Of a stretch of 64,000 bases of DNA, positions 1 through 64,000 are shown in pieces; the stretch's first letter is position 1, and each line of letters opens with the position of its first letter. Position numbers and translations under genes: made by a program. Origin of the DNA: Candidatus Enterocola sp. (GTDB lineage: Bacteria > Bacteroidota > Bacteroidia > Bacteroidales > Paludibacteraceae). The stretch covers positions 2,444-66,443 of the forward strand of contig JAZQZN010000003.1 in assembly GCA_045634045.1 (NCBI GenBank), written 5' to 3'. The notes below the pieces were generated by a model, which saw only the letters and a program-made list of their open reading frames with translations, was not told the origin of the DNA and did no database searches.

Positions 1-521
1 TCGCCTGGTTTGCGCAAGTGACGAATTACGTAGTCCGAGTGTAAGTTGGTGATGTAACCAATAACGAAAATAATGGTACCGATGATGAATTGAGGAGTAC
101 TCAACCATTCGGGAGTGTACATATCGGCAGGCGAAAGGTAGAAAATCCAATAGCCTTGCACCGATCCGTTGATGAGGTTAAACACAAAGCCCATCATCAT
201 AATGGCAATAGGCATTTTGCTTTTTCCTTTTAGCAGGCAAGGGAAAATAAACGAACGTTGAAAATAGTGTGCCTGAAAAATCAGGAACATTACTAAAGGA
301 GTAATCTCGAAGGTGCGTTCGCTCATCGCCCAAAGGTACAGCATTACAAAGAATACGGGACATTCCATAATCACCCATGCAACTTTGTTGTTGATGGCAG
401 GTCCCCACTTGTCGCTAATCATTTTGCCGTAACCAGCCTCTACAAAATAGAGTGCCACAAATACGACCAAGCCCGTAATGGCCAAGATCAGCAGTAAAAA
501 ATTAAATTGTTCTAGACTCAT
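1..521 (-). CDS. steroid 5-alpha-reductase-like (3-oxo-5-alpha-steroid 4-dehydrogenase / DUF1295-type) membrane protein, 5' part only; gene runs off the left edge
   Basis: Missing from the ORF track because it is open at position 1. Hand translation from the ATG (complement of 519-521): MSLEQFNFLLLILAITGLVVFVALYFVEAGYGKMISDKWGPAINNKVAWVIMECPVFFVMLYLWAMSERTFEITPLVMFLIFQAHYFQRSFIFPCLLKGKSKMPIAIMMMGFVFNLINGSVQGYWIFYLSPADMYTPEWLSTPQFIIGTIIFVIGYITNLHSDYVIRHLRKPG. No stop codon; multi-helix hydrophobic profile; the HSDxxxRxLRKPG block is typical of this reductase family. Confidence 0.7.
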   Translation of the reverse strand, partial: MSLEQFNFLLLILAITGLVVFVALYFVEAGYGKMISDKWGPAINNKVAWVIMECPVFFVMLYLWAMSERTFEITPLVMFLIFQAHYFQRSFIFPCLLKGKSKMPIAIMMMGFVFNLINGSVQGYWIFYLSPADMYTPEWLSTPQFIIGTIIFVIGYITNLHSDYVIRHLRKPG

Positions 522-748
522 ATTGTTTGGACTAATTGGTAAATCGACAAATCGACTAACCGAGAATTATGTTATGAATAAAATTATTCGCATTCGCTCA
601 TGATTTTAGGCGGCACCTCGGCAATACCCAATTTTTCAAATTGGGATTCTATCTTCAATCATTTTATAAATCCAAGTGAACTTGTCTTTATAAAATATTT
701 TCGATAGAATTATCCCAAACCAGTTTGGGATATTGCGCTCGGTTTGCA

Positions 749-1693
749 CTAAAATTCCCAACACACATTATCCACCCAAAGGGTGTTACCAATCGTACCA
801 ATAAACGCACCTTGGTTGCCTGCGGTAAGCATCATAATAACATGCGTAGGGGTGTCGTCGGGGCTTCCCCAACCTTCTTCTATGATGGGCACCACTTTTC
901 CCTTGCTGTTAAGTGCTCGGTAGGGGCCATTCAAATGCATAAAATCTTGGTAGTAATCTGTTTGGGTAATGTCGCCGTAGTGGATTTCGACACGATGCCC
1001 ATTCACCCATTCGGGTACATCGTGGTCCAACTGTTCGCGTGCAGTACCGATGCGTAGGGCATGGATATTGCCGTCTTCGTCTTCCCAGCGTTTTTGTAGG
1101 TACACGAAAAATTCGGCTTTATCTTGTATGCCGTCGATGCGTTTAGAACCCACACCAGGGTATTTCATAACGTAGTTTTCTTGCGAAATGATGCATTTGT
1201 AGTCAAGCACCAACGCTTTTGGCTTGCGCGTAAAAGGCATGCCGAAGTTGAGGTTTTTGTAGGGGTCACCAGCCCCCGTAATGGGTTCGAAGGTTTGTCC
1301 CAAGAACATGCTACCCGATACCAATACCGAAATATCGATAAAACCCAACACCGTTACATCTTCCATTTTGGTGTCCATGCGAGCGCATCTGCCGTTGCCT
1401 CTGGCTTCAGGTTGTACGGTGTTGCTGCCTTTGTGGATGCCAGCTACTTTGGCGTAGGCATTGGACATGGTCCAAATGGTTTTGCTTTTGTAATCGTAAG
1501 GTTGGTTGCCTTTGATGTACTCTTCAGGACCTACAGCATACAATAGTTTCGTTCTGCCACCAATGATGCCCGATTCTTTGATCTCGCGGGTTGCCCAGCT
1601 TTCAAAGTCACCATAAGGAATGGGTTCTAAAGTTTGCGCATAACTGCTCAATGCCATCCCGATGATGCTCAATAGTATCGTTAGTTTTTTCAT
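749..1693 (-). CDS. secreted PCMD-domain-like protein (putative carbohydrate metabolism domain family)
   Basis: ORF 749..1705. Start trimmed to MKKLTILLSIIGMALSSYAQ (signal peptide). Blocks such as IPYGDFESW and NLNFGMPFTRKPKALVLDYK resemble Bacteroides PCMD proteins from memory; no search was run. Confidence 0.5.
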   Translation of the reverse strand: MKKLTILLSIIGMALSSYAQTLEPIPYGDFESWATREIKESGIIGGRTKLLYAVGPEEYIKGNQPYDYKSKTIWTMSNAYAKVAGIHKGSNTVQPEARGNGRCARMDTKMEDVTVLGFIDISVLVSGSMFLGQTFEPITGAGDPYKNLNFGMPFTRKPKALVLDYKCIISQENYVMKYPGVGSKRIDGIQDKAEFFVYLQKRWEDEDGNIHALRIGTAREQLDHDVPEWVNGHRVEIHYGDITQTDYYQDFMHLNGPYRALNSKGKVVPIIEEGWGSPDDTPTHVIMMLTAGNQGAFIGTIGNTLWVDNVCWEF

Positions 1694-1741
1694 AATTCTA
1701 TGCACAAAAACGATGGCAAAGGTACTAAAAATATCTTAAAA

Positions 1742-4603
1742 CTAGTGTGCTTCCAGCCAATTTGTGCCAATTCCGCAGTCGGCAATCAAAGGAACATTCA
1801 GATTAACAGCTTGTTGCATTTCTCGGCAAACCAAATCTTTAACTTTTTCCAATTCGTCGGGATAAACGTTAAAATTGAGCTCATCGTGCACCTGCAAAAT
1901 CATCTGCGAGCGCAAATTTTCAGCCTTTAATGCCTTGTCGATAGCAATCATTGCCACCTTGATGATGTCGGCAGCGCTGCCTTGGATGGGTGCATTGATG
2001 GCGTTGCGTTCTGCAAAACCACGCACAAAACTATTGCCCGACTGCAAATCGGGTAGGTAGCGCTTGCGTCCCCATAGGGTTTGCACAAAACCTTGTTCGC
2101 GCGCCTCCACGATGCAGCTGTCCATGTATTGTTTTACCCCAGGATAGGTAGCAAAGTAGCCGTCAATCAACTCTTTGGCTTCCGAACGAGCAATCTGCAG
2201 GCGTTCGGCCAGCCCAAACACCGAAATGCCATAAATAATGCCAAAGTTGGCTGTTTTGGCTTTGCGGCGCATGTCGGCAGTTACTTCGCCAATGGGTACC
2301 TTGTAAATATTGGCAGCAGTGGCTGCGTGGATGTCTTCACCGCTGTTAAAGGCGGCAATCATGGCAGCGTCGCCGCTCAAATGTGCCATAATGCGTAGCT
2401 CAATTTGCGAATAGTCGGCCGAAAAGAACACGCATCCGTCGTCGGGAATAAAACATTTTCTAATCTCCTTGCCCATGGCATCGCGCACTGGGATGTTTTG
2501 TAGGTTGGGATTGCTCGAACTTAACCTACCCGTTGCCGTAACCGCCTGGTTGTAGGAAGTATGGATTTTGCCCGTTGCCAGATTGACCAGCTGTGGCAGT
2601 GCCTCTACGTAAGTGCTGAGTAATTTTTTGATGCCCCTGTAGTCCAAAATCTTTTCCACCAAAGGATGCTTGCTGCGTAGGCTTTCCAGTACCTCTTCTG
2701 AGGTAATGTATTGTCCTGTTTTGGTCTTTTTGGCTTTTTCAACAATTTTGAGGCGGTCGAACAGCACTTCGCCCACTTGTTTGGCAGAGCTGAGGTTGAA
2801 TTCGGTGCCCGCCAAAGCGTATGCTTCTTGCTCGATGCGTTCCAATTCGCCACGCATGGTTTGAGCCGATGCGTTGAGTGCATTCGAGTCGATACGCACC
2901 CCTGCCATTTCCATGTTTGCCAAGGTGTGCACCAGTGGCATTTCCAACTCGTAAAAGAGTTTTTCCATACCAGCCTGTGCCAACTCAACAGCCAATTTTT
3001 CTTTCAACTGTAGGGTAATATCGGCATCTTCTGCAGCATATTCTGCCACTTTTTCTACAGCAATTTGGTCGATGCTTTGGGCTTTTTTACCCTTTCCGCC
3101 CACCAACTCCTCGTAGGTAATGGTTTGGTAGTTGAGGTAGATTTCTGCCAAGTAATCCATGCCGTGGCGTAGCTCAGGTTGCAATACATAGTGCGCCAAC
3201 ATGGTATCGAACAAAGATCCCTTCACCTCGATGCCCGCTCTGTGCAACACCATAATGTCGAATTTGCAGTTTTGACCAATCTTTTGCGTTTGCTCATTGG
3301 CAAATACAGGACGCAGCTGCTCTGCAATGTAGGTAGCATTGGCAGGCGTTACAGGAAGGTAGTAGGCTTCGTGCGCTTTCCACGCAAACGAAATCCCTAC
3401 CAGGGTGCAGCTAACTGCTTCCAATCCATCGGTTTCGCAGTCGAAGCAGAAGGCAGGTTGTGCCGATAGCTGTGCTACAAACGAGGGTAACTCGCTTTCG
3501 CTAATAATTTGGTAGTTGTGTGGAGTATTGGCAATGCTGCGTCTCAACGATAATTCGGTAGTATTCGATTCCTCGATTATTTCCTGTCGGTCATCAACGC
3601 GTGGTCGATTCGTCGATTCATCATCTTCTAATCCCGCAAACAAATCCATCATGCCATCATCGTTGGTCTTTTTTTTGTTCTTGGGCGATGCCATTGTGGT
3701 CGATTCGTCCTTACTGGCTACTGGGTTATCAAAAGGTGCCCCAGCACCGTATTTATTCAGTAAACTCCTAAACTCCAATTCCGAAAATAGTGCACGTAGG
3801 GCAGCAGTATCGGGCTCTTGACACGCCAATGCCTCGGCATCCAACACAATCGGTACATCGGTTTTGATGGTGGCCAAAAACTTCGAAAATTTAATCTGCT
3901 CAACATTGTTCTCTATCTTGGTTTTGAGTGCGCCTTTTAGCAAGTGAGTTTGTGAAAGCAAGGCCTCGATGCTGCCAAATTCTTTCAGCAGTTTTACAGC
4001 CGTTTTTTCGCCCACACCAGGGCATCCTGGAATATTGTCGCTGCTGTCGCCCATCAAACCCAACAGGTCAATGACTTGCTCCTGACGTTCAAGATCGTAT
4101 TTTTGCAGCACTTCTGCCACACCCATTACTTCGTAGCCACCATTGTGTCGAGGACGGTACATAAAAATGTGTTCGTCCACCAGCTGGCCATAGTCCTTGT
4201 CGGGCGTGAGCATAAACACCTCAAATCCTTGTCCTGCAGCTTGCTTTGCCAACGTACCAATTACGTCATCAGCCTCGTAGCCTTTCACCTCAAACACGGG
4301 AATGTTGTAGGCGTTTAGCAAGTCTTTGATTATAGGCACAGCCGTTTTAATGTCTTCGGGCGTTTTTTCGCGTTGTGCTTTATAAGCCTCAAACGCTTCG
4401 TGTCTAAAAGTAGGACCCGATGGATCAAAAGCCACCGCAAGGTGGGTAGGTTGTTCGCGTTTTATCACCTCCTCCAAGGTATTGACAAAACCCAACACAG
4501 CCGACGTATTCAATCCTTTCGAGTTGATGCGTGGCGCTTTGATAAACGCAAAATATGCCCGATAAATAAGGGCATAAGCATCTAGTAAAAACAATTTTTT
4601 CAT
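1742..4603 (-). CDS. polA: DNA polymerase I
   Basis: ORF 1742..4705, trimmed to MKKLFLLDAYALIYRAYFAF (ATG at 4601-4603). Has a 5'-3' exonuclease N-terminus, a 3'-5' exo block (FCFDCETDGL), and family A polymerase motifs DYSQIELR, KTANFGIIYG and QVHDEL. Confidence 0.95.
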   Translation of the reverse strand: MKKLFLLDAYALIYRAYFAFIKAPRINSKGLNTSAVLGFVNTLEEVIKREQPTHLAVAFDPSGPTFRHEAFEAYKAQREKTPEDIKTAVPIIKDLLNAYNIPVFEVKGYEADDVIGTLAKQAAGQGFEVFMLTPDKDYGQLVDEHIFMYRPRHNGGYEVMGVAEVLQKYDLERQEQVIDLLGLMGDSSDNIPGCPGVGEKTAVKLLKEFGSIEALLSQTHLLKGALKTKIENNVEQIKFSKFLATIKTDVPIVLDAEALACQEPDTAALRALFSELEFRSLLNKYGAGAPFDNPVASKDESTTMASPKNKKKTNDDGMMDLFAGLEDDESTNRPRVDDRQEIIEESNTTELSLRRSIANTPHNYQIISESELPSFVAQLSAQPAFCFDCETDGLEAVSCTLVGISFAWKAHEAYYLPVTPANATYIAEQLRPVFANEQTQKIGQNCKFDIMVLHRAGIEVKGSLFDTMLAHYVLQPELRHGMDYLAEIYLNYQTITYEELVGGKGKKAQSIDQIAVEKVAEYAAEDADITLQLKEKLAVELAQAGMEKLFYELEMPLVHTLANMEMAGVRIDSNALNASAQTMRGELERIEQEAYALAGTEFNLSSAKQVGEVLFDRLKIVEKAKKTKTGQYITSEEVLESLRSKHPLVEKILDYRGIKKLLSTYVEALPQLVNLATGKIHTSYNQAVTATGRLSSSNPNLQNIPVRDAMGKEIRKCFIPDDGCVFFSADYSQIELRIMAHLSGDAAMIAAFNSGEDIHAATAANIYKVPIGEVTADMRRKAKTANFGIIYGISVFGLAERLQIARSEAKELIDGYFATYPGVKQYMDSCIVEAREQGFVQTLWGRKRYLPDLQSGNSFVRGFAERNAINAPIQGSAADIIKVAMIAIDKALKAENLRSQMILQVHDELNFNVYPDELEKVKDLVCREMQQAVNLNVPLIADCGIGTNWLEAH

Positions 4604-4647
4604 GGATGTAAAGATAGCAAATGTTTTTCTATATTTGCGAAAAATTG

Positions 4648-4655
4648 TATCTTTG
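4648..4655 (+). promoter_or_regulatory. Bacteroidota-type -7 promoter box TATCTTTG (a second box, TATATTTG, lies at 4630-4637)
   Basis: Matches the TAnnTTTG consensus, 18 nt upstream of the ATG at 4673. Confidence 0.5.
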
Positions 4656-4672
4656 CTCGGAGGTTTTATAGC

Positions 4673-5599
4673 ATGGCAACAGAAAAACACACACCCAACA
4701 AGCATGGAAGCGTAGCAGGCTACATGATTAAGCGCTCCAACTTGGTCAAACTCGTTGTTTTTACGGGTTTGTTTTCGTTGGTGTTTGTGAACCTATACAA
4801 ACCATTTTCGTCCGACAGGTGGATCGATATTTCTCCCACCCAATACTTTCTTTACTCATGCGTAATCGTGTTCATTGGCATTGCCGTAATTGCCGTGTCG
4901 CGCTACTTTATGAGCCTGTTTGTGCGCAAATTTTCGCTCAACAACGTAGAGTATGCCATTTGGGTGTTTTTGGAGCTGGTAATTTTGTCGGGCTTTTACA
5001 CCCTGTACGTGCTGTGGATTCGTTCCGATTTGCAGTTTTGGTCGCTGGAAGATGCCCTTATTGCCTTTCGCGACATCAACATCAATACCTTTTTGGTGGT
5101 GTTTTTTCCCTACCTTATTTCGTGGCTGTATTTTGCCTACGACGACAAAAACCAACGCATTCGCGAACTCGAAAAACGAGGCGTGGTGCGCAACGGTCCT
5201 TCGGTGCTGCATTTTGCCGATGAAAAGGGCGGTCAGCGCCTATCGGTAGCCTTCGAAGCAGTCGTTTACATTGAATCGGCCGACAACTACATCGAAATCA
5301 ACTACCTGCTCAACGATAAGCTCGAAAAATTTATGCTGCGCAACTCCATGAAGCGCATCGAGCTGGAGCTTACAGAAACCGCTATTCAGCGATGCCATCG
5401 TTCATACATGGTCAACTACGAACACGTTATTTCCATCCACAAGCAAGGTGATGACTTGTTCTTGGAGTTAGGCGTACAAGGCATCAATCGCATCCCTGTT
5501 TCTAAAACTTATGCAAAAAAATCGACCGAAGCATTTACACACTTCGGCCGACGTCAATCTATTTCGCTACACGAGGTTACTTATAGAGGTAACGCTTGA
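4673..5599 (+). CDS. membrane-associated LytTR-domain DNA-binding protein
   Basis: 308-aa ORF. The N-terminal half has several hydrophobic helices. The C-terminal ~100 aa (VVYIESADNYIEINYL...RCHRSYMVNYEHV) looks like a LytTR domain. Confidence 0.75.
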   Translation: MATEKHTPNKHGSVAGYMIKRSNLVKLVVFTGLFSLVFVNLYKPFSSDRWIDISPTQYFLYSCVIVFIGIAVIAVSRYFMSLFVRKFSLNNVEYAIWVFLELVILSGFYTLYVLWIRSDLQFWSLEDALIAFRDININTFLVVFFPYLISWLYFAYDDKNQRIRELEKRGVVRNGPSVLHFADEKGGQRLSVAFEAVVYIESADNYIEINYLLNDKLEKFMLRNSMKRIELELTETAIQRCHRSYMVNYEHVISIHKQGDDLFLELGVQGINRIPVSKTYAKKSTEAFTHFGRRQSISLHEVTYRGNA

Positions 5600-7217
5600 T
5601 GCTACGTTTTGGAGTTTTTTCGAACTCTTCTTTTACCACTTCTACCTCTGCTACCTGACAGAAACGAGGCAACAAACGGTTTACGTGGGTGCGCATTAGG
5701 TTCATTTCTTCCTCTACATTTTTGCCGTCTTTTTCGATGGCTGCGGTATCAGGATAAACCAATGCTACCAATTTTTCGTTGCGGCATACCAATACGCTTT
5801 CGATTACGTATGGCATGTTGTTTACCTTGTCTTCAATTTCTTCTGGGTAGATGTTTTGTCCCGATGGGCCCAAAATCATGCTCTTGTTACGACCGCGGAT
5901 AAATACGTTGCCGTCTTTATCGATGATGCCCAAGTCGCCAGTACGCATCCAACCGTCAGAAGTAAAGATGGCGCTGGTTGCTTCTGGGTTTTTGTAGTAG
6001 CCCAATAGCACATGGTCGCCTTTTACCAAAATTTCGCCTACTTGTTTTTGAGGGTCAAGCGAGTCGATGGTAATTTGCATGCGATCTACAGGTTGGCCAC
6101 AAGAACGTAGTTTGAATTTATCCCATGGAGTGTAAGACAACAAAGGACCACATTCGGTCATACCGTAACCTACACAGTAAGGGAATTTGATTTGTTTCAA
6201 GCATTTTTCTACTTCGCGGTTAAGCGCAGCGCCACCAATAATAAGGTATTTAAGCTGACCACCAAAAGCAGCCATCAATTGTTGGTGTACTTTTTTGCGG
6301 ATAATGGTATTGATACCAGGAATGTGCCACAATACGCGTACCAATGGTTTTTTGATAGCGGGGAAAATTTTGCCTTTAAAGATTTTTTCTACCACCAAAG
6401 GTACGGTCAAAATCATGTAAGGATGAACTTCAGAGAAAGCTTTCATCAAAATTTGAGGCGATGGCGCTTTGCCCAAGAAGTTAACGTGGCAACCACCTGC
6501 CAATTGATACAAGAATTCAAAGGTCAAACCAAACATGTGTGCCAAAGGCAACATCGATACCATGCTCCAGCCTGCTTGGTTAGGAATTCTGTCTTGGCCA
6601 AATTCTACGTTCGAGCTAAGGCTGCGGAAATTCAATACCACACCTTTAGGGTCGCCTGTACTACCCGATGTATAGTTGATAACAGCAGGATCGTCCATGT
6701 TATCGGTAGGATAGTTTACGTCGTCTGCTGTGAAACCTTTAGGATAAGCAGTTTGGAATAATTCGTCCCAGTTTTTGAATGCTTTTTCTGCTGCAGCATT
6801 TTTAGCGTAGTACAGTTCCGAACCATCTTGGCAAACAATGGCTTCGAGCTGTTTCATGGCTTCCAAGTCAAGGCCTTTAAATACCTGGTCGCCCACCAAG
6901 AATAATTTAGCGTCTGAGTGTTTTACCAAATAATGAATGCTTTCTGCATGGAACGCATCGAGGATAGAAACAGCTACAGCGCCATAGCTAATGGTCGATA
7001 AAAAGCAAGTTGCCCAGTAAGTACTGTTACGTCCGCAAAGCGCAATTTTATCGCCTTTTTCGATGCCGATGTTTTTAAATAGCACATGCCAGCGAGCAAT
7101 TTGTTCTGCCAATTGACCGTAGGTGTCGGTTTTTTTCTCGATGTAGTCAGAGATAGCAGGTTCGTTCCAATCGCGTTTGATGGTAGCCTGCATGTAGTCG
7201 AATAAGTGTTTTGCCAT
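5577..7217 (-). CDS. AMP-dependent synthetase / long-chain acyl-CoA ligase
   Basis: ORF 5577..7247, trimmed to MAKHLFDYMQ (ATG at 7215-7217). AMP-binding motif YTSGSTGDPKGV and the TGDLG block are present. The 3' end overlaps the convergent LytTR gene by 23 nt. Confidence 0.85.
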   Translation of the reverse strand: MAKHLFDYMQATIKRDWNEPAISDYIEKKTDTYGQLAEQIARWHVLFKNIGIEKGDKIALCGRNSTYWATCFLSTISYGAVAVSILDAFHAESIHYLVKHSDAKLFLVGDQVFKGLDLEAMKQLEAIVCQDGSELYYAKNAAAEKAFKNWDELFQTAYPKGFTADDVNYPTDNMDDPAVINYTSGSTGDPKGVVLNFRSLSSNVEFGQDRIPNQAGWSMVSMLPLAHMFGLTFEFLYQLAGGCHVNFLGKAPSPQILMKAFSEVHPYMILTVPLVVEKIFKGKIFPAIKKPLVRVLWHIPGINTIIRKKVHQQLMAAFGGQLKYLIIGGAALNREVEKCLKQIKFPYCVGYGMTECGPLLSYTPWDKFKLRSCGQPVDRMQITIDSLDPQKQVGEILVKGDHVLLGYYKNPEATSAIFTSDGWMRTGDLGIIDKDGNVFIRGRNKSMILGPSGQNIYPEEIEDKVNNMPYVIESVLVCRNEKLVALVYPDTAAIEKDGKNVEEEMNLMRTHVNRLLPRFCQVAEVEVVKEEFEKTPKRSIKRYLYK

Positions 7218-7246
7218 AATTATTATGTAGTAAAAAAATAAATCCA

Positions 7247-7406
7247 TTACCCCGCAGGGTTCTCCTTATTTGTAACCCTGTGTTAAGGTCGCTTGCGACC
7301 GCAACGCAGGGAACCTACGGTCCGCAACGCAGGGAACCTATATCGACCGCAACGCAGGGAAACCATGGTCCGCAACGCAGGGAACCCTGCGTCCGCAACG
7401 CGGGGA
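7247..7406 (+). repeat. REP-like structured repeat (copy A) with its 3' arm tandemly amplified five times
   Basis: TACCCCGCAGGGT..GTAACCCTGTGTTAAGG..CCGCAACGCAGGGA, then CCGCAACGC(A/G)GGGA recurring at 7299, 7322, 7347, 7370 and 7393 (period 23-25 nt). Confidence 0.85.
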
Positions 7407-7642
7407 CAATGCAAAGGTACAAACAAATGGGGCGATGGGTGCATATACGTGCGTGTATGGTATAAACCTCCTAAAAAAAACTTGTCGCTGGGGTAAAAAA
7501 GCACATTTTGGGGTAGAATGAGGTGATTGTGGGGTAAAAAAGGAAGAAATAGGGAGGAATAAAACCCTTTGTTTGGCGAAAAACGCAAAAATAATTGTAT
7601 CTTTAACCCATCAAAATACCAATCATTAAACCTATTTATAGT

Positions 7643-9256
7643 ATGGCAACAACATTTAAGTACGAGCCCATGTTTCAGTTGGGCGAAGACAACACCGAGT
7701 ACTATTTGCTAACCAAAGACTATGTTTCGATGAGCGAATTTGAAGGAAAACCCATCCTTAAAATTGCGCCCGAAGGCTTAACCGCCATGGCCAATGCCGC
7801 TTTCCGTGACGTGTCTTTCTTGTTGCGCCGCGAGCACAACGAGCAAGTAGCCAAAATTTTGTCGGACCCTGAAGCATCCGAAAATGACAAGTACGTAGCC
7901 CTTACCTTCTTGCGCAACGCAGAGGTGGCAGCCAAAGGCAAATTGCCCCTTTGCCAAGATACCGGTACTGCTATTATCCACGGCGAAAAAGGCCAACAAG
8001 TATTTACCGAAGGCGAAGACGAAGAAGCACTTTCATTGGGTGTGTACAAAACCTATACAGAAGAAAACTTGCGCTATTCGCAAAATGCACCTCTTGATAT
8101 GTACAATGAGGTAAACACCAAATGCAACCTACCTGCACAAATTGATTTGCACGCATCTACTGGCATGGAATACCACTTCTTGTGCGTAACCAAAGGTGGT
8201 GGTTCTGCCAATAAAACCTATCTTTTCCAAGAAACCAAAGCGCTTTTGAACCCTGCTACTTTGGTTCCTTTCTTGGTAGAAAAAATGAAAACCCTAGGTA
8301 CTGCTGCTTGTCCTCCTTACCACATTGCATTCGTTATTGGTGGTACATCGGCAGAAAAAAACTTGCTAACCGTTAAATTGGCATCTACCCACTACTACGA
8401 CAGCTTGCCTACCACAGGTAGCGAAGGTGGTCGCGCATTCCGCGATGTAGAGTTGGAAAAACAAGTATTGGAAGAAGCCTACAAAGTAGGTTTGGGAGCA
8501 CAATTTGGTGGCAAATACTTGGCACACGACATCCGCATTGTTCGCTTGCCACGTCACGGTGCATCTTGCCCTGTAGGTATGGGTGTTTCTTGCTCTGCCG
8601 ACCGCAACATCAAATGTAAAATCAACAAAGACGGTATCTGGATCGAAAAATTGGACGACAATCCAAGCCGTTTGATTCCAGAAGAATTGCGCCAAGCTGG
8701 CGAGGGCAATGCTGTTCGTATCGACCTTAACCAACCTATGGAAGCCGTATTGGCTGAGTTGGATAAATACCCTGTAGCAACCCGTTTGTCGCTTAATGGT
8801 ACCATCATCGTTGGACGTGACATTGCACACGCAAAACTAAAAGAACGCCTTGATAACGGCGAAGATCTACCCGAATACATCAAAAACCATCCTATCTACT
8901 ACGCAGGTCCTGCCAAAACTCCAGCAGGCATGCCATGTGGTTCGATGGGTCCTACCACCGCAGGTCGTATGGACTCGTATGTAGGCCTATTCCAATCCAA
9001 AGGCGGTAGCAAAATTATGCTTGCTAAGGGTAACCGTAGCCAACAAGTAACCGACGCTTGTAAACAATACGGCGGCTTCTACTTGGGTTCTATCGGTGGT
9101 CCTGCAGCCATCCTTGCTCAAAACAACATCAAGAGCATCGAATGCGTTGAATACCCCGAACTAGGCATGGAAGCAATCTGGAAAATTGAAGTAGAAGATT
9201 TCCCTGCGTTTATTTTGGTGGATAATAAAGGCAACGACTTCTTTAAAACGCTTTAA
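7643..9256 (+). CDS. fumB: class I (Fe-S, FumA/FumB-type) fumarate hydratase
   Basis: 537-aa ORF. The N-terminal block [16 protein letters not shown] and overall length fit single-chain class I fumarases. Confidence 0.9.
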
Positions 9257-9264
9257 AATCATTT

Positions 9265-9331
9265 TACCCCGTAGGGGTATGCCTAATATTGTAACCCCGT
9301 GTTAAGGTTGTGCAGCAACCGCAACGCGGGG
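9265..9331 (+). repeat. REP-like structured repeat (copy B)
   Basis: TACCCCGTAGGGGT..TGTAACCCCGTGTTAAGG..CCGCAACGCGGGG, starting 8 nt after the fumarase stop. Confidence 0.8.
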
Positions 9332-9372
9332 TTATTTGTGCAAAACGCCCAACTAAGGAGTCATAAAAAAAA

Positions 9373-9392
9373 GGAGAACCAAATGGTTCTCC
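9373..9392. terminator. bidirectional hairpin terminator between fumB and tsf
   Basis: GGAGAACC-AAAT-GGTTCTCC, with an A-run upstream and a T-rich run downstream. Confidence 0.7.
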
Positions 9393-9418
9393 TCTCTTTA
9401 TTGTGTTGTGACGTTTAA

Positions 9419-10240
9419 TTAGTCAACGTTCAAAGTAACGCGTTTGAAATCTACAGCGATCAAAGTAGCTGATTGTTGTTTCAAGTAATCTTTTACGCTG
9501 ATTTTAGCGTCTTTGATGAAGTCTTGTTCCAACAAGGTAGATTCTTTGTAGAATTTGTTCAAGCGACCTTGAGCAATTTTATCCAACATTGCTTCAGGTT
9601 TACCTTCTTGACGTGCTTTGTCGCGACCAATTTCCAACTCTTGTTCGATGATGTTAGCAGGAACACTTTCGCGGTTAACAGCGATAGGATTCATAGCTGC
9701 AACTTGCATTGCTACTTCGCGAGCGATTTGGTTGTCGATAGCTTCGTTGAAGGTTACGATGGTAGCCAATTTGTTACCGGGGTGGATGTAAGCCACGGTA
9801 GCAGCACCTTTTACAAATTCGTAGTAACCCAATTCCATTTTTTCACCAGTAATACCGCTGCGGTCGGTGATAAGGTCTGCGATGCTACGACCGTCAAGTT
9901 CGATAGCCAAAAGAGCTTCTTTGCTTTCAGGTTGGTTAGCCATTGCAGCGTTCAAGATGCTTTGGGTTAGTGCAATAAAGTCAGCGTTTTGAGCCACGAA
10001 GTCAGTTTCGCATTGTAGTGCTACAACAGCTGCAAAGCCGTCGTTTTGAGCAGCCAATACGCAACCTTCTGCAGCTTGGCGATCGCTACGTTTAGCAGCG
10101 ATAGCTTGACCTTTTTTGCGGATAATTTCAATTGCTTTGTCAAAATTGCCTTCAGCTTCAGTTAAAGCGTTTTTGCAATCCATCATTCCAGCTCCAGTCA
10201 TTGTGCGAAGCTTGGAAATATCTGCCATAGTTACTGCCAT
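9419..10240 (-). CDS. tsf: translation elongation factor Ts
   Basis: 273 aa. N-terminus ...ISKLRTMTGAGMMDCKNAL is the EF-Ts UBA-like signature. Lies immediately downstream of rpsB. Confidence 0.95.
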   Translation of the reverse strand: MAVTMADISKLRTMTGAGMMDCKNALTEAEGNFDKAIEIIRKKGQAIAAKRSDRQAAEGCVLAAQNDGFAAVVALQCETDFVAQNADFIALTQSILNAAMANQPESKEALLAIELDGRSIADLITDRSGITGEKMELGYYEFVKGAATVAYIHPGNKLATIVTFNEAIDNQIAREVAMQVAAMNPIAVNRESVPANIIEQELEIGRDKARQEGKPEAMLDKIAQGRLNKFYKESTLLEQDFIKDAKISVKDYLKQQSATLIAVDFKRVTLNVD

Positions 10241-10244
10241 AGTC

Positions 10245-11090
10245 TTATGCTTCTTCTTTTTCTGCTTCAGATAAAAATTTCTCTGCTACGTTAGCGTTGA
10301 TAGCTGCAGCATCGCCACGTTTGATGCGAGTGCGACCACCTTTGCTTGCGTTAGCTTTTTTCTCAGCTGCTTCTTTGTTTTCGCCTTCGCTTTCTTTTTC
10401 AAGTTTGCGTTGGTTCAAACCTTCTTGGATAGCGCCACAAACAGTGCTCAAGATGATGTCGATTGATTTAGAAGCGTCGTCGTTACCAGGGATAACGAAG
10501 TCGATGTTTCTTGGGTTCGAGTTGGTGTCAACGATAGCGAACACAGGAATACCCAAACGGTTAGCTTCTTTTACTGCAATGTGTTCTTTCATTACGTCAA
10601 CTACAAACAAAGCAGCAGGCAAACGGGTTAGGTCAGCGATGCTACCCAAGTTCTTTTGTAGTTTTTCGCGTTGACGAGAAATTTGCAATTTTTCGCGTTT
10701 CGACAAGTTTTCGAAAGTACCGTCGTTAGCCATTTTGTCGATGCTCGACATTTTTTTCACAGCTTTACGAATGGTAGGGAAGTTGGTCAACATACCACCA
10801 GCCCAGCGTTCGGTAACGTAAGGCATACCTACAGAGGTAGCTTTTTCAGCAATAATTTCTTTAGCTTGTTTTTTGGTTGCAACAAACAAGATTTTTTTGC
10901 CTTGTTTAGCCAAAGCGCCAAGAGCGTCAGCAGCTTCGTCCAACTTGATTACAGTTTTGTTAAGGTCAATGATGTGGATACCATTGTGCTCCATGAAAAT
11001 GTAAGGAGCCATAGCAGGATTCCATTTGCGGGTCATGTGTCCGAAGTGTACACCTGCGTCTAATAATTCTTGAAAATTAGTTCTAGCCAT
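10245..11090 (-). CDS. rpsB: 30S ribosomal protein S2
   Basis: 281 aa. LLDAGVHFGHMTRKWNP signature, plus a Lys/Glu-rich C-terminal tail. Confidence 0.95.
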   Translation of the reverse strand: MARTNFQELLDAGVHFGHMTRKWNPAMAPYIFMEHNGIHIIDLNKTVIKLDEAADALGALAKQGKKILFVATKKQAKEIIAEKATSVGMPYVTERWAGGMLTNFPTIRKAVKKMSSIDKMANDGTFENLSKREKLQISRQREKLQKNLGSIADLTRLPAALFVVDVMKEHIAVKEANRLGIPVFAIVDTNSNPRNIDFVIPGNDDASKSIDIILSTVCGAIQEGLNQRKLEKESEGENKEAAEKKANASKGGRTRIKRGDAAAINANVAEKFLSEAEKEEA

Positions 11091-11126
11091 AATAATAAGT
11101 TTGTTTACATTCTTTTTTTAACCAAC

Positions 11127-11218
11127 CTGTCGGTAGTCTTTGTTGTCGCAACGCTGGGCGTTGCTCCGACAAATCGACTAATCGGTGAACCGACTAATCG
11201 GTTTTTAGAATCCGACAG
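11127..11218 (-). promoter_or_regulatory. structured rpsI-rpsB spacer (nested stems); possible rpsI terminator and/or rpsB leader
   Basis: Outer pairing CTGTCGG (11127-11133) with CCGACAG (11212-11218). Inner hairpin GTCGCAACGC-TGG-GCGTTGC..CGAC (11145-11170). Duplicated CGACTAATCGG. Confidence 0.35.
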
Positions 11219-11261
11219 ATTTAGATACTAAACAGCTTCCAATAAATAGAGCAAACAGAGA

Positions 11262-11648
11262 TTAACGTTTGCTGAATTGGAATCTTTTGCGTGCTTTTGG
11301 ACGACCTGGTTTTTTGCGTTCCACTTCGCGTGGGTCGCGGGTCATAAAGCCTTCTGCTTTCAATGCAGGTTTGTCTTCTGGGTTGATTTTAACCAAAGCG
11401 CGAGCAATTGCCAAACGCAATGCTTCAGCTTGGCCTTTGTAACCACCACCGCACAAGTTAGCTTTGATGTCGAATTTTTCTTCAACGCCCAATTTTGCCA
11501 AAGGTTGTTTTACAATAAATTGAAGAATACCGGTAGGGAAATAAACCGACAAATCTCTTTTATTGATGGTAATAGTACCCTTTCCTGGGGTTACATAAAC
11601 GCGAGCAATAGCTGCTTTTCTTCTACCAATTGCATTAGTTACTTCCAT
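11262..11648 (-). CDS. rpsI: 30S ribosomal protein S9
   Basis: 128 aa. GRRKAAIARV N-terminus and C-terminal KARKRFQFSKR. Confidence 0.95.
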   Translation of the reverse strand: MEVTNAIGRRKAAIARVYVTPGKGTITINKRDLSVYFPTGILQFIVKQPLAKLGVEEKFDIKANLCGGGYKGQAEALRLAIARALVKINPEDKPALKAEGFMTRDPREVERKKPGRPKARKRFQFSKR

Positions 11649-11653
11649 AGCCG

Positions 11654-12109
11654 TTATTTAAGAGCGTTGATATCAATAGTTTTAGGATTTTGTGCAGCTT
11701 TGTTGTGTTCTGCACCGTCGAACACGTAAACGTTGCTCAAGATTTGTGCACCAAGACGGTTTTTAGGCAACATGCCTTTCAACACTTTTTTGAACAAACG
11801 TTCAGAACCCTTAGCTTGCAAACGAGCAGGGGTCAAAACGCGTTGACCACCGGGATAACCGGTATAGCTTAAATACTCACGATCGGTCCATTTGTTACCG
11901 GTCATTTTGATTTTGTCTGCGTTGATGATGATTACGTTGTCACCGCAGTCCACGTGAGGAGTAAAGTTTGGTTTGTACTTTCCTCTTGCCAATTTTGCTA
12001 CTTTTGAGCAAAAACGACCCAAAACTTGGTCTGTTGCATCAACAACAACCCATTCTTTGGTTACGGTTGCCTTGTTGGCAGAAATGGTTTTAAAACTTAA
12101 AGTATCCAC
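11654..12109 (-). CDS. rplM: 50S ribosomal protein L13
   Basis: 151 aa. WVVVDATDQVLGR and GDNVIIINA blocks. Canonical rplM-rpsI order. Confidence 0.95.
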   Translation of the reverse strand: MDTLSFKTISANKATVTKEWVVVDATDQVLGRFCSKVAKLARGKYKPNFTPHVDCGDNVIIINADKIKMTGNKWTDREYLSYTGYPGGQRVLTPARLQAKGSERLFKKVLKGMLPKNRLGAQILSNVYVFDGAEHNKAAQNPKTIDINALK

Positions 12110-12247
12110 AATTAATTTTTTTTATTCGTTTTACTTTTGTGCCGACAACTCCCATCGTCTAAAGGCTAAAAAGACGTTTTTCGGTCATTATCAAACACTT
12201 ACACTAAATAGAATAATAATCGGACTGCAAAGATACAATAAAAAATT

Positions 12248-12283
12248 GAGACAGAAAAATTCGAGGGCGATTTTTTCTGTCTC
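12248..12283 (-). terminator. hairpin terminator (second of two after ispG)
   Basis: GAGACAGAAAAA..TTTTTCTGTCTC stem, followed on the minus strand by AATTTTT. Confidence 0.6.
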
Positions 12284-12290
12284 AATTTTT

Positions 12291-12322
12291 AAGTCGAAGG
12301 TCGAAGCTTCGACTTTCGACTT
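12291..12322 (-). terminator. palindromic hairpin 13 nt downstream of the ispG stop
   Basis: AAGTCGAAGGTCGA-AGCT-TCGACTTTCGACTT (one wobble), built from the low-complexity TCGA-type motif. Confidence 0.5.
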
Positions 12323-12334
12323 TGGACTTTCGAC

Positions 12335-13864
12335 TTATTCTGCTTCCACCCAATCCCCATTGGCTTTAATAAGTTCAATAAGTCTCTCTACGGCTTCGTC
12401 TTCGGGAATATTTTTTTCGATGCAGGTTTGTCCTTTGTACAGGCTAATTTTGCCACGACCAGCCCCTACGTAGCCATAGTCGGCATCCGCCATTTCGCCA
12501 GGACCATTTACGATGCAGCCCATGATGCCAATTTTAAGGGTATTGAGGTGCGAAGTTTTTGCCTTGATGCGGGCAATAGCACTCTGAATATCGAACAGCG
12601 TACGACCGCACGAAGGGCACGAAATGTATTCTGTTTTGCTCATACGCGCACGCGCAGCTTGCAAAATGCTATAGCCCAATGCTTCGGTATCTGCTGCCGA
12701 AATGCCTTCTGCCTCGATGCAGATGCCATCGGCCAATCCGTCAATAAAGAAGCTACCCAACTCGGCAGCTGCGGTTAGCTGCAATTCATCAAGCGATAAC
12801 CCTTTGTATTTTCTGTACACAATAACAGGACTTTGGTTGCCCTCTTGCTGCATCTTGCCAAATAGGTAACGGCCTTGCTCCAAGGGGTTGTCGTGGTCCA
12901 AAGTCATCAGCACCACGCCTTCAGGCACTGTTGCGCCCGCTTGCCATACCACGGGCAATGCACCACCGCCAATTTCGCCCACCGCCACGCTTTGTCTGCG
13001 GCAGTAGCTTTCGCCATTGAACCAAGCACCATCCAGTGCAGGAAGTTCAGGGGCTTGCAAGGCTTTCTCTGCCAATGCCACCAGCTGTTTTGCCACAGGA
13101 ATTTCGTTGGCAGGGTCTTCGCTGAGCGACACACGAATGGTATCGCCAATACCTTCTAATAGCAAGGTGCCAATGCCCACTGCCGATTTAATGCGGCCGT
13201 CTTCGCCCTCGCCCGCCTCGGTAACGCCCAAGTGGATGGGGAAATTCAAACCTTCAGCATCCATGCGACGCACCATTTGGCGTACAGTATGGATCATAAC
13301 ACGGGTGTTCGATGCCTTTACCGAAATCACCACATTATTAAAAGCTTCTTCCTTGCAGATGCGCAAAAATTCCAAGCAGCTTTCGGTCATACCCTCTGGC
13401 GTATCGCCAAACTTATCGAGCATACGCGCACCCAACGAACCGTGGTTCACCCCAATACGAATGGCTGTGCCGTGCTCTTTGCACAAGGCCAAAAACGGAA
13501 TAAACTTGGCACGAATTTCCTCGTAGGTCGATGCATAGTTACCGGGGTTGATGCGCACTTTTTCGATGTGCAATGCCGCCTCGTTGGCCACGTTGGGGTT
13601 AAAATGCACGTCAGCCACCAAAGGGGTACTATAGCCTTTGGCACGAAGTTCCGCCTTAATATTGGCCATGTTAGCCGCCTCTTTTACCCCCTGTGTGGTA
13701 AGGCGCACCAATTCGCCACCCGCCTCAATCACCTCCATTGCTTGTGCCACGCAGGCCTCGGTATCGGTGGTAAAGGTGTTCAACATCGATTGTACACGAA
13801 TGGGATTGCTGCCCCCCATTTGTACGCTACCTATTTGTACGGTTTTGGTTGTTCTTCTGTTCAT
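12335..13864 (-). CDS. ispG: 4-hydroxy-3-methylbut-2-enyl diphosphate synthase (long form with insert domain)
   Basis: ORF 12335..13900, trimmed to MNRRTTKTVQIGSVQMGG. GcpE blocks VRVSLSEDP, CPSCGRT and GCIVNGPGE are present. Confidence 0.9.
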   Translation of the reverse strand: MNRRTTKTVQIGSVQMGGSNPIRVQSMLNTFTTDTEACVAQAMEVIEAGGELVRLTTQGVKEAANMANIKAELRAKGYSTPLVADVHFNPNVANEAALHIEKVRINPGNYASTYEEIRAKFIPFLALCKEHGTAIRIGVNHGSLGARMLDKFGDTPEGMTESCLEFLRICKEEAFNNVVISVKASNTRVMIHTVRQMVRRMDAEGLNFPIHLGVTEAGEGEDGRIKSAVGIGTLLLEGIGDTIRVSLSEDPANEIPVAKQLVALAEKALQAPELPALDGAWFNGESYCRRQSVAVGEIGGGALPVVWQAGATVPEGVVLMTLDHDNPLEQGRYLFGKMQQEGNQSPVIVYRKYKGLSLDELQLTAAAELGSFFIDGLADGICIEAEGISAADTEALGYSILQAARARMSKTEYISCPSCGRTLFDIQSAIARIKAKTSHLNTLKIGIMGCIVNGPGEMADADYGYVGAGRGKISLYKGQTCIEKNIPEDEAVERLIELIKANGDWVEAE

Positions 13865-14765
13865 GGTATGATTGAATGTATTTTGTAAGCTTCGATGCAC
13901 CGTTGGTGTTCAAGTGGTCGGCATCGTAAAAATCAGCATCGGTAAAGGTACTATCTTTTAGCAAATTTAGGTACGATGCGTTCGAAAATTTTGCAGCCAA
14001 CCCCTCGCATACCCGTTGTGTGGTGTGCCATTGTGCGCTGTCGAGGGCAGTGTAGTAGGCAGGATGCGTAGGTGTGGTGAGGAGCAAAACCTCGATGCCA
14101 CGTGCTTGGCAAGTGGCAATGATGTCAGCAAGGCGTGCCTCGTTGGTCGCTTGCACCATTGTGTCGATGGTTCTGCTGTGCGATGCCACCGTGTTGGTCG
14201 CCTGCTCCGCAAAATTAGGTTTTTGTAAGCCATATTCGCGCTTGCATCCCCAACCCAAGGAGTCACACGTCACAAAACTCCACTCTTTGCCCAGCATCTT
14301 TGCCAATCCCAACCATTTTTCCTTGTTGATGAGTTCCAAGTTAAAAATAGGATGTAGTCCATTGCCCTTGTAGCCCATGTAGATGGTGTAGCCTTTGGCA
14401 TGCGCCCATCCAGCCCCGTTTTCCAATTCGCCAAAGAGCGAAAAATACGAAACAGGCAACACCACGTAGCGTAGGTGGGGGCATTGGTCTGCCCATTGGT
14501 AAAACAAAAAGTGGTCGTATTTGATGCTTTGCGATGGCATGCCCAAGTTGTAGGCAGGCACTTCAAAACAATCGGGTCGGATGCCATAATGCCCGTGCGA
14601 CGAGCCAAACGAAAGCACCTCTACCTCTTTGCAGAGGCGTTGCATCTGTTCTTGCTTGTAGCGGTAGTCATTGTCGATGCTGCGCAAGCCCCATTCGATG
14701 CCGATGAGCAGCACCAAAAAAGGCAGCAAAAAGGTAACGATGGTTTTTAGAACAAATGTACGCAT
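13827..14765 (-). CDS. MBOAT-associated SGNH/DltD-like accessory protein (N-terminal membrane anchor)
   Basis: ORF 13827..14888, trimmed to MRTFVLKTIVTFLLPFLVLL (ATG 1 nt after the MBOAT stop). C-terminal FYDADHLNTNG resembles the D-x-x-H block of SGNH/DltD-type acyl-handling proteins. The 3' end overlaps the ispG start by 38 nt. Confidence 0.5.
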   Translation of the reverse strand: MRTFVLKTIVTFLLPFLVLLIGIEWGLRSIDNDYRYKQEQMQRLCKEVEVLSFGSSHGHYGIRPDCFEVPAYNLGMPSQSIKYDHFLFYQWADQCPHLRYVVLPVSYFSLFGELENGAGWAHAKGYTIYMGYKGNGLHPIFNLELINKEKWLGLAKMLGKEWSFVTCDSLGWGCKREYGLQKPNFAEQATNTVASHSRTIDTMVQATNEARLADIIATCQARGIEVLLLTTPTHPAYYTALDSAQWHTTQRVCEGLAAKFSNASYLNLLKDSTFTDADFYDADHLNTNGASKLTKYIQSYHEQKNNQNRTNR

Positions 14766-14766
14766 G

Positions 14767-16275
14767 CTAAAATTGGAAATAAATGAAATTTTGTTCAGGA
14801 CCCATGTTGATGATGCACAACGTAGCAAGCAGGAAATACAATCCGTAGCGCACCCATCGTTTAGGCAGGTGGGCAGCGCTGAGTCCATGCGGTTGTAGTC
14901 GATTGAACCATTCCATCACGAGCAAAATGGTAATCGATAGCCCAATAAACACCCTGTTGGTAATTTCGGGTAGGGTAAACAAGCTACCAGAAGCAATTTT
15001 ACCCATAATGAGCATTACCTGGTCGATGCTATCAGCCCTAAAAATGATCCAACCCACCACTGCCAATACGAAGGTGAGTGCCATGCACCCGATTTCGTGT
15101 AGGGTAGGTAGTCGTTTGCTGATGCTGCCGTCAGCTGCGGTGCTACTTGCCACCACGTTGGTGTACTTGCGGTTTTTACCCATCAAAATAAGGGGTAGAA
15201 ACAGCAAGGCATGGTAGGCACCCCACAGCAAAAAGGTCCAGTTGGCACCGTGCCAGAAGCCCGACAGCAAGAATATAATAAAGGTATTGCGCACCACTTT
15301 CCATTTGGTGGCCGCTTTGGGGTGGCGGCAAGTGGGCGAAATGGTGGGACGTGATCCACCCAACGGAATGTACACGTAATCCCTAAACCAGGTGGTGAGC
15401 GATATGTGCCACCTGCGCCAGAATTCAGCGATGTCGCGCGCAAAATAGGGTACATTAAAGTTGCGCATCAAGCGGATGCCAAACAGTTTGCCCAAGCCGA
15501 TTGCCATGTCGGAGTAGCCCGAAAAATCGCCATAAATCTGGAAGGTAAACAGCACCGCAGCCACTGCCAATGTGCTGCCGCTTTGTGCATCGGCATTGCC
15601 AAACACTGCATCCACTACCATGGCGCAGTTGTCGGCTACTACCACCTTTTTAAATAAGCCCCACAGCATTTGGCGCAAGCCATCCACGCTGTCGGCATAG
15701 TTAAAGGTGCGTTTGCCTAAAAATTGGGGCAGTAGGTTAGTAGCGCGCTCAATGGGCCCTGCCACCAGCTGCGGAAAGAAGCTCAAAAAGGCAGTAAAAG
15801 CCAGCATATCGGTGGTGGGTTGCAATTTGCCACGATACACATCGATGCTGTACGACAGTGCCTGAAAGGTATAAAAACTGATGCCAACAGGCAAGATGAG
15901 GTGCAGCAGGTGTTGCTCGGCATCCACACCGAGGCAAGCTGCCAACGAGCTAACAAAAAAGTCGTAGTATTTGTAGATGCCCAAAATCAGCAAATTCACC
16001 ACCACGTTGCCCAACATCCAAGCTTTTTTTGCCCAAGGTGCTTGGCTTCGACCAATGGCGATGCCGCTCACAAATGAGCAAAAGGTGGTAAAGGCAATGA
16101 GCAGCAAAAAACGCACATCCCACCAGCCATAAAACACATAGCTGGCAGCCACTACCAAGGCATTTTGGCAGAGCAGTTGCCATTTGCTGTTTTTCATGGC
16201 AGCACCAAATACCCACCAATACAGCACGTAAACGATGGGCAAGAAAATCAGAAATTCGAACGAATTAAAGAGCAT
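14767..16275 (-). CDS. MBOAT-family membrane O-acyltransferase (AlgI/DltB/PatA-like)
   Basis: 502 aa, polytopic. Signature FWRRWHISLTTWFRDYVYIPLGG. Confidence 0.85.
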   Translation of the reverse strand: MLFNSFEFLIFLPIVYVLYWWVFGAAMKNSKWQLLCQNALVVAASYVFYGWWDVRFLLLIAFTTFCSFVSGIAIGRSQAPWAKKAWMLGNVVVNLLILGIYKYYDFFVSSLAACLGVDAEQHLLHLILPVGISFYTFQALSYSIDVYRGKLQPTTDMLAFTAFLSFFPQLVAGPIERATNLLPQFLGKRTFNYADSVDGLRQMLWGLFKKVVVADNCAMVVDAVFGNADAQSGSTLAVAAVLFTFQIYGDFSGYSDMAIGLGKLFGIRLMRNFNVPYFARDIAEFWRRWHISLTTWFRDYVYIPLGGSRPTISPTCRHPKAATKWKVVRNTFIIFLLSGFWHGANWTFLLWGAYHALLFLPLILMGKNRKYTNVVASSTAADGSISKRLPTLHEIGCMALTFVLAVVGWIIFRADSIDQVMLIMGKIASGSLFTLPEITNRVFIGLSITILLVMEWFNRLQPHGLSAAHLPKRWVRYGLYFLLATLCIINMGPEQNFIYFQF

Positions 16276-17605
16276 CTACCAAGGTGGTTAGTTTCATAGA
16301 ATTAGAACCCTTGATGAGCAAGGTTTTGCCCGATAGGGGATGCGCTTGCAGCCACTCTTTAAACAATGGGGTTGATGCAAAACGTGTGCCGATACCGGTA
16401 GTGGTTTCAAAATTTTTGCCCAATAAGTATGCCTCGGTAATGCCCAATTGCTCCAAGAACGACACTACCTTTTGGTGTTCGGTAGCGCTGTCGTCGCCCA
16501 ACTCAAACATATCGCCCAAAATCACCGCCTTGTTGTCGGTTTCAATGAGGGCAAAGTTGCGCAAAGCAGCTTCCATACTGGTAGGGTTGGCATTGTAGGC
16601 ATCCACAATAAGGGTGTTGCGCTCTGTTTTAGTCAGCTGCGAACGGTTGTTTTGTGGAGTATAGGTAGCAAGCGCATCGGCAATATCGGCAGCCGAAACG
16701 CCAAAGTAATGGCCCACACAGGCAGCCGAAAGCATGTTGCTTACGTTGTAACTACCAATTAGCTGGCTGTTCACCTGGTAGTTGTTGCCGTCGATGTTTA
16801 GGTCGAGGTTGACAAAAGGGGTACAACTTACCACCTTGCCGTTAACGGGCAGGGTAGGGTCGCTGCCGTAGTATATTGGTCGATTCAACGATGCTTTAGC
16901 AAGCATTTCTTTTAGGTGTGCATTATCGGCATCAACAAACACCATTTTGCCACGGCTTAGTAGGTTGTGGTAAAGTTCTGCCTTGGTGTTCTTAACGCCC
17001 TCAAAGCTACCAAAACCTGCCAAATGAGCCTTGCCCACGTTGGTAATAAGCCCTGCATCGGGCATTACGATGTTGGCTAAAAACTCAATTTCGCCAGGAT
17101 GATTGGCACCCATTTCTACCACTGCCATATTGTGCTCCTTGGTAAGGCGCAGTAGCGTTAGCGGCACGCCAATGTGGTTGTTAAAATTGCCCAAGGTGTA
17201 CAGCACGTTGTATTTCTTTGCCAAAACGGCCGATACCAATTCTTTGGTCGTTGTTTTGCCGTTAGTGCCCGTAATGCCCACAATGGGTGTGCCCAATACT
17301 TGGCGGTGATGCGCAGCCAATTGTTGCAATGCCACCAAGGTGTCTTCTACGTAGATATACGGTGATTTCCCTATTTGTTTAGTCGTTGAGTCGTTGAGTC
17401 GTTTAGACGATTCATCGGAAGTTAACAGGTCCTTTCGAGAGGTAATCACGTACTTGCAACCCATCTCTACGGCTTTTTCGGCAAAGTTGTTGCCATCAAA
17501 ATTGTCGCCCTTAAGGCACACAAACAAATTGCCCTCTTGGCAGGCACGACTATCGGTGCACACCCCGTTGCATGCCAAATAAGCTTGGTATATAGTTTCG
17601 ATCAT
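16265..17605 (-). CDS. murF: UDP-N-acetylmuramoyl-tripeptide--D-alanyl-D-alanine ligase
   Basis: 446 aa. Mur ligase P-loop GITGTNGKTTTKE. The stop overlaps the MBOAT start by 11 nt. Confidence 0.9.
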   Translation of the reverse strand: MIETIYQAYLACNGVCTDSRACQEGNLFVCLKGDNFDGNNFAEKAVEMGCKYVITSRKDLLTSDESSKRLNDSTTKQIGKSPYIYVEDTLVALQQLAAHHRQVLGTPIVGITGTNGKTTTKELVSAVLAKKYNVLYTLGNFNNHIGVPLTLLRLTKEHNMAVVEMGANHPGEIEFLANIVMPDAGLITNVGKAHLAGFGSFEGVKNTKAELYHNLLSRGKMVFVDADNAHLKEMLAKASLNRPIYYGSDPTLPVNGKVVSCTPFVNLDLNIDGNNYQVNSQLIGSYNVSNMLSAACVGHYFGVSAADIADALATYTPQNNRSQLTKTERNTLIVDAYNANPTSMEAALRNFALIETDNKAVILGDMFELGDDSATEHQKVVSFLEQLGITEAYLLGKNFETTTGIGTRFASTPLFKEWLQAHPLSGKTLLIKGSNSMKLTTLVDAL

Positions 17606-17797
17606 GATTGATGATATTATCGTATAAAACAGCGAATATACACTTTTCCGCTAAAAATTGCGCCATAAAAAAGTGTATTTCTGATAAAACGTAGCAAAAG
17701 TGTGAAAAACCATCTGATTTTTCCTGTTTTTTCAAAGGTTTGCTGTGGTTTTTGATAGGAAAGGTGTGAAAAAGTGGTATAAACAGGCAATAAAAAA

Positions 17798-17832
17798 TCA
17801 ACGGCTGTAACGTTTGGGGTTACAGCCGTTGA
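17798..17832 (-). terminator. rho-independent terminator ending module copy A
   Basis: TCAACGGCTGTAA / TTACAGCCGTTGA 13-bp stem, followed on the minus strand by TTTTTTA. Confidence 0.8.
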
Positions 17833-17854
17833 TGGTATGGTTTTAAGTTGTTAT

Positions 17855-18292
17855 TTACGCTTGTTGCATTCTTTTGCGGTATACCATAACCGCGCCGTAG
17901 GCAGCAACCATCATTAGCAAGAAGAACACAGGTGCGTCGAGGGGTTGACCAAGTTCTGGGTTTTCGCAGTTGGCATGACACTCGGCATTTTGTTTGAAAC
18001 AATCTTGCATACAGGCAGGATCGCCTGCACAGCTTGCAGCGCACTGATCCAATTCGCCTTCGCAGCAGGTTTTACAACTATTTATATCGCTTTGCCAAGA
18101 ATCTGGATTGCACGAACCATTATAGGCTCCTACGGTTGCTTGGTTTACAAAGCTAGTACCTGTGCTTATTGAATATCCTTTTTCTGCAGTAGCATTACTT
18201 ACGTATGAATTGTACGATTTACTTGGCAATCCTACAGCCATAGCGCAGGTAGCGCACATTGCCATTATTACAAATAAAATTTGTTTTTTCAT
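17855..18292 (-). CDS. small secreted Cys-rich protein with C-terminal PLDAP motif + TM helix + basic tail (module A, component 3)
   Basis: 145 aa. Signal peptide MKKQILFVIMAMCATCAMA; 10 Cys in the mature part (CKTCC core). C-terminus: QPLDAPVFFLLMMVAAYGAVMVYRKRMQQA. Paralogs at 40741-41163 and 50072-50500. Confidence 0.8.
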   Translation of the reverse strand: MKKQILFVIMAMCATCAMAVGLPSKSYNSYVSNATAEKGYSISTGTSFVNQATVGAYNGSCNPDSWQSDINSCKTCCEGELDQCAASCAGDPACMQDCFKQNAECHANCENPELGQPLDAPVFFLLMMVAAYGAVMVYRKRMQQA

Positions 18293-18298
18293 ATTTAT

Positions 18299-18315
18299 AA
18301 ATTTCTTCGAAATTT
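18299..18315 (-). promoter_or_regulatory. conserved hairpin just upstream of the small Cys-rich gene
   Basis: AAATTTC-TTC-GAAATTT, 7 nt from the ATG. The same stem occurs at 40719-40735 in the other arm, although the rest of the spacer is not conserved. Confidence 0.4.
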
Positions 18316-18390
18316 GACTAATTGGCTAATCGGTATCGGTGTTCCAAATTACGATTCACCGATTCACCGATTTATCGATTCATCTATTTA

Positions 18391-21300
18391 TTACTTTAAT
18401 ATTACTTTCTCTGTACGTGTTGTGTTATCGCCAATTACTTGTACAATATATACACCTTGCGATACGGGCAAACTAAGCGAAGCATAATTGCCTGAAACGT
18501 TGTATTGCATGGTTCTACCAGTCATATCACTCACATAAATAGTTTGCAATTCAACGCCATTTCCAAGAACATTGATTACACTACCGTCAGCCTCATCTAC
18601 GTAGATGCTAATCGAGTTGCTTTTTTCTTGTTCTTGTTCAATGTCGGTAGGAACGTCCTCGTCAGGAATAAATTCGGGTTCGGTACTTAAAACGATGTTC
18701 AAGAAATACCTGCCTTCGATATTGCCAGCAAGCAACACTTCGGTAGTATGTGCATTGCGAAGCAAGTCAATTTCCTGACCCGTATAAGAATCTACCAAAG
18801 TAGCATAGTCGATACCTTCGGCATAAACGCGTTCAAACTTAACGTTCATATCCATTTGCAAACGAATACCCAAAGGAATGGTCAACATCTGGTTACCAGC
18901 TGTATAGCGTGTATATTGCTTGTCGTTTGCCATGATGTACAACTCGGGCGAGTCGGCATTGGGCGCAAATACTTTTTCGATATCCGTAGCCGAACCATTA
19001 GTTACATCTACCTCGCTATCGTAGTGCAATGCCACGTTGCTAAATCCTTTTTGTGTATTAGCATTGTAAAGGTTAAGCGATAAGGTAGGAACGGTTGCCT
19101 CTGCGTCACGCGAGTGGGTATAACCATCGGCCAACATACCATCGGTAATAGTAAGCGATTTTTGCCCTGCACCTGGAGTAAAGATGAAACCGTGCTGAGG
19201 TCTTAGTAGAACCGCATTGGCTGTACTGGCTGTAGACATAAAGGTTGCTGCCTCGTAATTATAGAATAGTACGGTACCACCGCTTATTTTCTCTACCAAG
19301 CGAGCATCCAAGTTGCATGGATAGGTATTGTTAAGCAATACAGGAGTTCCTGCGGTTAAGTCGCTGTAAGTACGCATAGCACTTTCGTCGGCAAAACGAC
19401 CATTAAATTCGTACGATACAGGTGCGTTTGGATCAAAGTTGCCACCAAAATAGGGGTTATAATACCTAGCTGGCAATTTAAACTCGCCGTACTCGTCGGG
19501 AATATTGATGGCAAATACAGTTCCTGGTAATACACGGGTATATAAATCGGGGAAAGTATTACCCCAAGTTGCATTGCCTCCTGTAATTTCAGCTTGGTGC
19601 ATATACACTTGTGGCAAATAGTTTTTAAAGAAATGACCCGATAACAAATCGCTAGGCTCTCCATCTTCGTTAAATGGTTGAACAACACCACCCACTAATA
19701 CCCATTTGCTACGTGGAGCATCCAAGTGGGTAATGGCATTTTCGTAGTGAAGGTTGCCATTTTTGAGGTGCTCGATGCCTTTGATAGCAGCACCAGCCTC
19801 TACAATAATGGTTTTAGCAAACAAATCGCTTACAGGATTGTCCGCACCCAAACCAGCCGATACGTGTTCGTTATCTGCCATGTTGCTGCGGTTTTCTTCA
19901 AAGTTTGCAGGTATGCGTGGCCATTTTCTACCACCCGCAATTTCTACCGAACCTTTTTCTTCGATGACGGCGGTAAGGTCATTTTCTAACACGTTAACGC
20001 ACGATAAACGTTGACGTACAATTGCACGTGTTTTATCATCTTCTACTTCGTACTCCCAGTTGTTGCGGTCATCCCAGTCTTCCGAGATACCCACCCAGTA
20101 GATTTTGTCAACACCAATGCCTTCTTTCGATTGGTAAGCACCGTAGGTCCAGTCTTTGTTTGTGGTTGGACGTTGGTCTTTTAGGTAACGGTCCGAATAC
20201 CATTCGTCGTCGGTAAGGGTAATCTTCGTGATGCTAATGTCTGGTTTAACACCATAGTTGAGCGAAGTGTTTTTAATCATGAGCGATGCAGGGCCCGATG
20301 CGGTGGTAGCACACACAGCATCCGACACGTCAATAAACTTACCGTTGCTACAACCTCCGAAGTAGAATACCGATGGGTTCTTGCTATTTTTAACGTCGTA
20401 TTCGCTCCAGAAGTTGTTGGGGCAGAAGTTGTCGCCACTTACGTCTTTACCCAAGAAAGGATTGCTGCTCTTACCAGGACAGTCTAAATCGTAGCTATAG
20501 CAGTTGTTGTATTTAAACTGTACGCTATCAACGTTAATGTCTGCTGTTTCGGCAAACGACATAAAGTCGTAGGTAGATTTTGACGTAACATTATTGTTGG
20601 CAAAGTAGTACGTGTTGTAGTAGAAACCGATGTTTTTAACAGGGTTCCATTGGGTTACCAAACGCATGGCAGCTGGGTTGCGGTCGCCATCACCTGCCAA
20701 AAATTTATTGGTATTCCAGAACACGTTATTCATTACCAACATGTTTTTAACCTCTTGTATCCAAAGCAGCGTTGCGTGGTCGCCACGGAAGTTGTTTTGG
20801 ATAAACTTGATGTTTTTGCAGTACATCAACTTGAGTGAAGCACCCCATGTAATGGAGTTGGATGTGCCATTGTCAAATACTGATTCAAAATCGTTGTTTT
20901 TGAAGGTAATACCGTCGTAGCTCGAAATGTGTGCACCCGTAAAACCGTCCGAACCAATCATACAGTTCTGAATCACAATGTTGGCATTTTCTACATAGCC
21001 TTTGGTGTTCAATTCGTTCCACGAAGAACCTTGGGTGGCGTGGTCAATGTCCATTTCGATGGCGTTGTCGCCTTTGGTTTGTACACCTTCTTTGCTAGCA
21101 TCAGTGTCTGCAGGGTCAGAGAAAATAGCCAAACTGTCCAACACAATGTTTTTCGAGTTACGAATCACAATGTGGTGAATCCATGGTTTTGCTTTGCTAT
21201 CACCTGCCTTGATGGTAAGCGTGTGGGCTGCGTTGGCACCGCTACGGTTGATGTCTTGCAGCAAGTTGGAGTTATTGGGTTTTACGTTGCCAGCATATTT

Positions 21301-23514
21301 ACCAATGTTGGTAGTACCACGGTAGATGTATGCCGATTCGGTGTTCATGTCGTCGTTGTAGAACTTAACTTTCATGGTAACAGGCTGATTCAAGTTATAG
21401 CTATCGCCAACCTTGGTTACGTATTGATAATTGGCATCTGCACTGCTATACGAGTCTTTTAAACGATCGACAGCGCGTTGCAAGTTGCCGTAGGTTAGTG
21501 TACAATCGTCTTCGAAATTTTCGCCCAACGAAGCGTCAATGGTATAGGTAATGGGCGAGCCTTTTACAGGACGAGTGCTACAGTCTGCCAAACGGAAGTA
21601 GCCTGTTTCAGCACTGAGGTAAATCATGCCACCAATTTTTACGTAGGCTCTATAGCCGTAGGTCTTGCCTTTGCCAAGGATGCTGGTTTTAAGTGAGTAA
21701 CCTTCGCCACGGTATAGCTGAACGCCGCCTCCTGCCTTCAATTTTGGTGAGGATGCAGTTGGCGTACAACCTTCGGTTGATGTACCTGCGCAATACACAA
21801 AACCATATTCGACAATGGCATTACAGTAGGTTTCCGATAGGTAGCCGTACATGGTTACGGTGGCACCATCGGCATCTACAATGGCAGGGTTTGCCAATAA
21901 TACGGGGGTGGTGGTCACCACGCCGCAATCGCCCGAATATTTCACCAAGCTACCACTGTTGTCCCAATTTGTTACCTTAACACAAGTAGTAGTAGTAGTT
22001 AGCGAAAGGGTGGCAGAATAGTTCCATTGTCCATCATCGGCAGGATTGCAACGCAACACCTGAATTTTGGTGTAGTCGTTGAGGTTGAGTAGCTCGTCGA
22101 TGTAGTAAATGTTGGCATCGCTGCTACATTGAACCATGTCTTTGGTAACCGTACCGTTTTTGGTAGTGGTTAGTGTGGCTTTGAAGATGGCACCTTCTTT
22201 TGCCCATTCCGTAAAGCTGCTGAGGTCCAAATAGTAGGTACCATTTACTACGTCTTGCACATCGCCCGAGCAGTCAATAGTTTTTAAACTTGGTGTTGTG
22301 TTGCACCAGTCTTTAGACAGGTTATAGATGTAGCGTTTGCCTTTTACCAAGCCTGTGATGTCACTGGTTTTGCAACCATCACCTCCGTTGTTGAAGATAA
22401 TACTTAGGTTGTCGTAACCAGAAACTGTCCATACGGCATATTCTTCGCCGTTGTACATGCCTGTTTTTTGTTTAGTAGAACCTGCCCAGCCGCCCAATGG
22501 GTTTCTGCTGTTATCATTAGAATCCCATGCATAGCAGTGCATACCGATGTAGCTGTCAATGCCCTTGCACCAAATTTCAATGATGTCGCAATCCGTAAAA
22601 TCGGTTTCTTCGTCGTCATCGTCGTCGTCATCGCCAGAGCCGCCGCAGTCGCCTGAATGAGTTTCCCAACTACCTTCGCTATAATAGGTTGTGCCATTCC
22701 ATGTGCCATTTGAAGTAGTGCTTGGGACAAACATTGGCTTGTCTCCACATAAATCACCACGGTGAGCAGCTTGCGTATTATGAAAATTATCATAATTACC
22801 TTGTTCATCTTTAGTAAATGAGATATAGCCACTATGACCTGATGGATATTCAACTTTATAAATAGCATTATTGCCAGTCCCGCTACATAAAGTCATAGGG
22901 AGTGGACCTGCTTTAATGTCTTTAGAACCTGATCCATTTTGTTCATGCCAATATTCACCATTATATAGGTAAACATAAACGCTTGACCAATTTACGGTAT
23001 TCTTGAAGTAAATGGTAGTTGCGTTGGTATTGCATGCTGGAGTATAGTTTGCGTAATCTTGTTTTGTAAGGTTATAAACGCCATTTGATAATGTAGGGAT
23101 ATAAATATATGCAGTAGCATCATCTCTACTTATATTTATAGCTTTTGTATAATTTTTGTCACCTTGATAAACTAAACGTGTATCTAGGGATTCATTTGCT
23201 CCAGATTTACTCCATTGGTCTTTAGCGAATGCTATTTGTGTAGCATCATCCCAATAAGTAACATTATCACATTTAAAAATATTGCCACTTACTTTTGTCA
23301 TTTGCCAATCACTACGAGAATAGCTTCCATGTCCCATATATAGGTAGATGCTACTTTCAGGCCACTGTGTATTGGTATTATCAAAATAAATTGTAACAGT
23401 GGCTGCACCCCACGCACTACCGCTAACGCCTAATAGAACGCAAAGTAAGGCAAGCACTCGTAGGACTTTACTAAAAGCCCCACTCATAATTGTATTGTTA
23501 TAAAATCTTTTCAT
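18391..23514 (-). CDS. giant T9SS-secreted protein: CBM-like/FN3-like N-terminal modules, conserved beta-helix core, type-A T9SS C-terminal sorting domain (module A, component 2)
   Basis: 1707 aa. Signal peptide MKRFYNNTIMSGAFSKVLRVLALLCVLLGVSGSAWG. Parallel beta-helix-like repeats: HHIVIRNSKNIVLDSL, NIVIQNCMIGSDGFTGAHISSYDGITFKNNDFE, CKNIKFIQNNFRGDHATLLW and MNNVFWNTN. WDDRNNWEY block. C-terminal LQTIYVSDMTGRTMQYNVSGNYASLSLPVSQGVYIVQVIGDNTTRTEKVILK is a typical T9SS tail. Confidence 0.85.
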   Translation of the reverse strand: MKRFYNNTIMSGAFSKVLRVLALLCVLLGVSGSAWGAATVTIYFDNTNTQWPESSIYLYMGHGSYSRSDWQMTKVSGNIFKCDNVTYWDDATQIAFAKDQWSKSGANESLDTRLVYQGDKNYTKAINISRDDATAYIYIPTLSNGVYNLTKQDYANYTPACNTNATTIYFKNTVNWSSVYVYLYNGEYWHEQNGSGSKDIKAGPLPMTLCSGTGNNAIYKVEYPSGHSGYISFTKDEQGNYDNFHNTQAAHRGDLCGDKPMFVPSTTSNGTWNGTTYYSEGSWETHSGDCGGSGDDDDDDDEETDFTDCDIIEIWCKGIDSYIGMHCYAWDSNDNSRNPLGGWAGSTKQKTGMYNGEEYAVWTVSGYDNLSIIFNNGGDGCKTSDITGLVKGKRYIYNLSKDWCNTTPSLKTIDCSGDVQDVVNGTYYLDLSSFTEWAKEGAIFKATLTTTKNGTVTKDMVQCSSDANIYYIDELLNLNDYTKIQVLRCNPADDGQWNYSATLSLTTTTTCVKVTNWDNSGSLVKYSGDCGVVTTTPVLLANPAIVDADGATVTMYGYLSETYCNAIVEYGFVYCAGTSTEGCTPTASSPKLKAGGGVQLYRGEGYSLKTSILGKGKTYGYRAYVKIGGMIYLSAETGYFRLADCSTRPVKGSPITYTIDASLGENFEDDCTLTYGNLQRAVDRLKDSYSSADANYQYVTKVGDSYNLNQPVTMKVKFYNDDMNTESAYIYRGTTNIGKYAGNVKPNNSNLLQDINRSGANAAHTLTIKAGDSKAKPWIHHIVIRNSKNIVLDSLAIFSDPADTDASKEGVQTKGDNAIEMDIDHATQGSSWNELNTKGYVENANIVIQNCMIGSDGFTGAHISSYDGITFKNNDFESVFDNGTSNSITWGASLKLMYCKNIKFIQNNFRGDHATLLWIQEVKNMLVMNNVFWNTNKFLAGDGDRNPAAMRLVTQWNPVKNIGFYYNTYYFANNNVTSKSTYDFMSFAETADINVDSVQFKYNNCYSYDLDCPGKSSNPFLGKDVSGDNFCPNNFWSEYDVKNSKNPSVFYFGGCSNGKFIDVSDAVCATTASGPASLMIKNTSLNYGVKPDISITKITLTDDEWYSDRYLKDQRPTTNKDWTYGAYQSKEGIGVDKIYWVGISEDWDDRNNWEYEVEDDKTRAIVRQRLSCVNVLENDLTAVIEEKGSVEIAGGRKWPRIPANFEENRSNMADNEHVSAGLGADNPVSDLFAKTIIVEAGAAIKGIEHLKNGNLHYENAITHLDAPRSKWVLVGGVVQPFNEDGEPSDLLSGHFFKNYLPQVYMHQAEITGGNATWGNTFPDLYTRVLPGTVFAINIPDEYGEFKLPARYYNPYFGGNFDPNAPVSYEFNGRFADESAMRTYSDLTAGTPVLLNNTYPCNLDARLVEKISGGTVLFYNYEAATFMSTASTANAVLLRPQHGFIFTPGAGQKSLTITDGMLADGYTHSRDAEATVPTLSLNLYNANTQKGFSNVALHYDSEVDVTNGSATDIEKVFAPNADSPELYIMANDKQYTRYTAGNQMLTIPLGIRLQMDMNVKFERVYAEGIDYATLVDSYTGQEIDLLRNAHTTEVLLAGNIEGRYFLNIVLSTEPEFIPDEDVPTDIEQEQEKSNSISIYVDEADGSVINVLGNGVELQTIYVSDMTGRTMQYNVSGNYASLSLPVSQGVYIVQVIGDNTTRTEKVILK

Positions 23515-23547
23515 ATTGTGTATTTTTATTTTATTCTTACTAAGGTT

Positions 23548-26500
23548 CTATTTTTTGATAATTTCAGGATCGCAATCTTCGGTTACATCCATAAGGATAA
23601 TGTTGGCAGTAGCCTCGTTGTTGTCAACCGTACCGCACGCATTTTCGCCCGACACCTCGATGGTAGCCTTTACGTTGTATTGTTTGCTGCGCGCAGTGCC
23701 GTTGCCACCTGTGCCCCAGTCGGATGGACGAGGAATGCGGATGTTCAACATGTGTCCGCTTTCGCTAATGATGGCGCCGTCGGCATCCAACTCGTCGTGG
23801 CTAAGGGTATATTCGTAGCCTTCTGGAGCTTGTACGTTGATGTTGACTCCTTTCCATGGAGTGGTTTCTGCGTTGGCAGGCGATAGGATAAAGATGAGTG
23901 CCTGACCAGTTAGTTTGTCTAACTCTTCGGTTAGCTTAGGAATACGGTTGGTTACCCATGTGGTAATGGCACCCTTAGAGCCTTCGTGGGTGGTAGCAGC
24001 ACCGCAGTTCTCGCCAAATCCATAGTAGCCCATGGCTTTTGAACCAGTACATGAGCTGGTAGCACCACGACCAGTAGCAGTGTTGTCGTTAAATGGTAGC
24101 ATGGCCTCTTCGCGGTCAATGGCATCGTCCAATTCTTCTGCAAAGGCAGCTACTTTCTTAGAAATGTTGGCAGTGGTGAGCACGCCACCTTCGGCAGTAT
24201 AGGCCGCCCATTTACTTTTTACCGTACTCACAAAGCATGGGTCGTTTAGCAAACCACCAGTGATGCTGGTGCCGCCGCCTGTAAACCAGAATGGGGCTTT
24301 GAAATTGTCGCTATATACTCCGCTGTCTTTAATCAAAAGTCCGTCGGTGCTATGTGCGTTTTTTGCTGAAATATTGGCAGTAACGTTGTTGAAGCTTAGC
24401 TCTTGGTCCCAAAGGGGTTGTGCTTCAATTTTGTCGCCGTTGTACACAAATAGGCAGCTTGCACGGTAGGCATCCAAGTTTTTGGTATATTCGTTGATGA
24501 TGAACCAATCTGCCCAGCTGTTGTAGTCAATGAGTTGACGTACTTTTTCGTATTCTTTGTTGTAGAGCGCAGTTTCAAATTCTTCGAAACGTTCTTGAAT
24601 AATTTTATAAACACTGGTCCAGTTGCCACCTTCGTCTTCGATGTCTTCTTTTTCGGGGTATTCAATTTCGAAAAGTTGATCGACTTTGGTGTCGTAGGTG
24701 GTAATATCTTTTTTACCTGTACGGGTGGTGGCAAAGGTTTTTTGGTCGCCTTCGGTGTTTTCAACGCGGTCAACTTTGTCGGTTTTGTCGAATTTTACAA
24801 TAAAGCCGTTGTAGTCGGTAATGTTGACACGTTTTTCGTTCATCGTGATTTTGTCCATCAATACGTACACACCTTTGTATTCGTTGTTGATGATGAGCTC
24901 TACGTACATGGAGTTAACGCCCCATTTGCCAGTCATTTCTTTGTAGAGGTCAAATACCAAACGGTTACGCATCATAGAGGGGTCTGGGGTAGCTGCATAA
25001 AGCACCCAGTCTTTGTCTTTAGCACCGTCAGATAGTCCAAATAGGTTGGCTTTGCCCGTATCTACGTCGCCATCGCTGTTCTTGGTTTTTTCTTTACCTG
25101 TTACAAAGGCATACGATTTTTTCTTAAAGTTGAGCGACGACGAACCACGGTAGTTGATGCGTCCTTTGCGGTCGTATTGCAAGGTTCCATTGGGGTTATA
25201 GATGCGCACGTCAACCGAAATCTTCTTTTTCATGCCATCGATGTTGGTCGATGGGTAGTTTTGGCCCACAACTGAACATTCGTCAGGAAGCGATTTGCTA
25301 CCAGTGTTGATCGAAATAACAGGCATGTCAAAGTTGGCAAATGCGTTGATGGCAGGAGCAGTGCCTGTTGTGCCTGTCACTTGTAGGGCATTGGATGTTT
25401 GTGTTTCGTTGCTGCCTTCGTAGCTAATCAAACAGCGGTAGTAGCCCACCTTGTCGGCACGCCAGTTGTTACATGCCGCTGTTCCGTTTGTCATGCCTAC
25501 TGCTTTGTCTGCGTAGTTGGTGGTGCAATTTGCCCAGTCAGATGTGCCATTGGCAGAGAATTGCCATGTGTAGCCCTTAACGGCGGTGGCACCTGCTACG
25601 TCAACAATACCATCTTTTTGCACATACATGGGCACAAAGTCGGTGATGATGTTGGTGCAGAGTTTCAAATCGCCCAATTGAATGATTTTAACACCAGCTT
25701 CTTGCACCTCTAATGTAACTGGTTTAGAAGTTGCAGTTAATGCTGGACACACTTTGCTAGTTGCAGTTACGGTGTATTCATAATTGCGAGCCTCGCCAAT
25801 ATTTATTGTTGTTGCAGCTGTATAGTCTCCTGCTGATTTACCATCTTTTTTAATTGTATAGTTGAAATCAGGATCATAATTACTAACTGTTAATGTTGTA
25901 GGTTTGTTTTGACCTACTGGATTTGGAGAGATTGTAACCACAGGGGTTTGAGGAGCAGGATAAAGTGTTAATGATAATGTAGATGCATCAGAAGCACAAC
26001 CACCGTCTTCTATTCTTGCATAATATATTTTATTTGAACTAATACTTACAGTAGCAGAAGCAGGAGTATTACATTCTGGGTCAGAATACCACTTAACACC
26101 ATCTATTCCATTATTATAATCACTTAATGTGATGTTTGTATTTGGACAAACAACACCAGATGCTATAATGCCAGGGGCATCTGGAATCTCATCGCAAGTA
26201 GTTTTTACATCTTGCACTGCAGAGTAAGTAAATAGCTCTGAACATGTTTTGGTATTAGCAGATATGCGCACTTGATAATCAGAACCAGCCACTAAGTCTT
26301 CAATTGAACATGTTGCATTACCAGAACCCTTTAAGCTTTGATTACATTTTTTTGCATTAGCCCAATCTCCACCCTTCTCAATACACTCAACTACCATACT
26401 TTGTAAGTCGCTACCTGTAATGGTTGCTTGAACAGTAATGCCATAGCTATATGGAGTTATTTTAATACTAGATATAGTTGGAGTATAAATATTGACAGTT

Positions 26501-27681
26501 ACATATGAACTATTTGCAGAAGAGCATAAACCATCTTTTAATACAGCATAATATTGTGTTGTAGCGGAGATGCTCACGATAGTTGGGTCTGCCACTTTTG
26601 TACCATCTTTTTTATACCATTCTAATGTACCTGCACCGCTATCGGTTCTAGGGAATAGCTCATTTAAGTTAAAAGCAACATTTTTGCATGCAATTTTAGA
26701 ACTTACAGAGAAAGTAGGAGCCGCTATTGTTGGACAAGGAACTTCTACTTCCTTAGGTTCTGAAGAATAAACCCATGGACTTCCATAAATGTATGTTCTA
26801 AACTCGTATGTATTTCCTGCCTTAGGTGTAAATGTATCTGTATCTTCACCATCTACATCGGTTTGTTTTGTAACATAACCACTATTTGAATTTGGGTCAT
26901 TCTCTGCACACCATTCTTGACCTTTTATTCTCCATTGAAAACCATGATATTGTGTACCACAAGTAGTAAAGTTACCTACTAAACTGATAGTGCCATTTTG
27001 GTTTAATGTAGCAGATGTGATAGAGGTTGAAGGGGTGCAAGCTAGTTCCCATTGAGCATAAAGAGTAGCTGCCTCGTTTGCTGTATAAGAAGCACCTGAT
27101 GCATATGAAGTGCCTGTGCCGTCAGCTTTTGTATTCCAATTTTGGAAGGTGTAACCTGAACGAGTAGGTTCGGTTGTGCTCAGTGTCAAAGCTTTATCAT
27201 GATTTTTAGTTTGAGAAGAAGGAGCCTCAGAACCGCCATTTGCATTATAAGAAATAGTATATGTAGGTAAAGTTGCCTTTACATATGTTGTATTGGAACT
27301 TGTAACGTAATAGATAATTACAGTATATTTAGCAGTACTTGAAGCTAAGGTAAATTTAACGTTATCTCCTGTTACTGATGTGAAATTAGAAATCGAAGAA
27401 ACACCTGAAGAAGAACTAGTTGAAGTTTTTACCCAGTGCCAGTTGTTTCCATTTTCAACAATACGATACTCGTAGTTTCCTGCTGCAAGTTGAAAAGTTG
27501 CTGAAACAGTCCCCGAACCAGACATTGCATTTGCTGTTGTATTCCAGCTATTCATAGTGCCAGCTACATACATTGTAGCCCACACACTACTTGTTCCTAC
27601 AAGCATCATTAGGGCCATGATAAGCCACCTTGCGCTTAGGCGCGAGGTAAATTGTTTAAAATTGTTTGTAAAATTTTTCAT
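23548..27681 (-). CDS. giant secreted CotH-family (atypical kinase-like) protein with N-terminal CBM-like, Listeria-Bacteroides repeat and Cys-containing Ig-like modules (module A, component 1)
   Basis: 1377 aa. Sec signal peptide. YTISYNANGGSEAP...GYTFQNWNTKADGTGTSY...LYAQWE is a Listeria-Bacteroides (Flg_new) repeat. CotH blocks lie at ~24390-25230: RINYRGSSSLNFKKKSYAF, DKDWVLYAATPDPSMMRN, YKGVYVLMDKIT, FEIEYPE, ADWFIINEYTKNLDAYRAS, PLWDQELSF. No T9SS tail was recognised. Confidence 0.85.
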   Translation of the reverse strand: MKNFTNNFKQFTSRLSARWLIMALMMLVGTSSVWATMYVAGTMNSWNTTANAMSGSGTVSATFQLAAGNYEYRIVENGNNWHWVKTSTSSSSGVSSISNFTSVTGDNVKFTLASSTAKYTVIIYYVTSSNTTYVKATLPTYTISYNANGGSEAPSSQTKNHDKALTLSTTEPTRSGYTFQNWNTKADGTGTSYASGASYTANEAATLYAQWELACTPSTSITSATLNQNGTISLVGNFTTCGTQYHGFQWRIKGQEWCAENDPNSNSGYVTKQTDVDGEDTDTFTPKAGNTYEFRTYIYGSPWVYSSEPKEVEVPCPTIAAPTFSVSSKIACKNVAFNLNELFPRTDSGAGTLEWYKKDGTKVADPTIVSISATTQYYAVLKDGLCSSANSSYVTVNIYTPTISSIKITPYSYGITVQATITGSDLQSMVVECIEKGGDWANAKKCNQSLKGSGNATCSIEDLVAGSDYQVRISANTKTCSELFTYSAVQDVKTTCDEIPDAPGIIASGVVCPNTNITLSDYNNGIDGVKWYSDPECNTPASATVSISSNKIYYARIEDGGCASDASTLSLTLYPAPQTPVVTISPNPVGQNKPTTLTVSNYDPDFNYTIKKDGKSAGDYTAATTINIGEARNYEYTVTATSKVCPALTATSKPVTLEVQEAGVKIIQLGDLKLCTNIITDFVPMYVQKDGIVDVAGATAVKGYTWQFSANGTSDWANCTTNYADKAVGMTNGTAACNNWRADKVGYYRCLISYEGSNETQTSNALQVTGTTGTAPAINAFANFDMPVISINTGSKSLPDECSVVGQNYPSTNIDGMKKKISVDVRIYNPNGTLQYDRKGRINYRGSSSLNFKKKSYAFVTGKEKTKNSDGDVDTGKANLFGLSDGAKDKDWVLYAATPDPSMMRNRLVFDLYKEMTGKWGVNSMYVELIINNEYKGVYVLMDKITMNEKRVNITDYNGFIVKFDKTDKVDRVENTEGDQKTFATTRTGKKDITTYDTKVDQLFEIEYPEKEDIEDEGGNWTSVYKIIQERFEEFETALYNKEYEKVRQLIDYNSWADWFIINEYTKNLDAYRASCLFVYNGDKIEAQPLWDQELSFNNVTANISAKNAHSTDGLLIKDSGVYSDNFKAPFWFTGGGTSITGGLLNDPCFVSTVKSKWAAYTAEGGVLTTANISKKVAAFAEELDDAIDREEAMLPFNDNTATGRGATSSCTGSKAMGYYGFGENCGAATTHEGSKGAITTWVTNRIPKLTEELDKLTGQALIFILSPANAETTPWKGVNINVQAPEGYEYTLSHDELDADGAIISESGHMLNIRIPRPSDWGTGGNGTARSKQYNVKATIEVSGENACGTVDNNEATANIILMDVTEDCDPEIIKK

Positions 27682-27785
27682 AAATATCGATATTTTGTTT
27701 GTTTATTTTGTTCGTGTTTACACGTGTTATTTTCGTTTGGTTTCACCCTCGCTGCGCTTCGGGTGAGGGAGGGGCGCTTTCCTAT

Positions 27786-27850
27786 CCCTGCGTTGCGCTC
27801 GCAAGCTCGCTTAACACAGGGTTATTACCAAGGACAACCCCTGCGGGGTA
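27786..27850 (-). repeat. REP-like structured repeat (copy C)
   Basis: CCCTGCGTTGCG..CTTAACACAGGGTTA..ACCCCTGCGGGGTA (reverse orientation), 1 nt downstream of the PD-(D/E)XK gene stop. Confidence 0.85.
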
Positions 27851-27851
27851 A

Positions 27852-28478
27852 TTAAAAGCTTGCATCGCCCCAACGATACCAAAATTCATTAAAAAGGTCA
27901 CTTTCGGTTTGTATGTCGTTTTCGAGTAACTCATAAAACGAAAACAATTTGAATGCTGGTTTGGTATCGACTTCTGCTAGGTTGCCAAAATGCCTTATAA
28001 AAGGTGCGCTATTTCTTTCTAAACAGGTTATTAGGGCGTAATGCTTTTGCCACGTTTCTGATTGACTGTTATAGTGCGCATCGAACTTATTTTTGTACGC
28101 TACTAACTGATTCCTTTTTACGCCATCTATATCGGTTGCATCGTGCAAGCCTGTCAAATACTTGTTTTCTATTAGCAAGGCGTATTTGGTTATCTCGCCC
28201 CTTTGCTCTACATCAACCTCTACTCGCAAATCAATATCCTCCCACTGTTTCCAAACTTTTACGTTGCTAAAGATTACATCGTCTGTGTTTTCTATACTCA
28301 ATAACTTGCCAAGCATAAACCTGCAATGGCTGTATAGAATGGGTTTTTCGTCCTTGCAAATACCATCTGCTCTGCGCAAGCACCACGATATTACATAATC
28401 CATCATGCATTCTGCTTTGCCATTTTTCTCGGTCTGATCAACCATCAATTGAGGCATATCCGTTCTGTTGCTTTTCAT
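27852..28478 (-). CDS. PD-(D/E)XK nuclease-superfamily protein (PDDEXK_4-like), first gene of arm A
   Basis: 208 aa. E..(MDYVISWCL).. IDL .. LLIENKY gives an E / D / ExK arrangement, and QLVAYK follows. Paralog at 30995-31621. Confidence 0.6.
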   Translation of the reverse strand: MKSNRTDMPQLMVDQTEKNGKAECMMDYVISWCLRRADGICKDEKPILYSHCRFMLGKLLSIENTDDVIFSNVKVWKQWEDIDLRVEVDVEQRGEITKYALLIENKYLTGLHDATDIDGVKRNQLVAYKNKFDAHYNSQSETWQKHYALITCLERNSAPFIRHFGNLAEVDTKPAFKLFSFYELLENDIQTESDLFNEFWYRWGDASF

Positions 28479-28538
28479 TGCGTTTGTTTTAGGTATTTAC
28501 GTCCCATCACTCCCGAAGCATAGTATCTTCTTTCCTAT

Positions 28539-28603
28539 CCCTGCGTTGTGCTCGCAAACTCGCTTAACACAGGGTTATTACTAAGGACAACCCCTGCGGG
28601 GTA
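28539..28603 (-). repeat. REP-like structured repeat (copy D)
   Basis: CCCTGCGTTGTG..CTTAACACAGGGTTA..ACCCCTGCGGGGTA, 60 nt upstream of the PD-(D/E)XK start. Confidence 0.85.
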
Positions 28604-28968
28604 AGTTCTCGCTCCTAACTCCAAAACCGTCGGTTTCATCGGTGATTTTGGGACGCTACTGCCCATAGATTAACACAGGATCTCTTAACAAGAGAGCATT
28701 GATCACATCGCACAAAGAGCTCATAATTAGACAACAAGCCCGTGAGCCTATTGTAGGCGGGGTATTGGCTTTTAATCCGCTGAAAATCAATAATTTAACC
28801 GCTCTAAAATCTGCGCATAGTTATAGTCTAATCCGCACAAAGTTACGGACTATCAGTCACTTATGCAAACTTTTATTAAGTTTTTTTATAAATTAGGGTG
28901 ATTTTTAACGTTAGATTTTTACTGCCTTATGCTGATCGCGTTGGAGTGCTGCCATTAGAGCGGTATTG

Positions 28969-29190
28969 CTACAAAAAAACCTGCCGTTGTAGGGGCAGGT
29001 TGGTATGAGGATTGAGGGGGGGGGAGAAAAGATTATGATTTCTTACATCGTTGCTGCTATTTGCATATTCTTTTTCATATAAGCTACAGCGTCTGCAGAG
29101 TTCATGGGCGATTTCTTTAATTCTGCAATTTTCTGTAGTTTTCGCATCACCGCTTCTTGATGAAAGGTATTCAAATATTTCATTGTTCAT
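28969..29190 (-). CDS. hypothetical 73-aa protein
   Basis: ORF 28969..29265, trimmed to MNNEIFEYLSSRSG because a -7 box lies 20 nt upstream. No family recognised. The 3' end reads through a C9 tract and the terminator hairpin, so the true stop is uncertain. Confidence 0.35.
   Translation of the reverse strand: MNNEIFEYLSSRSGDAKTTENCRIKEIAHELCRRCSLYEKEYANSSNDVRNHNLFSPPLNPHTNLPLQRQVFL
28973..29001 (-). terminator. hairpin terminator (AACCTGCC-N8-GGCAGGTT + T-run on the minus strand)
   Basis: Stem 28978-28985 / 28994-29001, with an A-run at 28973-28979 on the plus strand. One of three related hairpins in the core. Confidence 0.6.
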
Positions 29191-29210
29191 ATTATTTCGT
29201 TTTCCTTTCG

Positions 29211-29218
29211 CAAATATA
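29211..29218 (-). promoter_or_regulatory. -7 promoter box TATATTTG (minus strand)
   Basis: The complement of CAAATATA matches TAnnTTTG, 20 nt upstream of the ATG at 29190. Confidence 0.45.
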
Positions 29219-29251
29219 CAATTTTTATTCATCCATCGCAAAGAGAACAAT

Positions 29252-29279
29252 AAAAAACCTGCCACATATTGGGCAGGTT
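29252..29279 (-). terminator. hairpin terminator (AACCTGCC-N8-GGCAGGTT + T-run on the minus strand)
   Basis: Stem 29256-29263 / 29272-29279, with an A-run at 29252-29257 on the plus strand. Confidence 0.6.
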
Positions 29280-29363
29280 ATTGAGTTAATTACGATTTTT
29301 TCTTTTTGCTAGGAAAAATACTTATTCCTGTAAATAAACAAACTAGTGCTATATTCAAGTAAT

Positions 29364-29465
29364 TTATGCATCTTTTTTGTTAGCTCTATACATTGCAATT
29401 AAAACGCATATTATACCGATTACAGAGATTGCTATTACGTATGCAAATAAATAAATTAGTGCCAT
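29364..29465 (-). CDS. 33-aa hydrophobic peptide (single TM + basic C-terminus)
   Basis: Hand-translated, below the ORF-track cutoff: MALIYLFAYVIAISVIGIICVLIAMYRANKKDA. The ATG lies 1 nt after the stop of the upstream membrane ORF, which suggests translational coupling. Confidence 0.45.
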   Translation of the reverse strand: MALIYLFAYVIAISVIGIICVLIAMYRANKKDA

Positions 29466-29466
29466 A

Positions 29467-29691
29467 TTATGCTCCTTTCTTTTTGTTAGATTTAGATAAT
29501 AAAACAAGCATTATTCCTAAAAGTGAGGATAATATTGATGCCAATATTCCCATTGTTAATAAAATTTGATTACTCAGGGTCTCAATTTGCATTACAACTA
29601 CCAACACAATGCCTCCAAATACTAGTTTTGACATGTCTAGCATGTACTCGCCCGATTTTATCAGGACTAATTCTCTTGTTTTCTTGTTCAT
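29467..29691 (-). CDS. 74-aa two-TM membrane protein
   Basis: ORF 29467..29763, trimmed to MNKKTRELVLIKSGEYMLDMSKLVFGGIVLVVVMQ...LGIMLVLLSKSNKKKGA. Two hydrophobic helices and a Lys-rich tail. A -7 box lies 30 nt upstream. Confidence 0.5.
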   Translation of the reverse strand: MNKKTRELVLIKSGEYMLDMSKLVFGGIVLVVVMQIETLSNQILLTMGILASILSSLLGIMLVLLSKSNKKKGA

Positions 29692-29720
29692 AAAAGATTG
29701 AATTAAATGGTTTGATTTCG

Positions 29721-29728
29721 CAAAGGTA
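29721..29728 (-). promoter_or_regulatory. -7 promoter box TACCTTTG (minus strand)
   Basis: The complement of CAAAGGTA matches TAnnTTTG, upstream of the ATG at 29691. Confidence 0.45.
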
Positions 29729-29763
29729 TAGATTATTGATATACTAAGCAAGGTTTGTCGCAC

Positions 29764-29792
29764 AAAAAAACTGCCGTTGGTGCGGCAGGTTT
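29764..29792 (-). terminator. hairpin (CTGCCG-N6-CGGCAG + T7 on the minus strand), related to the two hairpins above
   Basis: Stem 29771-29776 / 29783-29788, with an A7 run at 29764-29770 on the plus strand. It sits between the divergent promoters of the core. Confidence 0.45.
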
Positions 29793-29871
29793 GGTAAAAG
29801 GATTATCGCACAAAACTTGGGCACGGATGATTAGACGAATAGGATTACTTGATTTTATAATTTATTTCCGT

Positions 29872-29879
29872 TACCTTTG
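29872..29879 (+). promoter_or_regulatory. -7 promoter box TACCTTTG for the toxin-antitoxin-like pair
   Basis: Matches TAnnTTTG, 32 nt upstream of the ATG at 29911. Confidence 0.45.
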
Positions 29880-29910
29880 TGGCATATTCATCCATTTAAT
29901 TCTTTACATT

Positions 29911-30087
29911 ATGAACAGAAAACCAAAAGAGCCGTATTTTCAAGGCACAGAGCCTGTTTACGGCAAGGCGGCAAAACGCCTACATCGTCTAATTATGAAC
30001 CCTCCCAAGGCTACTCCCGAGGAAAAAGAAAGAATGAGACAGAATTGCGAGTATTTTAAAAGTATCTCAACTTGTAAATTGTTATGA
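29911..30087 (+). CDS. 58-aa protein, putative antitoxin partner of the GNAT toxin (family not recognised)
   Basis: ORF 29755..30087, trimmed to MNRKPKEPYF downstream of the -7 box. Its stop overlaps the GNAT start (ATGA, 30084-30087). The sequence does not look like DUF1778 to me. Confidence 0.4.
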   Translation: MNRKPKEPYFQGTEPVYGKAAKRLHRLIMNPPKATPEEKERMRQNCEYFKSISTCKLL

Positions 30088-30617
30088 ATTCATTTCTTCA
30101 AAACCGCAGGTTTCGCCAATTAGAAGAGGGCGAAATTATAAAATCGTTCAACTGCGGTGATGCTGAGTTGAACGATTTTATTTTAACCAAAGCTGATCTG
30201 TACAAAAAATCATTGCTATCCGTAACGTATATACTTGAAGAAGGCGATGTTACGCTTGCTTACTTTTCGTTGTCAAACGATAGTCTTCGACACGAAAACT
30301 TTCGCAACACATCTTCATTTAATCGATTAAATCGTAGAATAAATAACGCGAAGCGAATGCGCGAATATCCAGCCATTAAAATAGGCAGATTTGCGGTGAA
30401 CAATGATTGCAAACACAGTCGCATGGGCAGTTCTTTATTAGACCATATCAAATTGTCTCTTATCGAAAACCCACAATCTGGTTGCCGTTTTATTACGGTC
30501 GATGCCTATAACGATGCGGTGGGTTTCTACCAGCGCAACGGCTTTATGCTGGTCAATGAATTCCAAGCGGACAGGCGCACGCAACCCATGTTTTTTGACT
30601 TAGCGCAGCTGCTGTAA
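30084..30617 (+). CDS. GNAT-family acetyltransferase of the TA-toxin type (TacT/AtaT-like)
   Basis: 177 aa. The N-terminal FNCGDAELNDFIL, then YPAIKIGRFAVNNDCKHSRMGSSLL and NDAVGFYQRNGF, follow the pattern of GNAT toxins. It is 4-nt coupled to a small upstream ORF. Confidence 0.6.
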   Translation: MNSFLQNRRFRQLEEGEIIKSFNCGDAELNDFILTKADLYKKSLLSVTYILEEGDVTLAYFSLSNDSLRHENFRNTSSFNRLNRRINNAKRMREYPAIKIGRFAVNNDCKHSRMGSSLLDHIKLSLIENPQSGCRFITVDAYNDAVGFYQRNGFMLVNEFQADRRTQPMFFDLAQLL

Positions 30618-30648
30618 TCAGCAACAAAACTACAGTAATTTATAGTTG

Positions 30649-30690
30649 AATTACCACTTCAATTAACACGATTGATGTGGTAATTTTTTT
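30649..30690 (+). terminator. rho-independent terminator after the GNAT gene
   Basis: AATTACCAC..GTGGTAATT stem followed by a T-run ending at 30690. Confidence 0.7.
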
Positions 30691-30868
30691 ATGTCTTCAC
30701 ATTCTGCATTTTTACGTCTATATCCTACTTATTACCCGTTACTTTTCTACAAAACAAGTAGTGCATTTTAACAAACTCTCTTGTTAAGAGATCCTGTGTT
30801 AATCTATGGGCAGTAACGCCCCAAAACCACCGATGAAACCGACGGTTTTGGAGTTAGGAGTGAGAACT

Positions 30869-30933
30869 TACCCCGCAGGGGTTGTCCTTGGTAATAACCC
30901 TGTGTTAAACGAGCTTGCGAGCGCAACGCAGGG
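30869..30933 (+). repeat. REP-like structured repeat (copy E)
   Basis: TACCCCGCAGGGGTTGTCCTTGGTAATAACCCTGTGTTAAACGAGCTTGCGAGCGCAACGCAGGG. Confidence 0.85.
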
Positions 30934-30994
30934 ATAGGAAAAGGTGGGACTATGCTTCGTGAGTGATGGGACGTAAATACCTAAAACAAACGCA

Positions 30995-31621
30995 ATGAAA
31001 AGCAACAGAACGCACATGCCTCAATTGATGGTTGATCAGACCGAGAAAAATGGCAAAGCAGAATGCATGATGGATTATGTAATATCGTGGTGCTTGCGCA
31101 GGGCTGATGTTATTTGCAAGGACGAAAAACCCATTCTATACAGCCATTGCCGTTATATGCTTGCCATGCTGTTGGGTCTGCCAGATTATAGCAACCTATT
31201 GTTTCGTGATGTAAAAGTATGGAAGCAAAATCAAGAAATTGATTTGTGGGTAGAGTTGAAGGTTGAAGAAGATGGGTTGTTGACAAAGCATGCCATACTA
31301 ATAGAAAACAAGTATTTGACGGGCTTGCACGATGCAACCGATGTAGATGGTGTAAAAAGGAATCAGTTAGTAGCGTACAAAAATAAGTTCGATGCGCACT
31401 TTAACAGTCAATCAGAAACGTGGCAAAAACATTACGCCCTAATAACCTGTTTAGAAAGAAATAGCGCACCTTTTAAAAGACATTTTGGCAACCTAACAGA
31501 AGTCGATACCAAACCAGCATTCAAATTGTTTTCGTTTTATGAGTTACTCGAAAACGACATACAAACCGAAAGCGACCTATTCAACGAATTTTGGTACCGT
31601 TGGGGCGATGCAAGCTTTTAA
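30995..31621 (+). CDS. PD-(D/E)XK nuclease-superfamily protein (PDDEXK_4-like), first gene of arm B
   Basis: 208 aa. Differs from the 27852-28478 product at 32 positions, 26 of them within aa 54-101. Confidence 0.6.
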   Translation: MKSNRTHMPQLMVDQTEKNGKAECMMDYVISWCLRRADVICKDEKPILYSHCRYMLAMLLGLPDYSNLLFRDVKVWKQNQEIDLWVELKVEEDGLLTKHAILIENKYLTGLHDATDVDGVKRNQLVAYKNKFDAHFNSQSETWQKHYALITCLERNSAPFKRHFGNLTEVDTKPAFKLFSFYELLENDIQTESDLFNEFWYRWGDASF

Positions 31622-31622
31622 T

Positions 31623-31687
31623 TACCCCGCAGGGGTTGTCCTTGGTAATAACCCTGTGTTAAGCGAGCTTGCGAGCGCAACGCAGGG
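31623..31687 (+). repeat. REP-like structured repeat (copy F)
   Basis: Differs from copy E at one position by eye. Starts 1 nt after the PD-(D/E)XK stop. Confidence 0.85.
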
Positions 31688-31791
31688 ATAGGAAAGCGCC
31701 CCTCCCTCACCCGAAGCGCAGCGAGGGTGCAACCAAACGAAAATAACACGTGTAAACACGAAAAAAATAAACAAACAAAATATCGATATTT

Positions 31792-34700
31792 ATGAAAAAT
31801 TTTACAAACAATTTTAAACAATTTACCTCGCGCCTAAGCGCAAGGTGGCTTATCATGGCCCTAATGATGCTTGTGGGAACAAGTAGTGCGTGGGGAAAAG
31901 ATTTTTATTTAATTCCTGGGTGTTGGGATACAGATGGTGCTAAATACTCTGTCAATTACTTTGGAGGAACAGGAGTGACTCAAAGTTTTACAGATTTTGC
32001 TGAATCTGTTACTATAGGTGAAAAAACATACTATAAAGTAACAGGTGTGCATGATAATGCAACAACAATTATCTGGGTTAGACATAATAGTTCCGCCACA
32101 AAACCATCATGGGATAACAAATGGAATCAAACTAATGACATAACTGTAAAAGCTAATTATAATGTTGTTGAAATTACAGGATGGGATCAATCAAACTATA
32201 AATATTCGACAAAAGTAACAGAATGCAACGCTGTAACAAAACCTACAATTACCCTAGCTTCTAGTCCTGTAAAATGTGGAGTATATGTTACTGCGGGCTT
32301 AATTACTATTGATGGTTATGATGCTAACACATATACTTATACTTTAAACAAGGATGGTAATGCTACAACTATTGTATACAACGATGGTTATGCTATTACC
32401 GAAGAAGGTTCATATACAGTTACTGCAGATGTGTCTGAAAATTCTTGTGGAGCTCAAACTTCTGAGCCTCAAGAAGTGACTGTTACTGACAATACACCAA
32501 CCATTAATAATTTTGCCGTAACGGCTGCTTCTGATAAAGTTTGTAAAGGAAGTTCTGTAAAACTTACTGCAACTTATGTTAATGGCGCTACTTATGCTTG
32601 GTACAAAGGCGATTCTGCAACACCTATAAGTAGTGCTACTGAATATATCTATTCTCCAATAATCACAGAGAATTCAACATTTAAAGTGGTAGTAACTAAA
32701 ACCAATAATGGATGTCCTGCAACAGCAGAAGCTACAAGCACAATTCAAGTAATAGAGCCTGCTGCCGCTCCAACTCTTAACCCAACTAGCGCGACTGTTT
32801 GTGGTGGCGAAGCGTTTGAACTTCCAAATATAGACGGAGTTACATGGAGTTTGGACGATGAAACTACAATAGTTAACCAACCTGGTATTGCAAATAATAC
32901 AGATGCAGCTATTATTAAAACATTCCAGGCCGTGAAAGAAGTTGACGGTTGCCCTTCTGCACCTGCAGACTATAAGGTTACCGTTAACCCAACTCCTGTT
33001 ATTACTGGCGAAAGCGTAGCTCAACCAGGCAAGACAAATGCTATCACATTAAAATTACAAGGAACACTTGAAGCAACTTGGAAAATTAGTGGTGGCGATA
33101 TTGATAAAGCACAAGGAAATAGCATTCAATTCTCTGCAGAAACAAACGACATCTACACTATTACCGCAACTACCGAAGAGGACTGTTTTGCTACTCATGT
33201 AGTTACTGTAGCAGATGCATTCTACATTTGGGTACGTAATGCGAAAGAAAGTGATACTGCATATGGTCAGTTTTACTATCCTAACGAGAACTCAGAAGCA
33301 GTTCGTGGTGGTGAGATGTTCTATGCAGAATGTGATAACCTTCCTACAAATGGAAATACTCTACTAGATACACACTATAAAAATTATAACAAAGGTGGGC
33401 GCAAAGCTGATTTAGTAAAAGACGACTGCGACGGATACATATGGTATGGTTTTAAAGCTAGTGCAGACGTAATAGCAGGTACTAAATATTTCTATGTTCA
33501 TGCTACAAATGACCTAAGTGATGGTGGCTACTATACCCACTCAAAACCACTAAAGAGCGCCTTATCTGGTGATGTATATTATACACTAGGAACTACTGGA
33601 GATAGTTATAGTGGTTGGAATCTATCAACTGCTTCTGCTCCTTACGCAGGTCCTAAGGTTCACGCTTCTGGTGATGCTAAATTCAATGCAAACAACTTTG
33701 CAGATTTCGTTTCACTATACGTAACAGACTGTTCAGGTAATGAAGTTATAGGTTATCAATGGAGTTATACAGCACCAACATGTACTTATATTGGTAAGGA
33801 AACTGTAACTATGAGTGCTTCTACTTCAAACAATATACGTGTACGTGAAGCTGGAGATTACACTTGTACTGTAACATACAAAGATGGTAATACAGCAACA
33901 TCTCCAGCGTTAACAGTTTCTATAGGTGCAACCAACACACCAGCACTAGCAGAATTCACATCAAACCTACCAATTATTATGGTTAACACCAATGGCGAAG
34001 GTTTCCCAGATTGTACAGGTTTGAGCGGTCAAACTGCATCAAAAAATGCTTCTACATTGAAGGCTAAACGTTCTGTTGACGTAATTATCAAAGATGGCAA
34101 CAACATTATTTACGACCGCAAAGCTCGTATGAACTATCGTGGTTCTTCTTCTCTAAACTTTGTGAAGAAATCTTACGCATTCTGCCCTGGTGAAGCAGAT
34201 TGCGTGGAAGATAAGGGACGTCAAGACTACGTTAAAACAGCTAAATTGAATATGTTAGGTTTAGGCGAGGCTTATGATAAAGATTGGGTTCTTTACGCAG
34301 CTGCAGCAGACCCTTCACTTATGCGTAACCGTCTTGTATTTGATTCATACACTGCTATGACTGGTGAATGGGGTGTACAAAGCCGTTATGTTGAACTTAT
34401 TGTAGACGGCGAATACAAAGGTGTTTACGTGTTTATGGATAAAATAACCATGAACGATAATCGCGTAAAGGTAAACAAAAATACAGGATTTATTGTAAAA
34501 TTTGATAAGACAGATAAGGAAGACCGTATAGGTGGTTATAACGGTGTGTATGGAGATGAAAAAACTTTTGCTACCGATTTAACAGGACGCAAGGACATTA
34601 GTACATACGATACATCAGTAGACCAACTATTCGAAATTGAATATCCAGAGAAAGACGATTATCCAACTGGTTGGGGTAATAGAACTACCGCAATTAAGAA

Positions 34701-35781
34701 CATGTTCAATAACTTCGAGAATGCACTTAAAGATGGTGATTTTACTACCGTTCAACAATACATTGACTACACATCTTGGGCAGATTGGTTTATTATAAAC
34801 GAATATACCAAAAACGTAGATGCCTACAGAGCAAGTTGTATCTTCGTTTATACAGGCGAAGCAGGTGCTAAAATTGAGGCTCGTCCACTTTGGGACCAAG
34901 AGTTGAGTTTTAACAATACAGCAACAACAGTGGGTAATGGTAAAGCATGTAATAGCACCTCAGGATTACTAGTTGAACATGACGAGGTTTATAAAGATGG
35001 TTTCCCTGCTCCATTCTGGTTTACTGGTAATTATTCTACTTCAAATGGTCAGTTTACTAAAGACAAATACAAAGGACTACTTGACGACCCTTGCTTCGTA
35101 CAAGTAGTAAAAGAACGTTGGGAAACTCACAAAGCAGGTGCATTGAGCGAAGCTTCACTACAAGATCGTATCACTGAGTACTACAATGATTTAGCAGATT
35201 ATGACGAATCAACTAAGACATACGCACAAACAAGTGCTAAAACTCGTGAGGAGGCGTTCTGGACTAATAAAAGTCGTGGTGCTTGCGATTGTAGTTATGA
35301 TACAACAAATGATACTGCAACTGGTTATTCTAATGTAACCATGGATGATTCTAAAGGAACTATGGACACATGGGTACTAGATGCTCAACGTAGAGCAGGC
35401 TTATCAACAGCATTGAGCGGTTTAACTGGTACTACAATGAATATTCAAATTATTCCATCTTCTCAAGAAACAACACCATGGGAAGCAGCTACAATTACTA
35501 TTAACAAATCTGAAGGTTATGACTATACTTTAGAAAATGATTTAGAGGCGGTTAGTGGTGTAGTAGTACAAAAAAATGGTCAAAGCATAACATATCGCAT
35601 ACCTCGTCCTGCAAGCTGGGGTACTGGAGATGGCAATGATGGTCGTGAGGATGTTACCTATACCATAACTGCTACCCTAAACGTAGCAGACGGAACTATG
35701 GTTTGTGGTACTACAACAGCTCCAAGTTCAACTGCTACCATTATCCTTCAAGACGAAAAAGATGAGAATTGTCCTCAATAA
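31792..35781 (+). CDS. giant secreted CotH-family (atypical kinase-like) protein (module B, component 1)
   Basis: 1329 aa. The first 32 aa are identical to the 1377-aa paralog. N-terminal CBM-like module and Cys-containing Ig-like repeats. CotH blocks lie at ~34067-34911: RMNYRGSSSLNFVKKSYAF, DKDWVLYAAAADPSLMRN, YKGVYVFMDKIT, FEIEYPE, ADWFIINEYTKNVDAYRAS, PLWDQELSF. No T9SS tail. Confidence 0.85.
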   Translation: MKNFTNNFKQFTSRLSARWLIMALMMLVGTSSAWGKDFYLIPGCWDTDGAKYSVNYFGGTGVTQSFTDFAESVTIGEKTYYKVTGVHDNATTIIWVRHNSSATKPSWDNKWNQTNDITVKANYNVVEITGWDQSNYKYSTKVTECNAVTKPTITLASSPVKCGVYVTAGLITIDGYDANTYTYTLNKDGNATTIVYNDGYAITEEGSYTVTADVSENSCGAQTSEPQEVTVTDNTPTINNFAVTAASDKVCKGSSVKLTATYVNGATYAWYKGDSATPISSATEYIYSPIITENSTFKVVVTKTNNGCPATAEATSTIQVIEPAAAPTLNPTSATVCGGEAFELPNIDGVTWSLDDETTIVNQPGIANNTDAAIIKTFQAVKEVDGCPSAPADYKVTVNPTPVITGESVAQPGKTNAITLKLQGTLEATWKISGGDIDKAQGNSIQFSAETNDIYTITATTEEDCFATHVVTVADAFYIWVRNAKESDTAYGQFYYPNENSEAVRGGEMFYAECDNLPTNGNTLLDTHYKNYNKGGRKADLVKDDCDGYIWYGFKASADVIAGTKYFYVHATNDLSDGGYYTHSKPLKSALSGDVYYTLGTTGDSYSGWNLSTASAPYAGPKVHASGDAKFNANNFADFVSLYVTDCSGNEVIGYQWSYTAPTCTYIGKETVTMSASTSNNIRVREAGDYTCTVTYKDGNTATSPALTVSIGATNTPALAEFTSNLPIIMVNTNGEGFPDCTGLSGQTASKNASTLKAKRSVDVIIKDGNNIIYDRKARMNYRGSSSLNFVKKSYAFCPGEADCVEDKGRQDYVKTAKLNMLGLGEAYDKDWVLYAAAADPSLMRNRLVFDSYTAMTGEWGVQSRYVELIVDGEYKGVYVFMDKITMNDNRVKVNKNTGFIVKFDKTDKEDRIGGYNGVYGDEKTFATDLTGRKDISTYDTSVDQLFEIEYPEKDDYPTGWGNRTTAIKNMFNNFENALKDGDFTTVQQYIDYTSWADWFIINEYTKNVDAYRASCIFVYTGEAGAKIEARPLWDQELSFNNTATTVGNGKACNSTSGLLVEHDEVYKDGFPAPFWFTGNYSTSNGQFTKDKYKGLLDDPCFVQVVKERWETHKAGALSEASLQDRITEYYNDLADYDESTKTYAQTSAKTREEAFWTNKSRGACDCSYDTTNDTATGYSNVTMDDSKGTMDTWVLDAQRRAGLSTALSGLTGTTMNIQIIPSSQETTPWEAATITINKSEGYDYTLENDLEAVSGVVVQKNGQSITYRIPRPASWGTGDGNDGREDVTYTITATLNVADGTMVCGTTTAPSSTATIILQDEKDENCPQ

Positions 35782-35820
35782 ATTTAGAACCTTAGTAAGA
35801 ATAAAATAAAAATACACGAT

Positions 35821-38800
35821 ATGAAAAGATTTTATAACAATACATTAATAAGTGGGGCTTTCAGTAAAGCCCTACGAGTTATAGCCTTACTTTGCGTTCT
35901 ATTGGGCGTAAGCAGTAGTGCGTGGGGGGTAACATATTATATTGATGCAAGTTGTATATCAGGTGTACAACAAATTAGTTGGTTACAATATCAAAATGGT
36001 GGTGGAGATCTTATTTCTCAAAATACAAATTTTGATGGAAAAACTGCATTTCAGTTTACTGCTGATGCGGGTAAAACATTAAAATTACAACTTAAGATTG
36101 TGTCTGGGAATAGCACAACCTACCCAAATGAATATGACATTAATTTAACAGGGAATAATAACTGTATTGAGTTAGAATTAAACAACGGCCAATTAAGTTA
36201 TACACAAAAAGTATATAGTAGCTTAAAATGTGCTGGAGCTTGTACTCCTTCTGCTACCATAACAGGTGCTTCTTTATCTGCAGATAAAAAAACTATTACT
36301 TTATCGGGTAGTTTGACCACCGTTTGTAGTGCCACAGACACATATTATGGTTGGCAATATTGTACAGACGGCAAATCTTGGTCTGAATCTAATTACGTAG
36401 CAGGGGCACCTAATAACGCACATCATTCCCCTACGCCAGTTAACGATTACAGCAATACATGGGCAGGTCCTTCAGGTGGTCTAGTTCCTGGTACAACCTA
36501 TTATTTTAGAGCCTATGCATATGTAGATGGCACATTCTATTCAGATAACAATACCCGTTCAGTTACTATCCCATCTTCTGGTAGTGGCGATGTAAATTGT
36601 AGCAATATAGTTTATTTGGATCCTAATAATATTTGGAATAAAGATGGTGCTTGGTTTGCAGCACGTTTTTGGAATGATGCAGGAGATAAGTGGGTAGAGA
36701 TGAAAGCAACATCTTGCGGAAACATTTACTATGCTGAAATTCCTGATGGATATGTTAAAGTTATCTTTGTGAGAATGAATCCAAACAATTCTCTTGCTGA
36801 TGGATGGAATGGGAGATGGAACCAAACAGTTGATTTGACAGTTGATAATCAACTTTTTACTATTACAGGGGGACAAGACAACTCATATACAGGTTCATGG
36901 GGGACAACAGATTGTACCGAAGGTTGTACTCAGACAGATGTTGCAACCAACGTGCTACTTTCTCGCGAAGCCATTGTAAACAAATCCGTTAAAACCGCAC
37001 AACTTTTTGGTTACCTAAAAGCTACAAATTGTAATAGATATACCATTTATGGTTTCTACTATTGCATGGTAAACGATGGTGAAGCTCCTTGTATCCCATC
37101 TACTAGTAGCGATAGCTTAGCGGTTAGTAGCACTGAACAATTGCCACGTGGCAAAGAATTTACTGCAACAGCAAAAGATTTACAAGACGGCAAGACCTAC
37201 TACTATCGTGCTTACGCAACGAGTGATAAGGGTACAATCTTATCAGAAGAAATTCGCTCATTTAGCACCGACCCTTGTATCCCTCAATACGGTGGTTTGT
37301 CTGATAAATACAATGGTAAACCTATTGTATATACCATCAATGCCGACCCTGCATTTGCAGCAAACGACTGTAAATTGCACTTTAACTCATTGCAAGCTGC
37401 TATCGACCACCTAAAAGCAACCCATACAAGAGATGATGACTTTAAGTATGTAACTTTGAGTAATGGTTCTTATAATTTGAATCAACCAGTAGAAATGCGA
37501 GTAGTTTACTACGATGATACCCCAGATGATAATACTAAAACTTATATCTATAGAGGTAAAGAGATAGGTGTAAACGAATCTTTTGTCTATGCTGGTGACG
37601 ACAAACCTGCAAATGCCAATCTGATTCAGGATTTTAATAAATCAGGAGCAGATGCCAAAAATACACTATCTATTAAAGCAGGTAGCGATAAAGCAAAACC
37701 TTGGGTTCACCACATTGTAATACGTAATAGTAAGAACATACTATTAGACTCTCTATGTATTTATTCTGATCCAAAAGATTATGATGCAACAAAAGATGGT
37801 AATCAACTAAAAAGTGATAACGCTTTAGAAATAGACATCAATACAACCAAATGGAATATGGTTGAAGTGCAAAGCGATTGCAATTCGTATACAAGATCAG
37901 ATAATGATGGTACCTTTACATTTACCAACATGTGCGATGCTAATATTGTGATACAAAACTGTATGATTGGTTCTGCTGGTTTTACAGGATTGCACCTATC
38001 TGCATACGATGGTATTACCTTTAAAAACAATGAATTTGAAGCCATATTTAGTGCTCAAGCAGATAATGTGAAGCATAGAAATATGATTAATTATGGTGCT
38101 TCAGCTAAATTTATTGCATGTAAAAACATTAAGTTTATTCAAAATAACTTCCGTGGCTCGCACCCTACACTAATGTGGTTGCAAGAGTGTCAGAATGTAC
38201 TTATTATGAATAATGTATTCTGGTACACCAATGAATTAGACAAGAAAAATGGATCTGATGCCAATGCGGATACACCTGACAATGCTGCATTGCGACTTGT
38301 ACACCAATTTGGTGCAAAAGATAGTGTAGAAAACGTTGCTGCTTATTATAATACATTCTATGTAGCAGAAACCGATGTAAAAGATAAGTACAACTTCTTG
38401 TATTTTTCTAATACAGTTAATAATAATAGTTCATCGAATGGGAAATTTAAAATTAGTACTATTTATTTCAAATATAACAATTGTTATAGCTACGATTCTG
38501 GAGTTCCAGGAAGATCTAATAGTAATAAGACTATTAAGGATAATACTAGAGAAACCAGTGCCACAATTAACGAACCTTTCTTAGGTAAGGACGTAGCGAC
38601 AGACAATTTCTGTCCTAACAACTTCTGGAGTCAATATGACGAGGATAAAGGAAACGAGACTTCTGCCTTTGCATTTGGCTGTACAGATAATGAATTTATA
38701 AACGTTAAAAGCCAAGTATGTTCTACTACAGCATCTGGTCCAGCTTCATTAATAGTAAAAAGTAAAGGTATGGACTATGGTGATAAACCTGATATTAGCA

Positions 38801-40644
38801 CAACTGGTATTACACTAGAACCTAATGAACAATATGCAGACCGCTATATAATAGGTGCACGTCCTGCAAATGGTGAAAAATGGACTTATGGTGCTTACCA
38901 AAGCAAAGGTAATATTGATACCAAAGTTATCTATTGGGTTGGTGTTTCTAGTGATTGGGATGACCGCAACAACTGGGAATATGAAACAGAGGTTGATGGT
39001 AAAATGGTTCGTCAACGTGTATCTTGTGTAAACAACTTATCTGAAGATTTGAAAGTCGTTGTAGAAGAAATTGGTACAGTAGAAATAGAAGACGGTAGAA
39101 AATGGCCACAAATTCCTGCAAGCTTTACAGAAAATAGAACCAATAGCGAATACGATGAACACGTATCAGCTGGTTTAGGTACAGGAAACACTCCAACTAA
39201 ATTTGCTAGCACTATCGAACTAGAATACGGTGCCGGTATTAAGGGCGTAGAAAACCTAAGAGAAGCAGATGGTACCTTACGTTACGACCGCGCTATTACT
39301 CACTTTGATGCACCTCGCGATAAGTGGTTGCTAGTAGGTACTGTAGTTAAACCTTTTGAGGACGAAAAAACTGGCACAACCCGTAACATTATATCGCGCG
39401 ACTACTACATGGATTTCTTGCCACAAGTGTATATGCGCCAAACCGTAGTTGACGGAGACCAGATTTCTTGGACCAAAACATTCCCCAATTTGGATACCGA
39501 AGTACTATCAACTACCGTGTTTGCTATTAATGCAGTAAATAAATACGGTCCTTCGTTCCAAGAAGCAGTAGACTACAATGTGGCTAATGGCACTAACTAC
39601 GATGGCACCGCTCCAATTCCTTATACATTTACTGGACGTTTTGCGGTAGAAGAAGAGCGAGATGATGCCGAAGAATTGTATGCATTTACTATAGAAAATG
39701 GTAAAAACTTACTAAACAACAACTATCCATGTAACTTAGATGCAAAAGCATTAGAAGAAAAATATGGTGCTGTTAATGTCTACGACTATGTAAATGGAGC
39801 ATTTGTAAGTACTACTGCAAATTCAGTAGATGGTAATGTTTACATCAAAGCGCAAAATGGTTTTGTGTTTACTCCTAAAAATGGTCAATTAAAAATAGAG
39901 CCAAGTTTCTTGGTAGAAGGTTCTACTCGTACCCGTTCTGTAGAACGCGAGTTGCCTACCTTCTCGTTAAATGTAGATAATGCCAATACTACCCAACCTG
40001 GTGCAAGTAATGTGGTAATTAGATACGACCAAGAGCAAGAAGCCTTCTTTGAGGCGCCACTTAACACACCTAAGGTATTTACCAAGAACCTATACACTCC
40101 AGAGGTGTACATCATTAACAACGATGCATTCTACTCTCGTTTGTATGTAGGTAATGGTGTTACACAAGTACCACTTGGACTTCGTTTACTAAGAGCCATG
40201 AACGTAACCTTCCAAAAAGTGTACAACGAACAATTTACCACCATGATATTGGTAGATACTAAGACTGGAAAAGAATACGACTTGTTAGCAAGAGATTACA
40301 CCACCGAAAAGTTAGCTAAGGATACAATCGATGCTCGTTTCTACTTGAAGTTTGCTGTTGAAGAACAAGACGATTTCCAAGAGGATGACGACTTTGTAAC
40401 GGATATTACCGATGTAACGGATGCTTCTATCAACATTTATGCTGTTGACCAACAAATCATCAAGGTAATTGCAAATGATGTTGAACTACAAACCATTTAT
40501 GTGAATGATATGACAGGACGCATGACGCGCTACGATGCAAGTGGCTCGTATGCAGAATTGAAATTGCCTGTTGCACAAGGTGTTTACTTAGTACATGTAA
40601 TTGGTGATAAAGCAACAAGAACAGAAAAGGTGATTGTAAAATAA
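35821..40644 (+). CDS. giant T9SS-secreted beta-helix protein (module B, component 2)
   Basis: 1607 aa. The signal peptide matches the 1707-aa paralog at 31 of the first 36 positions. The conserved core starts at ~37320 (HHIVIRNSKNILLDSL, NIVIQNCMIGSAGFTGLHLSAYDGITFKNNEFE, WDDRNNWEY). T9SS tail: LQTIYVNDMTGRMTRYDASGSYAELKLPVAQGVYLVHVIGDKATRTEKVIVK. Confidence 0.85.
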   Translation: MKRFYNNTLISGAFSKALRVIALLCVLLGVSSSAWGVTYYIDASCISGVQQISWLQYQNGGGDLISQNTNFDGKTAFQFTADAGKTLKLQLKIVSGNSTTYPNEYDINLTGNNNCIELELNNGQLSYTQKVYSSLKCAGACTPSATITGASLSADKKTITLSGSLTTVCSATDTYYGWQYCTDGKSWSESNYVAGAPNNAHHSPTPVNDYSNTWAGPSGGLVPGTTYYFRAYAYVDGTFYSDNNTRSVTIPSSGSGDVNCSNIVYLDPNNIWNKDGAWFAARFWNDAGDKWVEMKATSCGNIYYAEIPDGYVKVIFVRMNPNNSLADGWNGRWNQTVDLTVDNQLFTITGGQDNSYTGSWGTTDCTEGCTQTDVATNVLLSREAIVNKSVKTAQLFGYLKATNCNRYTIYGFYYCMVNDGEAPCIPSTSSDSLAVSSTEQLPRGKEFTATAKDLQDGKTYYYRAYATSDKGTILSEEIRSFSTDPCIPQYGGLSDKYNGKPIVYTINADPAFAANDCKLHFNSLQAAIDHLKATHTRDDDFKYVTLSNGSYNLNQPVEMRVVYYDDTPDDNTKTYIYRGKEIGVNESFVYAGDDKPANANLIQDFNKSGADAKNTLSIKAGSDKAKPWVHHIVIRNSKNILLDSLCIYSDPKDYDATKDGNQLKSDNALEIDINTTKWNMVEVQSDCNSYTRSDNDGTFTFTNMCDANIVIQNCMIGSAGFTGLHLSAYDGITFKNNEFEAIFSAQADNVKHRNMINYGASAKFIACKNIKFIQNNFRGSHPTLMWLQECQNVLIMNNVFWYTNELDKKNGSDANADTPDNAALRLVHQFGAKDSVENVAAYYNTFYVAETDVKDKYNFLYFSNTVNNNSSSNGKFKISTIYFKYNNCYSYDSGVPGRSNSNKTIKDNTRETSATINEPFLGKDVATDNFCPNNFWSQYDEDKGNETSAFAFGCTDNEFINVKSQVCSTTASGPASLIVKSKGMDYGDKPDISTTGITLEPNEQYADRYIIGARPANGEKWTYGAYQSKGNIDTKVIYWVGVSSDWDDRNNWEYETEVDGKMVRQRVSCVNNLSEDLKVVVEEIGTVEIEDGRKWPQIPASFTENRTNSEYDEHVSAGLGTGNTPTKFASTIELEYGAGIKGVENLREADGTLRYDRAITHFDAPRDKWLLVGTVVKPFEDEKTGTTRNIISRDYYMDFLPQVYMRQTVVDGDQISWTKTFPNLDTEVLSTTVFAINAVNKYGPSFQEAVDYNVANGTNYDGTAPIPYTFTGRFAVEEERDDAEELYAFTIENGKNLLNNNYPCNLDAKALEEKYGAVNVYDYVNGAFVSTTANSVDGNVYIKAQNGFVFTPKNGQLKIEPSFLVEGSTRTRSVERELPTFSLNVDNANTTQPGASNVVIRYDQEQEAFFEAPLNTPKVFTKNLYTPEVYIINNDAFYSRLYVGNGVTQVPLGLRLLRAMNVTFQKVYNEQFTTMILVDTKTGKEYDLLARDYTTEKLAKDTIDARFYLKFAVEEQDDFQEDDDFVTDITDVTDASINIYAVDQQIIKVIANDVELQTIYVNDMTGRMTRYDASGSYAELKLPVAQGVYLVHVIGDKATRTEKVIVK

Positions 40645-40718
40645 ATGGTTATACGGTGATGCGGTGATTTGGTGAGTTTAGCTTCAGTTCACCGAATAAC
40701 CAAATCACCAAATAACCA

Positions 40719-40735
40719 AAATTTCGAAGAAATTT
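40719..40735 (+). promoter_or_regulatory. conserved hairpin just upstream of the small Cys-rich gene
   Basis: AAATTTC-GAA-GAAATTT, 5 nt from the ATG at 40741. Counterpart of 18299-18315. Confidence 0.4.
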
Positions 40736-40740
40736 TAGAT

Positions 40741-41163
40741 ATGAAAAAACAAATTTTATTAGTGTTGATGATAATGTGCGCAACTTGCGCCATGGCAGTG
40801 AGTTTGCCCTCTAACTCATATAATAGTTATGCGGGTACGGTAGCTAGCAGCGATGGTTATACCCTTGGACGTGGAACTACATTTGTAAACCGAGCTACCG
40901 TAGGAGCTTATACTGGAGAGTGTGGTAGTTTAGAAGATGATTGGGCAGGTGATTCCGATTTGTGCGCTACAGAATGTTGTGATGTAAGCTATCCAAGTAG
41001 CGACCAAAGCGAAGCCAACTTAGCAGCTCGTCGTGCTTGCTACTTGGCATGTGGTTTGCCTTTGGGTGAAACTCCCCTCGACGCCCCTGTTTACTGCCTA
41101 ATGCTTATGGTTGCTGCCTACGGTGCGGTTGTTGTGTATCGCCGCAAAACAGCCTCTGTATAA
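40741..41163 (+). CDS. small secreted Cys-rich protein with C-terminal PLDAP + TM + basic tail (module B, component 3)
   Basis: ORF 40669..41163, trimmed to MKKQILLVLMIMCATCAMA. 140 aa. CATECC core. C-terminus: ETPLDAPVYCLMLMVAAYGAVVVYRRKTASV. Confidence 0.8.
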   Translation: MKKQILLVLMIMCATCAMAVSLPSNSYNSYAGTVASSDGYTLGRGTTFVNRATVGAYTGECGSLEDDWAGDSDLCATECCDVSYPSSDQSEANLAARRACYLACGLPLGETPLDAPVYCLMLMVAAYGAVVVYRRKTASV

Positions 41164-41194
41164 CTTTCATAATAACCATTTTTAGTGTGGTAAA

Positions 41195-41230
41195 TCAAGC
41201 CCCTGTCAGTACAAACTGACAGGGGCTTGA
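41195..41230 (+). terminator. strong hairpin terminator ending module copy B
   Basis: TCAAGCCCCTGTCAGT-ACAA-ACTGACAGGGGCTTGA (16-bp stem), followed by T-rich sequence. Confidence 0.8.
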
Positions 41231-41337
41231 TGTGTTGTTATAGTATATCCATTCGCTTAAAGGATGCATGAGGGCAGCGGAGAAGCTGATTTTATACTTT
41301 TTTTAGCAAACGTATGCAATTATCGGAAAAAAATGCG

Positions 41338-41345
41338 TACATTTG
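41338..41345 (+). promoter_or_regulatory. -7 promoter box TACATTTG for module copy C
   Basis: Matches TAnnTTTG, 35 nt upstream of the ATG at 41381 and downstream of the copy-B terminator. Confidence 0.45.
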
Positions 41346-41380
41346 GGCAGTTACTTTGTAAAATCTTAAAAATCAATAGT

Positions 41381-44300
41381 ATGAAGTCATTTCTACGCTT
41401 CTCTTCTGTTTTGTCCGCCTCGTCGGTAAAACGTTTTATCTTTTTGTTTTTCACCTTATTTGCTTTAAGCATTCCAACGTGGGGTGCAAATATTACAGCT
41501 GGCGCTAAAATTTATCTTGACATTTCTGGACATGCCAAAATGCAAGAAAGTGTAAAAGATGGCAAAAAGTTGCAAGTAATGGCAGGACATAGCACTTACT
41601 CTATTTGTTATGAAATGAAGCAAGAAGGTACTTGTTCTAACCTATATGTGGTAACCATGCCTAAATGGGACGGATGTACACAACTTGCCTTTATTACAGC
41701 AGATGCTATTTGGGGTGGAGAAGGAAATGGAAGTAGTTCCTCTCCACAAAATCGTAGTCAATGGGGATTAACAAGTTCTGGTTATGTTGGAAGTGCATCT
41801 ATTAGTACTATGGGTTCTACCGCTAAGCATCTTTATAAGACAACTGCAACAGGTTCTAACGCAACTGGAACATTAACGCGAGTAAGTGAATCCTTTTCTA
41901 CAACCTCATACAAGGTAACCACTTCTGCAACTAATGGTAGCATAACAGTTAAAAACGCTTGCGGAACAGCAATAACATCAGGGTCCTCTGTTACCTATTC
42001 AACAATCATTCAAGTTAGCACCGAAGCAGCTGCAGGTTACGAACTAGAAAGCGTAAAAATTGGTAGCACTACCTACACTGCTGATCAGTTTACACCAGGG
42101 CAAGAATATACCGTTACCGCGGCAACTACCATTTCGGCTACGTTTAAGGCAACGAGCTGTACAGAGGCTCCTACTGTAACAAATGGAACCACATCTCCAA
42201 CCTCAACAGAAACTAACATTACCGCATACGGAAAGGTAACTGCTTTGGGTACAAACTGTACCTTGTCTGAAACTGGGGTTAAATTGTATAGCGATGCCAA
42301 CTGCACAACTGAGGTGGCTACCATTAGCTCTTCGCCTACAAGTAGTTTAAATACCGAATACAGCGTAGAATTTACCGACCTATCGCCTAGTACCAAATAC
42401 TATGCTAAGGCCTATGCTATAACGACCAGTGGAATAACGGGCAATGCTAGCGATGCCATAGAAATTAGAACTGCCGACCCCTGTTTAGCGACTGGCAAAA
42501 CCATCTACCTAAAACCAAATGACAATTGGAAGCAAGCAGGCGCATACTTTGCGGCTTATTTCTTTATTGGCGATTCAAATACATGGGTAAAACTAACTCC
42601 TGTAGCAACAGATCCAACTGTTTATGAATGTATTGTGCCAGAAGGAGGATATAATACGCTTATTTTTACACGAATGAACCCTGATAAAGAAGGGCTAAAT
42701 TGGGATAATAAATGGGCGCAAACTGCCGATCTAAGTGGCAACTGTGATGCTAATTTGTTTACTATTCCAAATGGTGACTGGGAAGGTTCTGCTGATGCGG
42801 GCAACTGGACGCAATATACACCTCCTGTTTGCGACGAAACCAACCCCTGCATAGTGCCTGGTAGCACCTTTTATTTGCAACCCAACGCTAATTGGAAAGC
42901 AGATGGCGCTCGTTTTGCAGCCTATTTCTTTAATAACTGCGAAAACACCTGGGTAAGCCTAACCGATGCAAATAAAGACGGCATTTACGAGTGCACCGTG
43001 CCAGAGGGCAAATGGATGAATTTAATTTTCTGTCGCATGAATGGCACTAAAGCCGAAAATAACTGGGATAATGCATGGAACCAAACTGCAAACTTAAATG
43101 CATCGTGTGGATACGACTTGTTTGTGATGCCAGAAACTGTTTGGAACGGTGCAGACGATAGCAACTGGACTTATCAAATTCCAGATGTTCAAGGCGCTTA
43201 CATTGCGGCTACTCGAAACATCACCACGGTTTGCACCAACGACCTTTCGCGTTTTGCCTCGCTTTATGTTCACCAAACAGGCGAGGAAGATGCCGAAAAC
43301 GAGGGCTACGAGGTGGATGCATACCAATGGAAATACAGCACCAATGGTACATCGTGGAGTAACTACACTCCCGATGCCGCAACAGAATACGGCGTAAAAG
43401 GCAAAAACAACAACATTCGTACCTACCAAACGGGTTACTATCGTTGCGATATTACCTTGAGCAATGGCTCAGACACCAAGGTATTGCAATCGAACGTAAT
43501 TGAGTTAACACAGGCTGCCAATTGTGGTGCAAGTATTACCGATAAGGGAGATGATTTCCCTGTTTTCTACATTACTACTACTCAAAACTTCCCCACCTGT
43601 AGCAAAGATTACAACAGCCAATGTGGCGAAGATATGAAAGCCAAACGCACTGTTGATGTTAAGATGTATAATAAAGGTGCTTTGTGCTACGACCGCAAAG
43701 CGCGCATGAACATCAGGGGTTCGTCGAGCTTGAACTTTGATAAAAAATCGTACGCATTTGTAGGCGGTAAAGCCGATGCCAAAGTGGGCGGCGATGTTAA
43801 AACCGACAAACTTGGCTTCTTTGGACTGCCCGAACACAAAGATTGGGTGCTTTATGCGGCCTACGCCGATGCCAGCATGTTGCGTAATGTAATGGCCATG
43901 AAAGCCTACGCTACCATGACGGGTATGTGGAGTTGCCACACCCAACATGTAAAAGTGTACATGGACGGTAAATTTGCTGGGGTGTACGTATTTATGGAAA
44001 AACCTACCTACGGCAAAGGCCGTGTAATGGTAGACGAAAATAACGGTTACCTATTTGGCTTTGATAAAACATCGGTTGACGACCGTTTCGAAAGCCAAGA
44101 CAACAGCATCGATGCTAAAAAATCTACCTTCTTGAGTATGTACTCGGGTAGAAACGATATAGAAAGTTACGGTACACAATTTGACCAACGCTTTGAAATT
44201 GAATACCCCGAGCGTGAAAAAGTAGCGTTCGATGACGACGAAAACTTGGTGAACGAACAAGCTTGGACCGACAAGGTAAACAAACTAAAAGCACGTATCA

Positions 44301-47300
44301 ACGAATTTGAAGAGGCGCTATCGACAAAAGCTTACGGCCAAGTGCGTACCCTTATTGATTACCAAACATGGGCAGACTGGTTCATCCTTAACGAGTTCTG
44401 CAAAAACTTGGACGGTTTCCGTGCTTCTAACTGGTTTATTATTGAAAACGAAGGGGCAACCATCAAGGCATCGCCCATTTGGGACTTTGAACTATCGTTT
44501 GCCAACAAGGCATCTCAATCTACCATGGGCGAAAGCCCAGATGGTTGGTTGCACGAACATGAAGATATGCACACCGACGGATTCCCTATTCCATTCTGGT
44601 TCAACGGTATTGGTGCTACCAATGCCAATACAGGCGACAAAGATGGCGGTTGGACCATTAACCAAAGCGTTGACTTTGGTGGTTTGCTAAAAGACCCCTG
44701 CTTTAAGCAAATGCTAAAAGACCGTTGGGCGATTCATACCGCAGCAAATGGTGGTATTACCGAGCTAATTGAGTGGGTAACCACCGAAAGCAACATCGAT
44801 AATATGGCAGACCTCTTGGATCTTGAAGAAGAGCGTTGGCCTGCAGCAAGCCGCAGCAAAAATGCCAATGGCAAAGAAAATGGTTACGATCCACAAAGCA
44901 ATTGGGAAACCCAAGTAAGCGAGATTCAAGCCTATGTACAAGAGCGCAAAAACAAAATGGATGCTCTTATTGAAGGCCTAACCGTAGGTTACAGACAAAC
45001 CTTAGTAAAAGATGCCAAACCATCCGATTGGAAAACGCTAACACCTGCCAATGAGGATGGGGTAGATGTTTACACCTTCGACGAAGGCCGTGAAAAAATT
45101 ACTTTCGTAACCTACATGAAAGAAACCAACGATCCTGACGGAAAAGATTTGGCAGGTGGTATGCAAGCAGCCGACATGTGGAAATTCTATGCATCGACCG
45201 AAGATTTAACTGCAGAACAGTTGGATGCGTTGGATGCTTCTGTATGGAAATTGTTTGCAAAAAGCAATACTCCAGAGCTTCCTGCATTGGGTCAAGCAGA
45301 ATGTGGTTACTACTTTGTAGAAGGTGCGTTGTGTGCCACCAATATGAAATCGCAATACATCCGCATTAAGGTAACTCCAACCTGCGAACAAGGCGATTGC
45401 ACCAACAACTACTACCGTATTAAGCTAACAGATACCCAAACAGGTAATGTAATTTACACTCCTTCTATTAAAGGGGTAGATGGAACGGCAACATCTGTAA
45501 TTACCATTCCTTGCCAAGGCGAGTTTGACTGTGTGGTAGAAACCAAAAAAGGTGCCGTTTATTGGACCGAAATAGAAGGCAGTAAATATTTCCTATCTTC
45601 TGCTGAATCCAGAGGTGCAACTACCTTAAAAGTAGAGCTATTGAACTGCACTTCTACGGGTGCTACTGATGCCGTGAAGGTTAGATTTACAGAACAAACC
45701 GAGGGCGTTACCTCATACTACCAAATTGCTTTCTACTACGGTGGCGAGCTATTGGCAGGCATTAACTCGCTGGATGGCGAAACTGGTATTACCAACGGCC
45801 AAAACAAAGTATTGGAAGGTTTGCATTTCCCTGTAGGTACTACCTATGTTATTTACCGTCGCGATAACAACAAAGCATACGATGCGTTGTACAGCTGCTT
45901 GGTAGGCCAAAATTATGTAGCAGACACCTATACTGGATTGAATAGCAACCAATCGGTAACCGCCACCTTTAGCGTAAGCGAAATAGGCGAGCTAAACGTT
46001 AGCTACGAGGTTGTTACCCAAGAGCCTAATTACTGGATTTCTACCCCATTTGCGGGCCATACAGGATTTGAAGGTGGCGAACAAAACAAACAACACAAAT
46101 CGGACGGCAAAGACAATAACACCATGTTTGCCGTTGAATGCCAAGGTGTACAAGGTGGAGCGCAAGGCGACTTCTACTTGTACAAGTACATGGAAAAAAA
46201 ACCTAGCTGGAGTGGCAACTTAGCCCAAGCTGGCGTAAAAGACGGCAATAACGATAATGTAGAAGTAGCCACCAATGCCGATGAGTACGGTTTCCACGGT
46301 GGAGACGATATGCACAGCGTATGGGTACGTTGGTTGTTCGATTCGAGCCAAGGTGCATTGCACGTACACCATGTACACAACCTGCATTTGGAATGCAAAA
46401 ACTTTGATAATACCATTACCCGTGTAGCACCTACCACTAGCGATGCAGCAACAGGTATGCTTACCTTTGAGGTGGCAGACCTTACCAACGTGGCAAGCTA
46501 CCGCATTGTGGCAGATCATCCTCACGGCAATGGAGCATTTGAGGTACAACCCTGGGGCGCTGATTACCATAAAGTAGTTACCAACATCGGTAGTGCTACT
46601 TTTACCTATAACTACGCGCAAAACTGCATGACGGTAGTTTATTCGGACATTGTTTCGCTGACTATTCCTTGCCAGCAAGCAGGCGTTAGCATCAATGCCG
46701 AAGGCAAAGTAGAAGTAATAGTGGCAAACATGGGTACATTGGAAGCTATTGAGGGCTCTTACACCGTAGTGGTAACCAACCATACCACCAAGCTAACCAT
46801 GCGTGGTACTGGTGAGGACAATGTAGGCAAATTACTACCTGCTGGCGAGCAAGAAGTATTTACATCAACCGAAAAGATTACAGGTAGCTACTATATTACT
46901 GCTTCGCTTTACTACGGTACTACCTTGTTGAATACTTGCTCATTGCAAGATTTGAACTGCGAATATACCGTTATAGATACCGTAAGATACGTGGTGGATG
47001 CCAATTTGGGATTGGAATACCAAGACCCCTGCTCACTTACCTTTGGATCGCTCGAAAATGCCTTGAAACACCTAAAAGGAACACCTAAGTTTGTAAAAGG
47101 TGGTAGCTTGATTTACCCCGTGGTAATGGAGGTTGCTTACAGCAAAACCACCTACCAAGGTACACGCAAAGCAGGCGTATCGGGCGGTGGCACCGAATCG
47201 GAAAATGCAATGGCGCTGATCATCGAAAACTTTAACCAAATAGATGCTACCCATCCACTTATTATTCGTGCAGCTAATCCAAAATCTGCTCCATGGGTAC

Positions 47301-50056
47301 AACACGTTATTGTTCGTAACTCGCGCAATATTACCTTAGATGGTTTGTTCTTTGTATCGGACGTAACGGGTGCTGTTAAAGATGACGCCCTTGAGTTTGA
47401 CGTTAATAGCATGTCGTGGGAACTTATTGAGTTAGGTGCTGTAAAAGATGCCAACATTGTGGTGAAAAACAGTACCATTGGTTCAAGCGGCTTTACGGGC
47501 TTGCATGCATCGGGTTACGATGGCATCACCTTTATCAATAACAACTTTGAAGCGGTGTTCGATGGTTCTGATGCCAACTCAGCAACATGGGGCGCATCGG
47601 CCAAGTTTATCCGTTGTAAGAACATCCAATTCTTGCGCAACAACTTCCGTGGCGACCACGCTACCTTGGTTTGGTTGCAAGAATGTACCGATGCCTTGTT
47701 CATGAACAACGTGTTCTGGAATACCAACCAATACCAAGGCCGTTGCGCTGCTATTCGTTTGATTAGCCAATTTGGTATGCCTGTGAGCAACATGGCATTC
47801 TACTACAATACCTTGTTCTTGGCAGACAGCGAGGTGAACAACTACAAGTACGACTTCTTGCGCTTTGGTCAACAAGATCCTTCGGTAGGTAGCTATCCAG
47901 ACCGCTATACCAACATTGAGTTCATGTACAACAATGCGTATAGCTACGATACCGATATTGCAGGACGTAATAGCAATGCCGAGGCGTTCTACGGCATTGA
48001 CGTAACCACTACATATCCAAACTTCTGTAAAAACAACTTCTGGAGTGAATACGACGAAAAAGTAGCATCACCCCAATCGGTATTTAGCTTTGGTTGCGAA
48101 GGTCAAGATATGATTAACGTTCGCGATCAGCTATGTACCACTACGGCAACAGGTCCTGCTTCGTTGATTGTACGTGGTGAAGATTTGAACATTGGTTTCC
48201 GTCCTACTACCAACTTGGCTAGCCAATTGGGAGCCAATAACGGCCACGACCACGACCGCTACAATGCAAAACGTCCTGCGGAGGGTAAAGAGTGGACTTT
48301 GGGTGCTTACCAAATGGGCGAAGAAAAAGAAACAGATGTTATTATCTGGCAAGGGGTGGCAAGCTCCGACTGGGACGACCGCAACAACTGGATCGACAAA
48401 GAGGGCAGACGCCTTAACTGCTTGAACTTGCTATCGACAGAATTAACTGCCATTATTCCAGCAGAGTTCTCGCATCAATACACAACCCCTGCAGAAGGTA
48501 TCCGTAATTGGCCAAAAATACCTCAAAAATTCGATACAGGACGTACCAACATGAATTACGGCGAACACGTATCGGCTGGTTTGGGTATGGCGAAAGAAGA
48601 ATCGGAAATTACCCAATACGTAAAACACATTGTAATGGAGTACGGTGCTGCCATCGAAGGTGTTGAACGTTTGGTAGAAAATGCGGGCGAAAAAGAAGAA
48701 GTACGTCGCTACGATGATGTGGTTTACGGCTTCGATGTAGAACGTGAACAATGGGTATTGGTAGGTACTGTAGTGAAAAAAGCCGATCCCGAAGCGGAAG
48801 ACGGAAGCGGTTACCGCGACGTGGTTTCGGGCGACTACTACATTCATAGCCACGAGCCTCACGTTTACATGCACAAAGCCTACATCAACGATGAAGGCCA
48901 AGCCGATTGGGGTTCTCCTTTCCCTGACTTGACCATTCCAGTACCTTCGAACGAAGTGTTTGCCATTAAGGTGGCAGACCAATACGGTCCTAACAAGCTA
49001 CCAGCTAAACGCTACTACCGCAAAGGTACCGAAGAGCAACAAGCATCGGGCAGCAAACCTTGGTCGTATACCTTCGATGGACGTTTCGTAAACGAAAGTG
49101 CTATGCCATCCTACACTGGTTTAAACGTAGGTGAACCTGTGCTACTAAACAACTCTTATCCTATGAACATTAGTGCTCAAGCAGTGGAGGATAAATGGGG
49201 TAGCGTATTGCTATACGATTACGTTAACAAATCGTTTGGTAATATTGTAGGCGATGCGGTAATTAAACCACAACATGGCTTTGTAATTGAGCCAAATGCA
49301 AGTGCCATTAGCTTTACACCCGATATGTTGGTAGGTGGCGATACCAAATCGCGCTCAACAGAAGAGCAATCGCCTTTGTATGTGCTTAAGCTAAGCAAAG
49401 CCAACTCTACCGCTGGCGAAGCAAGTACGCTGCACATTGCTTACAACGAGTACAAAGACATGACTGCTCCTGCGATGCTTGATACCCGTAAGGTATGGTC
49501 GTACAACATCGGCACCCCTGATGTATACGCCATTATGCACGATGCGGATTACCAACGTTTGTTTGTAAACGGTTCGGTAACTACCATCCCATTGGGCATT
49601 AAGTTGCAAGAAGACATGCCAGTGGCATTTAGCAAGGTACAAAGCGAAGGATTTGTGCAAATGATTTTGGTCGATATGCTAACCGGCAAAGAATACAACC
49701 TATTGGGCAACGATAAAATTGTTACCGAAGAGTTAGCTGCAGGTGTAATCGAGGGCCGTTTCTACCTCAATATAGAAATTGAGGGCGAGGTAGTTGACGA
49801 CGAAGTAATTACCGATGTGGAAGAGGACGCAGCTGCCAGCATCCAAATTTATACATCGGACGACAATGAAATTTGTGTCATTACCGATGGCACCGACTTG
49901 CAAACCATTTATGTAAGCAGCATGGCAGGTCGTACACAGGCTTACGAAGTGAGCGGCAATTATGCTCGTTTGCGCTTGCCAGTGGCACAAGGTGTTTACT
50001 TGGTACAAGCCATTGCCGAAAATGCAACCCGTAGTGAAAAAGTAGTGTTAAAATAA
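41381..50056 (+). CDS. 2891-aa fusion protein: CotH-like domain + conserved beta-helix core + T9SS sorting tail (module C, components 1+2 in one ORF)
   Basis: ORF 41264..50056, trimmed to MKSFLRFSSVLSASSVKRFIFLFFTLFALSIPTWG because the earlier ATGs overlap or precede the -7 box. Two tandem CBM-like modules at ~42494-43180. CotH blocks at ~43645-44500 (RMNIRGSSSLNFDKKSYAF, HKDWVLYAAYADASMLRN, FEIEYPE, ADWFILNEFCKNLDGFRASN, PIWDFELSF). Core at ~46975-49800 (QHVIVRNSRNITLDGL, GFTGLHASGYDGITFINNNFE, WDDRNNW). T9SS tail: LQTIYVSSMAGRTQAYEVSGNYARLRLPVAQGVYLVQAIAENATRSEKVVLK. Confidence 0.85.
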   Translation: MKSFLRFSSVLSASSVKRFIFLFFTLFALSIPTWGANITAGAKIYLDISGHAKMQESVKDGKKLQVMAGHSTYSICYEMKQEGTCSNLYVVTMPKWDGCTQLAFITADAIWGGEGNGSSSSPQNRSQWGLTSSGYVGSASISTMGSTAKHLYKTTATGSNATGTLTRVSESFSTTSYKVTTSATNGSITVKNACGTAITSGSSVTYSTIIQVSTEAAAGYELESVKIGSTTYTADQFTPGQEYTVTAATTISATFKATSCTEAPTVTNGTTSPTSTETNITAYGKVTALGTNCTLSETGVKLYSDANCTTEVATISSSPTSSLNTEYSVEFTDLSPSTKYYAKAYAITTSGITGNASDAIEIRTADPCLATGKTIYLKPNDNWKQAGAYFAAYFFIGDSNTWVKLTPVATDPTVYECIVPEGGYNTLIFTRMNPDKEGLNWDNKWAQTADLSGNCDANLFTIPNGDWEGSADAGNWTQYTPPVCDETNPCIVPGSTFYLQPNANWKADGARFAAYFFNNCENTWVSLTDANKDGIYECTVPEGKWMNLIFCRMNGTKAENNWDNAWNQTANLNASCGYDLFVMPETVWNGADDSNWTYQIPDVQGAYIAATRNITTVCTNDLSRFASLYVHQTGEEDAENEGYEVDAYQWKYSTNGTSWSNYTPDAATEYGVKGKNNNIRTYQTGYYRCDITLSNGSDTKVLQSNVIELTQAANCGASITDKGDDFPVFYITTTQNFPTCSKDYNSQCGEDMKAKRTVDVKMYNKGALCYDRKARMNIRGSSSLNFDKKSYAFVGGKADAKVGGDVKTDKLGFFGLPEHKDWVLYAAYADASMLRNVMAMKAYATMTGMWSCHTQHVKVYMDGKFAGVYVFMEKPTYGKGRVMVDENNGYLFGFDKTSVDDRFESQDNSIDAKKSTFLSMYSGRNDIESYGTQFDQRFEIEYPEREKVAFDDDENLVNEQAWTDKVNKLKARINEFEEALSTKAYGQVRTLIDYQTWADWFILNEFCKNLDGFRASNWFIIENEGATIKASPIWDFELSFANKASQSTMGESPDGWLHEHEDMHTDGFPIPFWFNGIGATNANTGDKDGGWTINQSVDFGGLLKDPCFKQMLKDRWAIHTAANGGITELIEWVTTESNIDNMADLLDLEEERWPAASRSKNANGKENGYDPQSNWETQVSEIQAYVQERKNKMDALIEGLTVGYRQTLVKDAKPSDWKTLTPANEDGVDVYTFDEGREKITFVTYMKETNDPDGKDLAGGMQAADMWKFYASTEDLTAEQLDALDASVWKLFAKSNTPELPALGQAECGYYFVEGALCATNMKSQYIRIKVTPTCEQGDCTNNYYRIKLTDTQTGNVIYTPSIKGVDGTATSVITIPCQGEFDCVVETKKGAVYWTEIEGSKYFLSSAESRGATTLKVELLNCTSTGATDAVKVRFTEQTEGVTSYYQIAFYYGGELLAGINSLDGETGITNGQNKVLEGLHFPVGTTYVIYRRDNNKAYDALYSCLVGQNYVADTYTGLNSNQSVTATFSVSEIGELNVSYEVVTQEPNYWISTPFAGHTGFEGGEQNKQHKSDGKDNNTMFAVECQGVQGGAQGDFYLYKYMEKKPSWSGNLAQAGVKDGNNDNVEVATNADEYGFHGGDDMHSVWVRWLFDSSQGALHVHHVHNLHLECKNFDNTITRVAPTTSDAATGMLTFEVADLTNVASYRIVADHPHGNGAFEVQPWGADYHKVVTNIGSATFTYNYAQNCMTVVYSDIVSLTIPCQQAGVSINAEGKVEVIVANMGTLEAIEGSYTVVVTNHTTKLTMRGTGEDNVGKLLPAGEQEVFTSTEKITGSYYITASLYYGTTLLNTCSLQDLNCEYTVIDTVRYVVDANLGLEYQDPCSLTFGSLENALKHLKGTPKFVKGGSLIYPVVMEVAYSKTTYQGTRKAGVSGGGTESENAMALIIENFNQIDATHPLIIRAANPKSAPWVQHVIVRNSRNITLDGLFFVSDVTGAVKDDALEFDVNSMSWELIELGAVKDANIVVKNSTIGSSGFTGLHASGYDGITFINNNFEAVFDGSDANSATWGASAKFIRCKNIQFLRNNFRGDHATLVWLQECTDALFMNNVFWNTNQYQGRCAAIRLISQFGMPVSNMAFYYNTLFLADSEVNNYKYDFLRFGQQDPSVGSYPDRYTNIEFMYNNAYSYDTDIAGRNSNAEAFYGIDVTTTYPNFCKNNFWSEYDEKVASPQSVFSFGCEGQDMINVRDQLCTTTATGPASLIVRGEDLNIGFRPTTNLASQLGANNGHDHDRYNAKRPAEGKEWTLGAYQMGEEKETDVIIWQGVASSDWDDRNNWIDKEGRRLNCLNLLSTELTAIIPAEFSHQYTTPAEGIRNWPKIPQKFDTGRTNMNYGEHVSAGLGMAKEESEITQYVKHIVMEYGAAIEGVERLVENAGEKEEVRRYDDVVYGFDVEREQWVLVGTVVKKADPEAEDGSGYRDVVSGDYYIHSHEPHVYMHKAYINDEGQADWGSPFPDLTIPVPSNEVFAIKVADQYGPNKLPAKRYYRKGTEEQQASGSKPWSYTFDGRFVNESAMPSYTGLNVGEPVLLNNSYPMNISAQAVEDKWGSVLLYDYVNKSFGNIVGDAVIKPQHGFVIEPNASAISFTPDMLVGGDTKSRSTEEQSPLYVLKLSKANSTAGEASTLHIAYNEYKDMTAPAMLDTRKVWSYNIGTPDVYAIMHDADYQRLFVNGSVTTIPLGIKLQEDMPVAFSKVQSEGFVQMILVDMLTGKEYNLLGNDKIVTEELAAGVIEGRFYLNIEIEGEVVDDEVITDVEEDAAASIQIYTSDDNEICVITDGTDLQTIYVSSMAGRTQAYEVSGNYARLRLPVAQGVYLVQAIAENATRSEKVVLK

Positions 50057-50071
50057 AAATACCTTACCATA

Positions 50072-50500
50072 ATGAAAAAGATTATTAGTTTTGTTCTATT
50101 GTTGCTTGGCTCGTTGAGTGTATATGCTGTATCGATGCCTTCAAAATCTTACTATCGTTTTGGTGAGATTGGAACTACCGAAGGAGTAGTTTTGTCAACA
50201 GGTGTCCAAATTGGGAACAATGCCACGGTGGGTACTTACATTTATACGCAGTGTTTGTTCCCCGGTGACGAAAACGGGAAATGTGCAGAATGTTGTAACA
50301 CGGCAGTTAATTGCGATGATGCTTATGCCGAAGGCGATGAGACCGCCATTGAAGAATGCGAAACCAACTACGGTAAATGCATTGGTTACTGCGAGGGTGG
50401 CCCTTCGTTACCTTTGGATGCATCGTTGCTGATGCTATTGGGTATGGTGGCTGCTTACGGTGTGCGCAAATACCGCATGGCGGCATCGGAGAAAGAATAA
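50072..50500 (+). CDS. small secreted Cys-rich protein with C-terminal PLDAS + TM + basic tail (module C, component 3)
   Basis: 142 aa. Signal peptide MKKIISFVLLLLGSLSVYA; 8 Cys (CAECC core). C-terminus: SLPLDASLLMLLGMVAAYGVRKYRMAASEKE. The ATG lies 15 nt after the fusion ORF stop. Confidence 0.8.
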   Translation: MKKIISFVLLLLGSLSVYAVSMPSKSYYRFGEIGTTEGVVLSTGVQIGNNATVGTYIYTQCLFPGDENGKCAECCNTAVNCDDAYAEGDETAIEECETNYGKCIGYCEGGPSLPLDASLLMLLGMVAAYGVRKYRMAASEKE

Positions 50501-50522
50501 AAAGGTAATGCAACCTAAATAA

Positions 50523-50550
50523 CAAATATCCCGCGATGGCGGGATATTTG
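50523..50550 (+). terminator. hairpin terminator ending module copy C
   Basis: CAAATATCCCGC-GATG-GCGGGATATTTG followed by TGTGTTTGT. Confidence 0.75.
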
Positions 50551-50570
50551 TGTTTGTACGTAAAAAAACG

Positions 50571-50578
50571 TATCTTTG
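50571..50578 (+). promoter_or_regulatory. -7 promoter box TATCTTTG
   Basis: Matches TAnnTTTG, 34 nt upstream of the ATG at 50613. Confidence 0.5.
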
Positions 50579-50612
50579 CGCATCTTAACAAAAAACTTCA
50601 ATCTTATACAAT

Positions 50613-52097
50613 ATGATTTACAACGTTATGACGGCTGATCAAGCAGCCGAACTTATCAACGATGGCGATGTGGTAGGTTTCAGTGGTTTTACTCCCGCTG
50701 GTGCTCCCAAAGAAGTGCCATCTGCGCTTGCTAAACGTGCTGAGGCTTTGCACGCAGCAGGTCAGTCATTTAAAATTGGTATGTACACGGGTGCTTCTAC
50801 TGGCGATAGCACCGATGGTGCTTTGGCACGTGCTAATGCCATTAGCTTCCGTACTCCTTATCAATCGAACAAAGACTTGCGCAACTCGTTGAATACCCCT
50901 GGCGGTGCGCAATATTTCGACATGCACCTTTCGCAGTTGGCGCAAGAGTTGCGTTATGGCTTTATGCCCAAACCAACCGTTGCGATCATTGAGGCTTGCG
51001 ACATCAACGACGAAGGTGAAATCGTACTTACCAGCGGTGTGGGTATTTCGCCTACCATTGCTAACTTGGCAGACCGCATCATCATTGAGTTGAACGAACG
51101 CCACCCTAAATCATTGCGTGGCATGCACGATATTTACGAACCTTGCGACCCTCCTTGCCGTCACGAAATTCCTGTTTACAGCGTTTCTGACCGTGCTGGT
51201 AGCCCTGTATTGAAGGTAGATCCTAAAAAAATTGTGGCTGTTGTAAAAACCAACCGCAAAGACGAAGTGGGTGGCTTTACCGAACCTGATGCAGTTACCA
51301 CTCAAATTGGTAAATACGTATCTGAATTTTTGACCAACGAAATGCGTTTGGGTCGTATCCCAAAATCGTTCTTGCCTGTTCAATCGGGTGTAGGTAACAT
51401 TGCCAATGCTGTGATGTTCGAATTGGGTAACAACCCCGAAATTCCTGCCTTTACCATGTTTACCGAGGTAATTCAAGATGCTGTTATCGATTTGATGAAA
51501 AAAGGTCGCATTACCTTTGCATCGGGTTGCTCGCTAACCGTAACCGACCCTGTGTTGCAAGAAATTTACGACAACATGGACTTTTTCCACAACAAATTGG
51601 TGCTTCGTCCACAGGAATTGTCGAACAACCCTGGTTTGGTGCGTCGTTTGGGTCTTATCACCATCAATACTGCATTGGAGGCTGACATCTACGGCAACAT
51701 CAATAGTACACACGTAATGGGTACCAAAATGATGAACGGTTTGGGTGGTTCTGGCGACTTTACTCGTAACGCTTACATTTCTATTTTTACCACTCCTTCT
51801 ACTGCGAAAGGTGGTGCTATTAGCGCTATTGTTCCTATGGTGTCGCACATCGACCACAGCGAACACTCGGTAAAAGTATTGATTACTGAACATGGTATTG
51901 CTGACTTGCGTGGCAAATCGCCTATTCAACGTGCTAACTTGATTATCGACAATTGCGTGGATCCAAGCTATCGTCCATTGATGCGCGAATACTTGGCTTC
52001 GGCAAGCAAGGGCCATACTCCTACCAACTTGCAAACTTGCTTTGGTATGCACACTGCCTTTATGCAAACCGGTGATATGCACAATGCAAAATTCTAA
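50613..52097 (+). CDS. acetyl-CoA hydrolase/transferase family protein (succinate/propionate CoA-transferase type)
   Basis: 494 aa. The N-terminal GDVVGFSGFTPAGAPK, and later GLGGSGDF blocks, are typical of the family. Confidence 0.85.
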   Translation: MIYNVMTADQAAELINDGDVVGFSGFTPAGAPKEVPSALAKRAEALHAAGQSFKIGMYTGASTGDSTDGALARANAISFRTPYQSNKDLRNSLNTPGGAQYFDMHLSQLAQELRYGFMPKPTVAIIEACDINDEGEIVLTSGVGISPTIANLADRIIIELNERHPKSLRGMHDIYEPCDPPCRHEIPVYSVSDRAGSPVLKVDPKKIVAVVKTNRKDEVGGFTEPDAVTTQIGKYVSEFLTNEMRLGRIPKSFLPVQSGVGNIANAVMFELGNNPEIPAFTMFTEVIQDAVIDLMKKGRITFASGCSLTVTDPVLQEIYDNMDFFHNKLVLRPQELSNNPGLVRRLGLITINTALEADIYGNINSTHVMGTKMMNGLGGSGDFTRNAYISIFTTPSTAKGGAISAIVPMVSHIDHSEHSVKVLITEHGIADLRGKSPIQRANLIIDNCVDPSYRPLMREYLASASKGHTPTNLQTCFGMHTAFMQTGDMHNAKF

Positions 52098-52146
52098 TCA
52101 GTCGCTTTGCTAGCAAAGTTCCGACGAATCGGTTATATACAAAAAA

Positions 52147-52168
52147 ATCTCAGCAATTCTGCTGAGAT
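52147..52168. terminator. bidirectional hairpin terminator
   Basis: ATCTCAGCA-ATTC-TGCTGAGAT flanked by an A7 run and a T-run. Lies between convergent genes. Confidence 0.75.
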
Positions 52169-52182
52169 TTTTTTTATAACTC

Positions 52183-52944
52183 CTAACTTCGAAGCCACTC
52201 CGTGAGTCGCTCTTGGGTGACGCCGAGGAGCATCTCGCCTTGGCGCATGCACGAAATACGGCCCGTTTCTTCCGATACAATGATGACGTAAGCATCGGTT
52301 TTTTCGGTGATGCCGAGGGCAGCGCGGTGGCGAAGCCCCAATTCTTTGGGCAAGTCGCGTTTGTGCGATAGGGGTAGGATACAACCCACGGCCTTGATTT
52401 GGTTGCCGACAATGATGAGTGCCCCGTCGTGCAAGGGGGTATTTTTGAAGAAAATATTTTCGATAAGACGCGATTTGATGTTGGCGTCAATGATTTCGCC
52501 AGTTTGACAATAGGTGTTTAAGTCGCCTTCTTTTTGGATAACGACCAATGCGCCTGTTTTGGTCTTGGCGCAAGCTACCATGGCTTCAATAATTTCGTCA
52601 ATTTCTTGTTGGGGTTGTGTATCGTCTTTGCGAATGAGCAGTTGCTTGATGCGCGATAGGAAATTGTTTGCGTATCGGCCGCTCAAATTGGTAAGGAAGT
52701 TGCGGATTTCGTCTTGGTACAGAATCACCAACAAGATAATACCCACATTCGCTACCTTATTTAGGATGGTACCCAACAGCTCCATTTGGAAGACGAACGA
52801 AACCAAAAACCAGATAGAAATGAAACCCACCAAGAGGGCATAGAAGTTCATCCCTGTGGTGCCTTTGAGTAGTTTGTAGGTTTGAAACAACAAAATGGCA
52901 ACAATCAGGATATCAAAAAAGTCCTTTAACGTAAATTCTATCAT
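52183..52944 (-). CDS. cdaA: diadenylate cyclase (c-di-AMP synthase), membrane-anchored CdaA type
   Basis: 253 aa. Three N-terminal TM helices. DisA_N blocks: TPLHDGALII and GLRHRAALGITE. Confidence 0.9.
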   Translation of the reverse strand: MIEFTLKDFFDILIVAILLFQTYKLLKGTTGMNFYALLVGFISIWFLVSFVFQMELLGTILNKVANVGIILLVILYQDEIRNFLTNLSGRYANNFLSRIKQLLIRKDDTQPQQEIDEIIEAMVACAKTKTGALVVIQKEGDLNTYCQTGEIIDANIKSRLIENIFFKNTPLHDGALIIVGNQIKAVGCILPLSHKRDLPKELGLRHRAALGITEKTDAYVIIVSEETGRISCMRQGEMLLGVTQERLTEWLRS

Positions 52945-53777
52945 ATTTTGTTTGTCGCTTGTTGTTTGTCACTTGTCACTTGTTGCTTGTGACTAGTGAC
53001 TAGCAACTGTTTATAAATCGCAATGGCTTGTTTGGCGGGCTCTACGTCGTGCACCCTCAAAATGTGTGCACCGCGCTCCAACAAAAGGGTGTTTAGCACC
53101 GTAGTGCCATTGAGCGAGTCTTGTGGGGTGGTGCCCAATACCTTTTGAATCATGCTTTTGCGCGATATGCCGACCAAAATCGGCAAACCAAAAGTTTGCA
53201 AGCAGCTGAGGTTACGAGCAATTTCATAATTTTGTTCGAGGCTTTTGCCAAATCCAAAGCCTGGGTCGAGGATGATGTCGTTGGCTCCTCGTTGGGTCAG
53301 CTGGGCAATTTGCTTGGAAAAGTAAAACAGCATATCGCTGCTACTGCCGGCTTCTGGATAGGTAAGTATGTAGGGAACTTGTAGGTTGCCCACCACGTCG
53401 AACATGGCATCGCATCCGCCCGAAACATCGTTGATGATGCTGGCTCCTTTCTCGGCTACTGCCCATTGGGCAATGTCGGGGCGAAACGTATCGACCGAAA
53501 TAGGAATACCTGGATAGTTGGCTTTTAGTTGGGCAAACCCCAACTCCAAACGTTCTTTTTCTTGTGCTGCGGTGGCGGGGGTGCTGCCGGGTCTGGTAGA
53601 ACAGCCTCCTAAATCAATGAGATCAACGGTTTTAGGCAACACCTGCTCGACGCTCTCGGTGTAGAAAGAGTCGGGGCTAACGTTGTAGATGCCCATAACA
53701 ATGGGTTTGTCTAAACTAAGTAGGTGTCCTTTTAGGTTGATATGCATATATCGTTTATTCAATGCTTCGCATTTCAT
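52941..53777 (-). CDS. folP: dihydropteroate synthase
   Basis: 278 aa. IVMGIYNVSPDSFY and DPGFGFGK blocks. The stop overlaps the cdaA start by 4 nt. An unusual low-complexity C-terminal tail (VTSHKQQVTSDKQQATNKI) is encoded by tandem GTCACTTGT-like repeats. Confidence 0.9.
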   Translation of the reverse strand: MKCEALNKRYMHINLKGHLLSLDKPIVMGIYNVSPDSFYTESVEQVLPKTVDLIDLGGCSTRPGSTPATAAQEKERLELGFAQLKANYPGIPISVDTFRPDIAQWAVAEKGASIINDVSGGCDAMFDVVGNLQVPYILTYPEAGSSSDMLFYFSKQIAQLTQRGANDIILDPGFGFGKSLEQNYEIARNLSCLQTFGLPILVGISRKSMIQKVLGTTPQDSLNGTTVLNTLLLERGAHILRVHDVEPAKQAIAIYKQLLVTSHKQQVTSDKQQATNKI

Positions 53778-54101
53778 GAATTTTAGTGCGAGGTGAATGC
53801 AGAAACCATGTTTACATGGGTTATGCTGAACCGATGCCTAAAATCATGTAATAAGTTGCTTATGTTAGCTTCGCTCATGTTGCTCGCGTTCGGCAAAATC
53901 AAGTAAACTTGCTTCTGCCCTCACTTAATCGCAACTGTCGGCATAGCAAATAAATTTGTTCTGCTCTCGCTTAATCGCAACTTTATTCAATAATTACCCT
54001 TTTTTTTTGCAAAATTAAAAATTATCTGCATCTTTGCAGTCATTTTCGGGAAAAACTGAAAAAAAATATTGATTTACACAATATAACAAGAAAAAATCAG
54101 T

Positions 54102-54109
54102 TATCTTTG
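54102..54109 (+). promoter_or_regulatory. -7 promoter box TATCTTTG
   Basis: Matches TAnnTTTG, 33 nt upstream of the ATG at 54143. Confidence 0.45.
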
Positions 54110-54142
54110 TAGTCGGCTAATAAAATAACCTTAATTTATACC

Positions 54143-55666
54143 ATGAAATTAAACTTCTTAAACAAGACGCTTCTTTTAGGTTTAGGCTTGATGGCGTTGG
54201 TGGCTTGTAACAAAAGCACTTCTAACACCACAGGTTGGGCATACAACGACGCCGAATACGGCGGTTTTCAAGTAACCGAAGGATACGAACAACCCACTCC
54301 TATTGGAATGGTGTTGATTGGTGGTGGTACATTTACTATGGGTCGTGTAAACGAAGATACCTATAGCGAATGGAACAACAATCCTCGTCGTGTTACTGTA
54401 AACACATTCTACATGGACCAATACGAAATCTCTAACCGTAACTGGCGTGAGTATGTATATTGGATGAACTTTATGTATGGTCCTGAAGTATCGGCTAAAT
54501 GCCGTCCTGACTCTACCGTATGGCGCGAAGAGTTGGCGTACAACGAACCTTACCTAAACTACTATTTCACCCACGTGGCATACGACATGTATCCAGTTGT
54601 TGGTGTTAGCTGGGAACAAGCTACCGATTTCTGCTCATGGCGTTCTGACCGTGTAAACGAGTTGATGTTGAAAGAAAATGGTGTAATTGATTTCCCTGAC
54701 TTCGAAGCCATTTATCGTGATTCTACTCGTTTCGAAAATGACTCGATTGCCAAAACCAAAGTGTTCAACACTGGCAAATACTTGGCAACTGAATATGACC
54801 CTGCTTCAGAAAAAACCACTTCGCGCAACGAGTTTGGCGATCCTCGCAAATCTACCATGTCGGACGGTTTGTTGATGCCTAACTATCGTCTCCCAACCGA
54901 AGCTGAATGGGAATTTGCTGCTTATGGTTTGACTTCTGACAAAGACATGGAAAACTACGACAAACGTCGCATCTATCCTTGGGATGGTTCGCAAACCCGT
55001 AACCCAAGCCGCAAACACCGTGGCAAAATTATGGCGAACTTCTCTCGTGGTCGTGGTGACATGATGGGTGTTTCTGGTGATCTAAACGACAAGGCGAACA
55101 TTACCGCTCCTGTAAACTCGTTCTGGCCTAACGACTTCGGTTTGTACAATATGGCTGGTAACGTAAACGAATGGGTAATGGACGTATATCGTCCTGCAAG
55201 TAGCGACGAATATTCAGAATACAATCCTTTCCGTGGTAACGTTTATGTTGCTCCTGTAAAAGATTCGTTGGGTACCTTCCAATTGGATAGCTTGGGTCGC
55301 TTGGAATATGCAGTGCCTGTTTCGAAAGATAGCTTGGCTGCTTACAACAAATTGGACGTTCGTAACTGGAAAGACGGTGACGCACAAAGTAGCATCAACA
55401 AATGGACCGAAGTTATTGATCCAGACGTAGCTACTCGTCGTGTGTACGATGCTGACCACGCTAACAACGATATGGAAAAATACTTGGCTACCCAAATTTC
55501 GAACACTACTCGTGTTTACAAAGGTGGTTCTTGGAAAGACCGTTCGTACTGGTTGAGTCCTGCTACTCGTCGTTACAAAGAACAAGCTAAGAGCGCTAAC
55601 GACATCGGTTTCCGTTGCGCAATGGACCGCGTTGGCTCTGACAAAGGTAACAATAACAAAGAGTAA
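54143..55666 (+). CDS. gldJ: GldJ-like lipoprotein with FGE-sulfatase (SUMF1) domain
   Basis: 507 aa. Lipobox LMALVAC. NTTGWAYNDAEYGGFQV followed by GGGTFTMGR, NVNEWVMD, YKGGSWKD and IGFRCA (FGE-sulfatase fold blocks). The GldJ versus GldK/PorK assignment is from memory of N-terminal patterns only. Confidence 0.6.
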   Translation: MKLNFLNKTLLLGLGLMALVACNKSTSNTTGWAYNDAEYGGFQVTEGYEQPTPIGMVLIGGGTFTMGRVNEDTYSEWNNNPRRVTVNTFYMDQYEISNRNWREYVYWMNFMYGPEVSAKCRPDSTVWREELAYNEPYLNYYFTHVAYDMYPVVGVSWEQATDFCSWRSDRVNELMLKENGVIDFPDFEAIYRDSTRFENDSIAKTKVFNTGKYLATEYDPASEKTTSRNEFGDPRKSTMSDGLLMPNYRLPTEAEWEFAAYGLTSDKDMENYDKRRIYPWDGSQTRNPSRKHRGKIMANFSRGRGDMMGVSGDLNDKANITAPVNSFWPNDFGLYNMAGNVNEWVMDVYRPASSDEYSEYNPFRGNVYVAPVKDSLGTFQLDSLGRLEYAVPVSKDSLAAYNKLDVRNWKDGDAQSSINKWTEVIDPDVATRRVYDADHANNDMEKYLATQISNTTRVYKGGSWKDRSYWLSPATRRYKEQAKSANDIGFRCAMDRVGSDKGNNNKE

Positions 55667-55706
55667 TCGTAGTATCACATTCGTGTGTAATACCTTTATC
55701 ATATAG

Positions 55707-55736
55707 CAAGAGGCGGACTTTATGCTCCGCCTCTTG
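55707..55736 (+). terminator. hairpin terminator after the gldJ-like gene
   Basis: CAAGAGGCGGA-CTTTATGC-TCCGCCTCTTG followed by TTGTGT. The ATG at 55722 lies in its loop, which favours the downstream start at 55755. Confidence 0.7.
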
Positions 55737-55754
55737 TTGTGTAAAATAAGAAGG

Positions 55755-56978
55755 ATGATTGCTACTGAACATACATTTGTGCTGCCCAATGGCTTGCGTG
55801 TGTTGCTCTTGCCCGACAAGGGTGAGGTGGCGTTTTGTGGCTTGCTAACGGCTACGGGTACACGCGACGAGTTGCCCAACGAACATGGTTATGCGCACTT
55901 AACCGAGCACATGTTCTTTAAGGGGACAAAAAAGCGTAGCGCTGCACAAATCATCAATCGTTTGGAGGCTGTGGGTGGCGAGCTTAATGCTTATACGACC
56001 AAGGAAGAAACGGTGGTGTATGCCGTTTCGCTGAAGCGCGATTTGGCGCGGGCCGTTGAGTTGGTGGCAGATGTTTGCCTCAATGTGCAATTCTTGCCCG
56101 ACAATTTGGACAAGGAGAAAGAGGTGGTAATGGACGAAATCGACAGCTACTTGGACAGTCCTGCCGAATCCATCATCGACGACTTTGAGGATGCTGTTTT
56201 TTCGGGCTATGCCATCGGCCGCAATATTTTGGGAACCAAAACCTCGTTGCAGGAAGTAACCGTGCCTCGGCTGCAGGCTTTTTACGACCGCACCTATACC
56301 CCCGACAACCAGCTGTTTTTTATCATGGGCGATGTGTCGGTGGCACAGGTAGAAAAATGGGTATATCGTTACTTGGTGCATCCCAAGGGGGTGCGAAGCT
56401 ATACCAGGCAGCAACCAGCGTTGTATCACCCTTGTAGCTTGGAAGTGCAGAAAAATACCTCGCAGGCGCATTGCTTGTTGGGTGGTAGGGCCATTGATGC
56501 CCATAGCTCGCTTCGCTACGTGTCGGCTTTGCTCAATAATATTTTGGGTGGCACGTCTGCCAATAGCCGTTTGAACATGAGCCTGCGCGAACGTCATGCT
56601 TTGGTGTATCAGGTAGAATCGCAGGTGGTATCCTATACCGACACAGGGGTATGGAGCATTTATTTGGGCACCGATCATGCCGACCTAAAACGTGCTTTGC
56701 GATTGGTGCGTGCCGAATTGGATAAGTTGTGCCAGCATCCGCTGTCTGACAGGCAGCTATTGGCGGCTAAACGTCAGCTTTTGGCGCAACAAATCATCTC
56801 CTCCGATAACAAGGAATCGTGGGTGCTCAATGCTGCAAAAAACTATTTCCTAAAGGGAAGCATTGCCACCTATGCCGAAATAGAAGAGAAGATCAATGCC
56901 ATTACGGCTCCACAGCTCATGGCATTGGCACAACAATATTTTGCACCCGAAAACCAATCGCAGCTGGTTTTCCAATAA
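55755..56978 (+). CDS. M16-family zinc peptidase (pitrilysin-like)
   Basis: ORF 55722..56978, trimmed to MIATEHTFVLPNG. Inverted zincin motif HLTEH, followed by FKGT. Confidence 0.85.
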   Translation: MIATEHTFVLPNGLRVLLLPDKGEVAFCGLLTATGTRDELPNEHGYAHLTEHMFFKGTKKRSAAQIINRLEAVGGELNAYTTKEETVVYAVSLKRDLARAVELVADVCLNVQFLPDNLDKEKEVVMDEIDSYLDSPAESIIDDFEDAVFSGYAIGRNILGTKTSLQEVTVPRLQAFYDRTYTPDNQLFFIMGDVSVAQVEKWVYRYLVHPKGVRSYTRQQPALYHPCSLEVQKNTSQAHCLLGGRAIDAHSSLRYVSALLNNILGGTSANSRLNMSLRERHALVYQVESQVVSYTDTGVWSIYLGTDHADLKRALRLVRAELDKLCQHPLSDRQLLAAKRQLLAQQIISSDNKESWVLNAAKNYFLKGSIATYAEIEEKINAITAPQLMALAQQYFAPENQSQLVFQ

Positions 56979-56987
56979 AAAAACCAT

Positions 56988-57052
56988 TACCCCGCAGGGG
57001 TTTACCTAATTGTAACCCTGTGTTAAGGGAGCAAAGCGACCGCAACGCAGAG
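56988..57052 (+). repeat. REP-like structured repeat (copy G)
   Basis: TACCCCGCAGGGGTTTACCTAATTGTAACCCTGTGTTAAGGGAGCAAAGCGACCGCAACGCAGAG, 9 nt after the peptidase stop. Confidence 0.8.
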
Positions 57053-57063
57053 AATAAGAAACC

Positions 57064-57687
57064 ATGTTAGAGAAATACATACTAGAACATTCGCAACCCG
57101 AATCGGAGTTGTTGCAACGCCTTACCCGCGAGGTAAACATCGGTATGTTGCATCCGCACATGCTGTCGGGGCATATACAAGGCCGCTTGCTATCGATGTT
57201 GGTACACATGCTACAGCCCAAACGCATCCTTGAATTGGGTACATACGTGGGTTATTCTGCCATGTGTATGGCAGAGGGTTTGCCCGAAGATGGTAAAATC
57301 ATCACCCTCGATATTGACGACGAAATAGAAGACATTGCCCGTAACTACATCCAGCAATCGCCCTATGCCGACAAGATCGAAATGGTGGTGTGTGATGCTT
57401 TGCAATGGTTAGCATCCTGCCAGGAAACCTTCGATTTGGTGTTTATTGATGCCAACAAACGTCACTACATCGAATACTTCGAAGCCGTGTTCGACAAGGT
57501 ACGCCCTGGTGGCTTTTTGCTCGCCGACAACACCCTTTGGGGTGGCAAGGTGGTAGAAAAAGTGGCATCGAACGACTACCAAACACAAGGCTTGCTTCGC
57601 TTTAACGATTACCTAAAAACAGTGTCGGGGATAGAATACTTTATTCTACCTTTGCGCGACGGAATCACGTTTATCAGAAAATTATGA
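57064..57687 (+). CDS. class I SAM-dependent O-methyltransferase (caffeoyl-CoA OMT-like)
   Basis: 207 aa. ILELGTYVGYS (motif I) and FIDANKRHY blocks. Confidence 0.8.
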   Translation: MLEKYILEHSQPESELLQRLTREVNIGMLHPHMLSGHIQGRLLSMLVHMLQPKRILELGTYVGYSAMCMAEGLPEDGKIITLDIDDEIEDIARNYIQQSPYADKIEMVVCDALQWLASCQETFDLVFIDANKRHYIEYFEAVFDKVRPGGFLLADNTLWGGKVVEKVASNDYQTQGLLRFNDYLKTVSGIEYFILPLRDGITFIRKL

Positions 57688-60600
57688 AATACACACTTCT
57701 CACATTAACCCTTTGCTTGCTATCAGGAGGGCTTTGGGCGCAACAATCGGTGCTTGATACGCATCCTAAACACTTGTTGGAAACTGGTGTTAGCATGTTT
57801 GCTGAAAAGAACTATCCTGCAGCCAGTAGGTATTTGACCAATGCCTTGCAATCGGGCTATTTTGATGGCTCGGAAGAAGAGCGTTTGGCAAAAAATTACT
57901 TGGCATTGTCTGCTTACTACCAAAAAAAGAACGATGCGCAAAAGCAGTTGGAGGCATACGCTAATGATTATCCTTATGCATCCAACATGGATCAAGTGCA
58001 GCTGTACATCGGTATCTTGGAAATTGAAGGTGGCAAGTACAAGTTGGCGTTAGACAGATTGGACGGTGTTCGTTCCAAACAGCTATCTGCCGACGATGCG
58101 CAGGCATTGCAATACTACCGTGCGTATGCGCATGTGAAGCAAAAAAAATACGACAAAGCAGCGCACTATTTTGGTGATTTGCTCAAAAGTGGGGCAGGGG
58201 TGTACGAAGCCAATGCCAACTACTACTACGGCTATGCGCAATACCAGTTGGGCAACTACCGCGAAGCCTTGTCGGCGATTCAGAAAGTTGAAAATCATCC
58301 TGATTTCAAAGAAAATGCGGCTTACCTAATTTGTCAATTGTATTTCTTGCAAGGCAACTGTGAAAAGGCGACCGAGATCGGTAAAAAGATCATGGCATCC
58401 GAGAAGAAGGACAAAAAACTGGCAGAAGTGTTGCGCATCATGGGGGCGTGTGCTTTCCGTTCGTCTGCACATGCCGAAGCGGTTGACTACTTGGAACGCT
58501 ACCAAAAAGTAACCAAACGTATCGCGCGCGAAGATTGGTACACCATCGGTATGGCATACTACCAGTTGGGTAGCTACGACAAAGCAGCCAAAGCCTTGTC
58601 GAAGGTGACGACAAAAAGCGATAAGATGACCCAAAATGCCTACTTCCACATTGGTATGTCGTACTTGCAGCTGCAAGACAAGAAGAAGGCACGCATGGCA
58701 TTTGAGCAAGCAGCGAACAGCAATTTCGACAAAGACATTCAGGAAGATGCGTTGTACAATTATGCGTTGGTGACCTACGAAATTTCGTACCAACCTTTCA
58801 ACGAATCGGTGGTGGCTTTTGAACGTTTCTTAAAAGAATTCCCCAATTCGAAATACAACGACAAGGTGTACGAATACTTGGTAAATGCCTACCTTACCAC
58901 CAACAACTATGCGGATGCCTACAAGTCGATTCAGAACCTCAATACGACCAACAAAACGGTAAAAGAGGCAGAAGAACGTGTGCTATTTGGCATGGCAACC
59001 AACGCCATTGCAACCCGTAAATATGCTCCTGCTATGGAGTACCTGGACTTGTTGCTCAAGAATAAATCGTACAACCCAGACATTACTGCACGTGCTTACT
59101 TCTGGTACGGCGAATGTTTGTTCCGTAGCGAAAAATACACCGAAGCACAAGAGTATTTTCAAAAATACCTCAAAAACACCACTTCTCGTACCCAAAGCGA
59201 ATACAATTTGGCGTACTACAACATGGCATACACCTACTTTATGCAGAAAAATTATGCCAAATCCAACGAGTGGTTTAGGCAGTACGTGCAAATGGAGAAA
59301 GAAAACACCGTGTTGCTCATAGATGCCAACAACCGCATCGGTGATGCTTACTTCCAGCAACGTCAGTACGAAAGAGCGATGCAGGCATACGACCAGAACA
59401 TCAACATGGGTAATACCATTGCTGGGGTCGATTATGCCATGTACCAAAAAGGTTTCTTGCAAGGTTTGCAGGGAGCATATACCGACAAAATTGCAACAAT
59501 GGATGCTTTGCAGCAACGTTTCCCCAAATCAGAATGGGTGGACGATGCCATGTACGAAACAGCGCGTAGCTACACTTCGCTCAACAACAACCGCAAAGCG
59601 ATTGAGGTGTTCGAAAGCATCTGTGGCAAGTTTGCGAAAAACAGCGACGTGGTGCGCAAATCGAAATTGCAAATTGCCATGTTGCAGTACAACGAGGGTA
59701 ATGTGGATGCGTCCATTTCGATGTACAAACAAATCATTGCCCAATACCCCAACAGCGAGGAAGCGAGCACTTCGCTTTCGACCTTGGAGAGTATGATGGT
59801 GGACCAAAACCGTGTGGACGAATTTACCCAGTTGGCACAGCAAATGGGGCAATCATCAACCACCAAGGAAGACTCGTTGCAGTACAAAGCAGTCGAAAAA
59901 GTGTATTTCCGCGACGATGTGGCGGGTGCTGTAACTGGCTTTGAAAAATACTTGTCCACCTATCCCAATGGCAAGTATCATTCGTTGGCAACCTACTATT
60001 TGGCCAACTGCTACTACCGCCAAAACAACAATGCGGCATCGTTGGCATTGTACAAAAAATTGGTGGATGATGCGCAAAACCCCAACTTCGAACTTACGTT
60101 GGTGCGTGCAGCTTCGTTGAGCTACGATGCTGGCAAATATGCCGATGCAGTGGGCTATTTTGTGCAGTTGGAAGGTGTGGGCAGCAAAGAAAACAAGCAG
60201 GCAGCGGCATTGGGATTGTTGCGCTGCTACTACCTATTGCGTCAGTACGACAAAACCATTGAGGTAGCATCGGACGTTATTTCGACCTATGGTGGCAATG
60301 CCGATATGGTGGCAGAGGCGCGCTACAACAGAATGAAAGCCTATTTGGCACTCAATAAGGTAGAAGAATCGTTGCCAGACACCAAGGCGTTGGCAAAGGA
60401 TACCCGCAATGCATGGGGTGCTGAAGCTAAGTACTTGTTGGCTTACTACTACCTATACAAAAAAGATTATGCCAAAGCCGAGGCAGAGGTGTTCGACTAC
60501 ATCGAAAAAGGTACGCAGCACCAGCATTGGTTGGCCAAAACGTTCTTGGTATTGGCAGATGTTTATGTTGCACAAGAAAACTATTTTGAGGCAAAACAAT

Positions 60601-60719
60601 ACTTGTTGAGCTTGCGCGACAACTACGATGCCACCAACGACGACGAAGTGGCAACGGGCATCAGCCATCGTTTAGAGACCATTAGTAAATACGAAAACGA
60701 ATCTGTATCAGATAATTAG
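57684..60719 (+). CDS. secreted tetratricopeptide-repeat protein
   Basis: 1011 aa. Signal peptide. Recurrent A/Y/L-rich 34-residue TPR-like periodicity throughout. The start overlaps the upstream stop by 4 nt. Confidence 0.7.
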   Translation: MKYTLLTLTLCLLSGGLWAQQSVLDTHPKHLLETGVSMFAEKNYPAASRYLTNALQSGYFDGSEEERLAKNYLALSAYYQKKNDAQKQLEAYANDYPYASNMDQVQLYIGILEIEGGKYKLALDRLDGVRSKQLSADDAQALQYYRAYAHVKQKKYDKAAHYFGDLLKSGAGVYEANANYYYGYAQYQLGNYREALSAIQKVENHPDFKENAAYLICQLYFLQGNCEKATEIGKKIMASEKKDKKLAEVLRIMGACAFRSSAHAEAVDYLERYQKVTKRIAREDWYTIGMAYYQLGSYDKAAKALSKVTTKSDKMTQNAYFHIGMSYLQLQDKKKARMAFEQAANSNFDKDIQEDALYNYALVTYEISYQPFNESVVAFERFLKEFPNSKYNDKVYEYLVNAYLTTNNYADAYKSIQNLNTTNKTVKEAEERVLFGMATNAIATRKYAPAMEYLDLLLKNKSYNPDITARAYFWYGECLFRSEKYTEAQEYFQKYLKNTTSRTQSEYNLAYYNMAYTYFMQKNYAKSNEWFRQYVQMEKENTVLLIDANNRIGDAYFQQRQYERAMQAYDQNINMGNTIAGVDYAMYQKGFLQGLQGAYTDKIATMDALQQRFPKSEWVDDAMYETARSYTSLNNNRKAIEVFESICGKFAKNSDVVRKSKLQIAMLQYNEGNVDASISMYKQIIAQYPNSEEASTSLSTLESMMVDQNRVDEFTQLAQQMGQSSTTKEDSLQYKAVEKVYFRDDVAGAVTGFEKYLSTYPNGKYHSLATYYLANCYYRQNNNAASLALYKKLVDDAQNPNFELTLVRAASLSYDAGKYADAVGYFVQLEGVGSKENKQAAALGLLRCYYLLRQYDKTIEVASDVISTYGGNADMVAEARYNRMKAYLALNKVEESLPDTKALAKDTRNAWGAEAKYLLAYYYLYKKDYAKAEAEVFDYIEKGTQHQHWLAKTFLVLADVYVAQENYFEAKQYLLSLRDNYDATNDDEVATGISHRLETISKYENESVSDN

Positions 60720-60722
60720 TAT

Positions 60723-62402
60723 ATGAAACGTACTGTGTTATTGTTGATGGGCGCTTTGCTATGTGGAGCGCCGCTCATGGCTGCCGATGAGGTGAGCCGT
60801 GATGTAACCGTCGAATTGGACTACAATCCCACCATAGGGCAAGTAACCAAGCAAGTGCTTACGCCCGAGAAGGAAGAATTTAAGGCAGATACGCCACAGG
60901 TAAAATACGCTACCTGGTCGAAAGTAGAAGAGGTGGAATTGCCTGTGAATAAGCAACGAGCAATCGATGCCGATGTAAACCGTAAGTACGACTACAAAAA
61001 GGGTACTTTTAAGGCAGGTTTAGGCTTTTATTGGCAGGTGTTGGGTGAGTTTTACTATCCTTTGTTGCAGGGCGATAGCTACCTGTTGGACGTGGATGTG
61101 AAGCACCACTCCAACTGGAGCAAGATTGCTTTGGAAGATGGTACAACACCTCGTGGTATGAGCAACTATACCGATGTGGCATTGACCTACGAACACCAAT
61201 TCGACAATGCCAGCTTGTCGATGCAGGCGGATTATGCCTATACGGGCTATGACTACTATGGCATGAGCACCGAGCCCATTACTCCTTTCTATAAGGATAC
61301 CATTGGAACGAACTCGGCGTTTAATTTTGAAGCATCGTTGCAATCGACCAATCCTAAAAAATCATTCCAATACAACGTGGCATTGGACTACCTATACTTT
61401 GGTAGAAACTTTGATATTTCGATGCACGAGGTAGGTTTTGAGGGTGATTTTAGCGGCAAAGCAGGTACAGGTCGTATGGGTGCAGAGGTAGAGGTGGATG
61501 TGCACCTACTAGCTATGCAAGAACATCCTATGCACAACGTAGGTGTGCTTAAAATTGCTCCTTACTATGGTTGGCACGGCAGGGATTGGGAGTTGGAATT
61601 GGGTGCGAACCTTTTTGCTCACATAGCAGAGGGCGAAAATCCATGGCCCGTAAGTGGTTCTGCCAACATCAAGGCACACGCAGGCATCGTTCCTGAATTG
61701 TTCTACTTGTACGTTGGCATCACAGGCGATTACAGCAGCAACGATTACTACAGCATCTTGCGCGAAAATAAATACATTACGCCTACCTTGTCGGTAGCAC
61801 CTACCTATACTCCCTTTGATGCCAATTTGGGACTAAAAGTGCGCATCATGAAAGGGTTGCTGTTCGATGTGGATGCACGCTATCAGCTAATTTTGGATCA
61901 ATACTATTTTGTCAACCATACCGACGAATCGGTCAACCAAATTACGGGCGAGACCGAAGCTTACTATACCAATACGTTTGATGTGGTGTACGAACCTACT
62001 ACCCATCACTTGTCAGTAGGGGCGGGCTTGTATTTCGATTACGTAAAAGGGTTGGATATGTCGGTCAATGCACGTTACAACATGTGGAGTGTTACGCAAG
62101 AGGCGTATGCATGGCACAAACCTACTTGGGAAATTGGTTTCAAGGGAACCTACAACTTCTTGGAAAAATGGCAGGTGGGTGCATCCTATACCTATTTGGG
62201 TGGTCGCATGGCAAAAGTGCAAGGCGAGGCCAAGAGCATCAACGATTTGCACGATGTGAACGTATGGGCATCCTACAAAGCATTGGATTGGTTGAGCGTG
62301 TTTGTTGAGGGCAAAAACTTGGCCAACATCCAATCGGACGTATTCTACGGCTACCGTAGCTTTGGCATCAACGCCATGGCAGGTGTGACTTTTAGTTTTT
62401 AA
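60723..62402 (+). CDS. putative outer-membrane beta-barrel protein
   Basis: 559 aa. Signal peptide. Alternating-hydrophobicity strands. C-terminal ...AGVTFSF with a terminal Phe, typical of OM barrels. No specific family recognised. Confidence 0.55.
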   Translation: MKRTVLLLMGALLCGAPLMAADEVSRDVTVELDYNPTIGQVTKQVLTPEKEEFKADTPQVKYATWSKVEEVELPVNKQRAIDADVNRKYDYKKGTFKAGLGFYWQVLGEFYYPLLQGDSYLLDVDVKHHSNWSKIALEDGTTPRGMSNYTDVALTYEHQFDNASLSMQADYAYTGYDYYGMSTEPITPFYKDTIGTNSAFNFEASLQSTNPKKSFQYNVALDYLYFGRNFDISMHEVGFEGDFSGKAGTGRMGAEVEVDVHLLAMQEHPMHNVGVLKIAPYYGWHGRDWELELGANLFAHIAEGENPWPVSGSANIKAHAGIVPELFYLYVGITGDYSSNDYYSILRENKYITPTLSVAPTYTPFDANLGLKVRIMKGLLFDVDARYQLILDQYYFVNHTDESVNQITGETEAYYTNTFDVVYEPTTHHLSVGAGLYFDYVKGLDMSVNARYNMWSVTQEAYAWHKPTWEIGFKGTYNFLEKWQVGASYTYLGGRMAKVQGEAKSINDLHDVNVWASYKALDWLSVFVEGKNLANIQSDVFYGYRSFGINAMAGVTFSF

Positions 62403-62449
62403 GCGAATTTAGCCTCATCTTCTTTTAGAATAAAACTAATAGTACTTAC

Positions 62450-62815
62450 ATGAATTTAGCGCATCATCTAGGGCACAGTGGCGAGCACGCCGCTGTGCAA
62501 TACCTTATAGATAACGGCTATAATATTAGAGTCACTAACTGGCGCTATCGGCGTATCGAAGTTGATATTATAGCCGAAACTTCACAATTCCTTGTTATAG
62601 TAGAAGTAAAGAGTAGACGTAATACCTTATTTACAGACCCATACAAAGCGGTAAATTATACCAAGATGCGCCGTTTGGTCAATGCGGCTCATGCTTATGT
62701 GCTACACTATGGCATTCACAAGGAAGTGCGCTTTGATATCATTGAGGTTGTTTCTACATCCAATGGATTCTCTCTCAACCACATCCCCGACGCTTTCGTC
62801 CCACCCGTAGAGTAA
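62450..62815 (+). CDS. yraN: YraN-family (UPF0102) endonuclease-like protein
   Basis: 121 aa. GEHAAVQYL..GY.I...NWRY...EVDIIA......IVEVKSR pattern. Confidence 0.8.
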   Translation: MNLAHHLGHSGEHAAVQYLIDNGYNIRVTNWRYRRIEVDIIAETSQFLVIVEVKSRRNTLFTDPYKAVNYTKMRRLVNAAHAYVLHYGIHKEVRFDIIEVVSTSNGFSLNHIPDAFVPPVE

Positions 62816-63092
62816 TGTAGTTTATTGCTTTGCGATCTGTTCGTCGATTCAATCTTCCGACTCGGTTTTCGTTCGGGCTTTTTCAATCCAAAAACTACGA
62901 GAGCTGAACTCCCTTCGCTCAAACAGCACCTCTCGCTTAACGTTTTTGTCTTTAAAAAGCACTTTCCTCTCTCCAACCAGATGTCGTTAGAGTTGAATCG
63001 ATTATTTGTACTTCATTCTCACTAGTACATGACAGATTCATCGATTCTTTTACATTTCATGTATTAAGTTTTTATATGTAAAAACATAATAC

Positions 63093-63100
63093 TATATTTG
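63093..63100 (+). promoter_or_regulatory. -7 promoter box TATATTTG, only 7 nt from the ATG (leaderless or near-leaderless mRNA)
   Basis: Matches TAnnTTTG. The ATG is at 63108. Confidence 0.45.
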
Positions 63101-63107
63101 CATCAGT

Positions 63108-63797
63108 ATGGAATCATTCAGAGCAAATATGATACAACAAATTGAGAAGATAGATAAAGGAATTATCTTCTCAATATCCGATTTGTCGTTTGCAGTTGAT
63201 AAAATGCCTAATGTTTGTGTGCTATTAAGCGAATTAACTAAAAAGGGGATACTAAAAAGGTTTAGAAAAGGATCTTATTATAAACCACGTAAATCGCTTA
63301 TGGGATTAGGTGAATTGCCTTTGTTTGAGGAGGAAAAGATAAACTTCATTTTGCAAAAATACAATGGGTATATTACGGGTGCATACGCCTATAATAAGTT
63401 GCATATTACCAATCAAGTACCCAATTTTATTACCATAGCATGCCTTCATCCTTTGCGCATCAATCAGCTAAATGGAACAGCATTAAAATATACCAAGGCC
63501 TATGTAAAACCAACAGCAACTAACAGCTATATGTTAATTCTATTGGATGCTATAAAGGATGCAGATAAAATGCCTGGTTTGACGGCAGTAGAGGCTTTGC
63601 AAAAGATTGCTCAAATTATTATGGGGTTCAGTTTAAAAGAAATAACCTCTATATCTAAACTAGTTACGTTTTATCCACCCCGAACAATGCACAGGTTGTG
63701 TCTTATACTACAAAAAATAGGTTACGAAGAGCAATGTCGTACCCTTAAACAGAGTCTTAATCCTACAACAAAATTTCACGCCTATTCACTTTCCTAA
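63108..63797 (+). CDS. AbiEi-like (DUF6088-type) antitoxin / transcriptional regulator
   Basis: 229 aa. The N-terminal winged-helix-like segment ..VLLSELTKKGILKRFRKGSYYKP.. fits AbiEi/DUF6088. It is followed by an AbiEii-like gene. Confidence 0.55.
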   Translation: MESFRANMIQQIEKIDKGIIFSISDLSFAVDKMPNVCVLLSELTKKGILKRFRKGSYYKPRKSLMGLGELPLFEEEKINFILQKYNGYITGAYAYNKLHITNQVPNFITIACLHPLRINQLNGTALKYTKAYVKPTATNSYMLILLDAIKDADKMPGLTAVEALQKIAQIIMGFSLKEITSISKLVTFYPPRTMHRLCLILQKIGYEEQCRTLKQSLNPTTKFHAYSLS

Positions 63798-63866
63798 TAG
63801 GTTTCGTTTTTTTGAATCGTTAACATCGTCTACCCCAATTTATACAAATTATCAAGGTATATTTTG

Positions 63867-63874
63867 TATCTTTG
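63867..63874 (+). promoter_or_regulatory. -7 promoter box TATCTTTG
   Basis: Matches TAnnTTTG, 31 nt upstream of the ATG at 63906. Confidence 0.4.
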
Positions 63875-63905
63875 TATCACATTTTAATTCTTAAAAACTT
63901 ACAGT

Positions 63906-64000
63906 ATGAATCTACATCTTAATGGAATCTTGTTGGGTGAGTTGTTGGAACTCGCTGCAAAGCATCATCAAATTAATACCTCTCTTGTTGAAAAAGATTA
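63906..64000 (+). CDS. nucleotidyltransferase AbiEii/AbiGii-like toxin, first 31 codons only (runs off the right edge)
   Basis: Hand translation: MNLHLNGILLGELLELAAKHHQINTSLVEKD. The ..(V/I)EKD(Y) N-terminal block and the position after AbiEi fit AbiEii. Confidence 0.5.
   Translation, partial: MNLHLNGILLGELLELAAKHHQINTSLVEKD

Follow-up and report, generated by a model that had tools for sequence, protein, structure and literature searches.

Organization of the locus

The window, i.e., the whole 64,000-nt stretch of Candidatus Enterocola sp. DNA that was analysed (contig JAZQZN010000003.1), contains three related gene cassettes, designated copies A, B and C. Their order is a variable secreted protein (gene 1), a core protein with a type IX secretion system (T9SS) tail (gene 2), and a small Cys-rich protein anchored at its C-terminus (gene 3). 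The neighbours of the cassettes in the window are housekeeping genes only. In copies A and B, genes 1 and 2 are separate, whereas copy C encodes the corresponding parts in one open reading frame (ORF).

Copy A
23548..27681, minus strand: gene 1, stand-alone CotH protein, 1377 aa
23551..23898, minus strand: tail domain, Ig-like beta-sandwich, with motifs TTPW, IPRPxxWGxG and CG and a terminal acidic-Cys stretch
23515..23547, minus strand: conserved gene 1/gene 2 junction, 33 nt; ORFs in frame, one TAG between them
18391..23514, minus strand: gene 2, stand-alone core/T9SS protein (1707 aa; separate signal peptide MKRFYNNT...)
17855..18292, minus strand: gene 3, small Cys-rich anchored protein, 145 aa

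Copy B
31792..35781, plus strand: gene 1, stand-alone CotH protein, 1329 aa; tail domain at ~nt 35434–35778
35782..35820, plus strand: conserved junction, 39 nt
35821..40644, plus strand: gene 2, stand-alone core/T9SS protein, 1607 aa
40741..41163, plus strand: gene 3, small Cys-rich anchored protein, 140 aa

Copy C
41381..50056, plus strand: fused ORF, 2891 aa (signal peptide, N-terminal modules, CotH, middle region, beta-helix core, T9SS tail)
41381..41800, plus strand: signal peptide and first ~140 aa (44% identity to the L055 N-terminus)
42485..43180, plus strand: two CBM-like 'YLKPNxxW' modules, aa ~369–600, common to partner proteins and CBM26/GH13 proteins
43229..44953, plus strand: Ig-like module and CotH kinase-like domain (blastp aa 617–1154; PF08757 aa 777–1191)
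44954..46801, plus strand: middle region, aa ~1192–1807, conserved in fused orthologues
46802..49870, plus strand: conserved core, aa 1808–2830; beta-helix and ~600 aa of beta-rich domains (AlphaFold2 pLDDT 81)
49871..50053, plus strand: T9SS type A C-terminal domain (CTD), homologous to the tails of A and B (TIGR04183 18.3 bits, below the cut-off of 23)
50072..50500, plus strand: gene 3, 142-aa Cys-rich protein with a signal peptide and, at its C-terminus, an 'LPLDAS' motif, a hydrophobic helix and a basic tail

The reading frame of copy C is open over 41264..50056 of the plus strand (2930 aa), and the ATG at 41381 yields the 2891-aa product, which begins with MKSFLRF... and has a signal-peptide-like N-terminus. 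By eye, this N-terminus is hydrophobic and ends in WGA, and the start is common to the orthologues. The initial annotation, made from the sequence alone, had described copy C as a single uninterrupted ORF of 2891 aa and had staked the fusion on the alignment of both halves with the split proteins. No stop interrupts the frame, and blastp aligns both halves at 38.7–41.7% identity. The CotH protein of A (aa 674–1196) matches copy C aa 617–1154 with 39.7% identity (E 5e-102), and that of B (aa 634–1139) matches aa 620–1150 with 38.7% identity (E 4e-99). The partner of A (aa 602–1707) matches aa 1808–2891 with 41.7% identity, and that of B (aa 502–1607) matches aa 1868–2891 with 41.5% identity (E 0 in both cases). 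Non-overlapping parts of copy C are, therefore, homologous to two separate proteins, encoded at paralogous and orthologous loci, which is the Rosetta-stone criterion.

Between the CotH stops and the partner ORFs, the distances given earlier (33 nt in A, 39 nt in B) are correct, as are the C-termini quoted for the stand-alone CotH proteins. Two boundaries within copy C had to be moved: the CotH domain runs to ~nt 44950 instead of ending near 44500, and the unique stretch of ~800 aa shrinks to ~600–650 aa without similarity to A or B (aa ~1192–1807). Neither the tail domain nor an internal signal peptide was detected in this middle region, and its column identity among fused orthologues is 48–71%. 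The two CBM-like modules owe their designation solely to a resemblance to modules found in CBM26/GH13 proteins and in the partners; Pfam gives no match to them within copy C.

Conservation of the fused architecture

The copy C ORF is a genuine, evolutionarily maintained fusion. A database protein, P0001, is the exact 2891-aa product, and the alignments with its orthologues begin at residue 1. After clustering at 90% identity, the fused architecture is found in 13 protein clusters (2767–3095 aa, 58–100% identical) from independent assemblies, and for this reason the ORF is not an assembly artefact. The 12 clusters besides P0001 have the same full-length architecture at 58–81% identity and stem from ENA, NCBI and Logan assemblies; one orthologue, P0008, lies on at least six contigs with the same synteny. 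An exact search of the contig index with P0001 returned no record, so the support for copy C that is independent of this protein comes from the orthologues. That a sequencing or assembly error joined two genes is hardly conceivable, since the single contig from which the exact P0001 is recorded is set against the 12 further clusters, the six contigs with P0008 and a middle region that is kept in frame across the fused orthologues.

A second fused lineage, represented by L030, is distant from copy C. A 1315-aa protein, P0073, had the look of a stand-alone C-type core produced by a recent fission, and this reading was discarded: the frame breaks at a scaffold run of Ns, and this gap is the sole apparent split of a C-type gene.

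CotH domain

Pfam PF08757 (CotH) matches copy C at aa 777–1191 with 113.4 bits, and the proteins of A and B with 131.9 and 124.6 bits (cut-off 23.8). In the PDB, 5JD9 was found with the CotH family profile, whereas a single-sequence phmmer search with the CotH region of copy C gave no match. An Asp pair, D296 and D320 of alignment A2, is invariant in 22/22 sequences and lies opposite the NFD and PWD of 5JD9; its members are the counterparts of D228 and D251 of Bacillus subtilis CotH. The second active-site Asp (of 'WD') we take to be D251 from its spacing, and the active-site residues other than D228 are likewise assumed from alignment. D228 is the catalytic residue of B. subtilis CotH (PMC7821199). 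With both catalytic-site Asp residues kept, an extracellular, enzymatic (phosphotransfer) role of the copy C domain is plausible; kinase activity is uncertain because of the availability of ATP outside the cell. Of 133 CotH proteins, 55 end in the tail domain discussed below, 22 carry a T9SS tail of their own and 13 are fused. The tail domain and a T9SS tail occur together in none of the 133.

Core protein and T9SS tail

The T9SS type A tail model TIGR04183 (cut-off 23) scores 29.9 bits with the partner protein of A and 24.9 bits with that of B. Copy C stays below the cut-off with 18.3 bits, although it aligns to both partners through the last residue. A CTD profile of the core family matches the CTDs of proteins that combine CotH with PF18962 with an hhalign probability of 92%. 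The AlphaFold2 model of the core (pLDDT 81) has regular short strands at core residues ~137–381, and Foldseek relates it to tailspike depolymerases, GH110 and GH28 (probability 0.9–1.0, E 3e-4 to 1e-2, low TM). The first ~360 aa are predicted to adopt a right-handed beta-helix fold, which in copy C spans ~nt 46979–48061 and precedes the ~600 aa of conserved beta-rich domains; the structural match is weak, and the Pfam Beta_helix match in copy C is below threshold.

Tail domain and junction of the split pairs

The split gene-1 proteins terminate in a conserved domain that is modelled as an Ig-like beta-sandwich (pLDDT ~90). Wherever present among the 133 CotH proteins surveyed, this tail domain lies 0–10 residues from the C-terminus, with one exception at 50. 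Its HMM also matches the extreme C-terminus of eight non-CotH gene-1 proteins (E 3e-13 to 4e-35), and two more are matched less strongly. The tail domain, a 33-nt spacer and the MKRFYNNT signal peptide constitute a near-invariant junction module of split pairs, which is absent in copy C.

No hmmsearch match to the tail domain was obtained in the fused proteins. Candidate remnants were rejected in the C-lineage proteins (hhalign probability 11% or 0.2%) and in two segments of L030 (~1% or less). Nor was there support for the tail domain as a divergent T9SS CTD: hhalign against two CTD profiles gave 0.2–0.4% (positive control 92%), and its top 50 Foldseek matches include no T9SS tail structure. 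A functional analogy to the T9SS CTD is possible. The statement in the initial annotation that the stand-alone CotH proteins lack a T9SS tail agrees with these hhalign values, and the proteins of A and B have no TIGR04183 match at E <= 1. Our searches revealed no Pfam or NCBIfam family and no paper for the Ig-like tail domain, the 33-nt junction or the gene-3 protein; the 208-aa ORFs also have no family in Pfam or NCBIfam.

Distribution of the cassette

All related loci (72/72) belong to Paludibacteraceae, Enterocola or uncultured Bacteroidales MAGs, and the family is confined to gut MAGs of Paludibacteraceae/'Candidatus Enterocola'. The survey of split and fused states that had been proposed together with the fusion gives 21 split loci with a CotH gene directly upstream of the core gene, in addition to the fused C lineage and L030. 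In the split pairs, the CotH and core distances correlate (r = 0.78). Some 25 cassettes have a non-CotH gene 1, at least eight of which end in the tail domain of the split CotH type; CotH is a non-obligatory gene-1 partner of the core gene. Gene 3 follows the core gene in 67 of ~70 cases.

Proposed role of the cassette

The real and conserved fusion, the aligned halves, the adjacency at 21 loci, the correlated divergence, the second fused lineage and the lack of a detectable T9SS tail in split CotH proteins jointly speak for a functional link of the Rosetta-stone kind between the CotH and core proteins. These sequence data suggest that the CotH and beta-helix proteins work as a complex, and we infer that split CotH proteins may be exported piggy-back on their partners. 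The earlier reading of copy C as a fusion of adjacent genes holds for this functional link and fails for the manner of joining, which is not the end-to-end union of an A/B-type pair. Likewise, the assertion that CotH is joined to an export signal in the fusion alone is valid within the window, but proteins with PF08757 and PF18962 are common in Bacteroidota. No relevant paper on CotH in connection with type IX secretion was found in a literature search.

The interpretation that we favour, with somewhat better than even confidence, is that the 2891-aa ORF is a maintained T9SS cargo and the covalent version of a modular, three-gene surface cassette in which the tail docks the payload. Gene 1 would encode a Sec-exported, module-rich payload, with CotH in these copies and only Ig, Fn3 or PKD modules elsewhere, that ends in the family-specific Ig-like tail domain. 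Gene 2 would encode the carrier, composed of variable, glycan-binding-like N-terminal modules, the beta-helix, the ~600 aa of conserved domains and the type A T9SS CTD, and gene 3 a small protein, rich in Cys, whose C-terminus bears an anchor or a sorting-like signal. The tail would dock the payload onto the carrier, or onto the gene-3 protein, so that the two would reach the surface jointly. The fused lineage would have its CotH block within a carrier-type polypeptide that lacks the tail, the spacer and the second signal peptide. The absence of the tail from the fused proteins fits a replacement of non-covalent docking by covalent linkage. Against this interpretation stand the below-cut-off NCBIfam score of the T9SS tail in copy C itself, the weakness of the beta-helix match and the disagreement of the CotH and core trees over how the fusion arose.

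The loss of the tail is, however, expected equally if the tail is a C-terminal secretion signal, since such a signal cannot work internally. The tail may then be a novel signal for secretion or sorting, be it by the T9SS or by some other pathway, or the gene-1 proteins may be periplasmic, and adjacency and fusion would reflect co-regulation and a shared pathway with no complex; we regard this alternative as rather unlikely. It agrees with the near-constant position of the tail 0–10 residues from the C-terminus (the exception at 50 aside), with the mutual exclusion of tail and T9SS tail, and with the Ig-like beta-sandwich fold of both. There is also a precedent in Flavobacterium johnsoniae ChiA, whose T9SS signal resembles neither type A nor type B. 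It is opposed by the lack of a sequence relation between the tail and T9SS tails (hhalign <1%) and of T9SS tail structures among the top 50 Foldseek matches. Moreover, the tail is seen only beside core genes in the loci examined, and two lineages adopted the covalent fusion.

A more specific form of the docking interpretation, which we hold to be doubtful, is that the gene-1 proteins are hitch-hikers whose Ig-like tail docks on the CTD-bearing carrier, so that they travel or become anchored with it, the fused ORF being the covalent variant. If hitch-hiker export is true, the junction of tail, 33-nt spacer and signal peptide would be the exchange point for payload swaps between cassettes.

Among gut microbes that degrade fibre and starch, extracellular CotH domains have a wide distribution, which takes in cellulosomes, anaerobic fungi and Bacteroidota. 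Natural variants of the cassette (split, fused and CotH-free) coexist in one genome and make testable both the delivery of CotH to the surface as a complex with a beta-helix carrier and the carriage of a partner without a C-terminal signal by a T9SS cargo. Without a confirmed interaction, the family would represent ordinary domain shuffling in a large group of paralogous surface proteins.

Origin of the fusion

Over its signal peptide and first ~140 aa, copy C shares 44% identity with the N-terminal part of L055, a stand-alone core protein, and its aa 1–452 are collinear with L074. In the CotH tree, all split CotH domains form a clade (97% bootstrap) that excludes the copy C domain, whereas the copy C core lies within the split radiation of the core tree (98% bootstrap). 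The core-type N-terminus, the position of CotH outside the split clade and the absence of the junction module argue against an end-to-end joining of an A/B-type pair. Judged from these comparisons, the fused gene is probably a mosaic from module shuffling, and not the result of stop-codon loss in such a pair. Simple fusion and simple fission were both rejected, each being in conflict with one of the two bootstrapped trees, which disagree on the origin of the fusion.

That the fused form is ancestral, and that the split pairs arose by gene fission, appears improbable. The CotH tree places both fused lineages basal to the monophyletic split clade (97% bootstrap), and outgroup CotH proteins have their own T9SS tail, as fission would have it. 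The core tree, by contrast, joins the fused clade to one split clade (98%) and leaves another one outside (100%), and would require two fissions that each created the same MKRFYNNT signal peptide and 33-nt junction. Deep-branching core proteins without CotH, furthermore, already have related signal peptides of their own.

It is very improbable that the split pairs also yield a fused product via stop-codon read-through. The ORFs are in frame in copies A and B and at locus L006, with a single TAG between them in copy A, but the 7/21 split loci in frame correspond to the chance expectation, and for this reason conserved read-through was rejected. Most split loci have TAA and more stops in the spacer, and the partner retains its own highly conserved signal peptide.

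Comparison with known systems

For its first ~360 aa, the core has a predicted fold in common with phage tailspike depolymerases, GH110, GH28 and polysaccharide lyases; compared with these glycan-active beta-helix proteins, the structural similarity is weak, and Pfam Beta_helix stays below threshold.

The CotH spore-coat kinase of Bacillus (PF08757; PDB 5JD9/5JDA) shares the same Pfam domain, far above threshold, and its catalytic D228 and 'WD' Asp have invariant counterparts in this family. By contrast, identity is ~30% or less, the copy C domain is secreted and embedded in a multi-module protein of 2891 aa, the host is not a spore former and CotB/CotG-like substrates are missing. In addition, the Asn five residues past the catalytic Asp is replaced by an invariant Ser.

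Extracellular CotH proteins of unclear role occur in cellulosomes (PMC12484212; PMC6083626). Like the proteins described here, those of Clostridium thermocellum (CseP/Cthe_0044) and the dockerin-CotH proteins of anaerobic fungi and ruminococci are found in gut or anaerobic degraders of fibre or starch, and P0291 combines CotH with a dockerin. They attach to a surface assembly via a dedicated docking module, whose putative counterpart in the cassette would be the tail. The attachment differs, being a covalent fusion to a T9SS cargo, an own T9SS tail or, presumably, the Ig-like tail, and not dockerin–cohesin, and so do the phylum and the secretion system. An enzymatic role of the extracellular CotH domain would, by analogy, be comparable to that of the dockerin-tagged cellulosomal proteins.

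Bacteroidota CotH proteins with their own T9SS CTD (PF08757 and PF18962) likewise link CotH covalently to the T9SS, and comprise many clusters, including P0234 (41% identity). They measure 450–1200 aa and are devoid of the ~1000-aa beta-helix core; the T9SS tail of the fusion is that of the carrier moiety.

Rosetta-stone, or domain-fusion, pairs were reportedly described by Marcotte and by Enright in 1999. As in those pairs, adjacent stand-alone proteins are here homologous to non-overlapping parts of a composite. Unlike a simple join, the composite is a mosaic, with N-terminal modules of the partner type and a phylogenetically distinct CotH domain.

Three copies of the locus and the fused ORF

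The window contains three paralogous copies of one locus, all flanked by housekeeping genes. Copies A and B consist of a CotH gene (gene 1), a gene for the beta-helix core or carrier with its T9SS tail (gene 2) and a gene for a small cysteine-rich protein (gene 3), and copy C carries the first two as a single ORF. The start of C at 41381 is that of the product in the public protein collection (cluster P0001) and is shared by its orthologues.

Features of the three copies in the window
27681..23548, minus strand: copy A gene 1, CotH, 1377 aa
23515-23547, minus strand: copy A spacer
23514..18391, minus strand: copy A gene 2, core/T9SS, 1707 aa
18292..17855, minus strand: copy A gene 3, small protein, 145 aa
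27852..28478, minus strand, and 30995..31621, plus strand: two nearly identical 208-aa ORFs inside an inverted duplication
31792..35781, plus strand: copy B gene 1, CotH, 1329 aa
35782-35820, plus strand: copy B spacer
35821..40644, plus strand: copy B gene 2, core/T9SS, 1607 aa
40741..41163, plus strand: copy B gene 3, small protein, 140 aa
41264..50056, plus strand: copy C fused ORF, 2891 aa from the ATG at 41381
50072..50500, plus strand: copy C gene 3, downstream of the fused ORF, 142 aa

The fusion described in the initial annotation is confirmed. Both halves of C align with the split proteins by blastp: residues 617–1154 are matched by the CotH proteins of A and B (39–40% identity, E about 1e-100), and residues 1808/1868–2891 by their second proteins (41.5% identity, E = 0). 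The reported gaps of 33 nt (A) and 39 nt (B) and the quoted C-termini are likewise correct, but the unique stretch of C, put at about 800 aa, comprises about 600–650 aa without alignment to A or B; it is conserved among the fused orthologues. A Pfam search places the CotH domain (PF08757) at residues 777–1191 of C and detects it in the gene-1 products of A and B as well. In NCBIfam searches, the gene-2 products of A and B pass the cut-off for the type A T9SS tail TIGR04183, C falls short of it (18.3 bits versus 23), and the two stand-alone CotH proteins have no match.

The protein collection yielded 13 clusters of 2767–3095 aa with 58–100% identity to C; all 13 contain CotH, and their alignments span the whole query or run along it as collinear blocks. 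Six contigs from different samples encode one of these clusters, P0008 (63% identity), which follows a split cassette with its small gene in a setting similar to that of the window. A 1315-aa protein considered as a stand-alone C-type core was rejected, as it starts at a run of N in the scaffold. On these grounds, an assembly artefact is excluded.

Several further features of the window were observed around the copies. The G+C content of copy B (32000-40000) is 0.37-0.38, versus 0.42-0.50 for the other two copies and the housekeeping flanks, and could reflect a different origin or age of this copy. An inverted duplication upstream of A and B (27557-28478 and 30995-31900) spans the 208-aa ORFs, for which no family was identified, the spacers downstream of them and the opening 35 codons of both CotH genes (94% amino acid identity); beyond these codons the two CotH proteins share at most 45% identity and are mostly unalignable before residue ~620. 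Between the divergent cassettes A and B (29755-30617), a GNAT acetyltransferase gene (30084..30617; PF13673, E 8e-7) follows a small ORF that ends at 30087, and the two could form a toxin-antitoxin-like pair. A zeta-toxin/DUF3791 pair occupies the corresponding place, between split and fused cassettes, in the related locus L001. There, the fused gene and its small gene adjoin MurF, GcpE and ribosomal protein genes (compared over L001 19157-20662), whereas in the window it is the inverted split copy A that adjoins a Mur ligase-like (MurF-like) gene (16265-17605) and GcpE, which suggests an inversion or a cassette exchange between paralogous copies.

Distribution and composition of the cassette

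A scan with the core profile, using one genome per species, returned 72 loci, all of them from Paludibacteraceae, 'Candidatus Enterocola' or uncultured Bacteroidales MAGs of ruminant, horse and other guts, with several loci, up to eight, in single MAGs. In the protein collection, the core family comprises 362 clusters and the CotH family 247 (E <= 1e-5). All ORFs of the loci were searched with our own HMMs. In 21 loci the core gene directly follows a CotH gene; in about 25 the gene preceding it lacks CotH and is built of Ig, PKD or Fn3 modules. Fused CotH-core genes occur in the C lineage (the window and L001-L005) and in one distant locus, L030. Gene 3 follows 67 of the ~70 core genes of loci L001-L074. 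Its product has about 140-150 aa, 6-12 cysteines, a signal peptide, a conserved mature start (VTLPSSSY) and a C-terminus of a SLPL[DG]xx motif, a hydrophobic helix and a basic tail, reminiscent of a tripartite sorting signal or a tail anchor; searches of Pfam and NCBIfam found no matching family. The variety of upstream genes and the conservation of gene 3 therefore define a three-gene cassette with a variable payload, CotH being one of several possible gene-1 payloads.

Two loci depart from this arrangement. The fused protein of L030 (3452-13288; 3278 aa; distant Bacteroidales MAG AS22ysBPME_181) is ~36-37% identical to C in the core and CotH regions (blastp). Downstream of its CotH region lie two Ig-like segments of ~130 aa that are related (33% mutual identity), each succeeded by CBM-like modules, and no gene-3 homologue was found within 500 nt downstream. 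In L031, a 707-aa CotH protein (4192-6312) is encoded downstream, not upstream, of the core gene, and branches with CotH proteins outside the cassette family.

The gene-1/gene-2 junction

Split CotH proteins end in a conserved tail of ~110 aa with the motifs TTPW, IPRPxxWGxG, CG and ATIxLxDE...C. The tail is also found at the end of at least eight gene-1 proteins without CotH (E 3e-13 to 4e-35), and two more match it weakly. Its predicted structure is an Ig-like beta-sandwich (pLDDT about 90), which most closely resembles generic Ig and Big_2 domains. A sequence relationship to T9SS tails was rejected (hhalign probability <1%, versus 92% for a positive control). Among 133 collected CotH proteins, 55 carry this tail at their end, almost always no more than 10 residues from the C-terminus, 22 have a T9SS tail of their own and 13 are fused; none combines the two tails.

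Directly after the tail lies the spacer GAACCTTAGTAAGAATAAAATAAAAAATACACxAT, followed by the almost invariant signal peptide MKRFYNNT..SGAFSKALRV.ALLCVLLG.S.SAWG. The spacer is near-invariant in all 21 split loci, is also present in non-CotH cassettes, and occurs once per locus in 27 loci. It is conserved across species and paralogues although the flanking proteins are only ~40% identical, and may serve translation initiation or coupling, or mark a point of recombination or gene conversion. Tail, spacer and MKRFYNNT signal peptide are all absent from the fused gene, and neither HMM searches nor more sensitive profile comparisons detected the tail in fused proteins.

Predicted domain structure

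Two aspartates are invariant in 22 family members; in the alignment they correspond to the catalytic D228 and the 'WD' aspartate of Bacillus CotH, and the catalytically dead form of CotH carries its mutation at D228 (PMC7821199). AlphaFold2 (43-sequence alignment, pLDDT 81) models the core as a right-handed beta-helix, ~600 aa of further conserved beta-rich domains, a disordered acidic linker and the T9SS tail. In Foldseek searches, the beta-helix weakly resembles phage tailspike depolymerases, GH110, GH28 and a polysaccharide lyase. Both gene families carry N-terminal modules related to CBM26 and to starch-binding modules of GH13 enzymes.

Origin of the fusion

The two ORFs of copy A lie in the same frame with a single TAG between them, which invites a model of read-through or stop loss, but only 7 of the 21 split loci are in frame, and it was rejected as a general model. 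The signal peptide and first 140 residues of C share 44% identity with the N-terminus of one of the stand-alone core proteins, L055, and residues 1–452 are collinear with residues 1–426 of L074. Judged by sequence, C looks like a carrier-type protein with a nested CotH-containing block of about 1300 aa.

Bootstrapped NJ trees conflict on the origin of the fusion. In the core tree the C clade joins the large split clade (98%), a second split clade stays outside this group (100%), and L030 lies outside both (89%), whereas the CotH tree unites all split domains (97%) and excludes C and L030. The CotH p-distance from C to every split CotH is 0.53-0.54, versus 0.43 between the two split clades. One simple fusion or fission fits neither tree; the fused gene is a mosaic, or its CotH has evolved faster. 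Because deep-branching CotH-free cassettes share the carrier's signal peptide, the stand-alone carrier is the likelier ancestral state.

Proposed functional link and comparison with known systems

The initial annotation read the fusion as evidence that the CotH-like and core proteins act together, an interpretation that is partly supported. Such a link has support in the sequence comparisons, namely the adjacency of the genes in 21 loci, the correlated divergence of CotH and core in split pairs (r = 0.78), the two fused lineages, and the complementary distribution of the tail, an own T9SS tail and fusion. The best reading is a payload-carrier-anchor cassette in which the tail would dock gene-1 proteins to the carrier and fusion would replace docking. 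In the main rival explanation, the tail would instead act as a C-terminal signal for export, and would likewise be lost on fusion. Piggy-back export of gene-1 proteins would be notable if shown.

The further claim that the fusion alone connects CotH with an export signal holds within the window. Among Bacteroidota in the protein collection, CotH proteins that carry a T9SS tail of their own are common. Our literature search found no paper linking CotH with T9SS and no published description of this cassette family. In cellulosomes, dockerins attach CotH to surface complexes, where its role is still unclear (PMC12484212; PMC6083626). The CotH domain, T9SS cargo and gene fusion are of known kinds, and are combined here in a cassette family of uncultured gut Bacteroidales.
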